Of a stretch of DNA of 64,000 nt, positions 1-64,000 are shown one piece after another. The notes beneath the pieces are model-generated. The model saw nothing but the letters and a program-made list of their open reading frames with translations, was not told where the DNA came from and did no database searches. Made by a program: the position numbers and the translations under genes. The first letter of the stretch is position 1; each line of letters starts with the position of its first letter. This DNA comes from an uncultured Actinomycetota bacterium (GTDB lineage Bacteria > Actinomycetota > Thermoleophilia > RBG-16-64-13), in contig CAWJKE010000010.1 of assembly GCA_963843455.1 (NCBI GenBank), positions 71,442-135,441 of the forward strand, given 5' to 3'.

Positions 1-1659
1 GGAGAGGGTCTCGTCGAAGCTCAATTTGGGGGGGATCCACTCCTTGAGAAACAGGCCTATGACTTCGCCCTCTTTGGACTTGATCTCCTCGGCCACTATG
101 ACGAACGGATCGCCCTCGGCCAGTTCCTGGGCGAGGAAAGCGCCCTTGATCTCGTTGTGGTCGGTCAGCGCGATGGCCCCCAGCCCGATCTCCCGTGCCG
201 TGCGGACAAGCGATTCGACGCTGTGTGTGCAGTCCTTGGAGAAGTTGGAATGCATGTGCAGGTCGGCGTTGATCCAGTCCGGCCGGGCGGGGCCATGCAC
301 CGCCCGCTTGGCGCGCCTCCGGAGCGGTTCCTCGCCTATACCGCGCACCTGCAGAGAACGCGTGGCGGCCAGACTCCTTCCTCCCACCCGGTCGCCGGTG
401 GTGGCCGCGATCGTATCGCGGTAGAGCACCTCGAGCCGCTCGGCAACGACAGACATCGAGTAGGTCGGGTCGCCGGGCGCGGTCCCGGCGCCGGCTCTCG
501 TGGCGGTTCCCGGACGTAGCACCGCGTCCACGGCGCGGCCGAGAGAGCCGAAATCGTTGGGCGAGAACACCACACCCCGGGGTCCGGAGTCGTCCGGCGC
601 GCCGTCTGCGAGTTGGACGTAGTCCCGCACCAGCGGCAGATCGGGGCCGGCCACGGGGCAGCCGCAGACAGCGGCCTCGGCGATGGAGGTGCTCAGCCAC
701 TCGCCGCCCAAGAAAGGAAGGATGGCGACCGCCGCTCCCCGATAAACGGGGCCCAGATCCTCAGCCGTGTCGAACCGCACCAGATCTATCCGAGACCGCA
801 GCTTGCGCGGCACGGCGCGCGGTGGCCAGCGGTCAGCCGACGCCTGATGGAACGCGATCACGATGCGATCGAGGCCGGAGGGGAAGCCGTCAGTCAGAGC
901 CCGAAGAAGAGCGCGAAGCGAGCGCCGTGAGTCGCCACGGTAGACGTAAAGGCCGAATCGCGCCCCGGGGCGAGCACCCGCGCCGCCGTCGCCGGGCGGG
1001 ATAGCGGTGCCGCAGGGGATGAACTCGTAGTCCGCCGGGTACAGGTCGTCCATCATGCGCTGCCCCTCGGGGAACGTCACCACCCGGGCGTCGAGTCGCT
1101 GGAAGAACCGCTCGAGCACCGACTGCCCCAACTCATACGCGGCCACCGCCACCGGAGTCAGGTGGAAGGTGGCGACGACCGGGCTGCGGGATTCCCGCAG
1201 GGCGCTGAAGCTCAGTGACGGCGCCAGTGGCTCATGGACGTGGACGAGGTCGAAATCGCCCCCCAGCATCAGCTTCTCCAACCGGGAGGCGATATCCACC
1301 GGCAGTCCAAGGTTCGCCACACTCCCGTTCAACCGCACCGGGAAGCTGAAGCCCACGGGAATGACGGGGATCTCGTCCTCGGTATGAAGAGGCCCCTTGC
1401 CGGCTGTGGGCAGGAGCAGACGGTCGGGGGGCGACCCGGCACGGTAGTCGGCAAGAAGACCGACGACCTGGCCGCGCGCGCGCTGGAATAGCGCCTTGGT
1501 GCGTGCGCCGTCCACAGGCTCGTCAGAGGAGGTCACCACTACCGGCAGATGTCCGCGAGCCTTCAGGGCCCGGGCGAGATCGGCTACATGCTGGTTGACG
1601 GCGCTCGGCTGGGTCCAGGCGAACGGAGCGACCAGAGCTATGTGCAGACCATCCACCAC
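1..1659 (-). CDS. PimA-like GT4 glycosyltransferase fused to a PHP-domain phosphoesterase (runs off the window edge)
   Basis: Absent from the ORF track (no stop in window). Hand translation from GTG 1659 (AGGAGG 5 nt upstream) is open to base 1. PimA-like motifs: LHIALVAPFAW, RLNGSVANL, GDFDLVHVHEPLAPSLS, PVVATFH, LGGEWLSTSIAE (ExxxxxxxE), YSMSVVAERLEVLY. These are followed by PHP motifs WINADLHMHSNFSKD, IALTDHNEI, VIVAEEIKS, GEVIGLFL. Confidence 0.85.
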   Translation of the reverse strand, partial: MVDGLHIALVAPFAWTQPSAVNQHVADLARALKARGHLPVVVTSSDEPVDGARTKALFQRARGQVVGLLADYRAGSPPDRLLLPTAGKGPLHTEDEIPVIPVGFSFPVRLNGSVANLGLPVDIASRLEKLMLGGDFDLVHVHEPLAPSLSFSALRESRSPVVATFHLTPVAVAAYELGQSVLERFFQRLDARVVTFPEGQRMMDDLYPADYEFIPCGTAIPPGDGGAGARPGARFGLYVYRGDSRRSLRALLRALTDGFPSGLDRIVIAFHQASADRWPPRAVPRKLRSRIDLVRFDTAEDLGPVYRGAAVAILPFLGGEWLSTSIAEAAVCGCPVAGPDLPLVRDYVQLADGAPDDSGPRGVVFSPNDFGSLGRAVDAVLRPGTATRAGAGTAPGDPTYSMSVVAERLEVLYRDTIAATTGDRVGGRSLAATRSLQVRGIGEEPLRRRAKRAVHGPARPDWINADLHMHSNFSKDCTHSVESLVRTAREIGLGAIALTDHNEIKGAFLAQELAEGDPFVIVAEEIKSKEGEVIGLFLKEWIPPKLSFDETLS

Positions 1660-1818
1660 GTCGGCCTCCTCGGTCGCGTCCGTAGCGCTGCGGCTACGCC
1701 CGCTTCCTGCGTCCTTGACTCAGCCGCGCCGATCGCACCCTGGCAGCGAAACGTCTCTCCGAAACGAGCCGGGCGGGACGATGTCCGCCCGGGCCCCCAC
1801 TCACGCTCTTGTTCTACC

Positions 1819-2907
1819 CTACTCGGACGGCTGGACTTCGCCGGCGATGAAGGCCTCGGTCTTGCGCCGGGCTTCTTCGTCGCTGTACTGGATGGGCGGC
1901 GACTTCATGAAGTATGAAGCCGGCTCGAACAGCGCTCCCGAGATGCCCCGGTCGAGCGCCAGTTTGGCGCAGCGGACCGCGTCGATGACGATACCCGCCG
2001 AGTTGGGCGAGTCGACCACCTCGAGTTTGAGCTCGATGTTCAGGGGCACGTCGCCGAAGGTGCGGCCTTCCATGCGGATGTAGGCCCACTTGCGGTCGTC
2101 GAGCCACTCGACGTAGTCCGAGGGGCCGATATGGATGTTCTTGGCACCCATGTCGTAGTCGAGTTGCGACGTGACCGAGTTGGTCTTGGAGATCTTCTTG
2201 CTCTCCAGGCGCGAGCGCTCGAGCATGTTGAGGAAGTCGGTGTTGCCGCCCACGTTGAGCTGGGAGGTGCGCTCCAACCGGACGCCTCGTTCGCGCATGA
2301 GGCGGGTGAGTACCCGGTGGACGATGGTGGCGCCGACCTGCGACTTGATGTCGTCACCGATGACCGGCAGTCCGCGCTCGATGAAGCGGTCCTGCCAGTA
2401 CTTCTCGCGGGCGATGAAGACCGGGATGCAGTTGACGAAGGCACAGCCGGCCTCAAGGATCTGCTCGACGTACCACTTGGTGGCCATCTCGCTGCCCACT
2501 GGCAGGTAGCTGACCACCACATCGGTCTTGGTGTCTTTGAGGATGCCGACGACGTCGTCCGTGGGGCCGGGGGCCTTTTCGATGACCTCGGACAGATACT
2601 TGCCCAGACCGTCGTGGGTCATGCCCCGGTAGACGTTGACGCCCATTTCGGGGACGTCTGCGAACTTGACCGTGCAGTTCCTGCCGCCCCAGATGGCCTG
2701 GGACAAGTCTTTGCCGACCTTGGTCTTGTCGATGTCGAAGGCACAGGTGAACTCGATGTCGGAGATGTGGTATCCGCCAAGGTTCACGTGCATGAGGCCG
2801 GGCACGAACTCGTCTGCTTTGGCATTTCGGTAGTACTGCACGCCCTGGATGAAGGACGACGCACAGTTCCCGACCCCGATGACAGCTACCCGAACTTTAT
2901 CGCTCAA
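1819..2907 (-). CDS. ino1: myo-inositol-1-phosphate synthase
   Basis: [53 protein letters not shown]. Likely TTG start overlapping the pgsA stop. Confidence 0.95.
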
Positions 2908-3514
2908 CGGATCCTCCCTGTTCCCTTTGCCTGACGAGTTGGCGGTAAGTATGGACGACACGCTGGATCACCGTGAACGCGGTGAGCGCCAGCATTATGT
3001 AGATCACGTACGGCAGCAACACGCTGAAGAAGAGTCCGATGGCTACCAGGATGATGCGCTCGGGTCTGCTTGCGATCCCGACCTTGCACTCCAGACCCAG
3101 GGACTCCGCTCGCGCACGAGTGTAGCTCACCATGAGGCTGCCAAGAAGAGCGAGCGCGACCAGCGCCGCGTCGACCGACTCTCCCTTGGCCGCGAAAACG
3201 TAGCAGATGGCGGCCAGCACCATACCCTCGGATATCCTATCGAGGGTGGAGTCGAAGAAGGCTCCGAAGGGTGTGGACATCTTAGCCATCCGGGCCAGTG
3301 ACCCGTCGAGCATGTCGCAAATGCCCGCGACGATGACGAGGACCCCCGCCCAGATGAGATGATCAAAAACGATGAGGGCGGCCACGCCTGCGTTGAGCAA
3401 AGTGCCCGCGACGGTGACCTGATTAGGGGTGACCCCAAGCCTGTGGAGGGTGGAGATTACCGGCGTAAAACCCTTACGTAGCCTTATCCCAAAAGAGTCG
3501 CGAATATTCTCCAT
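2897..3514 (-). CDS. pgsA: CDP-alcohol phosphatidyltransferase (phosphatidylinositol-phosphate synthase-like)
   Basis: TPNQVT; DMLDGSLAR...[10 protein letters not shown] signature; SYTRARAE; overlaps ino1. Confidence 0.88.
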
Positions 3515-3606
3515 CAGCCCTGATAGTCTCCGGATTCCGGGCTACCCACCCCGGCAACTCGCGATTGTAACAGTATCCGGGACGGGCCACAAATCACGGC
3601 CCGGCG

Positions 3607-4875
3607 TCACTCCTCGCCTTCGGCGAGGCCCGGGGCCGGGGCGGACGGCCCGGGAGGCGGAACGAGGGGGCCGGTGGCGGATCTGACCGCCCCCGGAGAC
3701 GGTGCACCGGGCCCGGAGGGCGGGGAGGTGGACCCGGGGACCGGCGGTACCCTCCGGGGCGGGGGGCCTCCCGAGCGGGCCGGGATGAGCGCGATGCCGT
3801 CATCCATGGCCCAGGGCGCCTTGGATGCGCCAAAATGGTAGAACTGGAGCGTGTGGCGAAGCATCGCGAGGAGCGGCAGAGCCGCGATGATACCCACTAT
3901 CCCCCCGATCTGTGCGCCGGCCAACAAGGCGAAGATCACGATGAGGGGGTGCACGCCCACGGAGCTGCCGACGATGTTCGGGGCGAGGATGTGGCTCTCC
4001 AACTGCTGGATCGCGAAGTAGACGATGATCACCACCAGGGCGGCGGTGGGGGAGTGGAAGAACGCAGCGATGACCGGCGGCACTGCGCCGATCCACGGCC
4101 CCACGTAGGGGATGACCTCCGTGATTCCCGCCCAGAAGCCGAAGAGGAGGGCATACTGGCCACCCTCCGGCCAGACGCCCACTATCTCCCAGCTCAATAC
4201 CCAGATAGCCAGGCCGCAGGCCAGACCGATCGTCGCGGCCAGCAGGGCCTGTCCTCTGACGAAGCGGCTGAAGGCAGTCTGGAGGCCCCGCACATATTGT
4301 TCCTTGACCTCAGGGGTACCCGGGGCCAGCCGGCAGAGAAGACGGAAGATGCGTTTGCCGTCGATCAGCATGTAGAAGCTGATGACCACCGTGAGAAAGA
4401 TGTTGATGACCACGCCTACGACGCTCACGCCGACAGAGAAGAGCGTGCCGACGGAGCGGGCACCATTGTTCTGAAGCCAGTCGACTATGTCCGTGGTGTT
4501 GAGCTGTAGATTGACCTTGATGTTGTGCGCTGCCAGCCAGGTCTGTAGATCGGCGAGGGACTTGTTCATGTCGTCGAGCCAACCGGGGATTGTCTCGAAC
4601 AACCGCTGGAACTGGCGGATGAGGGGCGGGCCGAGGAAGACGAACAAGACGACGACCACAGCCAGGAAGGCCAGATAGACGATCGGGACCGCGACCCAGC
4701 GAGGCACCTTGATCCGCCCCATCCCCAGGATCGCCGCGTTGAGGAAGACTGCGACCACCATCGACATGAGGAACACGAAGATGGCGTGGCTTGCCACCTT
4801 CGCGAAGTAGAGGGCAAGGAAGATGGCCACCGGGATGAGCACGGCTTGGGCCCATCGAGGAATGGTGATCTGCAC
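3607..4875 (-). CDS. AI-2E family (PerM) transporter
   Basis: Multi-TM protein; RFVRGQ, IPYVGP, IQQLESHILAP, VHPLIVIFALLAG. Confidence 0.9.
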   Translation of the reverse strand: MQITIPRWAQAVLIPVAIFLALYFAKVASHAIFVFLMSMVVAVFLNAAILGMGRIKVPRWVAVPIVYLAFLAVVVVLFVFLGPPLIRQFQRLFETIPGWLDDMNKSLADLQTWLAAHNIKVNLQLNTTDIVDWLQNNGARSVGTLFSVGVSVVGVVINIFLTVVISFYMLIDGKRIFRLLCRLAPGTPEVKEQYVRGLQTAFSRFVRGQALLAATIGLACGLAIWVLSWEIVGVWPEGGQYALLFGFWAGITEVIPYVGPWIGAVPPVIAAFFHSPTAALVVIIVYFAIQQLESHILAPNIVGSSVGVHPLIVIFALLAGAQIGGIVGIIAALPLLAMLRHTLQFYHFGASKAPWAMDDGIALIPARSGGPPPRRVPPVPGSTSPPSGPGAPSPGAVRSATGPLVPPPGPSAPAPGLAEGEE

Positions 4876-5022
4876 CTACCCCTCCTTGTCGGGGCTCGCC
4901 TGTCCTAAGGCCATACTTCAAAGCACAGATTATCAGTCCACGGACCACACTGCGGATACCGTTTGAGCGCATGCACAGGCTCTTTGTGGGCAATCTGGGC
5001 GGGTGATGGTAAGGTAAGGGCG

Positions 5023-5829
5023 ATGAGAGAAGGCCAAGGTTCATCAGAGATACTGCATCGGGACGGGTCGGTAAGACGCGAACGGCGCCAGGACACACCG
5101 TATCGTAGGCGCAGGATATATTTCGCTGCCGGTTTCGGCGTGTTGTGCTTGGTCGTCGCCGGCATCATCATCGCTCTCACCGCGGGCGGTTCGACCGCAC
5201 AGGTGCGTCCCCAGGAGCTTCTCGTCGGTAGCGGCCCGCTGCTTTCCGCCCCTGTCTCGGCAACGGGTGTGAGCTACCCGGCTTTCGCCCGCCTGGGCGA
5301 CCGCAACCTACTCCTGCCTGTCGCCGCCAGGGACGTGACCATCATCGCCTACCAGCCCGTCAGCGACGACGGGGCGGTCCAGTTCTCTCCCATAGGGGAC
5401 AGGGCCAACTCCAATGCGCTCGTGAGGTTTTTCAGGGGTATCTTTGCCGGCGAGCCGTCAGTGCGGTACTACCTCCTTCCCGGTGACGGCGCGGGAGCTA
5501 CCGGCTCTGTCCTGGTAGGGGCGGCACCCGGTGTTCCGGTGACGGCACCGATCTCGGGCACCGTTACCGCCATCAAGCAGTACAAGCTCTACGGCAAGTA
5601 TGACGACGTGCAGGTCGACATCCGCCCGGAGGAGATGAGCGGCATCACCGTCTCGATTCTCTTTGTCGACGAGCCGGTGGTCTCGATCGGAGAAGTGGTT
5701 ACGGCGGGTAAGACCCAGCTCGGCAAGGTCAGGGATTGCCCCGAGGACCTGGGTCAACAGCTCGCCATCTACACCCACGACTCCGGCTCACATGTGTTCG
5801 TGCAGGCGACGGAGGAGCCCATCCGCTGA
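5023..5829 (+). CDS. Membrane-anchored protein with a degenerate M23/hybrid-motif-like C-terminal domain
   Basis: Arg-rich N-terminus plus one TM helix; GAAPGVPVTAPISGTV and VSIGEVVTAGKTQLG resemble M23, but the Zn motifs are not clear. Confidence 0.55.
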   Translation: MREGQGSSEILHRDGSVRRERRQDTPYRRRRIYFAAGFGVLCLVVAGIIIALTAGGSTAQVRPQELLVGSGPLLSAPVSATGVSYPAFARLGDRNLLLPVAARDVTIIAYQPVSDDGAVQFSPIGDRANSNALVRFFRGIFAGEPSVRYYLLPGDGAGATGSVLVGAAPGVPVTAPISGTVTAIKQYKLYGKYDDVQVDIRPEEMSGITVSILFVDEPVVSIGEVVTAGKTQLGKVRDCPEDLGQQLAIYTHDSGSHVFVQATEEPIR

Positions 5830-6869
5830 GCGCGCTGTTCTGCTCCAAGTGCGGCGGCCGGGTAGAGTCGCAGACGGTAGGCGACCGGCCCCGCGACGTC
5901 TGCGCTGTATGCGGGACGATCTTCTATCAGAACCCTTTGCCCGCGGCGGGCGCCCTCGTGCTCGACGATCTACGGCGCGTATTACTCGTCAAACGTAAGT
6001 ACCCTCCCAACGAGGGCATGTGGTGCCTGCCTATCGGCTTCGCCGAGCTTGGGGAGACCATCGCCGAAGCGGCCCTGCGAGAACTGTTCGAGGAGACGGG
6101 GGTCACAGGACGCGTGATCCGGCTCATCGACGCCGACTCCTGGAAGGGCGCCTTCTACGGTGACGTGCTGGTCGTCACGTTCGAGGTCGAGAAGGTGCTC
6201 GGTTTGGAGACAGCGGGAGATGACGCCGAGGAAGTGGACTACTTTCCGCTGGACCAGCTTCCACCCCTCGCTTTTCCACACAACGAGAAGGCCATACGGT
6301 TGTGCGCCGATCTCCACCGAGACGAGTGGGCCATCCACGATTCCTTCCGGCGGATGGAGGAGGCGGCGGGGGCCGGGGTCGAACCGGGCACCGAAGCGAA
6401 GCCCGAGGACGGTGCGGCTCGCGCCGCGGGCGCACGCATGCTGTCCGACAGCTTGATCGGTTTTGTCAACGAAAGCATCACTTTGGTCGCCCGGCTTTGG
6501 CTGGCCGACGTCCGTTCCAGCCATACCACCGAGGCGTATTTGCGCCTCGATCCCGATTCTCTCCTGGCCGAATGCACCACCAGCCTGCAGCAGTTGGGGC
6601 GCTGGCTCGAGGGGGAGAGCACCGAAGAGCAGATCCGGCGATCCTTCCGAGAACTCGGCGCTCGCAGACAGGCGCAGGGAGTCCCTCTTCACGAACTCCT
6701 TTCGGCCATCATGCTCCTCAAGCGCCAGATCTGGGCTCACGCGCGTTCTCAGGGCGTTTGGCAGCAGCCTATGGAGATGTACCGGGTGATGGAGTTGCAG
6801 AGCCGGTTCGCGGTGTTCTTCGACCGCGCCATGTACCACTCGGCCCGCGGCTACGCCGGAAGCGGATAA
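5826..6869 (+). CDS. Zn-ribbon NUDIX hydrolase with a C-terminal RsbRD-N-like helical domain
   Basis: FCSKCGG...CAVCG ribbon; Nudix box GFAELGETIAEAALRELFEETG; C-terminal LGARRQAQGVPLHELLSAIMLLKRQIW...FFDRAMY. Start uncertain (CTG overlapping the upstream TGA, after GGAGGAG). Confidence 0.8.
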   Translation: MSALFCSKCGGRVESQTVGDRPRDVCAVCGTIFYQNPLPAAGALVLDDLRRVLLVKRKYPPNEGMWCLPIGFAELGETIAEAALRELFEETGVTGRVIRLIDADSWKGAFYGDVLVVTFEVEKVLGLETAGDDAEEVDYFPLDQLPPLAFPHNEKAIRLCADLHRDEWAIHDSFRRMEEAAGAGVEPGTEAKPEDGAARAAGARMLSDSLIGFVNESITLVARLWLADVRSSHTTEAYLRLDPDSLLAECTTSLQQLGRWLEGESTEEQIRRSFRELGARRQAQGVPLHELLSAIMLLKRQIWAHARSQGVWQQPMEMYRVMELQSRFAVFFDRAMYHSARGYAGSG

Positions 6870-6882
6870 GGCGTCGCCCTTC

Positions 6883-7893
6883 CTACACGTTGAAGCGGAA
6901 GTTGACGATGTCCCCGTCCTTGACGAGGTAGTCCTTGCCCTCGACGCGCAGCACCCCGGCCTCGCGGGCCGCCTTCATGGTGCCGTGGTGCATGAAGTCG
7001 TCGTAGGAGATGACCTCGGCCCGGATGAAGCCTCGCTGGATGTCGCTGTGGATGGCACCCGCCGCTTCGCGCGCGGTCTCCCCGCCGCGGATGGGCCACG
7101 CCCTCACTTCGTCGCTGCCCGTCGTGAGGAAGCTGATGAGCCCCAGTTGTTGGAAGGCGGCCTGAGCCACCACCTCGGCGGCAGGCCCGGGTAGCCCCAA
7201 CGCGGCCGCGTATTCGGCCTGCTCCTCCATGGATAGCTGCGAGACCTCGAGGGCGTCGGGGAAGGGAAAGGCGAGCAGCCGGCGTCCGCGAGCAACCGCC
7301 TCGAGGGCGGAGATATCGGGCACGATCCCCGCCTCGGTATTGAGCACCAGCAGCTGCGGGGTGAGGGTCAGGAACTGATAGCCGCGAATGAAGTTCAACT
7401 CCACTTCGTCGAAGTCCACCTCCCTGAGGGGCTGCTCTGCTTCGAGCGCCTCCTGGCAGTGAGCCAGCGCCTTCTTCCCGGCATCGGCCAGCGGCGCTTT
7501 CTTCGCCCGCTCGAAAGCCCGTTCGATCCGGATGAGATCGAACAGCAGGAACTCTCGATCGAGTTCCTCCAGGTCGGCCTCCGGATGCGCCGGCTCGCCC
7601 AGCAGCGGGCTGTCGAAACCGCGGAGCACGTGGACGTAGACCTGGCCGCCGGCCAGCGCGTCCAGATATCTCTCCATCTCGCCCTTGCGCCCCGTAGCCT
7701 CGGGCCACGCCACCTCGCGCACCTTGAACTCGGCGAACGTGGTCTTCTTGGGCTGGAAGATCTCGGACAGGACGCGGATGCGTGCGTCGCCGACGTGGAC
7801 GGTAGCGATGTGGCCTTCGCCTCGTCCTTCGGCCAGGGCGGCTACAAGGGTCGTCTTGCCGCACCCCTTGAGCCCGATGATGCGCGCTTCCAA
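6883..7893 (-). CDS. YchF/Obg-like ATPase variant (TGS/DUF933 C-terminus)
   Basis: P-loop GLKGCGKT; PKKTTFA; AAGAIHSDIQRGFIRAEVI; EGKDYLVKDGDIVNFRFNV. Confidence 0.8.
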   Translation of the reverse strand: MEARIIGLKGCGKTTLVAALAEGRGEGHIATVHVGDARIRVLSEIFQPKKTTFAEFKVREVAWPEATGRKGEMERYLDALAGGQVYVHVLRGFDSPLLGEPAHPEADLEELDREFLLFDLIRIERAFERAKKAPLADAGKKALAHCQEALEAEQPLREVDFDEVELNFIRGYQFLTLTPQLLVLNTEAGIVPDISALEAVARGRRLLAFPFPDALEVSQLSMEEQAEYAAALGLPGPAAEVVAQAAFQQLGLISFLTTGSDEVRAWPIRGGETAREAAGAIHSDIQRGFIRAEVISYDDFMHHGTMKAAREAGVLRVEGKDYLVKDGDIVNFRFNV

Positions 7894-7942
7894 TGACTGC
7901 CTCCCGATCGTGTTTGGGCTATAGGCTCAGTGTAGCCCAGCC

Positions 7943-9145
7943 CTACTTTTGCAGCGGGTATTCCCGGCAGATCTTCTGCGAGTTCCTGTCGTCGTAGAAC
8001 ACGAGCTTGCCGTCGACCTCGTCCAGCGGGAACCACCATTTGTCGGTCGCCTCGGCCGGATCGACGTAGTTGTTGGCGACGACCCGGTGCTTCTGGGCAT
8101 CGGCGCGCTTATGCAGCCATTCGAGGCTGCCGTCCCACTCAGCGAAGTCGCTGGGCTCGCTGAAGGGTATGTGCCAGGGGCAGATCTTGGTGCAGCGCCC
8201 GCACACGCAGCCTTCCTTGTTCAGGACGTCGAAGTCGGAGCAGGCTTTGCTGTTGAGTTTCCAGGTGTAGTAGCCGTTGTAGAGCGTCTTCGGCCCCCGG
8301 GTGATGGCCCGGGCCGGACACTGCTCCGCGCAGAGCGTACACCTACCGCAGTAGTCCTGAAGGCCGAAATCGATGTATCCGTCGACCTCGAGCTCCATGT
8401 TTGTGAGCACACAGGCCGACTTGAAGTTGCAGCCCAGGAACGGGTTGAGGATGATCCCCATACGGGAGACCTCACCCAGGCCGGCGTCGAGCACCACCTG
8501 GGGCATCAGAGTCCGGTAGCGGTCCATGTTGGAGGCTTCAGCCTCGATGCCGAGCCGGCGGAGGTAGTTGGCCATGGTCTCGGTCTGCATCGCTAGACGC
8601 TGATAGGCCTGGAAGCTGGCCGGGTCGACGATCTCTTCCCAGCCGTTTGCCGCGCTGAGCGTCGGCTCGTGCTTGCGCGCGAGGAGGACGATGGCGTACT
8701 TGAACGGCGCCTCGATCTCCCTGCCCTTCATGTTGTGGGTGTAGACCGCCGACTGGCTCAGGGGTCCGATGCCCACCATGTCGGCGCCGAGAAAGTGTCC
8801 CAACATCTTCACGTGGCGGCTGAGAACCCGGGGATCGTCGGGGATGGGAGCCCGCTCGGGAGCGACCGGATTGAGCTTCCGCACGACAGTGTTGACCAGG
8901 TTCTGCATGTCCCAGAAGGAGGCCCCCAGCGGATAGCGCCGGGTCATGCGCTTGAACTCGCGCTCGATCTCTTCCCCGTACTCGCCGAAGAGCGACTTGC
9001 CGAACGGGCTCTCCCGTTCGTCGCGCCGCTCGATGGTTCCGACGATCTCGTTGGTGGGCTTGGCGACCCGCTTCAGCCTGTCCGTGGGCCACGGACCGAT
9101 CTGGCGGTCGTCGTAGAGGATGTCGTGGTATTTGAGTCGCTCCAT
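7943..9145 (-). CDS. rdhA: Cytoplasmic (non-Tat) cobalamin-dependent reductive dehalogenase-like protein
   Basis: FLGADMVGI, AGLGEVSRMG, GCNFKSACVLT; two 4Fe-4S motifs CGRCTLCAEQCP and CGRCTKICPW; N-terminal GPWPTDRLKRV like catabolic RdhA; ATG overlaps the upstream stop. Confidence 0.75.
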   Translation of the reverse strand: MERLKYHDILYDDRQIGPWPTDRLKRVAKPTNEIVGTIERRDERESPFGKSLFGEYGEEIEREFKRMTRRYPLGASFWDMQNLVNTVVRKLNPVAPERAPIPDDPRVLSRHVKMLGHFLGADMVGIGPLSQSAVYTHNMKGREIEAPFKYAIVLLARKHEPTLSAANGWEEIVDPASFQAYQRLAMQTETMANYLRRLGIEAEASNMDRYRTLMPQVVLDAGLGEVSRMGIILNPFLGCNFKSACVLTNMELEVDGYIDFGLQDYCGRCTLCAEQCPARAITRGPKTLYNGYYTWKLNSKACSDFDVLNKEGCVCGRCTKICPWHIPFSEPSDFAEWDGSLEWLHKRADAQKHRVVANNYVDPAEATDKWWFPLDEVDGKLVFYDDRNSQKICREYPLQK

Positions 9146-10188
9146 CAGGTTATGCCGAGCTCGGCTGCGTTGCGGTAGTAGAGCAGCTCTCTCTCTTCGC
9201 GCGACAGCCCCAAACCCTCTAGAAAGTTCATACACTCGCTCATCTCTTCGTAGGGATAGTCGGTCCCCAGAAGGATCCTCTCCATGCCCAGAGCCTCTCG
9301 CGTGCACTTGAAGGCGGCCGGCAGATAGTTGCCGCTTGTGGTCATGAGCATGTTGTCGCGCAGATAGTCGCTCGGTACCCTCTTGAGGTCGGGCACCACC
9401 TCAGGATCGGCCGCCCGGAGGTGAGGCCGCACGAACGGGTGATCGATGCGTTGCATGAGAAAGGGAAGACCTTCCCCGTAGTGCCCGATCATGATCTTGA
9501 GCTTCGGGAACGCGTCAAAGGCGCCGCTGAGAACCAGGCGCATCATGGCCGTGGCCGTCTCCACCCCAAAGCCGAAGGCGGCGCCGGCAAGGGCCAGGCC
9601 GTAGGTGCGCAGCTCCTTGATCATGGGCGCGACCGGATGCAGATAGATGACCACCCCCAACTCCTCGGCCTTGGCCAAGATAGGCCAATAGCGGCGCTCG
9701 TCGATGTAAGAGTCGCCGAAGTTGGAGTGGGTCTTCCAACCCTTGAAGCCGAGATCCTTGACGCAGCGCTCGAGCTCTGCGGCGGCCGCATGCGGGTCCT
9801 TGGGCGCCAGCGCGGCGAAACCCAGGAGCCGGTCGGGGTACTTGTCCATCGCGGCAGCCAGCTCGTCGTTGACGCTCTTCGCCAACGCCGTGCCGACGCT
9901 GGGGTCGAAATGGTCCACTCCCGGCGAGGTCAGCGAGACGACGGCCTTGTCGATGCCCGCTTGGTCCATGCCTGTGATGCGTTCTTCACCCAAGTCGAGC
10001 AGCCGGTTGAGGAGGAAATCGCCGTGCGGCTCGAACGCGTCCTCCCGGTAGTACATCCGCCGCCGGCCGGTGGCTTTGTCGTCCACAAAGCGCGGATAGC
10101 CGGGGTTGGCGTAGGTGGCGTCCACCCATTGCTGCGTGACGAAATGCGTCTCGAAATCGATGGTCTTCACCTGGAAACCAGTTCTCAA
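9145..10188 (-). CDS. Amidohydrolase_2 family non-oxidative aromatic decarboxylase (LigW/dihydroxybenzoate decarboxylase-like)
   Basis: IDFETHF, SLTSPG, NDELA, IYLHP, GHYGEGLP, TTSGN, GTDYP. Confidence 0.8.
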   Translation of the reverse strand: MRTGFQVKTIDFETHFVTQQWVDATYANPGYPRFVDDKATGRRRMYYREDAFEPHGDFLLNRLLDLGEERITGMDQAGIDKAVVSLTSPGVDHFDPSVGTALAKSVNDELAAAMDKYPDRLLGFAALAPKDPHAAAAELERCVKDLGFKGWKTHSNFGDSYIDERRYWPILAKAEELGVVIYLHPVAPMIKELRTYGLALAGAAFGFGVETATAMMRLVLSGAFDAFPKLKIMIGHYGEGLPFLMQRIDHPFVRPHLRAADPEVVPDLKRVPSDYLRDNMLMTTSGNYLPAAFKCTREALGMERILLGTDYPYEEMSECMNFLEGLGLSREERELLYYRNAAELGIT

Positions 10189-10190
10189 GA

Positions 10191-10529
10191 TTAGCCTCCT
10201 GCGATGGGTATGAATATGAGAATGTCATCGCCCTCGGCGACGACAGTGTCGCGTCCCTCGAGCACCGTGATATCCCGGCCGTTGACCATGATCCTCAGCG
10301 GCGCATGGGCGCTCTCTTCCTTGGGCGCGGCCAGGTACGACGCAAGCTTGGGGTCGCCGATCTCGATGAGACGGCCGAGCACGCCCTCGATTGTGGTCCC
10401 TCGAGGTACGGGCAGGTCTATCTGCTCCTTGCCCAGGAGCGTTCGGATCAGAGCGATACTGCGGACCCTGACGTTCAGCGTCGCGCCGGTGCCCGGGACA
10501 TGACTACCCGCGCTTTCGGTGTGCGTCAC
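10191..10529 (-). CDS. MoaD/ThiS-family sulfur carrier
   Basis: IMVNGR...EGDDILIFIPIAGG with C-terminal GG; follows aor. Confidence 0.85.
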   Translation of the reverse strand: MTHTESAGSHVPGTGATLNVRVRSIALIRTLLGKEQIDLPVPRGTTIEGVLGRLIEIGDPKLASYLAAPKEESAHAPLRIMVNGRDITVLEGRDTVVAEGDDILIFIPIAGG

Positions 10530-12401
10530 CTAAAGACCCAGGGCGTCTGCCGCGTAGCCCAGTCGCAGCTCTTCGAGCTTGGCCCGGGTCGGCACGCCCT
10601 CGCGGGTCCAGCCGCGAGCGTCATAGTACTCGTCGAGCATGAAGTCGAGATCCTTCTGGCTGATGAGCTCGCCTTTGGACGGACCGTCCGGGATAGGCTC
10701 GGTCTTGAGCCGTTCGGGGAGATCGTCGTCGGCTCGGGTGAAGCCGGCCAGCGTGTTGAAGACCCGCGCCAGGTTGTTGATGCGCTCGCCGACCTTATGC
10801 ACCTCTCCGGGGCCGTAGGTGAGACCGGTAGTCCCTTCCATGAGGTCGGCGGTGTTCTCGAACATGAAGTCGGCCACGGCCATGTCCATGAGGAACACAC
10901 ACATGGTGGGAGAGTCGGCCAGCGCGGTGCGCGCGTCCTGGTTCCACTTGGTAAGCCGGCCCTTGCCTTCGTAGGCCAGTCGATCGATGGGCTCGGGGAT
11001 GGGGATGCCGAAGATCTCTTGGAAGGCGTAGCCCTTGTTGTGGTCGGCCCCCGTGAAGGCGGTGGCAAAGTTGAGGCCATGAGCCTTGGCGCCGCGGACG
11101 TCGTACGCCGGAAGTTCGAGGCCCTTGACGTGCATGGCGTACTTCTCCGTTCCCTGGCCGATCTTCTCGGCCGCGACTTTGACGCCGTCGGCCAGCAGGT
11201 CGCCCAGGCCCTGACGCTCGCCGATCATGTGGAGCAGTCTGGTCATAGCCACGTCGTTGCCAAAGTGGAGGTCCAAGCCGCCTGTGTCTTCGAGGGTGAG
11301 GATGCCGCGCTCGAACAGCTCCATCGCGAAGGCGATGGCCACGCCGGCCGACATGGTATCGAGTCCCAGTTCGTCGGATATCCGATCACACGCGATGATG
11401 GCATCGGGGTTGTCCACGCCCGTCACGCCGCCAAACGAGTAGAGGGTCTCGTACTCCGGTCCTTCGGTGAAGAAACCGGCGTAGGGGCCTTCCTTGGCCA
11501 TGCGGAGCTGGCTGCAACCTACCGGGCAGCCGGCGCAGGCCGTCTTGCCCATGCCGTTGACCTCTATCGCGTACCCCCCGATCTTGTCGGCCGGGGTGAA
11601 GACGCCGGTGGCCGTCCAGTTCTTGGCCGGGTAGATACCCAGGGCTTGGGTCAGATCCAGTGTCGTCGAGGTGCCGTAGCGGGAGAACTCGGGATAGAGG
11701 ATGGGGCTCTTGCGCATCCCGGCCATCATCCGCTTGCGGGCCACGTCGTACTTCTGGCGGTCGGCGATGGCCATCTGGGTGTCGCCGCGAAGAGCGATGG
11801 CCTTGAGGTTCTTGCTCCCCATGACCGCGCCGAGGCCTTTGCGTCCGGCCACCCTGCGCTCGTTCACGATGCAGGCCATGCGCGAGAGCTTCTCGCCCGC
11901 CGGGCCGATGCAGCTGACGCGGATGTTCTGGTCGTGCAGTTCGTCCTTGATGACCAATTGGGTGTCGGTGCTCGTGAGGCCCCACAACTCTCTGGCGTCG
12001 CGGAATCTGACCTCACCGTTCTTGATCCACAGATAGGTGGGCTCTTCGGCTTTGCCCTCGATGATGATGACGTCGTAGCCGGCGCGCTTCATCTCGACGG
12101 GGAAGTGTCCGCCGGTGGTCGCCACTCCCATAGCGCCTGTCAATGGGGACTTGGCGTTGATGGCCATGCGGCTTGCGCACGGGACGGTGGTGCCGGTGAA
12201 GGGGCCCGGCGCGTAGATGAGCTTGTTCTCGGGGCCCAGCGGGTCGCAATCGGCTGGAACCTCGTCGTAGAGATACTTGACGGTCAAGCCCGAGCCGCCG
12301 ATGAAATCCTGCGCCACGTCGACGGGGAGGGGTTCCTCTTTGAAGGTCTTATCCGTCAGGTTGACCCTCAGAACCTTACCGGTATAGCCGCCTGTGTACA
12401 T
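10530..12401 (-). CDS. aor: Aldehyde:ferredoxin oxidoreductase (W/Mo)
   Basis: GYTGKVLRVNL, KSPLTG, CIGPAGE, GRKGLGAVMGSKNLKAI, CAGCPVGC, GPEYETL, DELGLDTMS, YYDARGW. Confidence 0.95.
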   Translation of the reverse strand: MYTGGYTGKVLRVNLTDKTFKEEPLPVDVAQDFIGGSGLTVKYLYDEVPADCDPLGPENKLIYAPGPFTGTTVPCASRMAINAKSPLTGAMGVATTGGHFPVEMKRAGYDVIIIEGKAEEPTYLWIKNGEVRFRDARELWGLTSTDTQLVIKDELHDQNIRVSCIGPAGEKLSRMACIVNERRVAGRKGLGAVMGSKNLKAIALRGDTQMAIADRQKYDVARKRMMAGMRKSPILYPEFSRYGTSTTLDLTQALGIYPAKNWTATGVFTPADKIGGYAIEVNGMGKTACAGCPVGCSQLRMAKEGPYAGFFTEGPEYETLYSFGGVTGVDNPDAIIACDRISDELGLDTMSAGVAIAFAMELFERGILTLEDTGGLDLHFGNDVAMTRLLHMIGERQGLGDLLADGVKVAAEKIGQGTEKYAMHVKGLELPAYDVRGAKAHGLNFATAFTGADHNKGYAFQEIFGIPIPEPIDRLAYEGKGRLTKWNQDARTALADSPTMCVFLMDMAVADFMFENTADLMEGTTGLTYGPGEVHKVGERINNLARVFNTLAGFTRADDDLPERLKTEPIPDGPSKGELISQKDLDFMLDEYYDARGWTREGVPTRAKLEELRLGYAADALGL

Positions 12402-12530
12402 GTTGCTCCTTGTCTCGCGAGGCGGGTGGCACCTCGGTCCCCCCGGTGGTACATACTCACATGGTTGTTGAGGAAAGGATACCAACCACGCTGGGAAGTT
12501 TCAGGGTAAGGGGCGACGTGTCTTCCCAAG

Positions 12531-12573
12531 AGAAACCGGCCCCGACCGCCATTCCGGGTGGTGGTCGGGGCCG
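12531..12573 (-). terminator. Rho-independent terminator after the truncated SBP gene
   Basis: Stem CGGCCCCGACC / GGTCGGGGCCG, followed on the minus strand by TTTCT. Confidence 0.55.
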
Positions 12574-12606
12574 AGTAACGCCCGACGTGACGCCGGGCCG
12601 GGGGGC

Positions 12607-13206
12607 CTAGGCTAGAGGCGCGGTCGTCTGCTCCACGGGAATGATCTCGTGGCCGGCGTTGCTGGTGATACGGAGCTCGAAGGGGTACTTCTCGCCCTTG
12701 ACCCACTGGCCGGCAGCGCATTCTGTCCGGTAGACGTTCGGGACCGGATGCTTGGTACCGGCGACCACCGGGATGGTGAAGTCGATCGGGCCAGCGAGGG
12801 TATCGAGCTTCATCGTGGACACTTGGGCGACGATGTCGGCCTTGTCGTCCACGTTCTTGGTCCGCTTGAGGGAGTCGGTCGCCATCTCAAACAGAGCGTA
12901 GTGGTACAGAGGCTGGCTCCACTGTTCACTGCTGCGCTTCGTGTACTCGTCGGCGAATTGCTGGCAGGTCTCCCCGGTCAGCGAAGACTTGAACGGGAAC
13001 GTCGGCGTCCAGTAGATGACCGTGGTGAGGCCGTAGCCGATGTCGCCCAGAGCCTGGACCGTCTGCCAGAATTGCAGAGCTTTGCCTACCGTCACAGCCT
13101 TCGGAGCGTAGCCCTGCTGCTTGGACTGCGTCCAGAAGTTGGTGAAGTCGGGGGCGCTCAACACGCCGGCGCAGATCTCGGCCCCGTCCTTCTTGAAGGT
13201 GGAGAT
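12607..13206 (-). pseudogene. 5'-truncated LivJ-type ABC substrate-binding protein (C-terminal ~200 aa)
   Basis: ISTFKKDGAEIC...PDFTNFWTQSKQQGY...GPIDFT...HPVPNVY aligns to the C-terminal half of 14158..15582; no signal peptide or N-terminal half. Confidence 0.7.
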
Positions 13207-13357
13207 CCCTCCACTCGGTGACATTCCCTGCCGGCCCGTCGAACAGGACCGAAACCACTGAAACAGAATAAAGATTCGCACCTCGCTAGTCAAGAGAAGA
13301 GAATGAGAACTAGCATTTCTTTTTATCTCTGTCGGAAAACGGCGATATAGTGCTTCC

Positions 13358-14008
13358 ATGGAAGAGCAACTGACGCCGTACAAGTCACCGCGACAGAAGC
13401 GCAGCCGGGAGTCCCTCGAGCGGCTACTGGCAGCGGCTGAAGACCAGATACGCCTCCACGGGGTCGAAGCGTTGACTATCAGCGGTGTTGTGAACAGCGT
13501 GGGTCTCTCGGTCGGCGCCTTTTACGCCCGTTTCCCGGACAAGACGGCCCTGATCCACGCCGTGCAGGACCGTTTCCACGGCCGGTTGGAACCTCGCATC
13601 CGGGAACAGATGCTCGCTGAGGCCGGCCCGAAGACCTCCCTTGCCGACGCACTCGACACGGCGGTCGACGTGTTGCTGCGCAACGTCGTCGGGGAACGGG
13701 AACTCTCCCGTGCGTTCATGAGCCTGTCGGTATCGGACCCCGTATTGCGCGCGCGAGGTGAGCTGGTCAACAGCCAGAGGCGAGAGACGTTCGGCGAGAT
13801 CCTGCTCGTCCACAGCGACGAGATAGGTCACCCGGACCCAAGTCTGGCTATCAGCGTCGCGTACGGGATGTACGCGGCGGTTGTGCGCGGCCGCCTGATG
13901 TTCGGTGCGGAGCACGAGTTGTACCACGAGATCGACAGCGCCACGCTTTATCGAGAGCTCAAGAAGGCTCTGACCCGCTACCTGCGAGGCGAGCCGGTCT
14001 GCATGTAG
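13358..14008 (+). CDS. TetR family transcriptional regulator
   Basis: PRQKRSRES...LTISGVVNSVGLSVGAFYARFPDK HTH. Confidence 0.92.
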   Translation: MEEQLTPYKSPRQKRSRESLERLLAAAEDQIRLHGVEALTISGVVNSVGLSVGAFYARFPDKTALIHAVQDRFHGRLEPRIREQMLAEAGPKTSLADALDTAVDVLLRNVVGERELSRAFMSLSVSDPVLRARGELVNSQRRETFGEILLVHSDEIGHPDPSLAISVAYGMYAAVVRGRLMFGAEHELYHEIDSATLYRELKKALTRYLRGEPVCM

Positions 14009-14078
14009 GTGACCTGTGCGGCTGAGGAGGCGCAGCGGGTGACGGTCCTCGCGCTACCGCGACAATAGTAGGAAGAAG

Positions 14079-14106
14079 AAGGAGCCCCGCGGAATCGGGG
14101 CTCCTT
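14079..14106. terminator. Bidirectional terminator between convergent tetR and SBP genes
   Basis: AAGGAGCCCCG / CGGGGCTCCTT perfect stem. Confidence 0.7.
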
Positions 14107-14157
14107 GTGTAGGTGCCGTTCAGGGCCGTGCCGGCCGCGCAGAGCGCGGCGCTAGGA

Positions 14158-15582
14158 TCAGGCGTACTGCATGAGCTGCACTTTGGCCGTCACCTCGAGA
14201 TCCGGGCTGTTGGCATTGCTGACCATCACGGGCTCGAAATCGAACTGCGTGCCCTTGATCCACTGCGCGCCGCCGACGGGCGGCTCGTATATGTTCTCGA
14301 CCGGATGCCTGGTGCCCATGGCGATGGGGGCGGTGAAGTCGATGGGCCCGACGCATGTGTCCAATTTGGTCGTCTTCACCTTGCCGATGATGTCCTCTTT
14401 GTCGTCGAGGTTGGTGACCCGCTTGAACACGTCCACGGCCCATTCGAACTTGGCATACTGGCCGATGGCGGCCGTCCATTGTTCGCCGGTCTTGGTCATG
14501 TAGTCCGCGGCCAACTGCTCGCAGGTCATGCCTGTGATGGAATCCGTGAACTTCCAGGAGGGAGTCCATATGCCTTCGACCGTCGAGTTGTATGCGATCG
14601 GACCGATGGCTTCCAGGGTCTGCGGGAAGAGCAGGGCCTTGCCCACCGTGAGCACTTTGGGATTGTAGCCCTGCTGGACCGACTGCTTCCAGAAGTTGGT
14701 GAAGTCCGGGGTAGTGATGGTGCCACAGCAGATCTCGCAGCCGTTCTTCTTGAAGTCGGAGATGTATTTGGTGAAGTCCTCCGTGGGCACCGTGTACAGG
14801 TCGCTGAGGAAGTACGTATACCCTGCCGCCTCGACCGCCGGCGGAAGCCCGGTCTTCATATCGGTCCAAGCCTGGCCGTCGGCATCGTTGGCGAAGATGA
14901 ACCCGACCTTCTTGTTCGTGGAGACTTGATCCCACATGGCGATGAAGTTGGCCACGATCTGTTCCAAGCCCAGCGCTTGCGCGTAGGTCCACTTGAACGG
15001 CTTGTCGGGGGCACCACCGCGGCCGAAGACGAACGGCTGCCAGGGCACAAAGTTCGAGATCGACGGCATCCCGAACGATTCACACGTATCGGCGACGGGG
15101 TTGGCGGTATCCGGGGTGCCCGACGCCATCATCAGATCGATCTTGTCGTTGTTGATGAGGTCGCCTGCCACCTGCGCGGCCCGCATGGGGTCGGACTGGC
15201 TGTCGGCCCGTTTGATCACGATCTTGTGCTGCTTGCCATCGCCGCCGACGAGACCGTCCGGCAGCGCCTTCATGCCGAAATCGACCCACCAATCGTCGGC
15301 CTTGGCGAAGTTGGCCAGCGGGCCGGTGCTGGGCGAGACCAGACCCAGGATGATGTCGCGGCCGGCTTCGGGGCCGGCGACGGTAGTTGTGGGCGCGGCT
15401 GTGGTGGTCGAAGCGGCTACGGTGGTAGTAGTGGTCGCTTGAGCCGTTGCGGTCGTCGAGGTCTCCGCGGTCCCGCCGCAGGCCGCGACAAGACCACCGA
15501 GACCCGCACCCACCCCGATCGTCGCCCCGGCCACCCCGGCGATCTTGAGAAAATCACGACGGCTTACACGCTTGTCTTCCAT
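14158..15582 (-). CDS. Tat-exported lipoprotein, branched-chain/aromatic ABC substrate-binding protein (LivJ-like)
   Basis: SRRDFLK Tat motif, LVAAC lipobox, Thr-rich linker, GLVSPSTGPLA, DSQSDP. Confidence 0.88.
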   Translation of the reverse strand: MEDKRVSRRDFLKIAGVAGATIGVGAGLGGLVAACGGTAETSTTATAQATTTTTVAASTTTAAPTTTVAGPEAGRDIILGLVSPSTGPLANFAKADDWWVDFGMKALPDGLVGGDGKQHKIVIKRADSQSDPMRAAQVAGDLINNDKIDLMMASGTPDTANPVADTCESFGMPSISNFVPWQPFVFGRGGAPDKPFKWTYAQALGLEQIVANFIAMWDQVSTNKKVGFIFANDADGQAWTDMKTGLPPAVEAAGYTYFLSDLYTVPTEDFTKYISDFKKNGCEICCGTITTPDFTNFWKQSVQQGYNPKVLTVGKALLFPQTLEAIGPIAYNSTVEGIWTPSWKFTDSITGMTCEQLAADYMTKTGEQWTAAIGQYAKFEWAVDVFKRVTNLDDKEDIIGKVKTTKLDTCVGPIDFTAPIAMGTRHPVENIYEPPVGGAQWIKGTQFDFEPVMVSNANSPDLEVTAKVQLMQYA

Positions 15583-15810
15583 CTATCCCCTCCTCCAGGA
15601 GCACACCTCGTAGCGGCCCATCAGCCTCGGTCCGCCCCACCATCCTAGCATCACAAAGGCCAGCGGGGAACCCGGTAAGTAAGCGCTCGCTCCGCTATTC
15701 CGAGACGCGCCTTGAGAGGATCCATTGAGCGGCGTTTAACAGATTCCTTATACAAATGAGGCTATACTCTCCGGCGCCGTCTTCAGAATGAACCATCAAG
15801 TGAGGTTTCT

Positions 15811-17089
15811 GTGACCAAGAGAATCCTGGCCGTCCTCGTGGTGCTGCTGCTGGCCGGAACGGTCGGCCTGGTGGCGGGCTGCGGCGGCAATGTGCCCAGC
15901 GGCGCCGTAGCCAAGGTCGGTGGCACCGCGATCACCCAAGAAGAGTTCGACCAGAGGATCGCCGATTTCGAGGCCCAGTACGCCGGACAGATCCCGGACA
16001 AGACGAGCGACCCTGCGGGCTACAAGCAGTTCCAGCAGGACGTCTTGGAGTACATGATCACCTACCAACTCGCCAGCCAGAAGGCGGAAGAGCTTAAGAT
16101 CACCGTGGCCGACGACGAGGTCCAGAAGCAGATCGACTCCGTCCTGGCAGACTCCTTTGCCGGGGACCAGGCCAAGTTCGACGATGCCCTCAAGCAGCAG
16201 GGCATCACGATGGACCAACTGAAACTGAGCTACAAGGAATCCATGCTCCTGCAGAAGGTCTACGACGAAGTCACCAAGGACGTCACCACCGTCGCGGACA
16301 ACGGAGATCCAGGCCTACTACGACGCGCACAAGACCGACTATTTCGCCCCCGAGACCCGGACGGCGCGGCATATCCTTCTCGCCCCCGACGCGGGCAGGG
16401 TGGACGGGACCACATCGACCACCTCGGCCAGTTCGACTACTTCGACCGCGGCCGGCTCATCGAGCACCGCCTCGTCCTCCACTACGACCACTGCCGCTCC
16501 GACCGACGCCGACTGGAATAGCGCGCTCACAACGGCGCAGAAGGTGCGGGCCGACCTCGTTGGCGGTGCCGACTGGACGGCCGAGGCGACAAGATACTCC
16601 GACGACCCGGGCTCAGGCGCAAAGGGGGGCGACCTGGGCGCCATAGCCAAAGGCGACATGGTCCAGGAGTTCGAGGACGCCGTGTTCTCGCTCAAGCTGG
16701 ATGAGATATCCCAGCCTGTGAAGACCGCGTATGGCTACCACGTCATCCAGGTCACCGGCATCACCCCCGCGAAGCAGTACACGCTCGACGAAATCAAGCC
16801 AGATCCAACAGCAACAGTTCCGGCAACGGTCAAGGAGCGGATCAAGACCACCCTTCTGGGTTCAGAGAAGAGCGAAACCTGGCGCAAATGGATCGAAGCG
16901 CAGAAAACGGCCGTCGGCGTGGCCTATCGCGATGACATGGCTACGACTACGACCACCTCGGCCGGCGCGGGAGCCACCACGACGGTGGCCCCATCGACAG
17001 AAACGACCGCCGCTCCCTCGTCGACGACGACCACCGCGGGCGCGACCATAACCACCGCGGCCCCGACGAGCACGACGGCCAAGCCTTAA
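15811..17089 (+). CDS. PrsA/SurA-type parvulin foldase lipoprotein (frameshift near 16300)
   Basis: LVAGC lipobox, VAKVGGTAIT, SurA-N helices. In the second frame: RTARHILL, YSDDPGS..GGDLG, MVQEFEDAVFSL, PVKTAYGYHVI. Confidence 0.85.
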
Positions 17090-17163
17090 CGCACACGAAG
17101 CCTCGTCCTCCAGGCACGGGGCGCCGGCGCCCGTAGTCTGGGCCGCGACCTGGTGAACCAGTG

Positions 17164-17200
17164 AAAAAGGGCCGGGGGTCTGAAACCCCCGGCCCTTTTT
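17164..17200. terminator. Bidirectional Rho-independent terminator
   Basis: AAAAAGGGCCGGGGGT-ctgaa-ACCCCCGGCCCTTTTT between convergent genes. Confidence 0.9.
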
Positions 17201-17263
17201 GTCGGCCGTGTTGCGCAGCGAGCGGCGCCCGCCAGGGCGCGCCGTGATCCGCTCAGGAGAGTC

Positions 17264-18046
17264 CTACTCGCCGGTCTCGAACCGGAAGGTCCCGTCCGGG
17301 TCGGTGATGGCCAGCAGGCGGACTATGCAGCCGTCGCCTTCGGGCCAGCGCCACGGAAAGCACATGAAGGTGCAGCGTTTGCCGGTCACCTCGTCCATCG
17401 CGCCGCCGGCGTTCTCGACACCCGGGATACCGCCCTTGACCATGAGGGTCTTGTGTGCCGATTCCCAATTGGGGAAGTCCTCGAGGGGATCGTGACCGTA
17501 CTTCTCTTTCCATTCTTCGATGAGGTGCGGGTGTGTGGGGCCAAGCCCATGGTTGACCAGTTTGGTGGCGATCGGGTGGTCGTTGGCCTGGCAGCCGTAG
17601 GCCACCATCTTGACCTTCTTGTCCACCAGCCACTGCGCGCCTTCCTGGTAGATGCCGCACCCGTAGGCGAAGTACTCGTCGGTGTCGGCCCAGAGGTGAT
17701 GGAAGCCGGTGTTGATGACGACGATGTCGCCTTCCTGGATCTTGGGAGTGGCACTCTCCAGATCCTCGGGAGTGATGATGCCCCACTTCTCTTTGGGGAT
17801 GGACACGCAGACCCCGGTGCCGAACAGCCGCCACAGCGGGTACTGGCCGATGGTGGGAGTGTTCTCGGTCACGTGGAGCGGGGCGTCCATGTGGGTGCAG
17901 CGATGCATGATGCCTTCCCACTGCACCTGGTAGACGCCGTCCTTCGCGTGGAACTTGTCGATGGACACGTTCACGCTCGGGGTCGATGGCCACTCGGGCA
18001 TGAACTGGGTGAACGTGTGCGTGAGGTCATATATCTTGAGGCTCAT
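17264..18046 (-). CDS. Cyclase / kynurenine-formamidase-like metallohydrolase
   Basis: IYDLTH, HRCTHMDAPLH, GDIVVINTG, IPGVEN, EGDGCIVR. Confidence 0.85.
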   Translation of the reverse strand: MSLKIYDLTHTFTQFMPEWPSTPSVNVSIDKFHAKDGVYQVQWEGIMHRCTHMDAPLHVTENTPTIGQYPLWRLFGTGVCVSIPKEKWGIITPEDLESATPKIQEGDIVVINTGFHHLWADTDEYFAYGCGIYQEGAQWLVDKKVKMVAYGCQANDHPIATKLVNHGLGPTHPHLIEEWKEKYGHDPLEDFPNWESAHKTLMVKGGIPGVENAGGAMDEVTGKRCTFMCFPWRWPEGDGCIVRLLAITDPDGTFRFETGE

Positions 18047-18074
18047 GGCTCGGTCCTTTCGGCTCCGCGGGTGA

Positions 18075-18881
18075 TCAGTTGCCGGGCTCGATGCGGCAGG
18101 TGCCGCTCGGGTCGATCATGCCGACCATCCGCACCTGGCAGGCGTCGCCGTGCTCGAACTTCCAGGGCGTGGCGGCGAGGGTGGCGCGCTTGCCCTTGAG
18201 GACGTCCACGTCGCCACCCACCTGTTCTACGACCGGGACGCCGGCGCCAAGGATCGTCCGCCCCGCGATGTTCCACTCAGGGTGCTCTTTCTTAGGATCG
18301 AGGCCGGTCGCCTTCACATATTCACCGTTGAGGCGCTTCATCTGCGGGCCGCCGCGATGGCCGGCCATGGAAGTGGCCATGGGATGGTCGATGAACGGGG
18401 TGTCGATGGCCACCATCTTGGGCCTCATTGACACGAGCCACTCGGCCGATTCCTTGGAGAGACCCGGCGCTTCGCCGTAGTACTCGAGTGCATCGGAATA
18501 CTTGTGGTGCCAGCCTGTCACGATGACCACGATGTCGCCCTCTTTGACGCCCGGCTTGGCGTTCTTGAGATCGGCCACGGTGATGACTTCCCAGGGCTTC
18601 TTGGGGACGTCGAGGACGCAACCGTTGCCGAAGAGAAGATCGGGGGAGATGGCTGCCAGGTCGGCACCCTTTTGGATCATGTGGAGGGGAGCGTTCATGT
18701 GAGTGCCGGTGTGCATCACTGTGGTGATACGCCAGGCGAGGACACCGTGTTGGGCGTGCTTGACAGCTCGGTGCATCTTGACATCGGTCTGGCCGGGATA
18801 GGAGGGTGCCCCGTGACCCCAGACGTGGCTCAACTCGACCATCTGAAGCCCGCTGGCGGGATCAATGGTGACGTTCGACAT
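18075..18881 (-). CDS. Cyclase / kynurenine-formamidase-like protein
   Basis: VELSH, HTGTHMNAPLH, GDIVVIVTGW, IDTPFIDHP, HGDACQVR. Confidence 0.85.
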   Translation of the reverse strand: MSNVTIDPASGLQMVELSHVWGHGAPSYPGQTDVKMHRAVKHAQHGVLAWRITTVMHTGTHMNAPLHMIQKGADLAAISPDLLFGNGCVLDVPKKPWEVITVADLKNAKPGVKEGDIVVIVTGWHHKYSDALEYYGEAPGLSKESAEWLVSMRPKMVAIDTPFIDHPMATSMAGHRGGPQMKRLNGEYVKATGLDPKKEHPEWNIAGRTILGAGVPVVEQVGGDVDVLKGKRATLAATPWKFEHGDACQVRMVGMIDPSGTCRIEPGN

Positions 18882-20052
18882 CTTCAGCGCTCCTTGTGGG
18901 GATGAGAGGTACCGGTCAGTGATACCCAGAAAACGAAACGAGTATACCAGAAGTGGTTATCACCCTGTGAGCAGGGCGGCTGGTGCGGTATCATCTCCCA
19001 GGATAAGGAGTACTGTGCAACAAACATACTTGCGGCCTCGGTCAGAGGCTCGTTCATACTCGTTCGGTGACCAGCCCCGGGGCGCAGATCTCGCGCTCGA
19101 TTCGAGCGCTACGCGCCGCTGGCATTTCTGGCTCGCCCGGTTTGGCCTACTCGGCGCTCTGCTGGCCATCCTCCCCTTGCTTCGTGACGCCTCCGGCAAC
19201 GTCCAGGGTCGCGAGTTCCTCACCATGTTCACCCTGGCAGTCACCGTGCTGTGCACCGTCTTCCTGATCTGGGCCCACGAAACGATCACCAAAGAGGGCA
19301 AAGAGCCTCGAACGCAACTGATGAGAGCGGTCCTGACGTTCGGTGCATCGTGCGTCGCCGTCGGGGAGTTCATGATCGGGACGCAGGCGGATCCGACTCA
19401 CGCTCAGACCAAGGTCAGCCCGGCGGACCGCTCGCTTCCGGCACTACTCGACAGCGCCTCCGGTCTGGCCATCCACCACGATCACGTGGGCCTGCTCCCC
19501 CGGTTCTCGGCGAAGATGACGGGGGCGGCGCAGGCCCCGGTGAGCCTGATCTTCCTTGGCAGCGGCAGCGAACTGCTCGAGGCCTTCGCCGCCGGCGGGT
19601 GGCACGTGGCCGAACGGATCACGCCGCGCACGGCGTTGCGCGCATTCGGCCGCGGCGTGCTCAACCGGCCGTACCACTGCGCTCCCGTGTTTCCCAGTTT
19701 CCTCGACGGCAACCTGCACGACGTGGCCTTCCAGCAGACCAACCCCGGCGGTTCTTCCCGCCGTAGGCATCACGCCCGTTGGTGGCTCACGGACTTCACT
19801 TGCGAAGGCAAACAAGTGTGGGTCGCCACGGCTTCGTACGACGCGGGAGTGGGTGTCGGCCGTCTGTTCCCGATGCCCATCCACCACATCGATCCCAACA
19901 TCGACGCCGAACGAGACTACATCTCGCGGTCCCTGGTCGCTACCGGCCTGGTCCGGGTGACGCAAGAGGTGCGCGTTACGGAGCCTATGACCGGCCGCAA
20001 TGCGGCCGGCGATCACTTCTACACGCAGGGCATGGCCTTCGTACTAGCGTAG
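18865..20052 (+). CDS. LssY C-terminal domain membrane protein (start uncertain)
   Basis: Three TM segments, then APVSLIFLG, YHCAPV, DVAFQQ, RRHHARWW, WVATASYDAG, HHIDPNIDAERD, AGDHFYTQG. Confidence 0.7.
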   Translation: MVTFDIFSAPCGDERYRSVIPRKRNEYTRSGYHPVSRAAGAVSSPRIRSTVQQTYLRPRSEARSYSFGDQPRGADLALDSSATRRWHFWLARFGLLGALLAILPLLRDASGNVQGREFLTMFTLAVTVLCTVFLIWAHETITKEGKEPRTQLMRAVLTFGASCVAVGEFMIGTQADPTHAQTKVSPADRSLPALLDSASGLAIHHDHVGLLPRFSAKMTGAAQAPVSLIFLGSGSELLEAFAAGGWHVAERITPRTALRAFGRGVLNRPYHCAPVFPSFLDGNLHDVAFQQTNPGGSSRRRHHARWWLTDFTCEGKQVWVATASYDAGVGVGRLFPMPIHHIDPNIDAERDYISRSLVATGLVRVTQEVRVTEPMTGRNAAGDHFYTQGMAFVLA

Positions 20053-20086
20053 ACCCGGCCGCGCCGGCCTCACTGCCGGCGGCAGC

Positions 20087-21829
20087 TCATACCGTGGGGT
20101 ATCCGGGCGGCGCAGGCTGCGGCCGCCCCGGCCCGGGCATGATCGGCGTGCTCGCGTGCTTCTCGCCCTTCTCCCACTCCTCGGGGATCCAGTTGTACTG
20201 GCGGTCGCCGATGTAGTTGGGGTCGTAGCGCTCGCGGATCTTGCGCTGGAATGTGAACGCCCACGGCTGTTTGGCCTTGGCCCACTTGTCGAAGGCCTGC
20301 TCGTCGGTGTAGCGCATCTCTATGTAGAGACCTTCTTTGCCGGGCGGGTAGTTGATGGTCTTGGCGTCCTCGACGGCGTCGTCCATGTGGTACCAGGCGG
20401 CCGCGCAGGAATCGTGGTCGTTGCCATCGTAGGACACGAACTGTTCCAGGCCCATCACCCCGCCGCCGGGATAGGCGCCGACGGTGCCCATCATCGAGTC
20501 GCCGCCGGCCTGCACCAGGAGGCCGTTCGCGTAGTCGCGCTCATAGCCGGCCGCGGCCACCGGCACGTAGCCCTTGACCCAGTCGGGCGTGCCGCCCTGC
20601 ATCCAGCTGCCGATGTAGTTGCCGGAGTAGACGTAGTTGATCTCTTTGTGACCCAGCCGGTTCATGTACATGTTGGTGAACTCGGCCATGTCTTGCTCGC
20701 AGTAGCGCTCCACCTTCCAGCCGCCCACCTCTTCGAGGATCGTATCGAGGATCTTGTCCTGGAGCTCGATGTCGGCTTCGGACCGGCCGGCCATGACGAT
20801 CTGCAGAGAGATGCGCATCTCCTCCTTGAGCTCGTCCATACCCGGCTCTTCCATCATCCAGGGCAGGTCGCTCAGCTGCTTGGTGGCGTCGTTGTACATG
20901 AGCCAGAAAGTGGGAGCGAGTTCGGCGCCGGCCAGGTTGAACTGCCGATGCAGCGTGTAGCCGATCTCGTTGTCGTAGATCTTGTAGTAGAGATCGCTCC
21001 AGGCGTCCCAGTCGGCGACGGCCACCGTATAAGCCCGGAACGTCTTGTCCAGAGGCAGGCGGTAGGCAGGGACGGTCCCGGTGACGGGCCAGTCGGTGCG
21101 GCCCGGCCAGTGCGCCAGACGGACGGCGCACTTGGTGTAGACGCCCATACCTCCCCGGCTGCCGAGCATGCCGCGCATGATGCCCCGGACGCTGGGGCCG
21201 GGGCCTTCGCTGACGAACCAGCCGTCGCCGGAGCCGAGCGAGCCGCTGCGGATGATCTCGCCGCTGAGGGTGACCCATTCCATGCCCAGCACGTTCTCGG
21301 CGTTGCCGCCCATCCACATGGTGCCGGCCCCGATGCCCGAGTAGGCGCACGCGGCGGCGACCACGGAGCAAGACGACCCCGCGCCGATGATGTTGCAGCT
21401 CCAACCCCGCTTGATGGCCTCGGCGTGCAGCTGAGCGTGGATGACGTACGGCCCCACGATGGCGATGCCGTTCTTCTCGTCGATCTCGATCTCGTTCATG
21501 CGGCGCATGTCGAGCTGGACGGTGTCCTTCTCGTCGCCGTAGCGGCTGCCCTCGTCGTACATCGCGGACGCCCAGTGATACCAGCCGGTGCCGAGCGGCT
21601 TGATGCCGAACTTGTACTTGTTGCCCGCCCGGACGATGGCCTGGACCTCTTCGGTGGACGCCGGCATGACGACGGCACCTGCGCGGGGCATGTAGTGGCT
21701 GCAGTCGGGACGGACGAGCTCGGCCAGCATCTCGACGGCGTACCCGTCGAGGATGGCCGGGTCGCGCGAGACGTTGCGCTCGCCGACGATGGCCTGGAGG
21801 GCTTCGTATGCTTCTGTTGTAAGTGCCAT
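20087..21829 (-). CDS. FAD-binding oxidoreductase (GlcD/VAO-PCMH fold)
   Basis: AVVMPASTEEVQAIVR, LDMRRMNEI, NVLGMEWV, GGMGVYTK, YDPNYIG. Confidence 0.85.
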   Translation of the reverse strand: MALTTEAYEALQAIVGERNVSRDPAILDGYAVEMLAELVRPDCSHYMPRAGAVVMPASTEEVQAIVRAGNKYKFGIKPLGTGWYHWASAMYDEGSRYGDEKDTVQLDMRRMNEIEIDEKNGIAIVGPYVIHAQLHAEAIKRGWSCNIIGAGSSCSVVAAACAYSGIGAGTMWMGGNAENVLGMEWVTLSGEIIRSGSLGSGDGWFVSEGPGPSVRGIMRGMLGSRGGMGVYTKCAVRLAHWPGRTDWPVTGTVPAYRLPLDKTFRAYTVAVADWDAWSDLYYKIYDNEIGYTLHRQFNLAGAELAPTFWLMYNDATKQLSDLPWMMEEPGMDELKEEMRISLQIVMAGRSEADIELQDKILDTILEEVGGWKVERYCEQDMAEFTNMYMNRLGHKEINYVYSGNYIGSWMQGGTPDWVKGYVPVAAAGYERDYANGLLVQAGGDSMMGTVGAYPGGGVMGLEQFVSYDGNDHDSCAAAWYHMDDAVEDAKTINYPPGKEGLYIEMRYTDEQAFDKWAKAKQPWAFTFQRKIRERYDPNYIGDRQYNWIPEEWEKGEKHASTPIMPGPGRPQPAPPGYPTV

Positions 21830-21841
21830 GGTCCCTCCTTT

Positions 21842-23150
21842 CTAGAGAGCCTGCTCGACCAGCTCGAGCACGTCGATGGCCTTCATGGTGGTGCCGTCGC
21901 TCGCCGCTGCGCTGCCGAGGATGCGGTTGCAGCTCGAGCACGCCGTGGCGATGGCTTCGGCTCCGGTGGTCTTGGCTTCGTCCAGCCTCTTGGAGGCCGT
22001 GAAGTCCGCGAAGTCCGGATAGGCCTGCGGGGCGGCTCCGCCGCCGCCGCAGCACCAGGCCGCCTCCTTGGTGCGCTCCATCTCCACCAACTCCAGCCCG
22101 GGGATGGCCTTGAGCACGTCGCGCGGCGGCTCGTACACGCCGAAGGCGCCGTTATAGCGGGGCCGCGGCGGGTCGTAGACCACCGCCTGGCCGAAGATCT
22201 TGGTCTCCTTGCCGTTCCAGGGCACGTGGTCCTCGCCCTGGCGGCCGAGGTGGCAGGGGTCGTGGTAGGTGACCTTCATCGGCACCGGCTTGGTGAGCCG
22301 GAGCCTGCCTTCCTTGATGAGCCTGTCGGCCACCTGGGTGGTGTGCAGCACTTCGATGCCGTAGTCGTCGCCGGCGACTTCGGGATAGAGCCGCTTGAAC
22401 GTCCAGAAGCAGGTGGCGCAGGGGGTGACGATGGTCTTGACGCCCGCCGCCGCCCATTTCTTGAGGTTGGCTTCGGCGGCCGTGCCGAAATCGTCGCGGT
22501 AGCCCATGTCGTAGGCCTTGCCGCCGCAGCAGCCCTCATCGCCGTCGATGGCGAAGTCGAGGCCACCCTTGGTGAGGACCCGGGCGGCCGCTTGGACGGC
22601 GCCGCGGAGGACAGGATTGAACGAGTAGAGGCAGCCGGCGTGGAACAGGACTTCCGCCTTGTCGACGGTCCCGGGTCCCGCGGCCGCGCCCGGGGCGGCC
22701 AGCTTCTTCAGGCCCAGACCGTCGGCCCAATCGTTCCGTCTTGGCCTGCGGAGCGCCGGCCATGTTGCCGGTCTCGCGCAGCTTGGCGATGACCCCCGGA
22801 TAGGCCGGAGGAACGACGCCTTTCTGATTCAGGTAGTGCCGGAACTCCCGCGCGCCGTCGAGGATCCACATGTCGTAGCGGCAGACCTTGCAGCTGACGT
22901 CGCAGCTGCCGCACAGCGTGCATTCGTAGACGACGTCCACCAGCTCGTCGCTGATCTCGCTGCGGCCGTCGACAAGGGACATCAGGGCGACCATGCGGCC
23001 CCCGCCCGAGTAGGCGTGGAAGTGGCGGTAGTCGACACTGGGGCATCCCTTTGCGAACTCCCAGCTCTTGATGCGGTCCTGCGGGATCCACTTGCAATAC
23101 GAGCAGCGGTTACACCGCATCGCGACCGGTCGATAATCTTCAAGTGCCAT
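21842..23150 (-). CDS. GlpC/HdrD-like Fe-S protein with two CCG domains (frameshift ~22740)
   Basis: CNRCSYC and CTLCGSCDVSC; after the shift FHAGCLY, EGCCGG, TPCATC, TYHDPCHLGR, WCCGGGG, TACSSC. Confidence 0.85.
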
Positions 23151-23165
23151 GGTGGCTACTCCTCT

Positions 23166-24654
23166 TTAGAAGCAGAGCTTGCTGGGGTTCAGCACGTTAT
23201 TGGGATCCACAATCTTCTTGACCGTGCGCAATGCGTCGCGGCCGGCCGCGTCCCGGTTGTAGACCGGGTCGGCCCACTCACCGTAGGGCCGGGAGAAGTA
23301 GGCGCCGTCGTTGATGAGCTGCTTGCTGGCGGCGGTGAAGAGGGCGCGGACGTTGTCGGCTTCCCGCTTGTCATCCGGAGCGAAGGGAAGGCTGAACTCC
23401 ATGTGATACGCCACGCCCTGATGCTGCGGCTGCAGGTAGACGCCCACGTCCGCCGCCGGGTACTTGTGCGCGGCAGCCGCATCGAGCATGGTGGCCAGGT
23501 ACCCTGACGCCTTGTCGAGCGGCGTGTGGAAGAAGATGTCGCGGACTGCGCCCTTCGGAGCGGAGCTTCCAGTGAGCGGCGCCGTCGGCCGCCGCCCCGG
23601 CATCGTACAGCCCGTAGACCGCCGCCGCGACCCGGGAGGTCGCCAGCCCGGGGACGGCGGAGAGGAACTTGCCGTGGGCGGCTACCGCCTCGGCGATGTC
23701 CTTCTCGGCAACCGCCATGCGCTCCTCTGGGAAGAGAGCCCGGCCGCCGATACCCATGACCAGCGTCCAGGCAGGCAGGACGTCGCGCAGCGCGGCCACG
23801 TCGGCCGCGTCGGCGCCGACCAGAGCGGCCAGATAGGCTCCGTTCACGATGAACAACTCATCGGCCACCCGGAGGCGGGCGAGCCGGTAGGTGAGGTCCA
23901 CGAGGTCGTCGAGCGTGGCGGCTGTGACGAAGAGCAGCTTCTTGGGATCGGCCAGGAGTTCGCACTTGACCGACGCCCAGGTGACAATGCCGAAGGTACC
24001 CTGCGCGCCGGTGAGCAGGCGGTAGTAATCGGTCTGTAGCGGCCCCTTCGGATCCACCTGGCGGCCGCCGCCCGCCCACTGTCCCTCCAGGTCTGCCGGA
24101 CCCATGCCGGATTCACCAGTGAAGAACCGGGTTCCGTCGCCCCAGATGACCCCGCAGTTGCGGAGCGGCTCGGGCAACGAGTAGTTGTAGCGGGTGACGA
24201 GAGTGGGCTGCCGCTCGAGCAGGCTGGCGACGACCGACTTGTTGGCCCGCGGGTAGAGGGGCGGCGTCACGCGCATGCCTTCTTTGGCCAACTCGGGCTG
24301 CAGTTGCGCGTAGGTGACGCCGGGCTCGATGACCACCATGCGGTTGCGGCGGTCGATCCGGAGGATCTTCTTCATCCGGCTGAGGTCGACCATGACGGCG
24401 CCGGGCACGCTCGGGACCGTGTCGCCGTGGAAATGGGGCGCGCCCGAGCTCACCGGGATGAGCGGCGTGCCGGTCTGATTCGCCCAGGCGATCAGAGCCT
24501 GCACCTCGGCTTCGCTGCCGGGCCTGACTACCAGTTTGGGCTTCATGGGAAGGACGAAACTTTCGTCCCGTGCGTATGACTCGAGGATCGCCGGGTCGTC
24601 GAGGACGTGGCCGTCCCCAAGGAGACCGATAAGGTCCTGTTTCATCTCTTCCAC
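23166..24654 (-). CDS. FAD-binding oxidoreductase (GlcD-like; frameshift ~23565)
   Basis: VVRPGSEAEVQ, VDLSRMKKI, IEPGVT, GAQGTFGIVT; C-terminal FSRPYG...VKKIVDPNNVLNP in the second frame. Confidence 0.85.
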
Positions 24655-24875
24655 GTTTTGGACCGCCTTTCGGTATTCACCTCGCGAAAGCGAGCGGCAT
24701 ACTGTCATCCCTGGAAGGATCAAGGGTAATGCCACTATAGCCTTAGAGGATGGCAAAGTCGCCGCTCTCCGAGCACTTTGCATCAGGCGAAGATGCTATT
24801 ACGCCCACGCATGAATCCGACAAGCCCGGGCGCGGCGCCCAGAGGATCGGAAGACGGCGCGGGACCGGGACTAGG

Positions 24876-25973
24876 TCAAGGCATCAGCAGGACGGGCTTG
24901 ATGGCTCGTCCTTCTTCGGCGGCCAGCACGGCCTCGTTGATGTCGGCGAGGTCGAAGGTGGTGACCAGTTTGTCCACGGGGTAGCGTCCCTGCTTGTACC
25001 ACTCGATCAGCTTGGGCAGGAAGACCCGAGCGACGACCGAGCCGGCCATGATGAACTGGACACGGATGCCTTTGGACAGCAGAGCGTGCGGCCCTCCGCC
25101 AAGAGTCTCGGCCTCCGGCGCCGCCACCACTCCGAAAGTGCCCCCATTGCGCAGGACGCTGGCGGCAGTGACCCAGGAACTGACTGCACCCGAGCTGTCG
25201 AGGGCTTTTGAGACCCCGTGGGGAGCGATCTCCTTGATGCGAGCGACGACGTCGTCCGTCTTGGCGTTCACGGTATGAGTAGCCCCGAGTTCCAGGGCCA
25301 ACTCCAGGCGCCGGGGATTACGCGCGACCGCGATGATCGGATAGGCGCCGGCAAGGCGAGCGGCCATGATGGCGTTCTGGCCCACCCCTCCCACTCCAAG
25401 CACGAGCAGTTCGTCTAGAGGCCCGACCTCCAGGGCGCTCAGCACCGACCCGGCCCCGGTCATGGCACCGCAGGGTAGGGCAGCCATTATCTCCCAGGGG
25501 ATCTCTTCGTCCTCCACCTTGACCAGCGACGACTCGGGTACCAGAGCGTACGTAGCGAATGACGACTGCTGGAAGTAGCAGGACGAGATGGACTCCCCTT
25601 TGAGCCGCACGGGCCTCGAGCCGTCGAGGCGACAGCCGCTGAAGAGCAGCGGGAACTGAACCTCGCAGATGTACCGCTTGCCGCTGAGGCAGTTGGGGCA
25701 GACGCCGCACGACGGCCAGGAAATGATCACGCGGTCGCCGGGCTTGACGTAGCCGCAACCCGGGCCGACCTCCTCGACGATACCGGCGCCCTCGTGGCCG
25801 ACCACCGCGGGCATGGGCAACAGGAACTGCATGTTCAGGTCGGTATGGCAGAGACCGGCTGCCTTGATACGGACATAGACCTCGCCGGCTCGGAGATCCT
25901 CTATCTCGACGTCCTCTATGGTGAACTTGCCCCCAGCCTCGTGGACAACGGCCGCTGTCGCCATCTTGCTCAT
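24876..25973 (-). CDS. Zn-dependent (aryl-)alcohol dehydrogenase
   Basis: GLCHTD, GHEGAG, CGVCPNC...C, QSSFATYA, LPCG, GVGGVG. Confidence 0.9.
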   Translation of the reverse strand: MSKMATAAVVHEAGGKFTIEDVEIEDLRAGEVYVRIKAAGLCHTDLNMQFLLPMPAVVGHEGAGIVEEVGPGCGYVKPGDRVIISWPSCGVCPNCLSGKRYICEVQFPLLFSGCRLDGSRPVRLKGESISSCYFQQSSFATYALVPESSLVKVEDEEIPWEIMAALPCGAMTGAGSVLSALEVGPLDELLVLGVGGVGQNAIMAARLAGAYPIIAVARNPRRLELALELGATHTVNAKTDDVVARIKEIAPHGVSKALDSSGAVSSWVTAASVLRNGGTFGVVAAPEAETLGGGPHALLSKGIRVQFIMAGSVVARVFLPKLIEWYKQGRYPVDKLVTTFDLADINEAVLAAEEGRAIKPVLLMP

Positions 25974-26004
25974 CAGAATCCTCCGATCATCTCGTTGATC
26001 ATGC

Positions 26005-26286
26005 CTATCCTCCGGCCAGGGGAGGGAACACAAGGACCTCTTCGCCCTCCTTCAGAGGCGCGGATAGGTCGACTCCTCCGACTGCCCTTCCTCGCGAGAC
26101 GATGACCTGCGGTGAGAACCGGCCCCTGCTATCGTCCCACGCCCAGCCATCCAGCTTCTCTCTCATGAGCGGGGCGACAGCCTCCATCAGATCGTCAAAG
26201 CTCGACCCCTCCGGTAACTCGACGTCGAGGCTCTTCTGTCCGACCTTGTCCCGGATGATGCCCAAGAAGGTCATCGTAACGCGCAT
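26005..26286 (-). CDS. MoaD/ThiS-family sulfur carrier
   Basis: Beta-grasp size; LKEGEEVLVFPPLAGG with C-terminal GG. Confidence 0.85.
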   Translation of the reverse strand: MRVTMTFLGIIRDKVGQKSLDVELPEGSSFDDLMEAVAPLMREKLDGWAWDDSRGRFSPQVIVSRGRAVGGVDLSAPLKEGEEVLVFPPLAGG

Positions 26287-26448
26287 GTCTGCCTCTTCAG
26301 TGGCGCCTGTCGTGCGGTCGGCGCGGCCCTAGGACTCGCCCACGATTCTATCGCAGCCGCGTCACCGACGGGCCGCGCGGTCCACAATACTCCCCCCCGC
26401 GCGCCAGCAGGCCGCTCGACGCCCTCTTTGCATCAGACCTCCCTGCCA

Positions 26449-27274
26449 TTACGTGCCGTTATTGAGCGGTCCACCTCCGTCCGCGAGACGGTCGTCGCGC
26501 GCTATCAAAGCGACACCCAGCGCGGCCGGCATCTGCGGGTCTGTCGAGGACGAACACCTCCTGTTGGAGCTGATCCTCGAAGGCACGCTTGGCGGCCGTG
26601 TTCAAGGCGATCCCGCCGCTGAGCACGATCGGCTCCCGGTACTCGATCCTGGCCTGCCGACCGATGGAGACGACCCGTTTGGCCATCGACTCGAGGATCC
26701 CCATGGCGATATCTTCCGGCGGCGTGCCCGCGGACAGATGGGAGATGATCTCCGACTCGGCAAAGACTGTGCAGACACTGCTCAGGAAGACCGGGTTCGT
26801 CGACCTCAGGGCCAGCGGCCCGAGCTCTTCCATGGGCACGCTCAACAAACGCCGGCTGAGCACCTCGAAGAAGCGGCCCGTGCCCGCGGCACAGCGGTCG
26901 TTCATCTCGAACATCTGCACCGTGCCGTAGTCGCCCATCGCGATGATCTTGCTGTCCTGGCCGCCGACGTCGATGATGGTCTGCACTCCCGGATGAAGAT
27001 GCTCGGTGCCGCGCGCGTGGCAAACGATCTCGGGAAGCACCTTCTCCGTGCGCTTGAACGAGCGGCGCCCATAGCCTGTGGAGGCGACCAAGGCGAGGTC
27101 GGCGTCTGTCTTGCCGGCAGCGTCGAGAGCGAGGGCGAGCGCCGCTTCGCCACTCTGGTCGCGGTCGTGCTGGGTGTCGATGATCGAGTAGGCAAGGACT
27201 GCGCCGGCACCGTCGATCAATACGGCCTTGGTGGTCGTCGAGCCGATGTCGACCCCCGCAATCAGCTCCGGCAC
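26449..27274 (-). CDS. Acyl-CoA dehydratase activase (HgdC/FldI/BadF-type ATPase; frameshift near 26535)
   Basis: GVDIGSTTTK, STGYGR, EIVCHARG, DVGGQDSK, MNDRCAAGTGRF, CTVFAESE, SGGIALN; AALGVAL after the shift. Confidence 0.9.
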
Positions 27275-28701
27275 GCGGCCCCCTTCGCCGCCTTCCGCAT
27301 CTTGATCACCTGGCTGATGCTCTCGATGCGGGTGCGGAGCGCTTCCTGGCTGTAGTCGCGGTCGTCGAAGAAGTCGGCCTCGATGTAGAAGGTGGGGACG
27401 CCGGTGGCCTTCTCCACCTCGCGAGCGCCCATCTTGTGCATCTGGCCGAGCCATCGGTCGTAGTCGAAGAAGCCCATGAGAAGCGCATCGGGCGGGGCTC
27501 GCCTGACCTTCTCGATCCAGGTGTTGATCTCTACGTGGCAGCCCATACCAAACACCATCCGCAGCCACTGTTCGGCGATGTTCTGGTAGAGATCCGTCCC
27601 GCTCGGCGGGATCAACTGCTTGGCCGAGGGGATCATCGTCAGGCTGGAGGAGGTGGCAACGCCGTTCTCCATGAAGATCTTGTCGACCCAGGGCACGGCG
27701 TACGGGATGAAGTAGGCACCGACCTTGGGAGCCCCCTTGGGGTAGATGCCTCTGCCGGCCGCCACTTCCACTTTGACTTCCTCGATCATGGTGTCGAGGG
27801 CGTCTTCCATGTACTCGATGCCGGTGTTGAATGGCATGGAGAAGGGGTGGCAGAAGTTGACCAGCGCCGAGCCGCGCAACGGCTGCGGGTCGGCCTCCGC
27901 GTTCAACCTCGTCAGCACGTCGGTCTTGCCCAGATACCGCTGAAAGTCGTCCAGCGCCGCGACTATGTGCTCGTCGCGGACCTGTACTCCCGTGACCCGC
28001 TGAACCTCTTCGTAGGCGTCCTTGAAGGCCGCGGCCAGATAGGCGACGCGCTCCGGTATCTCATCGTCGACCTCGCCCATGCAGGTGTCGTGCGGCAGAC
28101 GGGTAATGACCGCGAACCAGTTCTCGTCGTAGATGCAGTTGATGTACTCGTCGACCTTGGTGGCCTCGTCGCAGACCAGACCGAACGACCACTGGATGTC
28201 GGGCGCGGGGACCACGTCCCGCAGCCGCAGCCCAATTCTGAGCTTGTTGAGGGCGCAATGGCGGCACCCGTAGGTGAGGCCCGACTGCTCCGCCAGTTCG
28301 AAGAGTGGCGCGCCCTTGTGGAAGAGCGGTTGCAGGAAGTTCATCAGGCACATATCAGGGAAGCTGACGAAGACCTTGTCGCCCCCAGCCTTCTTGACCG
28401 CTTGATAGGGCGTGAGGATGGCCGGGATGATGCCATAGACCAGTTTGACCCCGCGCTGTCGGTGCTCTTTGAGCTGGGTGTGATCGACCGCTTCGCGGGT
28501 CATCGCCCCGATCATCTTGCGGATGCCCAGGTACTGGAGGTCCCACATCTCGGGGATGAACTCCTTGACCGCGTACACCATATCGTTCTCGGTGAGCCCG
28601 AGGCGGCCCGCTGCTTCGATCCACTGAGGCAGCATGCGTCGGCGTTCGTCACCCTCGAAGTTGCCGAGCTCCAGGAATTCTTCATAAGCGGTGCCGGCCA
28701 T
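27262..28701 (-). CDS. 2-hydroxyacyl-CoA dehydratase (HgdA/B, FldB/C) family subunit, long form
   Basis: AEQSGLTYGCRHC, GLVCDEATK, TGVPTFYIEADFFDDRDYSQEALRTRIES. Confidence 0.8.
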   Translation of the reverse strand: MAGTAYEEFLELGNFEGDERRRMLPQWIEAAGRLGLTENDMVYAVKEFIPEMWDLQYLGIRKMIGAMTREAVDHTQLKEHRQRGVKLVYGIIPAILTPYQAVKKAGGDKVFVSFPDMCLMNFLQPLFHKGAPLFELAEQSGLTYGCRHCALNKLRIGLRLRDVVPAPDIQWSFGLVCDEATKVDEYINCIYDENWFAVITRLPHDTCMGEVDDEIPERVAYLAAAFKDAYEEVQRVTGVQVRDEHIVAALDDFQRYLGKTDVLTRLNAEADPQPLRGSALVNFCHPFSMPFNTGIEYMEDALDTMIEEVKVEVAAGRGIYPKGAPKVGAYFIPYAVPWVDKIFMENGVATSSSLTMIPSAKQLIPPSGTDLYQNIAEQWLRMVFGMGCHVEINTWIEKVRRAPPDALLMGFFDYDRWLGQMHKMGAREVEKATGVPTFYIEADFFDDRDYSQEALRTRIESISQVIKMRKAAKGAACRS

Positions 28702-28703
28702 GG

Positions 28704-29849
28704 CTACCTACCTCTCCGGAGGCTCTCGACGAAGCTCTCGATCTTGGTGTTCAGGGGCCCCGTCGCCTCCCGCGAGTACTCGTAGGAGGTCTCGAGCTTG
28801 AGGAGAGGCACCTTGAGCTCGCGCAGCCACTTGGTGATGACGGTGCATTCCATGTCGTAGATCTCGTCGTAGGCTAACTGGTACCAGACCACGCCATCGA
28901 TGCGGTAGTCGTCGATGAGGGTCTTCATATGGTCAAAGCGCATCCGCCAGGCGGGCTGGAAGATGTTCACCGGGACCTTGTCGAGATACTTGGCGCGCCA
29001 GAGATTCCGCAGAGGATCGCCATCGACGGCGGTGTCCCACCGATACCAGCGAAGCCCTTCGTCCATCATCTCGGTGGCGATCAGCGCGCCGGCGTCCTCC
29101 AGGTTCTTCACCACCAGATAGTCGCCGACGGCCACAGCGTGGCCCGCGAGGAGGATCCGCGGCACCTTCTTGGCGAACTTGCCCTCGGCGGCCTCCAACG
29201 TGTCGGCGATCCCGGTCAGTTGCTCAATGGCGACCGGCGGATCCGTGAAGAAAGAGTAGTGGTTCAGGTGGATGAAGTCGTATCCGCCCAGGGGCGGAGA
29301 ATCGCGCTTCCTCAGAGCGTCGATCCTGCGGAGAAGCGCGTGAATCTCGTTGGTGTAGCCGATGTACTCGCGCACCCTGTCGTCGTTCAGGGGGTTGCCC
29401 GTCAGTTCCTCGAGCCTGGCTTTGAGTTGCTCGAGCTCACTGAAGTAGTACTCGCCGGCGTAAGGCCGGTCCCAGTTCTGGGGGACGCCCACCTTGAACA
29501 CCGGGAGCCCCTGCAACTCCAGATACTCCGCCATCCTTTGGACGTGGCATTCGGGCTGGCTGGCCACGATAAGATCGGCCAGAGGCATGACCGGATCGAG
29601 GCCCATGATGTGAAAGCCCGCGATCGACCGGGCCAGCGGGTTGAGAAACCGGAGCATGTCGTCCAGCACCGCCTCGGGCGGTTCCGGCTCGCCTCCCCGG
29701 CAGATCAGATACGGTTCGACGCCCGCGGCATAGAGCAACTCTTCCGGCACGAAGTGGCCGATGTACGGGACGATCTTCTTGCCGTCCGCCTTACGCTTGC
29801 GAAGCCCAGCGGGCCTGTCGGTGGCCAGTTGGGCGAACTCTCTCATCAC
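28704..29849 (-). CDS. 2-hydroxyacyl-CoA dehydratase family subunit
   Basis: FVPEELLYAAG, LEELTG, PRILLAG, IDGVVWY, VPLLKLETSY, NTKIESFVE. Confidence 0.85.
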   Translation of the reverse strand: MMREFAQLATDRPAGLRKRKADGKKIVPYIGHFVPEELLYAAGVEPYLICRGGEPEPPEAVLDDMLRFLNPLARSIAGFHIMGLDPVMPLADLIVASQPECHVQRMAEYLELQGLPVFKVGVPQNWDRPYAGEYYFSELEQLKARLEELTGNPLNDDRVREYIGYTNEIHALLRRIDALRKRDSPPLGGYDFIHLNHYSFFTDPPVAIEQLTGIADTLEAAEGKFAKKVPRILLAGHAVAVGDYLVVKNLEDAGALIATEMMDEGLRWYRWDTAVDGDPLRNLWRAKYLDKVPVNIFQPAWRMRFDHMKTLIDDYRIDGVVWYQLAYDEIYDMECTVITKWLRELKVPLLKLETSYEYSREATGPLNTKIESFVESLRRGR

Positions 29850-31269
29850 GTCTTCCGCCCCAGATACTCGAGGGCGCTCTCCCCGGCCATCCGGCCGGTG
29901 TTAACTGCAAAGCTCAGCGAGCCGCCGGTGGTCGAGACCTCATACGTGTCGCCGAGGATCCCCCCGGCGCGAGCACCCCGCCGCGTACAGACCGGGGATC
30001 ACCGTGCGGTCTTCCTTCATGACCTCCGTCTTGTGATTGATCCTGATGCCCCCGTTGGTCATGAAGGCGGCGAGTCCGAGCTTGACCGCGTAGAACGGGG
30101 GCTTCTTGATGGGATCCAGGTATTCCCTTCCCTTGCCAAAGAGCGAGTCGTAGTTGCCGTCGCAGCACTCGTTGTACTCGCCGACCGTGTCGCGGAACGT
30201 GGTCGCGCCGACCCCTATCCGGGCGGCCAATTCGTCCAGGGATCCGCCCCTGAACACCTTGCCGGCATGCATCCCCCGCGCCAACTCTTCGTCCAGATCC
30301 GGCAGGTTCTTCAAGATGTCGTAGAACTCGCCCAGCACGTAGAGAACGCCCTTGTCCTTCATGTGGACCCGAGTGTCGTCGTCGAAGATGCACCACGCTG
30401 CCGCCCCCGGCTGCCGGGCAAGGGCGTTGCCTGCCATGGGGAACTTCCAGCAGATGGACTCGTTGACGAATCGCTCACCCAGCGTGTTGACCCACAGGCG
30501 GGGCTGAAAGCCGGCAGTGAGGAGCTGGGAGGTGAGCTCTTCCTCGGGGACCAGGACTATGGTCTGCATCACGCCCATGTCGTAGGGCTCGGCGCCAGCG
30601 TCCCATGCCATCTTGATGCCCGCTCCCACCTGCCGCGCCGGCACGACCGGCCTGGTGAAGCCCGACTTGCAGTACTTATCCACCCACTCCCGATTGTCCT
30701 GATAGCCACCGGAGGCGATTATCACCGCTCCGGATTTGGCTCGGATGGTATTGCCCTCCTCGTCTTCCGCGATCACGCCCGCCACCCGGCCGCCATCCAT
30801 CAGCAGACTCTTGGCCTCAGTCTCGAACAGGATCTCGATGCTGTCCTGCTTCTTCGCCTTCTTGTAGAGGGGTTTGATCAACCCCTCCTTGCCGAAGCCC
30901 TCCATCTGGTGCCAGACCCGCTCGGTGAACGGAGATATCGTGAAAAGGCCACTGAACTCCGCACCCTGCTCCTCGAGCCAGTCGATGGTTCCGGCGGTCC
31001 TCTCCATGAAGGTCCTCACCAGCCTCGGGTTCGCCAGCCAGTGGGTCTCTTCCATGTGGATGTTGAAGGCCTCCTCGACGGTGAGGCCGACCTTGTGCTT
31101 CTTCTGGTACCGGCTGCCGACTGCGAACATCCCCTCGGCGTAGTTAGTCATGCCACCGGGCTCGGATTCCTGCTCGAATACCAAGACCGAGGCTCCCGCC
31201 ATAACTCAACGTCAGAGCTGCGCAGAGTCCCGAAGCGCCACTGCCGATGATCACTACGTCCGCTTCCAC
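29846..31269 (-). CDS. FAD_binding_2 (flavocytochrome c/fumarate-reductase-like) flavoprotein; frameshifts ~31195 and ~29975
   Basis: Hand-read N-terminus VEADVVIIGSGASGLCAAL; VIIASGGY, VNTLGERFVNE, KPPFYAV, TNGGIRIN, IPGLYAAG; GGSLSFAVNTGRMAG in the shifted frame. Confidence 0.85.
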
Positions 31270-31410
31270 GCCCCTTTCCTGATCCACGGCGGTTCTCCCT
31301 TGTAGTCAGTGATTCCGTCTACACCTTGTACACCCGGCAGCGACGCCCCGCAAGGCCGCCACCCGCAAGCCTGGCGCTTATGGGGGACGTCCATTACAAT
31401 CTGTCATGAT

Positions 31411-39394: not shown

Positions 39395-42331
39395 CTACTT
39401 CACTGTGACGGTCTGGGTGGCACTGCCGCCGCTGGCGTCGTCGACCAGGGTCACCGTGTTGCTGATCTTAGTGCCTCCCGGCGTGCCGGGCTTGACTTTG
39501 ACCGTGAACACGATCGTCCTGCTCTTGAACGGGGCTACGGTCCCCTTCCACTCGATGCTGTTCGTCCCGGCGCTGTAGGAACCGCCGCTCCGATAGGTTG
39601 TGTTCTTGGGGATTACGTCGGATACCGCGAACGGCTGCGGCGCCGGACCGAGATTCTTCACCAACAGCGTGTAGGTGATCGTCTTACCTGCAAAGTTCCT
39701 ATCCTGGGTGGCGGTCATCTTGACGCTGCCCAGCGACTTGGCATTCCAGAAAGCGATGGTGCCCCAGCTCCCGTCCTTGGCTTTGTCGAGCACGGCGAGG
39801 TTGATGCCGTACTGGACCTTGTCATCCCGCGGGTTGCCGGTGCCGAGGAGAGAACCGCCACCAAAATCCTCGCCGAAGAGGTCGGGCATCAGCTTCTTGT
39901 TCACGTCGGTGATCCTGGTGCTGTAGATGCCCTTGGCCGGTATCACCACACTCGCCGGCAGATCCCAGAACCAGAGGCCGTTGAGGTCCGGATCGGGATC
40001 CGGGTTGTACCAGAAGCCCGGGTAGTAGCCAAGTGAGTCGTGGAACTGCGAGACCGGCGGCAGCGAACTGAACTTCTTCGTCTCCAAGATGCTTCCTGAC
40101 GCATCGGATCGCCGGATGGTGAAGGAGGTTGTCGGCTGCAGACCGAATGTCGCGTTGCCCGGCTGTGCACGGGCGCTCAGGCGCCGGTGAGCGCCGCTCG
40201 CGGAGAGGCTGTCCCACTCGAGCGGCCAGTAGTGGCTGTCGACCACTAGCAGCGCGTGCTTGGGCCCGTAGCTGGGTGGGTCGCCGTACGATGAGTCATA
40301 CAAGGTGTAGTCGAAGTCGTAGGCGCTGTTGCGGATCCAGAGCAGCATGCCCGGGACCGAATACGGGGCCCGGTCGACTTCCCACTCGTTGGTGGTCTCG
40401 TCGTTGTAGATGGTCACGTAGGGAAACTTCAGGCCGCGGTCGAACCCGCTGTAGTTGCGCCATTCCGCCAGGTAGTACAGCGGATAACTGTTGGTGAGAG
40501 GCACAATGGTGAAGTTGTTGGTCGTCCAACCGTTGGGCGGAGTCTCGACGTCGTCGGTGAAGAGCACGGTAGCCCCGTCTACGAGTGAGAAGTCATCCGC
40601 CCACCAGCCTGACCACTGGACGCCGACGTCGCTGATGTAGTGCAGGCGCAGGGTCACTTGCTTACCGGCGTAGGCCGCGAGGTCGAAAGTCAGCGTCCCA
40701 GAGCCTTCTCCGGTCAACGCGTAGTTGGTACCGCTACCGGCATCGTCCAGGGCCATGTAGCCACTCGTATCCTTGAGCTTGGTCCAGGTGGTCCCCGCGT
40801 TGTCGGATACCTCGACATAGCCATAGTCGTAGTCCAACTCGATACTCCAGTAGCTGGAGAACGAGAGTACGGGATCTGTGGCGCCGGTGAGGTCGAAGTC
40901 GTGCGCTAGGTAGAAGTCCGCCAGGTCGGCCTTTTGGGACCACCACGCCTTGCCGGTCCCGGCCTTGTTCTCAACGGTGACGACCGTGTCGGGCAGGTTG
41001 ATCTTGATGCCCTGCTTGGTGCCCTTCGGCCGGAGGGAGAGCTGCCCCACCTTGACCGTTGCCGGCTTGGAGTTGTAGTTCATCTCCACCGGTTTGGCCC
41101 AGCCGATGAGGTAACGGAAGTAGAGCGGGAACGGAGCGGGCTGCATGCCGCCCAGTTTCCCGTTCCACGACCCGGCCTCCATGATGCTCCAGTTGGACGG
41201 CGAAGCCTGGACGTCGGTGGTGTAGATGTCGGGCAGGCCAAAGGCGGCGTGTCCATATTCCTCCGCGATGACGCCCACATCGAGGTTCTCGGGATCCATG
41301 CTGTATTCGCGGACGTAGATGTCGCGCGTCGCCCCGTGCGTCCCGGCGGCGCAAGCCAGTTTGCCGGTGGGATAGTCGATAGTCGACGCATGCGACCAGA
41401 TGGCGTCGGAGCCTTGTTGGCCTCCGCCGGCCTCCTCACCCATGCCGGCGTGGATGACCGTGAAGTTGTCCACGATGCCGTCGCCGTCACCGTCATAGTT
41501 CTGCCACGGGAAGTTCGAGTCGTCGGCATTTATCCGGTCGACCGCCTCCCGGACCAGGTCGCCGGCACGCGGGCTACTGTTGCTGCCCTTGTTGTTGCCG
41601 TACCACGCCTCCGGGTGGGCGGCCTGCAACCACTTGGGATACACCGCTCCGTGAGGCTGGAATCTCTCCTCGGATTGCTCCAGGTAGTAGTTCGCCATCG
41701 TGTTGCCCCGGAGGTCTATCGTTCCCAGGTTGGGATGATTCACGATCACGCCGGCCTTCGGTCCGATGCCGAAGTACAGCTCGTTGTAGAGACTCGGCGT
41801 GGTGTCGTTGTACCAGATCGTGTTGTTGTCCCGCGGGCCGGGAGCCGGAATCTGGTTGTGTAGCGGGCCGCTAGCCGTGATGGAGCTCCCGTCCCAACCG
41901 TCAAAGGTCTCCGTCGCCGGAAACTCGATGGGCACCGCCAAACTCATGAACTGAGAAGTAGTGACCAGCTGGGGGCTGCCCGCCTGCTCGTTCTTGAGGA
42001 TCTGGTCGAACTTGTGGGGGTTCGGCGTGGTCGGGTTACGCTTGGCCCATTCCTTCCGAAATGCCTGGATGGCCCGCGACTTGGCACCGCCGCTCAAGGG
42101 GATCTTCTTGTCCGCGAGCAGGCTCTCGATCTGGTCGTCGTTGGGCGCCCGCAGATGGGCGGTGAACTTGGAGTCACTGAAGAGGGGAAGTGCCTTCACC
42201 GCCGACGCCACGTTGGCCGAGTCGTCCGCAGGCGCGGCGGCGAGAGCAACCGCGGTCACCACTACCGCAATCACAAGGACGGCGACCAGCGCCCCGACGG
42301 TCCACCAGACACGTACGTTCCGTTTGCGCAT
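39395..42331 (-). CDS. Secreted immune inhibitor A (peptidase M6)-like protein with C-terminal DUF11-like domain
   Basis: Signal peptide; NYYLEQS, DGDGDGIVDNFTVIHAGMGEE, IWSH, EEYGHAAFGLPDIY, WSIMEAGSW, IELDYDYGYVEVS, YYLAEWRN. Confidence 0.88.
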   Translation of the reverse strand: MRKRNVRVWWTVGALVAVLVIAVVVTAVALAAAPADDSANVASAVKALPLFSDSKFTAHLRAPNDDQIESLLADKKIPLSGGAKSRAIQAFRKEWAKRNPTTPNPHKFDQILKNEQAGSPQLVTTSQFMSLAVPIEFPATETFDGWDGSSITASGPLHNQIPAPGPRDNNTIWYNDTTPSLYNELYFGIGPKAGVIVNHPNLGTIDLRGNTMANYYLEQSEERFQPHGAVYPKWLQAAHPEAWYGNNKGSNSSPRAGDLVREAVDRINADDSNFPWQNYDGDGDGIVDNFTVIHAGMGEEAGGGQQGSDAIWSHASTIDYPTGKLACAAGTHGATRDIYVREYSMDPENLDVGVIAEEYGHAAFGLPDIYTTDVQASPSNWSIMEAGSWNGKLGGMQPAPFPLYFRYLIGWAKPVEMNYNSKPATVKVGQLSLRPKGTKQGIKINLPDTVVTVENKAGTGKAWWSQKADLADFYLAHDFDLTGATDPVLSFSSYWSIELDYDYGYVEVSDNAGTTWTKLKDTSGYMALDDAGSGTNYALTGEGSGTLTFDLAAYAGKQVTLRLHYISDVGVQWSGWWADDFSLVDGATVLFTDDVETPPNGWTTNNFTIVPLTNSYPLYYLAEWRNYSGFDRGLKFPYVTIYNDETTNEWEVDRAPYSVPGMLLWIRNSAYDFDYTLYDSSYGDPPSYGPKHALLVVDSHYWPLEWDSLSASGAHRRLSARAQPGNATFGLQPTTSFTIRRSDASGSILETKKFSSLPPVSQFHDSLGYYPGFWYNPDPDPDLNGLWFWDLPASVVIPAKGIYSTRITDVNKKLMPDLFGEDFGGGSLLGTGNPRDDKVQYGINLAVLDKAKDGSWGTIAFWNAKSLGSVKMTATQDRNFAGKTITYTLLVKNLGPAPQPFAVSDVIPKNTTYRSGGSYSAGTNSIEWKGTVAPFKSRTIVFTVKVKPGTPGGTKISNTVTLVDDASGGSATQTVTVK

Positions 42332-42450
42332 GAAGCACCCCTTCCACGCCGACAATGGGCTCCGCTGGAGCAACCACACTAGAAAGAACGCCGACGCTTG
42401 TCAACGGCGAGGGGCTTTTCGCCTGTCGATGTACTTGAAAGATGACTAAC

Positions 42451-42475
42451 ATGCTTATATCATTAATCTTGCAAA
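42451..42475. promoter_or_regulatory. Conserved upstream box of ArsR gene 1
   Basis: ATGCTTATATCATTAATCTTGCAAA, 21/25 identical to 45831-45855. Confidence 0.6.
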
Positions 42476-42528
42476 CTTCTTACGCCGATTGCTCGGCTGC
42501 GGGCCGGGAACTAGAGGAGACATCCGGG

Positions 42529-42918
42529 ATGGATATGCGCCCCCTATTCAAGATGCACGCAAATGTGTGCCAGGCACTTGCCAGCGAGCACCGGCTTGCC
42601 ATCATGTACAGCCTCAAGGAAGGCGAGCGACGGGTGACCGACATCGCCGAGGAGGTCGGCCTCTCCGTCCACAATGTGTCGCAGCACCTGCGCGTCCTCA
42701 GGCAGGCCTTGCTCGTGCGCCCGCGCAAGGAGGGGCAGACGGTCTACTACTCCATCGCCAATCCCAAGTTCATGGACGCCTGCGGGCTTATGCGGCAGGG
42801 CCTTATCGAGGAGCACCAGTCCGAGGGTCAATCGCTTCAGTGGGCCGCGGGCTACCTCGACGCGCTCGAGGCTTCGTCGCTGGAAGCATCGTTGCCGGGT
42901 AGTTCGCCGGACAAGTAA
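42529..42918 (+). CDS. ArsR/SmtB regulator (two-Cys, BigR/SqrR-like candidate)
   Basis: VCQALASEHRL, NVSQHLRVLR, RKEGQTVYYSI, DACGL. Confidence 0.88.
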   Translation: MDMRPLFKMHANVCQALASEHRLAIMYSLKEGERRVTDIAEEVGLSVHNVSQHLRVLRQALLVRPRKEGQTVYYSIANPKFMDACGLMRQGLIEEHQSEGQSLQWAAGYLDALEASSLEASLPGSSPDK

Positions 42919-42943
42919 CCCGAGACGTGAGGGGGCGCGATAG

Positions 42944-44176
42944 ATGAAGCGATTACTGGTGATCGGGGCCGGGACCGCCGGCACTATGGTGGTCAATCGG
43001 CTCAGACCGATACTCGATAGCGACGAGTGGAAGATCACCATCGTGGACCCGATGGAGACCCACTACTACCAGCCTGGGTTCCTATTCATACCCTTCGGCA
43101 TGTACAGCAGGAGCGACGTGATCAAGCCCAAGCGGGACTTCATCCCGGCCGGCGTGGAGATGATCAAAGCGGCAGCCGACGTCATCGAGGCCGATCAGAA
43201 CCGGGTGAAACTGGCCGACGGTAAGATCCTCAATTACGACGTGCTGGTAGTGGCCACGGGTACTGCCACCCACCCCGAAGAGACGGCCGGCCTCGAAGGT
43301 CCCGAATGGCATAGGTCCATCTTCGACTTCTACACGATCGAGGGCGCGCTGGCCCTGGCCAAGCATCTGCGCACCTGGCGCGGGGGACGGCTGGTACTCA
43401 ACGTCGTGGAGAACCCCATCAAGTGTCCGGTCGCACCCCTGGAATTCATCATGTTGGCCGACTGGTTCTTCCACGAGCAGGGCGTCAGGGACCGGGTGGA
43501 GCTCATCTACGCCACCCCGCTGCCCGGCGCCTTCACCAAGCCTATCGCCTCCAAGCATCTGGGTGACATCCTGGAGGGCAAGGGGATCAAGGTGGTACCG
43601 GAGTTCCTGGTGGAGCACGTGGATCCCGACGCCAAGAAGTTGGTGCATTACGACGAGACCGAGCTGGAGTACGACCTGCTGGTGACCGTGCCCCTCAACA
43701 AGGGGGACGAACTGCTGGCGCGTTCCGGCCTGGGCGACGAGTTGAACTACGTGTCGGTTGACAAGCACAGCTTCCTGTCCAACAAGCACCCCAATGTGTT
43801 CGCGCTGGGCGATGCGGCTTCGCTCCCCACCTCAAAGAGCGGCTCGGGCGCGCACTTCGCCGTTGATTGCTTTGCGCAGAACTTCCTGCGCTACCTGGAC
43901 GGTCTCGACACTCAGCCCCAATACGATGGCCATACCAACTGCTTCATCGAGTCCGGCTTCGGCAAGGGCCTGCTTATCGACTTCAACTACGACGTGGAGC
44001 CCCTGCCCGGCCGCTACCCGCTGCCCGGCATCGGTCCCTTCGCTCTTCTTCAAGAGTCGGAGATGAACCACTGGGGCAAGATGATGTTCCGCTGGATGTA
44101 TTGGAACATCCTGCTCAAGGGCGCCGAGTTGCCGCTGCCCGCGCGCATGAGCATGTCGGGCAAATGGCACAGCTGA
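42944..44176 (+). CDS. sqr: Sulfide:quinone oxidoreductase / FccB-like flavoprotein
   Basis: GAGTAG, HYYQPG, VVATG, KCPVAPLE, VFALGDA, YDGHTNCF. Confidence 0.82.
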   Translation: MKRLLVIGAGTAGTMVVNRLRPILDSDEWKITIVDPMETHYYQPGFLFIPFGMYSRSDVIKPKRDFIPAGVEMIKAAADVIEADQNRVKLADGKILNYDVLVVATGTATHPEETAGLEGPEWHRSIFDFYTIEGALALAKHLRTWRGGRLVLNVVENPIKCPVAPLEFIMLADWFFHEQGVRDRVELIYATPLPGAFTKPIASKHLGDILEGKGIKVVPEFLVEHVDPDAKKLVHYDETELEYDLLVTVPLNKGDELLARSGLGDELNYVSVDKHSFLSNKHPNVFALGDAASLPTSKSGSGAHFAVDCFAQNFLRYLDGLDTQPQYDGHTNCFIESGFGKGLLIDFNYDVEPLPGRYPLPGIGPFALLQESEMNHWGKMMFRWMYWNILLKGAELPLPARMSMSGKWHS

Positions 44177-44183
44177 CGGTGAC

Positions 44184-44822
44184 GTGATGGAACAGGCGAT
44201 TGCAGTCTCCGATCTGGCCGCACTCAACGCCAAACTCGACGACCTGTCCGTCCAGGTCGCGTTCCTTGCCCAGCAGGCGCGCGAAACAGCTCGCAGGCAG
44301 CAGGAACGGTCCGAACTGATGCACGACCTTCTGCCCATCGCGAACGACGCGGTCGGGCTGGTCACGGAACAACTCGAGGAGATCCAGGGGTACGTGGACC
44401 TCTCCGATCTGCTGCGGCTGCTCAAGCGGCTCCTTCGCAACGGCCGCAACCTCGACCGGATGCTCGATCAGCTCGAGAGCCTCATGGATCTGGCCCAGAC
44501 CGTCGGCCCCCTGAGCGACAGCATCTTCGAGAAGGCGACCGACGTGTTCCAAGTGGCGGAACACAGGGGATATTTCGCGCTGGCCGGAAGTGCGGCCCAC
44601 GCTGTCGACAAAGTGGCCACCTCGGTGGCGCCTGAAGACCTCGACCGCTTAGCCGACAACCTAGTGGTGGTCCTCGCGGCATTCAAGGAACTGGACCAGC
44701 CCACGGACGTGGGCTTCCGCTCGCTGCTCAAGCAGATGCGGGATCCCGAGGTGCAGCGCGGCCTCGCGGCTGTGTTGCGCGTTATGCGGGCCATAGGGGT
44801 AAATACGGCCAAGAGCCGCTGA
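44184..44822 (+). CDS. DUF1641-domain protein (SQR partner)
   Basis: Coiled coil; C-terminal VGFRSLLKQMRDPEVQRGL. Confidence 0.8.
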   Translation: MMEQAIAVSDLAALNAKLDDLSVQVAFLAQQARETARRQQERSELMHDLLPIANDAVGLVTEQLEEIQGYVDLSDLLRLLKRLLRNGRNLDRMLDQLESLMDLAQTVGPLSDSIFEKATDVFQVAEHRGYFALAGSAAHAVDKVATSVAPEDLDRLADNLVVVLAAFKELDQPTDVGFRSLLKQMRDPEVQRGLAAVLRVMRAIGVNTAKSR

Positions 44823-44852
44823 CACGAAGTCCACCAAAGGGAGGAGATACGC

Positions 44853-45167
44853 ATGGCTACCCGGATGATCGCCGGCAAAGAAGTCCAGGTCAACGACGAG
44901 GGCTTCATGACCGATCCGAGCGAGTGGAACAAGGATATCGCGACGGCCATCGCCGCCGAAGAGGGCATCCCCGAGCTGACTGCCGACCACTGGAAGGTCA
45001 TCGACTGGTCGCGGCAGGTGGCTCAGAACGGCAAGTCCCCCACGCTCCGGCAGATAACCATGGGCACCGGGGTGAACACCAAGCAGATCTTTGCGCTGTT
45101 CCCCAAGGGTCCCGCGAAGAAAGCAGCGCGTATCGCCGGCCTGGGCAAACCTGAAGGCTGCGTCTGA
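44853..45167 (+). CDS. TusE/DsrC-family sulfur relay protein (single C-terminal Cys)
   Basis: DEGFM...W, LTADHWKVI, LFPKGP, AARIAGLGKPEGCV. Confidence 0.9.
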   Translation: MATRMIAGKEVQVNDEGFMTDPSEWNKDIATAIAAEEGIPELTADHWKVIDWSRQVAQNGKSPTLRQITMGTGVNTKQIFALFPKGPAKKAARIAGLGKPEGCV

Positions 45168-45216
45168 CCGAGCCTCGCCCAAACGGATCGAAACAAGCAC
45201 GAACTGGAGGCATGAC

Positions 45217-45729
45217 ATGGCCGACGAGATTCCCAACCGTCACATCGCGTTCATCTGCTCCAAGGGCGACCTGGACATGGCCTACCCCGCCCTGGTGATG
45301 GGCTGGTCGGCCCTTGGCAACGGCGTGGATGTAAGCATCTTCTTCACGTTTTGGGGCCTGGACATGGTCACCAAGAACCGCATCGACAAACTGCAGCTCG
45401 CTCCGGTGGCGAACACCAGCATGAAGATGACCATGATGGGCGTGCCCGTGCCCGCCAACTGGGGCATCCCGAACCTCATGGGCGTCCTCCCAGGCATGAC
45501 CCGCTTCGCCACGTGGCTCATGAGGAAGAAGATCAAGGGAGTTGGCGCGCCGCCGGTGCGCGAGTACATTGAGATGATGCAGGACGGAGGCGCCAAGCTC
45601 TTCGCCTGCAAGATGACCTGCGACATGATGGGCCTCGGCAAGAGCGACTTCATCGACGGCGTCATCGACGGCGTCACGGCCGCCGACTTCATCGATATGA
45701 CCGAGGGTGCGCAGATCATCTTCATCTAG
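45217..45729 (+). CDS. DsrE/DsrF-like (DsrE2/DrsE) sulfurtransferase
   Basis: SKGDLDMAYP, IFFTFWGL, FACKMTCDMMG, QIIFI. Confidence 0.88.
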   Translation: MADEIPNRHIAFICSKGDLDMAYPALVMGWSALGNGVDVSIFFTFWGLDMVTKNRIDKLQLAPVANTSMKMTMMGVPVPANWGIPNLMGVLPGMTRFATWLMRKKIKGVGAPPVREYIEMMQDGGAKLFACKMTCDMMGLGKSDFIDGVIDGVTAADFIDMTEGAQIIFI

Positions 45730-45770
45730 GAAGAGAAGCGGTGAGCGCGGCGATGCCCGCGCGACCTGCC

Positions 45771-45804
45771 GGGCCGGGGTGACTATCACCCCGGCCTTTT
45801 TTTG
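45771..45804 (+). terminator. Rho-independent terminator
   Basis: GGCCGGGGTGA-cta-TCACCCCGGCC followed by TTTTTTT. Confidence 0.9.
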
Positions 45805-45823
45805 TGCGCCCTCTTGCAATTGG

Positions 45824-45855
45824 TTGATGAATGCGTATATCATCAAACATGCAAA
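45824..45855. promoter_or_regulatory. Conserved upstream box / palindrome of ArsR gene 2
   Basis: TTGATGA-N9-TCATCAA inverted repeat overlapping ATGCGTATATCATCAAACATGCAAA (matches 42451-42475). Confidence 0.6.
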
Positions 45856-45914
45856 TACGCGATAAAGCAGACGCGATAGGAAATCCGGCGTCTGATCGGG
45901 TAGGAGTCGCCTCA

Positions 45915-46364
45915 GTGGACATGCGTCCCCTCTTCAAGATGCACGCCGATGTGTGCCAGGCTCTTTCGAGCGAGCACCGGCTCGCCATCATGTACGGCCT
46001 AAAGGAAGACGAGCGGCGGGTGAGCGATATCGCCGAGGATCTCGGCCTTCCCGTCCACAACGTGTCGCAGCACCTTCGCATCCTGCGGCAGGCGCTGCTG
46101 GTCCGGCCTCGCAAGGAAGGCCAGACCGTCTACTACTCCATCGCCAACCCCAAGTTCATGGAAGCCTGCGCTCTCATGCGCCAGGCCCTGCTCGAGGAGC
46201 ACCAGGCCGCAGGGACGGCCCTCCACGCCGCCGCCGGCGTCTTCGATCCGGTGGCCGCGACATACGGCCTTGGCGCCGACTCAGGCAGCGACTCGGCGGG
46301 CCCCGCCGGCGGTGCCGAACCGGCCCAAGACCCGGTGAACAGTCAGCTACTGGCAAACGCGTAA
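45915..46364 (+). CDS. ArsR/SmtB regulator, near-duplicate of 42529..42918
   Basis: DMRPLFKMHADVCQALSSEHRL...RPRKEGQTVYYSIANPKFMEACAL. Confidence 0.88.
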   Translation: MDMRPLFKMHADVCQALSSEHRLAIMYGLKEDERRVSDIAEDLGLPVHNVSQHLRILRQALLVRPRKEGQTVYYSIANPKFMEACALMRQALLEEHQAAGTALHAAAGVFDPVAATYGLGADSGSDSAGPAGGAEPAQDPVNSQLLANA

Positions 46365-46396
46365 CAGGCAACTACCCAAGAGAAAGGGAGACGATA

Positions 46397-46645
46397 ATGA
46401 CCGATCTTTCCACACTCAAAGGCGACAAAGTCGTCGACGCCCGCGGCACCTCCTGCCCCGGCCCGATCCTCGCTGCCAAGAAAGGCATGGCCGAAGTCAA
46501 GGTCGGCCAGATCATGGAAGTGCTCGCCACCGACTCCGGCACCCAGAAGGACCTTCCCGCCTGGTCCAAGAAGCTGGGCCATGAGTATCTCGGGTTCGTC
46601 GAAGAGCCCGGCTACATGAAGCTCTTCGTCAAGAAACTCAAGTAG
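46397..46645 (+). CDS. tusA: TusA/SirA-family sulfur carrier
   Basis: VDARGTSCPGP, GQIMEVLATDSG..DLPAW. Confidence 0.9.
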   Translation: MTDLSTLKGDKVVDARGTSCPGPILAAKKGMAEVKVGQIMEVLATDSGTQKDLPAWSKKLGHEYLGFVEEPGYMKLFVKKLK

Positions 46646-46661
46646 GCGCTGGGATCCTGCC

Positions 46662-47165
46662 GTGACTGCGACCGAGGACCCTGGGCCCATGACCGAGGGC
46701 TTCGCCCCCAAGATACTGGTCTTCTCGACCAACAATATCTCCGATCCAGGAATCGACCTGGCTGGTAGCTCGCATCTGCACTACTCGCCCACCGTCATGG
46801 TCATCAGCATGCCCTGTACAAGCGGCATCAGGCCGGATTGGATCCTCTACGCGGTGGAGCAGGGGTTCGACGGCGTGTTCATCGCGTCCGACGGAGAGGA
46901 ATGCGCCTTCCTGCCCGACTGCGCGGAGCGCAGCGCCAAGATCATGACCGACGCCCAGGCCCTACTGCAGGAGCGAGGCCACGCGCCCCAACGGGTGAAG
47001 ATGGCCGCGGTCTGCTCGGTGTGCGCGGATCCCTTCGTCAACTACATGGCCGAGTTCTCCAAGGCGCTGGTCGGGCTCGGACCGTCCAGCGCGGGGCCTG
47101 CGGGGACGGCGCCGACCGGCGCCAGCCCGGACGACCCAGGCGCTTCGGGGGAGCGTGCGGCATGA
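46662..47165 (+). CDS. MvhD/FlpD-like hydrogenase iron-sulfur subunit, atypical Cys pattern
   Basis: FAPKILVF, DLAG...Y, PCTSG, GFDGVFI, ECAF, extra CSVC. Confidence 0.78.
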   Translation: MTATEDPGPMTEGFAPKILVFSTNNISDPGIDLAGSSHLHYSPTVMVISMPCTSGIRPDWILYAVEQGFDGVFIASDGEECAFLPDCAERSAKIMTDAQALLQERGHAPQRVKMAAVCSVCADPFVNYMAEFSKALVGLGPSSAGPAGTAPTGASPDDPGASGERAA

Positions 47166-49943
47166 ACTACGACGCTTTGGTCATCGGCAGCGGCATCAGC
47201 GGCATGGAGTCGGCGCTCAAGCTGGGCGACATGGGCTACAAGGTCCTGGTGGTCGAGAAGGAAGGCAGCGTCGGCGGGAAGATGATCCTGCTGAGCAAGG
47301 TCTTTCCCACCCTCGACTGCGCGAGCTGCATCTCCACTCCCAAGATGGGAGCCACCATCCACCATCCCAACCTGACCGTGCTCACCTACGCCGAGGTGGA
47401 AAGCATCGAGAGCGAGAACGGTGGGTTTCGGGCCAAGATCAAGCAGAAGGCCCGCTTCGTAGATGAAGCCGCCTGCACCGGCTGCCGACAGTGCGAGATG
47501 GTCTGCAAGGTCGCGGTGCCCGACCAGTTCAATGCCGACCTGGTCTCACGCCGGGCCGCCTACATCGCCTTCCCGCAGGCAGTGCCCAAGAAAGCCGTCA
47601 TCGAGCGCCAGGGCACCTCGCCTTGCACCTACAACTGCCCGGCCGGGATCAGGGCCCACGGCTACATAGCCCTTATCCGCAGCGGCGAGTATGAAAAGGC
47701 GTTCCAACTGGTCGCCGACGCAACGCCTCTGGTCGGCAGCCTCGGCCGCGCCTGCTATGCGCCCTGCGAATCGGAATGCACGCGAGGAGAGCTCGAAGGG
47801 CCGCTCGACATCCGGCGGCTCAAGCGCTTCGTGGCCGACCGGCATTACGCACAGCCCCGGGTCGCCCCGGAGATCGCCCCGCCCAACGGCGGGAAGGTGG
47901 CCATCATCGGCTCCGGCCCCGCCGGCCTGACGGCGGCGTGGCACCTGGCCCGCAAGGGCTACGAGGTCAAGATCTTCGAGGCGGCCTCTCAGCCCGGCGG
48001 CATGCTGCGCCTGGCTCTGCCGCCCTACCGGCTCCCGAACGAGGTCGTCGATGAGGACGTGGCCAATGTCACCGACATCGGCGTGACCATCGCAGACCGA
48101 TACGCGGGTCGAGGATCTGGAAGCTCTCAAGAGCGAGGGCTACGACGCGATCCTGGTGGCTATCGGGACGCATCTGGGAACGAAGCTCCGCGTGCCCGGC
48201 GAGGATCTGCCGGGACGTCATGCGTTCTACCGACTTCCTGCGCGCCGCTAAGCTCGGTGAGCCGCTCGAGATCGAGGGCAAACGAGTGGTGGTGATCGGC
48301 GGCGGTAACGTCGCCATCGACGCGGCCCGTACGGCGGCGCGCCTCGGCGCCTGCCTCGGTCCAGGCCCTGAGCCTGGAGTCACTCCAGGAAATGCCGGCC
48401 CATCCCTCGGAGATCGCGTGAAGCCAAGTCCGAAGGGCGTCAGCTTCAGCCACTCCTGCGGGGTACGGGATTTCGCCGGCGACAGCGGGTGCAGAGCATC
48501 AACCTGCTGCACTGCGAGTCCGTGTTCGACGACCAGGGCAAGTTCAGCCCCAAGTACTTCGAACAAACGCCGCGGGCAGCTATCGAGTGCGACCTGGTCA
48601 TCGTCGCGGCCGGCATGAGGCCGGACTCGGGCGACTTCGGCCTGGAGATCAACCCGTCGGGCACCATCAAGGGTCGACAACGCGACTCTGCAGACCGCAA
48701 CGTTCCCTACGTCTTCGCCGCCGGCGACGTGGTCGCCGGGCCGTCAATGATCACGACTGCGGCAGGGCTTGGCAGCCGGGCAGCGTTCATGATGGACCGC
48801 TGGCTCCAGGGGCAAGATCTCAACCCGGCCGACTTCGACTCCCGGCTTCCGATGGTCGACAAAGTGGCCGTCCTCGGCCGGCAGAAGACCTACACGACCA
48901 TCCAGCCGGTGGTCGCGCGGCATGTGGAGACGCTCAAGCCGGGCGAGTTCTATCCGGACGAGCCGGAGGTCACCGAGGAGGAGGTGCTGGCGAGTGTGAA
49001 CCGCTGCCTTGACTGCGGCGTCTGTTCCGAATGCAACTCCTGCGTGGACATCTGCCCGGCCGATTGCATCGACCTGAACATGAGGGACCAGGACATCGAG
49101 GCCGAGGTGGGCGCCGTCGTTCTGGCCACCGGCTACACGCTCTTCCCTGCCGAACTCAAGCCGCAGTACGGCTTCGGCACGTACAAGAACGTGATCACCG
49201 GCATGCAGATGGACCGGCTTCTCGCTCCCACCCGTCCGTACAACGGGGTCGTCCGCCCGGGCGACGGCAAGGTCCCCGACAACATCGCCTTCATCCTCTG
49301 CACCGGATCCCGCGACGAGACGCTCGGTAACCCAATGTGCTCGCGGATCTGCTGCATGTACTCGGTCAAGCACAACCAGCTCGTCATGGGCGCGCTGCCG
49401 CTGGCCGACGTGACCGTCTACTACATGGACATCCGCACCCCCAGCAAGGGCTACAACGAGTTCTACGAGCAGGCCAAGGGCATGGGCGCCAACTTTGTGA
49501 AGGGCCGCGTGGCCAGCATCGCCGAGAAGGACGATGGCAACCTCGTCCTCAAGTACGAGGATATCGAGACCGGCACCCTGACCGAGATGGAGCACGACAT
49601 GGTGGTCCTTGCGGTAGGGGTGCAGCCCAACGACGAAGCCGCCCATCTGTTCGCCGACGGCATGCTGGCTCTGGACGATTTCGGCTGGGTGGGTGAAACG
49701 GACGAAGACGTGAATCCCGGCGCCACCAACCTCCCCGGCGTGTTCGTCGCCGGTGCGGCGTCCGGAGTCAAGGACATCCCCGATTCGATACTGCACGCCG
49801 GGGGAGCGGCGGCGCAGGTAGCCGCGCACCTCGAGAAGAAGGCCCGTCAGGCGCCGGCTGCGGACGCGGCGCGGGACGCCACCCCCGCCGAGACCGCCAT
49901 GCCAGGCGTCACAGCCGGCCGGGTCGCGGAGGTGGCGAGATGA
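47162..49943 (+). CDS. HdrA-family flavoprotein with inserted GltD/NfnB-like NAD(P)H domain (HdrL-type); several frameshifts 48090-48700
   Basis: GSGISG, GGKM..LSKVFPTLDCASC, PQAVP; then PCTYNCPAG, GRACYAPCE, IIGSGPAGL, VIGGGNVAIDAAR, RCLDCG; then back to HdrA VVLATG, CTGSRD, CSRICCMYS, GVFVAG...KDIPDS. Confidence 0.85.
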
Positions 49944-51739
49944 GTCGGCGTCGCATCGGCGTCTACGTCTGCCACTGCGGCGGCAACATCTCCGACTACG
50001 TCGAGGTCGACAAGGTGGTGGCGGAACTGCAGACCGACCCGGAGGTGATCGTGGCCAGGACCGCCATGTTCACCTGCTCCGATGCCACGCAGCAGGAGAT
50101 CATCGAAGACATCAAAGAGCAGCACCTCGACGGCATCGTGGTAGCTTCCTGCTCTCCGAAGCTGCATACCTTCACTTTCAGGGAAGTGGCGAAGCGAGCG
50201 GGCCTCAGCGCCTACCAGTACACCCAGGTGAACGTCAGAGAGCAGTGCTCCTGGACGCACACCGACGACTTTGCGGGTGCCACTGCCAAGGCGACCCGAC
50301 TGGTCAAAGCGGGCGTCGGCCGGACCCGGCTGACGGTGCCTCTGGAGCCCATCGTGGTCGAGACCGTACCCAAGGCAGTCGTCATCGGCGGGGGTATCGC
50401 CGGTCTGCGCGCGGCGCTCGGGTTGGCCGAGATCGGCATCACGGCGTTCCTGGTGGAGAAGGAGGCGGAGCTTGGCGGCTGGGCGGCCGGTTTCGGTGAC
50501 ATGTATCCCTACGGCAGGAACGGCCGCGAGTTGGTGGCCGGGCTTATCGAAAAGGTCCGCCGTCACCCCGACATCACCGTGTTCACCGGCGCCGAAGTCG
50601 TCCGAAAGTCCGGCAGCTTTGGCAACTACCAGGTGGAGATCAGGGTGGGCCTCGACGGCCGCGCTGGGGCCGAATCCGGCGACGACGGCGGGCAGACCAT
50701 CACGGTGGACGCCGGCTCGATCATCGTCGCGACCGGGTTCGACGCGTATCCGGTCGCGGAGAACGAACTCGGCTACGGACTCGACGGCGTGATCACCCTG
50801 CCGGACTTAAAACAGCTCGTCGAGTCGAGCAACGGCTCGCTCGAGTATCAGGGCAAGCCGGTCAAGAACATCGTCTACATTTACTGCGTCGGCAGCCGGC
50901 AGGACCGCGACGTGGTCGACGGCGCTCACGAGTACTGCTCCCGCTACTGCTGCAACGCGGCCGTCCACGCTTCGCTCCAGGTGGTGGCGAAGCCAGGGCG
51001 TGTGCACCAGTATCACCTGCACCGCGACATCCGCACGTACGGCAAGTACGAGAAGCTGTACGACGAGTCGCTCAACAAGGGCTCGGTGTATCTCAAGGTC
51101 CCCGATGACGAGCCGCCCACAGTAGCGAGGGATCCGGAGACCGGCCGACTGCTTGTCACCACGCGCGACCTTCTGTCCGAGGGCGAGGAGATCGAGATCC
51201 TCGCCGACCTGGTAGTGCTGGTCACCGGAATGGTTCCGCGCGAGAACGAGGACCTGACCAAGACTCTCAAGCTGCCCATCGGGAAGAGCGGCTTCTTCAA
51301 CGAGATCCACCCGAAGCTCCGCCCGGTCGAGACGGTGGTCGACGGCGTCTATATCTGCGGCACCTGCCAGCAGCCGATGAACTCGGCGGAGGCGGTCGCC
51401 TCCGGCCTGGCCGCGGTAACGCAGAGCGCCTCCATCCTCAAGCGGGGCTTCGCGGAACTGGATCCGCTCGTCGCCATGGTGGACACCGACGCCTGCACCT
51501 GGTGCGGCGCGTGTCTGGAGGCCTGCCCGTATGGGGCGCCTCAGCAGGCCGAGGCGGACGGCAAGACGGTCGCCGTCATCGACAAGACCACCTGCAAGGG
51601 CTGCGGCGGCTGCATACCGGTCTGTCCGGTGAAGGCCATCGATCTGGAGGGCTACACCGACGCGCAGATCCGGGCCATGATCGACGGGATGCTTTCGGTC
51701 TCGTCGATGGCGCCTTTGACTGTGGAGGTGCCGGCATGA
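49940..51739 (+). CDS. HdrA/QmoB-like flavoprotein
   Basis: RIGVYVCHCGGNI, VVASCSP, VNVREQCSW, GGGIAG, CVGSR, YCSRYCC, HPKLRPVET, two terminal 4Fe-4S motifs. Confidence 0.92.
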   Translation: MSRRRIGVYVCHCGGNISDYVEVDKVVAELQTDPEVIVARTAMFTCSDATQQEIIEDIKEQHLDGIVVASCSPKLHTFTFREVAKRAGLSAYQYTQVNVREQCSWTHTDDFAGATAKATRLVKAGVGRTRLTVPLEPIVVETVPKAVVIGGGIAGLRAALGLAEIGITAFLVEKEAELGGWAAGFGDMYPYGRNGRELVAGLIEKVRRHPDITVFTGAEVVRKSGSFGNYQVEIRVGLDGRAGAESGDDGGQTITVDAGSIIVATGFDAYPVAENELGYGLDGVITLPDLKQLVESSNGSLEYQGKPVKNIVYIYCVGSRQDRDVVDGAHEYCSRYCCNAAVHASLQVVAKPGRVHQYHLHRDIRTYGKYEKLYDESLNKGSVYLKVPDDEPPTVARDPETGRLLVTTRDLLSEGEEIEILADLVVLVTGMVPRENEDLTKTLKLPIGKSGFFNEIHPKLRPVETVVDGVYICGTCQQPMNSAEAVASGLAAVTQSASILKRGFAELDPLVAMVDTDACTWCGACLEACPYGAPQQAEADGKTVAVIDKTTCKGCGGCIPVCPVKAIDLEGYTDAQIRAMIDGMLSVSSMAPLTVEVPA

Positions 51740-52014
51740 GCACCACTGAGCCGGGCGCCGCCGGAACGAGCGCGCCCATCCGCGAGGTACGCGAGATCGT
51801 CCGCGAGGAGCACCTCATGCGAGGCCGCATCCAGAAGCTCCTCGAAGACGGCGCCCTGACCATCCCCGAGATCGCCGAGGGCCTCGGCTCTCCGACGTCT
51901 GAGGTGACCTACTGGGTCATGGGCATGCGCAAGTACGGATACGTGCGAGAGGAAAAAGAGGCCACGGACGAGGGCTACTTCCGTTATCAGGCGATCGAGA
52001 GAGAGATCGGATGA
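51736..52014 (+). CDS. Small winged-helix protein within the hdr operon
   Basis: LEDGALTIPEIAEGLG...V.YWVMGMRKYG; ATGA overlaps on both sides. Confidence 0.7.
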   Translation: MSTTEPGAAGTSAPIREVREIVREEHLMRGRIQKLLEDGALTIPEIAEGLGSPTSEVTYWVMGMRKYGYVREEKEATDEGYFRYQAIEREIG

Positions 52015-53177
52015 GCACCAGAGTAAACCCAGAACTCGTCGACGAGCTTGCCGCCTATGGGGCCGAGGACGTGCAGAAGTGCTTCAACTGCGGCAACTGC
52101 ACCGCCACCTGCTCGCTCGCCGAAGAGCACGAGAACTTCCCCCGGCGCTCGATGCGCGCCCTCCAACTGGGCAGGGAAGACAAGCTGAAGGCCGGTCTAG
52201 AGCCTTGGCTCTGCTACTACTGCGGTGAATGCTCCACCATGTGCCCCCGCGGCGCCTCCCCGGGCGAGACCATGATGAGTCTTCGGCGCTGGTTGACCTC
52301 GCGCTACGACTTCACCGGCATCAGCCGGGTGTTCTACCGGCGTCCGCGGGTGGAAATGATATCGGTGATCGTCGTGGCACTACTGACCGCGATCGGGTTC
52401 ACGCTGTTCGGCCTCATGAACGGCGACATCCACCAGTACAACGGGCCTGATGCTTTCCTCCCGGCCTCCGTGATCCACATCTTCGACTGGGTGCTCGCGG
52501 GGATACTCCTGGCCTTCCTCATCCCCAACATGATCCGAATGTGGTGGTTCACGATCGGCCGGGAGACCACGGGGCGCTCCGGCACCATGCGCCTCTCAGC
52601 CGGCGCCTACCTCAGGTCCATCTATCAGTTCCCGCTGCACTTCATCACCCAGAAGCGCTACGGACAGTGCGAGCGCAAGCGGCCGTGGGTTGTTCACCTG
52701 GCCCTCATGCTGAGCTACGTGACCATGCTCGTGCTCATCATGTTCTTTCTCGAGTACATGTGGTCCGGGCCCGCGATCGATTGGCGCGTCCACGTGTTCG
52801 GCTATCTGGCCAGCGCCGGCCTGATCTTCGCCACCCTGTGGGCGATCGTGGGCCGGCTGAAGAAGATGGAGGCCCAGCACCAGCATTCGCACGAGAGCGA
52901 CTGGATCTTCCTGATCCTGCTGCTCGTGGTAGCGCTGACCGGAGTGCTGCAGCACGTGCTTCACAGGGCGGACGCCGACGTAGCGGCCAACGTGGTCTAC
53001 GTGGTGCACCTCATGGCAGTCGTGCCGATGCTGGGACTCGAGGTTCCCTTCAGTAAATGGTCGCACATGGCTTATCGCCCGCTGGCCATGTACTTCGCGA
53101 CCCTGCGCAAGCAGATGGTGCCGGCACCGGTGCCTGAGGAAGCCCCCGGCGACATGCAGACCGAGCCCGTCGCCTGA
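52011..53177 (+). CDS. QmoC-like protein (HdrC-type 2x[4Fe-4S] plus NarI/HdrE-like membrane domain)
   Basis: CFNCGNCTATC, WLCYYCGECSTMCPR, about 6 TM with His residues (VHL, VHV, VHL, PFSKWSH). Confidence 0.85.
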   Translation: MSTRVNPELVDELAAYGAEDVQKCFNCGNCTATCSLAEEHENFPRRSMRALQLGREDKLKAGLEPWLCYYCGECSTMCPRGASPGETMMSLRRWLTSRYDFTGISRVFYRRPRVEMISVIVVALLTAIGFTLFGLMNGDIHQYNGPDAFLPASVIHIFDWVLAGILLAFLIPNMIRMWWFTIGRETTGRSGTMRLSAGAYLRSIYQFPLHFITQKRYGQCERKRPWVVHLALMLSYVTMLVLIMFFLEYMWSGPAIDWRVHVFGYLASAGLIFATLWAIVGRLKKMEAQHQHSHESDWIFLILLLVVALTGVLQHVLHRADADVAANVVYVVHLMAVVPMLGLEVPFSKWSHMAYRPLAMYFATLRKQMVPAPVPEEAPGDMQTEPVA

Positions 53178-53214
53178 ACTAGCAGTACACCGCAAGATCG
53201 AGCAAGGAGATCCC

Positions 53215-53694
53215 ATGGCAGACACAACGAAAAAGACCATCATCCTTTTCAGCGGTGACTTCGACAAAGTCATGGCCGCCCTCATCATCGCGAACGGTGC
53301 CGCCGCCATGGGCGACGACGTCACCATCTTCTGCACGTTCTGGGGTCTGAACGCCCTCCGTAAGCCGGAGAAAGTCAAGACCGAGAAGAAGTTCCTGCAG
53401 GGCATGTTCGGCAAGATGATGCCCCGCGGTATCAACAAGCTGGGCATGTCGAAGATGAACTTCGCAGGCATGGGCGTGCCCATGATGAACAAAGTGATGA
53501 AAGCCGAGGGGGCCATGACGCTGCAGCAGCTACTGGACGCCGCGATAGAGCAGGGCGTCAAGCTGATCGCCTGCACCATGACCATGGATCTTCTGGGCTT
53601 CAAGAAGGAAGAGCTCCTGGACGGGGTCGAATACGCCGGCGTCGCTGCCTACCTGGCTGAGGCGGACGAGGCGAACGTCAATCTGTTTATCTAG
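53215..53694 (+). CDS. DsrE2/DrsE-like sulfurtransferase 2
   Basis: FSGDFDKVMAALIIANGA, FCTFWGL, IACTMTMDLLG, AGVAAYL, NLFI. Confidence 0.9.
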   Translation: MADTTKKTIILFSGDFDKVMAALIIANGAAAMGDDVTIFCTFWGLNALRKPEKVKTEKKFLQGMFGKMMPRGINKLGMSKMNFAGMGVPMMNKVMKAEGAMTLQQLLDAAIEQGVKLIACTMTMDLLGFKKEELLDGVEYAGVAAYLAEADEANVNLFI

Positions 53695-53703
53695 CAGCAG
53701 CAC

Positions 53704-54204
53704 TTGAGGCCGACCTGGGAGTATCGACGGCGTCACTATCATCGTCCTTCTGAGCTGCTGCATGATCTGCGCGCGCTTCGGCGTCAACGGTCCCGGATCA
53801 ACGGCATGGGGAGGGGCACGTTGATCGACCGAGCCTTCCAGGAGCGCCTGATGCTGACGGTGACCGAAGTGAATGGCTGCCGCTACTGCGAGTATGCGCA
53901 CGCCAGGATGGCGTTGGCCGCCGGTGTCACGCGCGCGGATGTAGAGGCACTGGGCGTAGGGCGGCTAGACGGATGTCCACCGGAAGAAATCCCCGCTTTG
54001 CTCTACGCTCAGCACTGGGCGGAGATGGGTGCCGAGCCCGAACCAGAAGCCCGTCAACGCGTTCTGGAGACCTACGGGCAGGCGAAGACCGAGGCCATAG
54101 AACTATCGATGCGCATGATCCGGGTGGGCAACCTCACCGGCAACACCTGGGACTACTTGATGTATCGCGCTTCTTTTGGCCGCTGGGGGAACACACAGCG
54201 TTGA
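53704..54204 (+). CDS. AhpD/carboxymuconolactone decarboxylase family protein
   Basis: ERLMLTVTEVNGCRYCEYAH. Confidence 0.82.
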   Translation: MRPTWEYRRRHYHRPSELLHDLRALRRQRSRINGMGRGTLIDRAFQERLMLTVTEVNGCRYCEYAHARMALAAGVTRADVEALGVGRLDGCPPEEIPALLYAQHWAEMGAEPEPEARQRVLETYGQAKTEAIELSMRMIRVGNLTGNTWDYLMYRASFGRWGNTQR

Positions 54205-54235
54205 TGCACCCCCCATCTCACGAAGTTGCGAACGG

Positions 54236-54739
54236 CTACCGTCTTCCCGCCAGTCGGACGGCCGCCCTCTTCTCGACGTCAAGGGTAAGCGTGTTCGGGT
54301 CTCCGTAATGGAGTGCTTTGCTCGGGCAGACTCTGACGCAGGCCGGCTCGAGCCCCGCTTCAAGGCGGGCACTGCACAGGTCGCATTTCTGCATCGTGCC
54401 GTCCCCGCCGAAACGGGGTACCCCGAAAGGACAGGCTATCGAGCAGCTGTGACATCCGATACATAGCTGAGCGTCGATCCGCACAGCGCGGGTCGCAGCA
54501 TCCCGGGAGATGGCCCCGGTGGGGCAAGCAACACGACACGGGGCGTCCTCGCAGTGCATGCAGGCCATGGAAACGTAGCGAAGCCGGGCCTCTGGATAGG
54601 CGCCCGATTCTACGGTGAAGACTTGGCGCCAGGCGGTGGGCTCCCCACCTACCTCCAAATCGTTCTGATCCATACAGGCGACCGCACATGCCATGCAGCC
54701 GACGCAGCGGTCGAGGTCGAGGCGAAGGGCGTAGCTCAT
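54236..54739 (-). CDS. DmsB/NrfC-type 4Fe-4S subunit
   Basis: CVGCMACAVAC, CMHCEDAPC..CP, CIGCHSCSIACP, KCDLC..PACVRVCP. Confidence 0.92.
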   Translation of the reverse strand: MSYALRLDLDRCVGCMACAVACMDQNDLEVGGEPTAWRQVFTVESGAYPEARLRYVSMACMHCEDAPCRVACPTGAISRDAATRAVRIDAQLCIGCHSCSIACPFGVPRFGGDGTMQKCDLCSARLEAGLEPACVRVCPSKALHYGDPNTLTLDVEKRAAVRLAGRR

Positions 54740-56964
54740 TTCGGTGCCTCCGGGGTCACTGCCTTGCCGGGCATCTTCCGCACCGCGCAAAGTGCCGCCT
54801 TGTAGCCGGGAAAACCCGAGATGGGATCGAGGTAGTCACCTTCGAGAAGCCTGTTCACGTCGGCCTCCGGGTACCCGTGAAACATGTGCACGTCTCCGGG
54901 CCGGATCATGTGCGAGAGGTTGGCCCGCACCCAGATCGACCCGGTCGGGGTAGCAAGCTCGATGGCATCGCCCTGGGCTATGCCGAGTGCGCTGGCGTCC
55001 GCGGGATTGAGGTCTGCCGCCGCATCCGGTCGGAGGCTGCGTACCCAGGGCAGACGAAACAGGCGCGAATGGATGAACATCGGTAGGCGGGCCCCGGTAC
55101 TCAGCACGAAGGGGTAGGCCTTGGCCCTCTCCGGTGAGGACACCGGGCTAAAGGGCGGCTCCGCGTAGATAGGAAGTCCATCGATGCCCGGGAGGTCGGA
55201 GTACTTCTCAAGAATGGACGAGGAGAACTCCATCTTGCCGCTGGGCGTACGGAAGCCAGATTTCTCGTATCCCCTGTGGGTGGTCGGGCTCGGACTGGGG
55301 ACCGGCATGCCGGCTGGGTGGGTCTTCAATTCCGCGATGCGCATGCCGCTTGGTTCTAGGATCCAATCAAACGCGGCCTCAAGAGCGCCGCCAAAGTCTG
55401 GAGCACCGTTGGGGAGGTAGCCACCCCGGTCTCCGCCGGCGGCCGGCACCTCATAATCGAGCCCCAGTTTGTCGGCCAGGGCAAAGATGATGTCGAAGTC
55501 CGAGCGCGACTCCCCCAGAGGTTCGATGACGGGAGTCGTGTAGACGATGTACTTCTGGGGATAGCAGCGCAGCTCGCTCCGTTCGAGGGACGAGCAGGTG
55601 GGAAGGACGATGTCGGCGTGCTTGGCACTGTCGGTAAGAAAGAGATCGACGTCCACGATGAAATCCAGCTTGTCGACCGCCGAGAGAAACCCCTCGGAAT
55701 CAGGCCACAGCCGGTAGTTCATGCCGAAGGCGACCAGCCCCCGCAAGGGATACGGCTCTCCGGTCGCTACCTGTCGGGGAATGTCCATCGACTGGCATTC
55801 GTCCACCATCTCCGTCCATACCGGAAAGCGGGTCTGCCCGACGCGGGGGGGCAGTTCGCTCCACGGCCGGGACAGCTCGAACTCGTGCTCGCGGGTGGTA
55901 AATCCGGCCCCGGATACATGCAGCCAACTGGGCGACGCCGGGACGTTTCCACCTGGTACGTCGAAGTTGCCGGTCAATCCGATGAGGGCGAGCGTCGCTC
56001 GCTCGCATTGGACCCCGTTCACGTGGTGGACGACCGGGGACGAACTCGGCATCATCGCCGCCGGCTTGCTCGTCGCATAGAGGAGTGCGGCATCTCGGAT
56101 CTTGGCCGCCGGGACTCCCGTTATCTCCTCGGCCCGCTCCAAGGTGAACTCGGCTGCATAGCGGCGGAACTCATCGAAGCCTCGCGTCCATCGCGACACG
56201 AACTCCCGATCATGAAGTCCCTCGGAGATGATGACGGTCGCCATGGCGAGCGCCAGAGCGCCGTCGGTGCCAGGTCGCAACTGGAGGTGGATATCGGCGA
56301 TGGAGGCCAGAGGGGTCACCCGCGGGTCGGCCACGATGAACTTGACGCCGCGGTCGCGGGCATCGAGGAGGTGGCGGGATTGGAGGGTGCTGCCATGAAA
56401 GGGATTGCGCCCAAGAGCGAATAGGCATTTCGTGTTCGCAAGATCCGGGGAGGTCCCCTGACCGTACATGGAACGCCAGGCCATGACGGCGGCCGTGTTG
56501 CAGGCGCTCGACTCCGTGCAGTAGTTGGGTGAGCCATAGAGCATGGCCAGCCTCTGCAAGAAGGGCCGCGGGTGTTTAGGGTACCCACAGTAAAAGACCA
56601 CTGATTGCGGGCCGCTATCGACCTTGATCCTCTGCAGGTTCTCGGCGATGGTATCGAGCGCCTCGGTCCAGGAGATGGGCACCATCTGGCCGCTGCCGCG
56701 GGGTCCCACTCTTTTCATGGGTGTGCGAAGCCGGTCCTCGTGGTAGACCCACTGGCGCTGCGCCGCACCCTTCGCACAGAGCGTGCCGGCATTCTGGGGA
56801 TTCTCCAGGCTGCCCTCGACCTTGATGACCCGGCCGTCCTTGACGTAGCAGTCAAGCCCGCATTGGGTGACGGGGTCGCAGATCGTGCAGACCGACTTCC
56901 GCACTTCGATCCCGGTCTCAATCCCGGGGATCTTGGCCCTGCTCATCCGTTCGAGTCTGTCCAT
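54736..56964 (-). CDS. Cytoplasmic bis-MGD molybdopterin oxidoreductase catalytic subunit (DMSO reductase family)
   Basis: CTICDPVTQC..LCAKG, RLRTPMKR, ISWTEAL, LRPGTDGALAL, DLFLTDSAKHADIVLP, FRTPSGKME; no RR signal. Confidence 0.9.
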   Translation of the reverse strand: MDRLERMSRAKIPGIETGIEVRKSVCTICDPVTQCGLDCYVKDGRVIKVEGSLENPQNAGTLCAKGAAQRQWVYHEDRLRTPMKRVGPRGSGQMVPISWTEALDTIAENLQRIKVDSGPQSVVFYCGYPKHPRPFLQRLAMLYGSPNYCTESSACNTAAVMAWRSMYGQGTSPDLANTKCLFALGRNPFHGSTLQSRHLLDARDRGVKFIVADPRVTPLASIADIHLQLRPGTDGALALAMATVIISEGLHDREFVSRWTRGFDEFRRYAAEFTLERAEEITGVPAAKIRDAALLYATSKPAAMMPSSSPVVHHVNGVQCERATLALIGLTGNFDVPGGNVPASPSWLHVSGAGFTTREHEFELSRPWSELPPRVGQTRFPVWTEMVDECQSMDIPRQVATGEPYPLRGLVAFGMNYRLWPDSEGFLSAVDKLDFIVDVDLFLTDSAKHADIVLPTCSSLERSELRCYPQKYIVYTTPVIEPLGESRSDFDIIFALADKLGLDYEVPAAGGDRGGYLPNGAPDFGGALEAAFDWILEPSGMRIAELKTHPAGMPVPSPSPTTHRGYEKSGFRTPSGKMEFSSSILEKYSDLPGIDGLPIYAEPPFSPVSSPERAKAYPFVLSTGARLPMFIHSRLFRLPWVRSLRPDAAADLNPADASALGIAQGDAIELATPTGSIWVRANLSHMIRPGDVHMFHGYPEADVNRLLEGDYLDPISGFPGYKAALCAVRKMPGKAVTPEAPK

Positions 56965-57064
56965 GCGCCCTCCGGCATCCCGTTGCGCCTGTGCTAGATC
57001 ATGGCCTCGACCCCGGGTCGGGGCTGTCCCTGCATTGTAGGGGATTGACGCGGGGGCGCTAAGA

Positions 57065-57085
57065 GCATTCTCATCTAGCTCTTAC
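57065..57085 (+). promoter_or_regulatory. Candidate OmpR-family (MprA-like) direct-repeat box
   Basis: TCTCAT-N5-TCTTAC; GC(A/T)TTCTCATC is shared with 60738-60748. Confidence 0.4.
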
Positions 57086-57211
57086 CTTCATCTAACCCCC
57101 GATTCTTACACTCCTAACATACCCTGCGAGGTATCGACCGTGGGACCCGGCACTTATCTGGGGACCCGCACCGCGGGGCGCAGTGTGACCTCGACATTAT
57201 GGGAGAAACCG

Positions 57212-57847
57212 ATGAGAGAAGTTCTGGTCGAAAGACGTGGGCCGCCGAGCCGGCGGACCGTCGTGCATTGGGTGACCGTGCTCTTGCTGAGCGTTTCCGG
57301 CCTGCTCACCACCCTTACCGGCATCTATTTCCTGTTCTTGCCGTCAGGCGGGTACCAGGGAGGAAGAAATCCTCACTACGGGCAGACCTTCCTCTTTGAC
57401 CGCAGCATTTGGAGCGACATCCACACCTGGGCGGGGATCGTCATGATCGCCGTGTCGCTGTTCCACGTGATCCTCCACTGGCAGTGGGTGGCCGAGATGG
57501 GAAGGCGCTCCCTTGCTGTGGCGCGAGGCCGGCGGAAGCCGTTCAACCGCAAGATCTGGGCTCGGGTAGGCGTTGTGACCGCGATAGGGATCGTATTCCT
57601 CGGCGTGGCCGCCTCCGGGATCTACTTCTTCGTGCTGCCCGGCGGTCAAGGAAGTAACCGAGCGGTGCAGTTTCTGTTCAGCCGCAGTACCTGGGACCTC
57701 GTGCATACGTGGACGGGGGTCCTCATGATCATCGCCGCCGTGGTACATCTGACGATGCGCTGGAAGTGGGTTGCTCGAGTGACACCGAGCGCGACCCGAG
57801 CGTTGGTGACACGCCGTGACCGCCGACCCGAACGGAGCTACGTATGA
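57212..57847 (+). CDS. DUF4405-like cytochrome-b-type membrane protein (duplicated domain)
   Basis: WSDIHTWAG...FHVILHWQW and WDLVHTWTG...VHLTMRWKW repeats. Confidence 0.72.
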   Translation: MREVLVERRGPPSRRTVVHWVTVLLLSVSGLLTTLTGIYFLFLPSGGYQGGRNPHYGQTFLFDRSIWSDIHTWAGIVMIAVSLFHVILHWQWVAEMGRRSLAVARGRRKPFNRKIWARVGVVTAIGIVFLGVAASGIYFFVLPGGQGSNRAVQFLFSRSTWDLVHTWTGVLMIIAAVVHLTMRWKWVARVTPSATRALVTRRDRRPERSYV

Positions 57848-58113
57848 TCAGGCGCGTGGTGATGCTGGTGATCCTCGTCGCGATCTCCGGACTGCTGGTG
57901 TTCGGCGCGGTCCACCGCACCGAATCGGTGCTGGCGAGCGAGGGGCGAGGTTCGGGGACGGTCGAGGTCCAAGCGTCGGGCTCAGAAGTCGGCGTCGGTG
58001 GACATGGCGCAGGAGCCGGGCTCGGGAATGGAAGCGGGCGAGGAGCAGACGGGAACGGAGGGCGCCGCGGTGGCGGCCAGGTCGGTGGTGGAAACGAGGC
58101 CGGCGGCTACTGA
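57844..58113 (+). CDS. Small secreted/anchored Gly-rich protein
   Basis: Hydrophobic N-terminus, Gly-rich tail; ATGA overlap. Confidence 0.55.
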   Translation: MIRRVVMLVILVAISGLLVFGAVHRTESVLASEGRGSGTVEVQASGSEVGVGGHGAGAGLGNGSGRGADGNGGRRGGGQVGGGNEAGGY

Positions 58114-58194
58114 AGTCGAGCGCAGATATACTGGCATCTCAGAACGGTCAGCCGAGAGATCGTCCAGTCTGAAGAACGTGTGCGAGGCAGCTTG

Positions 58195-58638
58195 ATGGCG
58201 AATGTTGGCCGATCGAGACTCCCCTTTGTCGCCGCCGGCGTCCTGGTGCTCGTCGCGCTGGCCGCCTTCTTGATCCTCGATCTGGCGGGCGGTTCGGTGG
58301 ACCCATCCTCCCTGCCGGTGATCAACATTGGTCAGGGCGGCGGTGGTCTGCCGGGCCAGAACTCGACGCAGCCGGGGCAAGGACACCAAGGTCAGGGCTT
58401 CGGTGGTACCACTTCCACCACCGCTGCTGGATCCGTCGACACCCAAGGTCCGCCCGCGAATGGGCCCGGCACGACAGCCTCGGCGGCGGGTACCACAACG
58501 ACCGGAAGCACCGTCCGCGAGACTGTCAATGGTGGTGTGCGCACAGGCGGCACAGGCTCGGGTGGAGGCAGTGGGGGAACCGGCGCGGGCGGTAGCGGCG
58601 GGGGAGTCCTCTCGACAGGCACTACCGGAGGCAGGTGA
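58195..58638 (+). CDS. Membrane-anchored Gly/Thr-rich low-complexity protein
   Basis: One TM, then Gly/Thr/Ser-rich sequence; directly before the response regulator. Confidence 0.55.
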   Translation: MANVGRSRLPFVAAGVLVLVALAAFLILDLAGGSVDPSSLPVINIGQGGGGLPGQNSTQPGQGHQGQGFGGTTSTTAAGSVDTQGPPANGPGTTASAAGTTTTGSTVRETVNGGVRTGGTGSGGGSGGTGAGGSGGGVLSTGTTGGR

Positions 58639-58642
58639 GGAG

Positions 58643-59365
58643 ATGCGAGTGCTCGTGGTCGAGGACGAAGAGCGCGTAGCATCGTTCGTGGCAAAGGGGC
58701 TCGCAGGCGCCGGCTACGTGACCGAGGTGGCCACCACAGGCCGGGCGGCGCTCGACTCGATCCGGGAGCGGGGAGCCGACCTCATCCTTCTCGACGTCGG
58801 CCTGCCAGATATCGACGGGTTCGCCGTTCTCGCCGAGCTCCGAAGAACGGATCAGGAGACCCCCGTCATCATGCTCACCGCCCGCGGCGATGTGCCGTCC
58901 CGGGTCCGCGGACTCGACCTGGGCGCCGACGACTATCTGCCCAAACCCTTTGATTTCGACGAGCTGGTGGCCCGAATACGAGCGGCCCTCAGGCACAGCC
59001 GGCAGTCCCAGGCTTCGGTACTAGAAGCGGGCGATCTCCATCTCGACCTCAAGACCAGAAAAGCCCAGCGAGGCGATCGCAGCAGCGATCTGACGTCGCG
59101 GGAGTTCGCTCTGCTCGAGTTCCTCATGAGACACGAAGGCCAGGTTCTTTCCCGCTCCCAGATACTCGGCAGTGTCTGGGGATATGGTTTCGACCCCCAG
59201 AGCAACGTCGTCGACGTGTACGTGGGCTACCTCCGCGGCAAGCTCGATCGGCCGGGCGAGGAGACGATCATCGAGACCGTGCGCGGAGGAGGGTACCGGT
59301 TGCGGGTGCCGGAGGGGGCGGAGCCGGCGAGCGGAGGGGCTACCCGGGAGGCCGGGGGCAATTGA
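58643..59365 (+). CDS. OmpR-family response regulator
   Basis: MRVLVVEDE, LLDVGLP, MLTA, GADDYLPKPF, NVVDVYVGYLRGK, ETVRGGGY. Confidence 0.95.
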   Translation: MRVLVVEDEERVASFVAKGLAGAGYVTEVATTGRAALDSIRERGADLILLDVGLPDIDGFAVLAELRRTDQETPVIMLTARGDVPSRVRGLDLGADDYLPKPFDFDELVARIRAALRHSRQSQASVLEAGDLHLDLKTRKAQRGDRSSDLTSREFALLEFLMRHEGQVLSRSQILGSVWGYGFDPQSNVVDVYVGYLRGKLDRPGEETIIETVRGGGYRLRVPEGAEPASGGATREAGGN

Positions 59366-60735
59366 GGCTCCGCCTCACTCTGTGGTTCGTGTTTGCGGTC
59401 GTCGTCATCGCCATCCTCGGAGCGGCGGCGATGTACGCCATCTTGTCCCATCAGCTTCACGACGACCTGGATGCGCGTCTGGCCCAGCAGCTCACGCATT
59501 ACCAGGAAATGGTCTCTACAGCGACCGACGAGCAGTCGTTGGTAGACCTCACCCGCTCGTACCTGGCGAGCAACCGAGCCAACTCGCTCAGGCAGGCCGG
59601 GTTCGTGCTCTCGCTGCAGACCCGGAGCGGATCGGTGGTCTCCAGTTCCGATGCCGTGCGCCCCGAGGACCTCGCAAAGAGCAAGGAACTGCTTGCGTCC
59701 GGTACCCGGTTCCTCGCCGACACTTCGCTTGCGGACGGCGAGTATCGCGTCGCCGGGACTCCCGTGACGGCATCAGGTGAGATTGTCGGAGCGGTGGAGG
59801 TCGCGGGATCCCTCGCACAAGTGAACTCCACGCTCAACCGACTTCTGCTTCTGCTCGTCGTGGGCGGGTTGATCGGCTGCGCCGCCGTGGGCCTGGGAAC
59901 ATGGTTCCTACTGGGAAGTGCGCTCGAACCGGTCAGAAGGATCACCCGCACCGCCGCTTCCATCTCGCGCGAGGATCTCTCCAAGCGGATCGAATATACC
60001 GGGCCCAAGGACGAGATCGGCGAGCTCGCCGATACGATGGACGGCATGCTCGATCGCATCGAGACAGCGTTCTCGGATCAGGAACAGTTCATCTCCGACG
60101 TGTCTCACGAGCTGCGCACCCCGCTCACCATCGTCAAGGGACACCTGCAGGTGCTCGACCGCGAGGTAGATCCGGACCCCAAGCTGGTGAAGCAGGAGCA
60201 TGGCCTGGTGATCGACGAGCTGGACCGGATGAACCGGCTGATCGCCGACCTCCTCACTTTGGCCAGGGCCGGGCGCGCGGACTTCCTGCGCAAGGAGCCG
60301 ATCGATCTAGACCTCTTCCTGACTTCGCTGGCGGCCGAGGGGCCGCACCTGGGCGAGCGGGAATGGAGGATCGACGCTCTCCCCGGCGGAGCGGTAGAGG
60401 CCGACCAGGACCGGCTGACGCAGATCTTCCTGAATCTCATGCAGAATGCCGTCGCCCACACGACCGCGGGACAGGTGATAGCTCTCGGCGGTTCGAAGAG
60501 GGCGACGGGCGACGCCATCCAGCTATGGGTGCGGGACGAGGGTGAGGGCATGGACGAACAGGTGCGCCGGCACGTGTTCGAGCGCTTCTACCGGGGGAAG
60601 GGCGACGCCGCAGGCGGCCGGGTGGGCCTGGGGCTGGCTATCGCCCACGCACTCGTCGCCGCACACGGAGGGAGCATAGACGTCGACAGCTCTCCTGGCC
60701 GGGGCGCGCGGTTCACGGTGATCTTGCCTTCCTAA
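59362..60735 (+). CDS. HAMP-domain sensor histidine kinase
   Basis: Two TM, DEIGELA, SHELRTPL, NLMQNA, DEGEG, GLGLAI. Confidence 0.95.
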   Translation: MRLRLTLWFVFAVVVIAILGAAAMYAILSHQLHDDLDARLAQQLTHYQEMVSTATDEQSLVDLTRSYLASNRANSLRQAGFVLSLQTRSGSVVSSSDAVRPEDLAKSKELLASGTRFLADTSLADGEYRVAGTPVTASGEIVGAVEVAGSLAQVNSTLNRLLLLLVVGGLIGCAAVGLGTWFLLGSALEPVRRITRTAASISREDLSKRIEYTGPKDEIGELADTMDGMLDRIETAFSDQEQFISDVSHELRTPLTIVKGHLQVLDREVDPDPKLVKQEHGLVIDELDRMNRLIADLLTLARAGRADFLRKEPIDLDLFLTSLAAEGPHLGEREWRIDALPGGAVEADQDRLTQIFLNLMQNAVAHTTAGQVIALGGSKRATGDAIQLWVRDEGEGMDEQVRRHVFERFYRGKGDAAGGRVGLGLAIAHALVAAHGGSIDVDSSPGRGARFTVILPS

Positions 60736-60842
60736 ATGCTTTCTCATCGCCGGTTTAAGGTGCTCTCATACAGCGGCCCTAGACTCCAGGGTGTCGGATC
60801 AACCGACAGGAAGCATGACTACGACGATGAAGGAGGCAAGAA

Positions 60843-61202
60843 ATGGGCAAACGGAGATGGATCGTCATTCTGGCTGTGGTCGCCGTTCTCACCCTGCTGA
60901 TCGCAGGAACGGCTTATGCCGCTCAGGGCGGCAACGGCGCGCAGAACCGGACGGGAAGCACCATAACGCCGAGCACGACATGCAGCACCTGCATCCCGGG
61001 CACCACCTGCAACGGAGATTGTGGTCAAATCCCGACCTCGACGCCGAGCAGCGCGCAGACTCAGGCGCAGCAGCGTCTGCAGGACGGGACGTGCGACGGG
61101 ACCTGTGACGGGACCGGCACCACCGATCAGACCCGCCAGCGGGCGCAGGATGGGACCGGCGCCGGTAGTGGGAGCGGCAACGGTTATCGAAACGGAAGGT
61201 AG
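60843..61202 (+). CDS. Secreted Cys/Gly-rich protein with repeated (R)xQDGT motifs
   Basis: Signal peptide ending AYA; CSTC..C..C; QRLQDGTCDGTCDG and QRAQDGTG; AAGGAGG RBS. Confidence 0.65.
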   Translation: MGKRRWIVILAVVAVLTLLIAGTAYAAQGGNGAQNRTGSTITPSTTCSTCIPGTTCNGDCGQIPTSTPSSAQTQAQQRLQDGTCDGTCDGTGTTDQTRQRAQDGTGAGSGSGNGYRNGR

Positions 61203-61255
61203 ACCTTCGGCCTCACGCCTGGCTTCCCGCTAGAAACGGCGCCGAAGACGGGACC

Positions 61256-61290
61256 GGGGCGCAAGCCCCCTGCGAGGGGGCTTGCGCCCC
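61256..61290 (+). terminator. Strong hairpin (terminator-like)
   Basis: GGGGCGCAAGCCCCCT-gcg-AGGGGGCTTGCGCCCC. Confidence 0.6.
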
Positions 61291-61349
61291 GCGACTGCTC
61301 ACCGCCCAGCACGATCGCCCGCTTCACATTTCCTCTCCTTCGGCGGCCC

Positions 61350-61390
61350 TTGCATTCCGGTAGTGGACACGTATAATGCACAATTATGCA
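61350..61390 (+). promoter_or_regulatory. Sigma70-like promoter with overlapping palindrome
   Basis: TTGCAT-N16-TATAAT, then TGCACAATTATGCA near-palindrome, upstream of the DUF134 gene. Confidence 0.45.
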
Positions 61391-61414
61391 AAACAACCAG
61401 GTCGGAGGAGCGGT

Positions 61415-61797
61415 TTGGCTCGGCCCGCAAAATGGCGTTGTCTCGAGTGCCTTCCCGGCTCGAAGCTGTTCGGGCCTGTCGGGGTGCCCGCGAGAGAGTT
61501 GCAGAAGCTACGGATGTCCTTCGACGAACTCGAGGCCTTGCGTCTGCTCCACCTGGAAGGTGCGACACAGGCGGAAGCCGGCAGCAGACTGGGAGTGTCG
61601 GCCTCCACTGTCAGCCGGATGGCCGACCGCGCTCATCGCGTCATCACCGAAGCGCTGGTGGCCAACAGAGCCGTATGCGTGGAGGGCGGACCTGTGACGG
61701 TGGTCCGCGTCAGCGAGAGTTCAAGAACGGCGCCTTCGGACGACGAGGCCGCAGCAAATACAGGTCGGCAAAGACCCAAGCGAAGGAGAAAGAATGA
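61415..61797 (+). CDS. DUF134 family DNA-binding protein (3' end uncertain, probable frameshift)
   Basis: ARPAKWRC...FGPVGVPARELQ...DELEALRLLHLEGATQAEAG..GVSASTVSR; GGAGGAG RBS. Confidence 0.8.
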
Positions 61798-62144
61798 TTG
61801 TCGCGGTACCCTATCTGCAGGGCGATGTCAACGCCCACTTCGGGAGCACGCAGGCCTTCCTCGTGGCCGAGGCGGTCGACGGCAACGTCGAGCGCACGTC
61901 CGTCTTCGAGGTGCAGGGGATGCAACACAACCACGCCGGCATAGCCGGGTTCCTCAAGGAGCAGGGAGTCGAGGTGATCCTGGCCGGCGGCATGGGCGCG
62001 CCGATGCAGCAGGCGCTGAAGCTGCAGGGTTTCGACCTCTACTGTGGCGTCTCCGGCCCGGCGGTGGAAGCGGTCGAGGCCTTCTTGCGGGGCGAGATAG
62101 AGCAGTCGGAAAGCACCTGCGGGCACCATCACGGCCAGAACTAG
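61794..62144 (+). CDS. NifB/NifX (dinitrogenase FeMo-cofactor-binding) family protein
   Basis: VNAHFGSTQAF, GVEVILAGGMG, C-terminal CGHHH. Confidence 0.85.
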   Translation: MIVAVPYLQGDVNAHFGSTQAFLVAEAVDGNVERTSVFEVQGMQHNHAGIAGFLKEQGVEVILAGGMGAPMQQALKLQGFDLYCGVSGPAVEAVEAFLRGEIEQSESTCGHHHGQN

Positions 62145-62179
62145 CGGCGAGATACAGACGAGAATCGAGGGGACGAATC

Positions 62180-62575
62180 ATGGAAATGAACATCTACTTT
62201 CCGGGCGGCAAACGCGTGTACGCGGACTACGGGAAGTTCACCATCGAGACTGATCAACCGGCACGGAGCGGCGGCGAGGACTCGGCCCCGGCCCCGTTCG
62301 ATCTGTTCCTTGCCTCCATCGGCACCTGCGCGGGCATCTACGCCCTCGGCTTCATGCAGCAGCGCGGCATCGACCCTGAAGGGTCCAAGTTGACCATGCG
62401 TGCCCACTACAACCCGGCGGTCGGCCTCATCGACAACATCGAACTGGAGTTGACGACGCCCGCGGGCTTCCCGGACAAATACCGCGACGCCATCATCAAC
62501 GCCATGGAACTCTGCGCGGTCAAGAAGCATCTGGCGCAACCGCCGGCGTTCGCCGTCACCACGGTGGCGGGCTGA
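62180..62575 (+). CDS. OsmC family protein
   Basis: TDQP..GGEDSAPAPFDLFLASIGTCAG, FPDKY, LCAVKKHL. Confidence 0.88.
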   Translation: MEMNIYFPGGKRVYADYGKFTIETDQPARSGGEDSAPAPFDLFLASIGTCAGIYALGFMQQRGIDPEGSKLTMRAHYNPAVGLIDNIELELTTPAGFPDKYRDAIINAMELCAVKKHLAQPPAFAVTTVAG

Positions 62576-62589
62576 GGGAGGCCGCAAAC

Positions 62590-62799
62590 ATGAGCAATGA
62601 GCACAGCACGACCGAGATCAAGGTCGCCGGCATGTCCTGCGAGCACTGTGTGGCTGCGGTCGGCAAGGCGGCCAGGTCGGTCCCGGGCGTCACCGACGCA
62701 GTGGTGGACCTCAAGTCGGGCCTCGCGAAAGTGGACGGCTCGTTCGACCGGCAGCAGGTGGTGGAGGCGATCAAAGCCGCGGGGTACGAAGCGTCCTAG
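62590..62799 (+). CDS. HMA-domain metal (copper) chaperone, CopZ-like
   Basis: GMSCEHC, AGY. Confidence 0.9.
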   Translation: MSNEHSTTEIKVAGMSCEHCVAAVGKAARSVPGVTDAVVDLKSGLAKVDGSFDRQQVVEAIKAAGYEAS

Positions 62800-62819
62800 G
62801 AGCGAACCGGAACGCTCGG

Positions 62820-63366
62820 CTACTCGGCCGCCCCGTACCGTTCGCGGAACTCCCGGTCGATCATGTCGAGCACCACGTAGTCCGCGAACCGGCCCTCCTG
62901 GAACACGGTCTCGCGCTCCCTGCCCACCTCGACAAAGCCGACGCGGCGGTAGAGCCCCAGACCTCGGGAGTGGTCGGCGTGGGCCTTGATCTTCACGGTG
63001 TGAAGGCCGAGCGTGTCGAAGCCATAGCGGAGGCAGGTGACGATGGCGTCGAACCCGAAGCCCTTGCCCCAATCCTCCTTGCGGCCTATCGCGATCCCCA
63101 GCTCGGCGTGCCGGTGCACGGGATCGATGTCCTTGAGCCCCACGTTGCCGACGTACCGTCCGTCTTCGGCCACGTGGATCTCGAAGCTCTGGGCGTCCGG
63201 ACGAAGCGGCGTGCGCCTCGTAGTACCGTTGCTCGTCCTCTTTGGTGATGGGAGTGTGACCGACAATGAGGTACTTGTAGACCTCGGGATCGTTGAGCCA
63301 CGCCCGGATGGTCTCGGCATTGTCCACGTCGAGTTCGGTGAGATAGATCTTCTCGCCTCTGATCAT
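62820..63366 (-). CDS. RimJ/RimL GNAT acetyltransferase (frameshift ~63200)
   Basis: MIRGEKIYL..WLNDPEV; AELGIAIG..WGKGFG, YRRVGF..GRERE. Confidence 0.85.
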
Positions 63367-64000
63367 GATCCCAATCCTACCGGAGAAACGCCCCGCGTGG
63401 TCCGCTGTTTGGCGCGGGCGCCCGGAGCGATCTGCCGCTCGAACACCGGCAGGTAGGAGCGGAACGACCTCACGCGCACGCAGCCGGCCGCGACCCCCGC
63501 CTGGTAGGCGGCGTGCTCCGCGACGTAGTAGGCCAGGTACGCGGGGAATGACATGCGCGGCCGCTGGGTCGAGTAGTCCACGCCGGCGGAATAGAGGACG
63601 GCCGCGGCTTCCAGCGCCCACAGACCCGGGACGGCGGCGCCGCCGACCGTCAGCGGCCCCAGGTAGTACCGGGTGAGATGGAAGTAGGCGAAGTAGAGCA
63701 TGGAGAGGTGGCCGCGAAGGACCGAGGTCCAGATCTTCGCTTCTGGATCTCCACGCCGCTCCGACGCAGCCGCGACCGCCGGCGGGCCCCGTCCCAAAGG
63801 GCGGGCGCCAGGCAGAGGGGCAGGAGCCGGGGCTCGAGCCGGACGAGCGCGGCGGAGACGAGGGCGACCGTGGCAAGCGGCGCCGGCGCCAGCGGGAAAG
63901 CGCTTGCGCTTGTCGGGATGGAGCTTGTGAAGAACGGCTTCCGACGTCCCGTACTGCGCTCGGCGCCGCAGCATGGCGCCCAGACGATCCCGATGCTTGT
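63363..64000 (-). CDS. C-terminus of a GT2 glycosyltransferase, MftF (mycofactocin)-like; partial
   Basis: HRDRLGAMLRRRAQYGTSEAVLHKLHP, followed by a hydrophobic tail ending AYQAGVAAGC; probably frameshifted. Confidence 0.5.
   Translation of the reverse strand, partial: KHRDRLGAMLRRRAQYGTSEAVLHKLHPDKRKRFPAGAGAACHGRPRLRRARPARAPAPAPLPGARPLGRGPPAVAAASERRGDPEAKIWTSVLRGHLSMLYFAYFHLTRYYLGPLTVGGAAVPGLWALEAAAVLYSAGVDYSTQRPRMSFPAYLAYYVAEHAAYQAGVAAGCVRVRSFRSYLPVFERQIAPGARAKQRTTRGVSPVGLGS

What the first reader, a model, noticed from the sequence alone, without database searches (positions are those of the whole stretch)
42451..54204. HdrB-less, Apr-less Hdr/Qmo-like complex embedded in a persulfide relay (SQR, TusE, TusA, two DsrE2)
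Seen: two transcription units. Unit 1 is arsR-sqr-DUF1641-tusE/dsrC-dsrE2 plus terminator. Unit 2 is arsR-tusA-mvhD*-hdrA(GltD)-hdrA-wHTH-qmoC-dsrE2-ahpD, with ATGA couplings in the hdr core. The window has no hdrB, aprAB, dsrAB or lipoate-binding protein, so this matches neither QmoABC-Apr nor the sHdr-LbpA sulfur-oxidation system. Inference: a poorly characterised system coupling NAD(P)H, ferredoxin and menaquinone (possibly by flavin bifurcation) to reduction or oxidation of protein-bound sulfane sulfur on TusA/DsrE/TusE.
Basis: partly seen in the sequence, partly recalled or inferred. Interest (0 to 1): 0.82.

Follow-up and report, generated by a model that had tools for sequence, protein, structure and literature searches.

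The report
TusA-linked Qmo-like membrane redox complex
A soil actinobacterium encodes a conserved but unstudied membrane electron-transfer complex, related to the Qmo complex of sulfate reducers, beside sulfur-carrier proteins and a sulfide oxidase, which suggests an uncharacterised way of moving electrons to or from protein-bound sulfur.

Summary
The gene content is real. Two ArsR-led units share a 25-nt promoter box: arsR-sqr(type III)-DUF1641-tusE-dsrE2, then arsR-tusA-mvhD*-hdrL-hdrA-wHTH-qmoC-dsrE2(-ahpD). Four ATGA overlaps and a terminator between the units are present.

Corrections:
- hdrL (HdrA+GltD) is not an open frame here. It has seven insertion events and one deletion within 490 bp, most likely an assembly fault, because a co-binned allelic contig and three orthologs are intact.
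- ahpD is accessory.
- The window holds an unrelated CCG gene 20 kb away.

The genome (95% complete) has no aprA or dsrA.

Among 80 loci found with QmoC, 25 carry the wHTH gene. TusA lies just upstream of mvhD* in 21 of the 21 that reach that far, and a DsrE-type gene flanks 23 of 25. None of the other 55 has either; 43 of those carry a [NiFe] hydrogenase instead.

The TusA-linked HdrA forms one clade across four phyla. QmoC is an exchangeable module. MvhD* has lost the canonical cluster cysteines and gained an invariant C(S/T)VC motif (22 of 22).

I read this as a Qmo-like complex dedicated to TusA/DsrE-bound sulfur. Direction and chemistry are unproven. It is a new variant of a known kind.

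The parts
42451..42475 (+). 25-nt box 1 (ATGCKTATATCATYAAWCWTGCAAA) overlapping a -10-like TATCAT; candidate ArsR operator/promoter of unit 1
   Evidence: only two copies in the whole assembly
42529..42918 (+). ArsR-family regulator 1, with a conserved Cys pair
   Evidence: HTH_5 7.7e-13; PDB Rv0081, SqrR, BigR
42944..44176 (+). type III sulfide:quinone reductase
   Evidence: NF049943 610.5 bits, cut-off 525; uninterrupted 410-aa ORF
44184..44822 (+). DUF1641 protein
   Evidence: PF07849 4.1e-10
44853..45167 (+). TusE/DsrC-family protein, with only the penultimate C-terminal Cys
   Evidence: PF04358 1.3e-31; TIGR03342 83 bits; sequence
45217..45729 (+). soluble DsrE2-like sulfur carrier (a)
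   Evidence: PF13686 9.4e-34; NF047629 113.7 bits, below cut-off 210; no hydrophobic segment
45771..45797 (+). intrinsic-terminator-like hairpin (12 pairs, 9 GC) with a T-run, ending unit 1
45831..45855 (+). 25-nt box 2, same motif as box 1, overlapping a -10-like TATCAT of unit 2
45921..46364 (+). ArsR-family regulator 2 (78% identical to regulator 1)
46397..46645 (+). TusA sulfur carrier, with invariant Cys in DARGxxCPGP
   Evidence: PF01206 6e-22; Cys20 invariant in 20 of 20
46662..47165 (+). MvhD-fold protein lacking the canonical N-terminal CxxC and carrying an invariant C(S/T)VC (C118, C121)
47162..49943 (+). HdrL-type gene: QmoA/HdrA-like flavoprotein with a GltD/NfnB-like insert (Fer4_20, FAD and NAD(P)H folds). 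It is broken in this assembly by seven insertion events and one deletion between 48093 and 48581
49940..51739 (+). HdrA/QmoB-like flavoprotein: N-terminal 4-Cys domain, FAD fold, C-terminal 2x[4Fe-4S] domain; no MvhD domain
51736..52014 (+). 92-aa winged-helix protein without Cys, always found between hdrA and qmoC
52011..53177 (+). QmoC-like subunit: HdrC-like 2x[4Fe-4S] domain plus six hydrophobic segments with conserved His
53215..53694 (+). soluble DsrE2B-like sulfur carrier (b)
   Evidence: PF13686 5.7e-65; PDB 3pnx 7.2e-38, 2qs7 2.9e-18
53704..54204 (+). CMD/AhpD-like CxxC protein; accessory, not conserved with the system
   Evidence: PF02627 3.8e-08

Best explanation
Unit 2 encodes a membrane-anchored complex built on the Qmo plan.
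- QmoC-like subunit: HdrC-type Fe-S domain plus a cytochrome b-type membrane domain, which contacts the menaquinone pool.
- Two HdrA-family flavoproteins. One (HdrL) carries a GltD-type NAD(P)H module in this lineage.
- A degenerate MvhD-fold subunit.
- A small winged-helix protein.

The redox partner is not APS reductase and not a hydrogenase. It is sulfur carried on TusA and a soluble DsrE2-type protein. I put about 0.65 on this general statement.

I propose that the invariant C(S/T)VC pair of the MvhD-fold subunit is the dithiol/disulfide site that exchanges sulfur with TusA. Electrons would then pass through the HdrA Fe-S/FAD chain.

I favour the oxidative direction. Sulfide (or a thiol plus sulfide) is oxidised to a TusA/DsrE2-bound persulfide. 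Electrons go to menaquinone, and in this lineage also to NAD(P)+. The complex would work in parallel with the co-regulated type III SQR of unit 1. I put about 0.35-0.4 on the statement including direction.

Both units are probably switched by paralogous ArsR repressors that bind the shared 25-nt box.

Shown: gene content, synteny, conserved residues, the phylogenetic split.
Inferred: complex formation, the role of the CxxC, the direction, the signal sensed by ArsR.
For: Architecture.
- HdrA/GltD/MvhD/QmoC domains.
- QmoC N-terminus resembles solved HdrC.
- QmoC has eight invariant Cys in two cluster motifs, conserved His and six hydrophobic segments.
- Four ATGA overlaps.

Link to sulfur carriers.
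- Among the 80 best of 580 QmoC-related loci, 25 carry the wHTH gene.
- TusA lies upstream of mvhD* in 21 of the 21 whose DNA reaches that far. The gap is 0-202 nt in 20 of them.
- A DsrE-type gene flanks 23 of 25.
- None of the other 55 loci has TusA, DsrE2 or wHTH.
- One Anaerolineales locus adds a second TusA and a YeeE/YedE sulfur transporter.

Type-specific HdrA.
- The 18 TusA-linked rows, from Actinomycetota, Acidobacteriota, Chloroflexota and Verrucomicrobiota, sit on one side of a branch (97), apart from 41 other rows, mostly hydrogenase-linked.

MvhD*.
- C(S/T)VC in 22 of 22, and no N-terminal CxxC in any.
- Two orthologs have only these two Cys.
- Solved MvhDs read ISASE at that spot.
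- The fold matches MvhD 5odh_D (E 1.8e-10).

Not Apr or Dsr.

Co-regulation with SQR.
- Same box upstream of both units.
- SQR lies 8-9 kb upstream in 5 of 5 same-genus genomes.

Direction.
- In the sister architecture an electron donor (hydrogenase) occupies the place taken here by TusA/MvhD*.
- With menaquinone at about -75 mV (passage in PMC3333476) and textbook values recalled for S0/HS- (about -270 mV) and NAD(P) (-320 mV), coupled flow from sulfide to MQ plus NAD(P)+ is downhill and the reverse is not.
Against: - No experiment, expression data or predicted interface supports complex formation or any contact with TusA.
- No subunit has a known catalytic site for sulfur chemistry: no CCG/HdrB, no siroheme, no Moco.
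- A CxxC just before a helix can equally be a metal or cluster ligand.
- In this window hdrL is out of frame, so this copy may be inactive.
- The GltD module is absent from 10 of 21 assessable TusA-linked loci, so NAD(P)(H) is not part of the conserved core.
- The ArsR Cys pair is not at the positions of the SqrR cysteines, so persulfide sensing is only an analogy.
- SQR is adjacent in just 1 of 25 loci outside the window.
- The wHTH protein may simply be a transcription factor (its fold matches ArsR/MarR repressors).
- The redox potentials used for direction are recalled standard values, not values for protein persulfides.
Confidence: 0.4

Rival explanations
1. Same complex, opposite direction. 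It is a persulfide (sulfane-sulfur) reductase that uses NAD(P)H (through HdrL) and/or menaquinol to reduce TusA/DsrE2 persulfides to H2S. It would serve as a reactive-sulfur detoxification or sulfur-respiration module under a sulfane-sensing ArsR.
For: - Same synteny and CxxC evidence as the main reading.
- The GltD-type NAD(P)H module is in this lineage.
- NADH-dependent persulfide reductases under persulfide-sensing repressors are known in other bacteria (recalled, not checked in a call).
- OsmC-like and AhpD-like thiol proteins are sometimes adjacent.
Against: - Co-induction with SQR would create a futile sulfide/sulfane cycle.
- Menaquinol is too weak a reductant for sulfane sulfur by recalled standard potentials, so the conserved QmoC module would have no role unless a low-potential co-donor exists.
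- GltD is missing in 10 of 21 loci.
Confidence: 0.25
2. The complex is a sulfur-independent NAD(P)H (or ferredoxin):menaquinone oxidoreductase, possibly bifurcating like FixABCX. TusA and DsrE2 are only accessory, for example for cofactor sulfur supply or regulation.
For: - All electron-transfer modules needed are present.
- The sister architecture is a plain hydrogenase-to-quinone arrangement.
- There is no recognisable sulfur-catalytic subunit.
Against: - TusA (21 of 21) and DsrE-type genes (23 of 25) are strictly conserved, while GltD is present in only 11 of 21.
- Without GltD the conserved core has no evident cytoplasmic substrate other than the carriers.
- MvhD* lost its cluster ligands and gained a dithiol.
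Confidence: 0.12
3. In this particular genome the operon is decaying. hdrL is a true pseudogene and the system is non-functional here, whatever it does elsewhere.
For: - Seven insertion events and one deletion in hdrL.
- Another broken gene lies elsewhere in the window.
Against: - All lesions sit in one 490-bp patch, while the remaining 11 kb is clean and each piece still reads as conserved protein.
- The patch starts 175 bp after the point where a collinear co-binned variant contig begins. That contig's copy is open for 647 codons.
- Relatives' contigs lack the extra bases.
- The closest relative locus and two same-genus genomes show the same kind of scattered frame breaks, typical of uncorrected long-read consensus.
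Confidence: 0.15
4. It is an ordinary QmoABC that serves APS reductase encoded elsewhere.
For: Overall Qmo-like subunit set.
Against: - Best aprA match in the genome is 48 bits against a cut-off of 641.75.
- No dsrA.
- QmoC is below the NCBIfam equivalog cut-off.
- The MvhD domain is not fused to QmoB.
Confidence: 0.01

Closest known systems
QmoABC of sulfate reducers and green sulfur bacteria
   Same: Two HdrA-like flavoproteins plus a QmoC that fuses an HdrC-like Fe-S domain to a cytochrome b membrane domain. It is thought to shuttle electrons between menaquinone and a cytoplasmic sulfur redox step (passages of PMC3333476).
   Different: - No aprBA in the genome.
- QmoC is below the equivalog cut-off.
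- MvhD is a separate, degenerate protein with a new CxxC.
- There is an extra wHTH gene, a GltD insert in the QmoA-like subunit, and the partner genes are tusA/dsrE2.
- Neukirchen et al. 2023 (PMC10504309, passages) mention 'type II' Qmo proteins in organisms without Dsr/Apr, of unknown role. I could not see their supplementary figures, so I cannot say whether this group is among them.
Hydrogenase-linked Qmo-like loci (qmoA-qmoC-qmoB-mvhD-[NiFe] hydrogenase) found here in Thermoleophilia, Acidobacteriota and others
   Same: QmoC 57-65% identical. Thermoleophilia QmoC of both kinds intermingle in the tree.
   Different: - A hydrogenase is present in 43 of 55 such loci and in none of the TusA-linked ones.
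- MvhD is canonical.
- HdrA forms a separate clade.
- There is no TusA, DsrE2 or wHTH.
MvhADG-HdrABC of methanogens (PDB 5odc and relatives)
   Same: The HdrA and MvhD folds.
   Different: - No HdrB, so no CCG catalytic site.
- No hydrogenase.
- The complex is membrane-bound through QmoC.
- The MvhD cluster ligands are lost.
sHdr-LbpA sulfur-oxidising system
   Same: An HdrA-family protein genetically linked to TusA and DsrE-type sulfur transferases, often with ArsR-type regulators (passages of PMC11094781).
   Different: - No sHdrB/C subunits and no lipoate-binding protein in the cluster.
- A quinone-binding QmoC is present instead.
HdrL of Desulfobacterium autotrophicum and other sulfate reducers
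   Same: An HdrA fused with a second NAD(P)H/FAD module, next to an mvhD gene (passage of PMC12142623; PMC2702500 seen in the search listing only).
   Different: Here it is part of a QmoC-anchored, TusA-linked operon. The GltD module is inserted within the HdrA fold.
SqrR/BigR/CstR-type persulfide-responsive repressors with SQR regulons
   Same: An ArsR fold, two conserved cysteines, and control of an sqr-containing operon.
   Different: The cysteines are at other positions than in SqrR. Sensing has not been tested.

Membership tests
QmoABC (Apr-linked) | QmoC is an HdrC-like 2x[4Fe-4S] domain fused to a multi-span cytochrome b domain | tested here: met
QmoABC (Apr-linked) | Score at or above the NCBIfam qmoC equivalog cut-off (NF038018, 300 bits) | tested here: not met
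   191.7 bits
QmoABC (Apr-linked) | Two HdrA-like flavoprotein subunits | tested here: met
QmoABC (Apr-linked) | MvhD-like domain fused to the C-terminus of QmoB | tested here: not met
   separate gene upstream; HdrA ends with the ferredoxin domain
QmoABC (Apr-linked) | aprBA present, usually adjacent | tested here: not met
   best 48 bits against cut-off 641.75; genome 95.11% complete
sHdr-LbpA | HdrB-type CCG-domain subunits in the cluster | tested here: not met
   none between 42451 and 54204; CCG genes lie elsewhere
sHdr-LbpA | Lipoate-binding LbpA (GCV_H fold) in or near the cluster | tested here: not met
   two GCV_H hits on contigs C7 and C2; the C2 one lies beside DGC-domain and ArsR genes
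sHdr-LbpA | Adjacent TusA and DsrE-type sulfur transferases | tested here: met
MvhADG-HdrABC | [NiFe] hydrogenase subunits adjacent | tested here: not met
   0 of 25 wHTH-bearing loci; none in the window
MvhD (canonical [2Fe-2S] subunit) | Cys pattern of solved MvhDs (CCNWC, PC/MC, GC..GDC). Assigning these as the cluster ligands is recalled, not tested | tested here: not met
   the N-terminal CxxC is absent in 22 of 22; two orthologs keep only the new C(S/T)VC
MvhD (fold) | FlpD/MvhD fold | tested here: met
   PF02662 1.1e-26; 5odh_D E 1.8e-10
HdrL | HdrA fold and GltD/NfnB-type NAD(P)H-FAD module in one polypeptide | tested here: met
   in the window the frame is broken, while orthologs of 894-909 aa are intact
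Type III SQR | NCBIfam NF049943 at or above the cut-off | tested here: met
   610.5 against 525; no in-frame stop, so it is not the Sec form
DsrE2 (NCBIfam equivalog) | NF047629 at or above 210 bits | tested here: not met
   113.7 and 98.3 bits; Pfam DrsE_2 is met; closest solved structures are 3pnx and 2qs7
TusA | Pfam TusA and a conserved Cys in the CPxP motif | tested here: met
DsrC proper | Two conserved C-terminal cysteines (definition recalled) | tested here: not met
   the protein ends ...GKPEGCV with no second Cys in the last 15 residues; the TusE/DsrC family model is met
SqrR/BigR persulfide sensors | Cys pair at the positions of the SqrR sensing cysteines | tested here: inconclusive
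   a Cys pair is conserved in 13 of 14 related ArsRs, but the first Cys aligns 13 residues before the SqrR Cys

The most novel reading that the evidence does not exclude
The TusA-linked complex is a flavin-based bifurcating sulfide dehydrogenase. Sulfide is oxidised at the MvhD* dithiol and the sulfane product is loaded on TusA/DsrE2. The downhill electron goes to menaquinone through QmoC and drives the uphill reduction of NAD(P)+ (GltD-bearing forms) or ferredoxin (GltD-less forms). This would give bacteria low-potential reducing power from sulfide without reverse electron transport. The hydrogenase-linked sister loci would be the H2-driven counterpart.
Probability: 0.2. Interest if true: 0.9.

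Novelty: new variant of a known kind. Interest (0 to 1): 0.62.

Why it matters
Qmo and Hdr modules are central to anaerobic energy conservation, yet the partner and mechanism of Qmo remain debated. Neukirchen et al. 2023 flagged Qmo-like proteins in organisms without Apr or Dsr as being of unknown role.

This locus defines a coherent, cross-phylum subgroup whose fixed genetic partners are sulfur carriers. That gives a concrete hypothesis and a concrete residue pair to test.

If the complex links protein persulfides to the quinone pool, it adds a cytoplasmic route of sulfide or sulfane-sulfur turnover to common soil lineages (Thermoleophilia, Acidobacteriota, Chloroflexota) that are not counted as sulfur cyclers.

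The comparison with the hydrogenase-linked form also shows that QmoC is a portable quinone adaptor used with different input modules.

Tried and rejected
- **Complex prediction.** HdrA + QmoC(1-110) + wHTH as partner gave no verdict (score 0.20, mark 0.32). It says nothing either way.
- **RNA evidence.** No RNA holder was listed. The four runs laid were DNA contigs of relatives with small shares.
- **Anchoring on wHTH.** The search for related loci with the wHTH alignment failed for lack of a conserved stretch. I used the genome search and the search of protein representatives instead.
- **Canonical Qmo-Apr and sHdr-LbpA.** Both rejected by the membership tests.
- **The GCV_H-like gene on contig C2 as an LbpA of a hidden sHdr cluster.** Rejected: its neighbours are DGC-domain and ArsR genes.
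- **The CCG gene in the window as a missing HdrB.** Rejected: it sits between two FAD_binding_4 genes 20 kb away.
- **wHTH as a DsrD-like activator.** No DsrD family hit at E <= 0.01 and no DsrD among the listed fold matches, so it stays an idea only. No fusion of wHTH to a large protein appears among the best 150 representatives, except one 1053-aa repeat protein.
- **ahpD and the Mo-oxidoreductase as parts of the system.** Rejected.
- **Sulfite-oxidase-family and SoxB searches of the genome**. They gave four generic Oxidored_molyb hits and no SoxB over cut-off, which did not settle the fate of the sulfur.
- **Literature.** Searches found no paper describing a tusA-mvhD-hdrA-wHTH-qmoC cluster.
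- **QmoC tree.** The careful search did not finish in time, so one search is the quick tree.

Full report
**What is there.**
The window (64% G+C) lies on contig C10 of a 3.08-Mb, 16-contig genome that is 95.11% complete. Related loci carry titles naming Thermoleophilia, Gaiellales or Actinomycetota MAGs.

ORF listing and Pfam/NCBIfam scans confirm two co-directional units.
- Unit 1: ArsR, type III SQR (NF049943, 610.5 bits, cut-off 525), DUF1641, a TusE/DsrC-family protein that ends GCV with no second cysteine, and a soluble DrsE_2 protein. A strong hairpin with a T-run follows at 45771-45797.
- Unit 2: a second ArsR (78% identical to the first), TusA, an MvhD/FlpD-fold protein, a large HdrA with an inserted GltD-type module (HdrL type), a 599-aa HdrA, a 92-aa winged-helix protein, a QmoC-like protein, a second DrsE_2 protein and a CMD/AhpD-like protein.

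Four gene junctions in the core are ATGA overlaps. A 25-nt box (ATGCKTATATCATYAAWCWTGCAAA) overlaps a -10-like TATCAT in front of each arsR. It occurs nowhere else in the assembly, even with four substitutions allowed. This fits two operons under one kind of repressor.

Intact orthologs are 894-909 aa. In the window the reading frame changes repeatedly. A DNA alignment with three intact orthologs shows the following:
- single-base insertions near 48093, 48215, 48352, 48419 and 48433;
- a one-base deletion near 48482;
- two plus one extra bases near 48563-48581.

The rest of the 11.7-kb cluster is clean, and each out-of-frame piece still reads as conserved GltD sequence.

Contigs of relatives (88-95% alike) from public soil and sediment runs lack the extra base at several of these places:
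- at 48093 in three contigs;
- at 48215 in one of two X2 contigs, but not in the X1 contig;
- at 48419 and 48433 in the one X2 contig that covers them;
- at 48559, 48571 and 48581 in one X2 and one X4 contig.

The assembly also holds a 15.5-kb contig, C3, that is collinear with window 47918-66810 at 81-90% identity. It begins 175 bp before the first lesion, and its hdrL part is open for 647 codons. C3 is therefore an allelic variant that was binned together with the window's contig.

The closest relative locus (L019) and two same-genus genomes show similar scattered frame breaks. Another gene in the window is also broken. I judge an assembly or consensus fault the more likely cause (about 0.75-0.85), with a true pseudogene as the alternative.

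C3 also lacks window 53699-57048, which holds ahpD, the Fe-S protein and the Mo-oxidoreductase. ahpD has no counterpart in 25 related loci. It is accessory.

**The rest of the genome.**
- No aprA: best match 48 bits against a cut-off of 641.75.
- No dsrA.
- No SoxB over cut-off.
- CCG (HdrB/HdrD-type) domains give 18 matches.
  - One CCG gene lies in the window at 21842-23150(-), between two FAD_binding_4 genes. It looks like a glycolate/lactate-oxidase Fe-S subunit.
  - Two others lie beside further HdrA/MvhD genes, on C7 (about 222.9-229.0 kb) and C10 (about 29.4-33.6 kb).
- The two GCV_H hits are on other contigs. One is beside DGC-domain and ArsR genes.

So the cluster is neither QmoABC-Apr nor sHdr-LbpA. 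I cannot exclude that a CCG protein encoded elsewhere works with it.

**Comparative evidence.**
A scan with QmoC found 580 related stretches, of which the best 80 loci were kept. Mapping the window's proteins on them gave two main architectures.

*wHTH-bearing loci.* Twenty-five loci carry the small wHTH gene between hdrA and qmoC (23 by tblastn, 2 by ORF clustering).
- They come from Thermoleophilia and other Actinomycetota, Bryobacterales, Anaerolineales and Ardenticatenaceae, Phycisphaerae and Pirellulales, Verrucomicrobia and Bacteroidales.
- TusA lies upstream of the mvhD-like gene in 21. The other four loci start inside hdrL or hdrA, so they cannot be judged. The TusA-to-mvhD gap is 0-202 nt in 20 of the 21.
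- A DsrE-type gene flanks 23 of 25 (18 by tblastn, 5 by ORF cluster). The two without are short contigs.
- An ArsR gene is nearby in at least 14 (12 by tblastn, 2 by Pfam).
- One Anaerolineales locus also has a second TusA and a YeeE/YedE sulfur transporter.
- The GltD insert is present in 11 of 21 assessable loci (ten Actinomycetota, one Bryobacterales) and absent in 10.

*The other 55 loci.* None has a TusA, DsrE2, wHTH, ArsR or SQR match. Forty-three carry [NiFe]-hydrogenase small and large subunits after qmoB-mvhD (Pfam check).

*SQR.* It is next to the complex in only one locus of the 25. However, it lies 8-9 kb upstream on the same strand in 5 of 5 same-genus genomes that have the wHTH gene.

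*The wHTH family.*
- 314 clusters at 90% identity.
- 337 representatives at E <= 1e-10.
- In a sample of 301 genomes of the class it is found at E <= 1e-16 in 72, by my count of the rows. The tool's tally at E <= 0.001 is 125, but the weak hits cover only the HTH core.
- Sources name it only 'transcriptional regulator' or 'hypothetical'.

**Trees.**
- *HdrA, FastTree* (window plus 60 loci; 20 loci dropped). All 18 TusA-linked rows fall on one side of a branch (97) and all 41 rows of the other, mostly hydrogenase-linked, architecture on another (100).
- *QmoC, quick IQ-TREE* (window plus 75 loci). The Thermoleophilia TusA-linked QmoCs fall in two starred groups among hydrogenase-linked QmoCs of the same class. 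They are separated by a long, fully supported branch from the TusA-linked QmoCs of other phyla.

The cytoplasmic module therefore defines the system, and QmoC behaves as an exchangeable quinone adaptor.

**Residue-level observations.**
- TusA keeps the invariant Cys of DARGxxCPGP in 20 of 20.
- QmoC has eight invariant Cys in two cluster motifs, invariant or nearly invariant His in the membrane part and six hydrophobic segments. Its N-terminus matches solved HdrC.
- HdrA keeps four N-terminal Cys, the FAD glycine motif, a Cys cluster around 316-338 and a C-terminal two-cluster domain.
- DsrE2b matches the solved proteins 3pnx (7.2e-38) and 2qs7 (2.9e-18) and keeps the aligned active-site-position Cys. 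2qs7 is called a DsrE2B-type transferase in a passage of PMC11094781. Neither DsrE2 has a hydrophobic segment.
- The MvhD-like protein is the most telling.
  - Solved MvhDs and the hydrogenase-linked MvhD read CCNWC, MC and GC..GDC, and have ISASE near the C-terminus.
  - All 22 TusA-linked proteins lack the N-terminal CxxC and carry C(S/T)VC where the others have ISASE.
  - Two orthologs have no other cysteine.
  - C118, V120 and C121 are invariant in the 19-row alignment.
  - The AlphaFold model (pLDDT 79) matches MvhD chains (5odh_D, E 1.8e-10). It puts the CxxC in the loop just before the last helix.
- The ArsR proteins share a conserved Cys pair (13 of 14 related regulators). The pair is not at the positions of the SqrR cysteines.

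**How it most likely works.**

*Shown.* A Qmo-plan set of genes is translationally coupled and evolutionarily locked to TusA and a DsrE-type carrier, in a genome without Apr or Dsr.

*Inferred.*
- The proteins form one membrane complex.
- The MvhD* dithiol is the point where carrier-bound sulfur meets the electron chain.
- QmoC connects that chain to menaquinone.
- In this lineage HdrL adds NAD(P)(H).

*Direction.* I lean to the oxidative direction for three reasons.
- The complex is co-regulated with SQR.
- In the sister architecture the corresponding place is held by an electron donor, the hydrogenase.
- With menaquinone near -75 mV (PMC3333476 passage) and recalled textbook potentials for S0/HS- and NAD(P), coupled flow from sulfide to quinone plus NAD(P)+ is favourable, while the reverse is not.

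*The reductive reading.* A persulfide reductase remains a serious rival. If NAD(P)H is a free-standing donor, reduction of sulfane sulfur is also downhill.

*What is missing.* Nothing here shows ferredoxin involvement or bifurcation. No subunit offers known chemistry for oxidising sulfur beyond the sulfane level.

*The wHTH protein.* Its role is open. Its model is a generic winged helix closest to ArsR/SmtB and MarR repressors. The complex prediction gave no verdict.

**Comparison with the literature.**
- Ramos et al. 2012 (passages) proposed that Qmo needs a third partner such as a hydrogenase or an NADH-linked enzyme. The two architectures found here are genetic realisations of such partners.
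- Neukirchen et al. [quoted passage not shown] Their supplementary figures were not available to me.
- HdrL is described for Desulfobacterium autotrophicum (PMC2702500 in a search listing; a passage in PMC12142623).
- Six full-text searches found no description of the tusA-mvhD-hdrA-wHTH-qmoC arrangement.

**Verdict.**
- The system is a new variant of the Qmo/Hdr kind, with a testable active-site hypothesis.
- Interest is moderate to high (0.62). It is limited by the absence of any functional or expression evidence and by the flawed copy in this window.

Noticed in passing
L022-L081 (e.g. L094:8184-16291): A widespread sister architecture, qmoA-qmoC-qmoB-mvhD followed by [NiFe]-hydrogenase small and large subunits. 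It is present in 43 of the 55 non-TusA loci (Thermoleophilia, Acidobacteriota, Krumholzibacteriota, Bacteroidota and others) and suggests an H2:menaquinone (possibly bifurcating) Qmo-like complex.
   Followed up: partly
window 53699-57048: A 3.35-kb segment holding ahpD-like, a 4Fe-4S protein (54236-54790, -) and a 742-aa molybdopterin oxidoreductase (54736-56964, -; best partial matches FdhA/PhsA-like, all below cut-off). It is absent from the co-binned allelic contig C3, so it is an indel between close populations. A paralogous pair (71-72% identity) lies on contig C16.
   Followed up: partly
window 21842-23150 (-): An HdrD/GlcF-like Fe-S protein with two CCG domains, split by a frameshift after about residue 140. 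It is flanked by two FAD_binding_4 genes (20087-21829 and 23371-24783), a glycolate/D-lactate-oxidase-like set.
   Followed up: partly
genome contig C3 (15.5 kb) versus window 47918-66810: The assembly holds two collinear versions of this region at 81-90% identity, which is a strain or species variant binned together rather than a paralog. Copy-number and completeness figures for this MAG should be read with that in mind.
   Followed up: yes
genome C7:222954-228981 and C10:29465-33645 (outside the window): Two further Hdr-type clusters, each with a CCG-domain protein. The C7 cluster is CCG-HdrL-like-HdrA-MvhD. The C10 cluster is an HdrC-like stretch, a CCG protein, and HdrA-MvhD.
   Followed up: no
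genome C10:150896-151628 (-), about 15 kb beyond the window end: A second DsrE2-like (40% identical to DsrE2b) plus TusA-like (25%) gene pair.
   Followed up: no
window 57140-57847 (+) and 58328-60735 (+): A DUF4405/cytochrome b561-like membrane protein divergent from the Mo-oxidoreductase, followed by an OmpR-type response regulator and a HAMP histidine kinase.
   Followed up: no
window 39395-42379 (-): A 994-aa M6 (immune inhibitor A-like) metallopeptidase with MAM-like and DUF11 domains, directly upstream of unit 1 on the opposite strand.
   Followed up: no
L051, L067: Two Myxococcota loci have the canonical order qmoA-qmoB(+MvhD)-qmoC, without a hydrogenase or TusA. Their HdrA forms a separate long branch. 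Whether apr is nearby was not checked.
   Followed up: no
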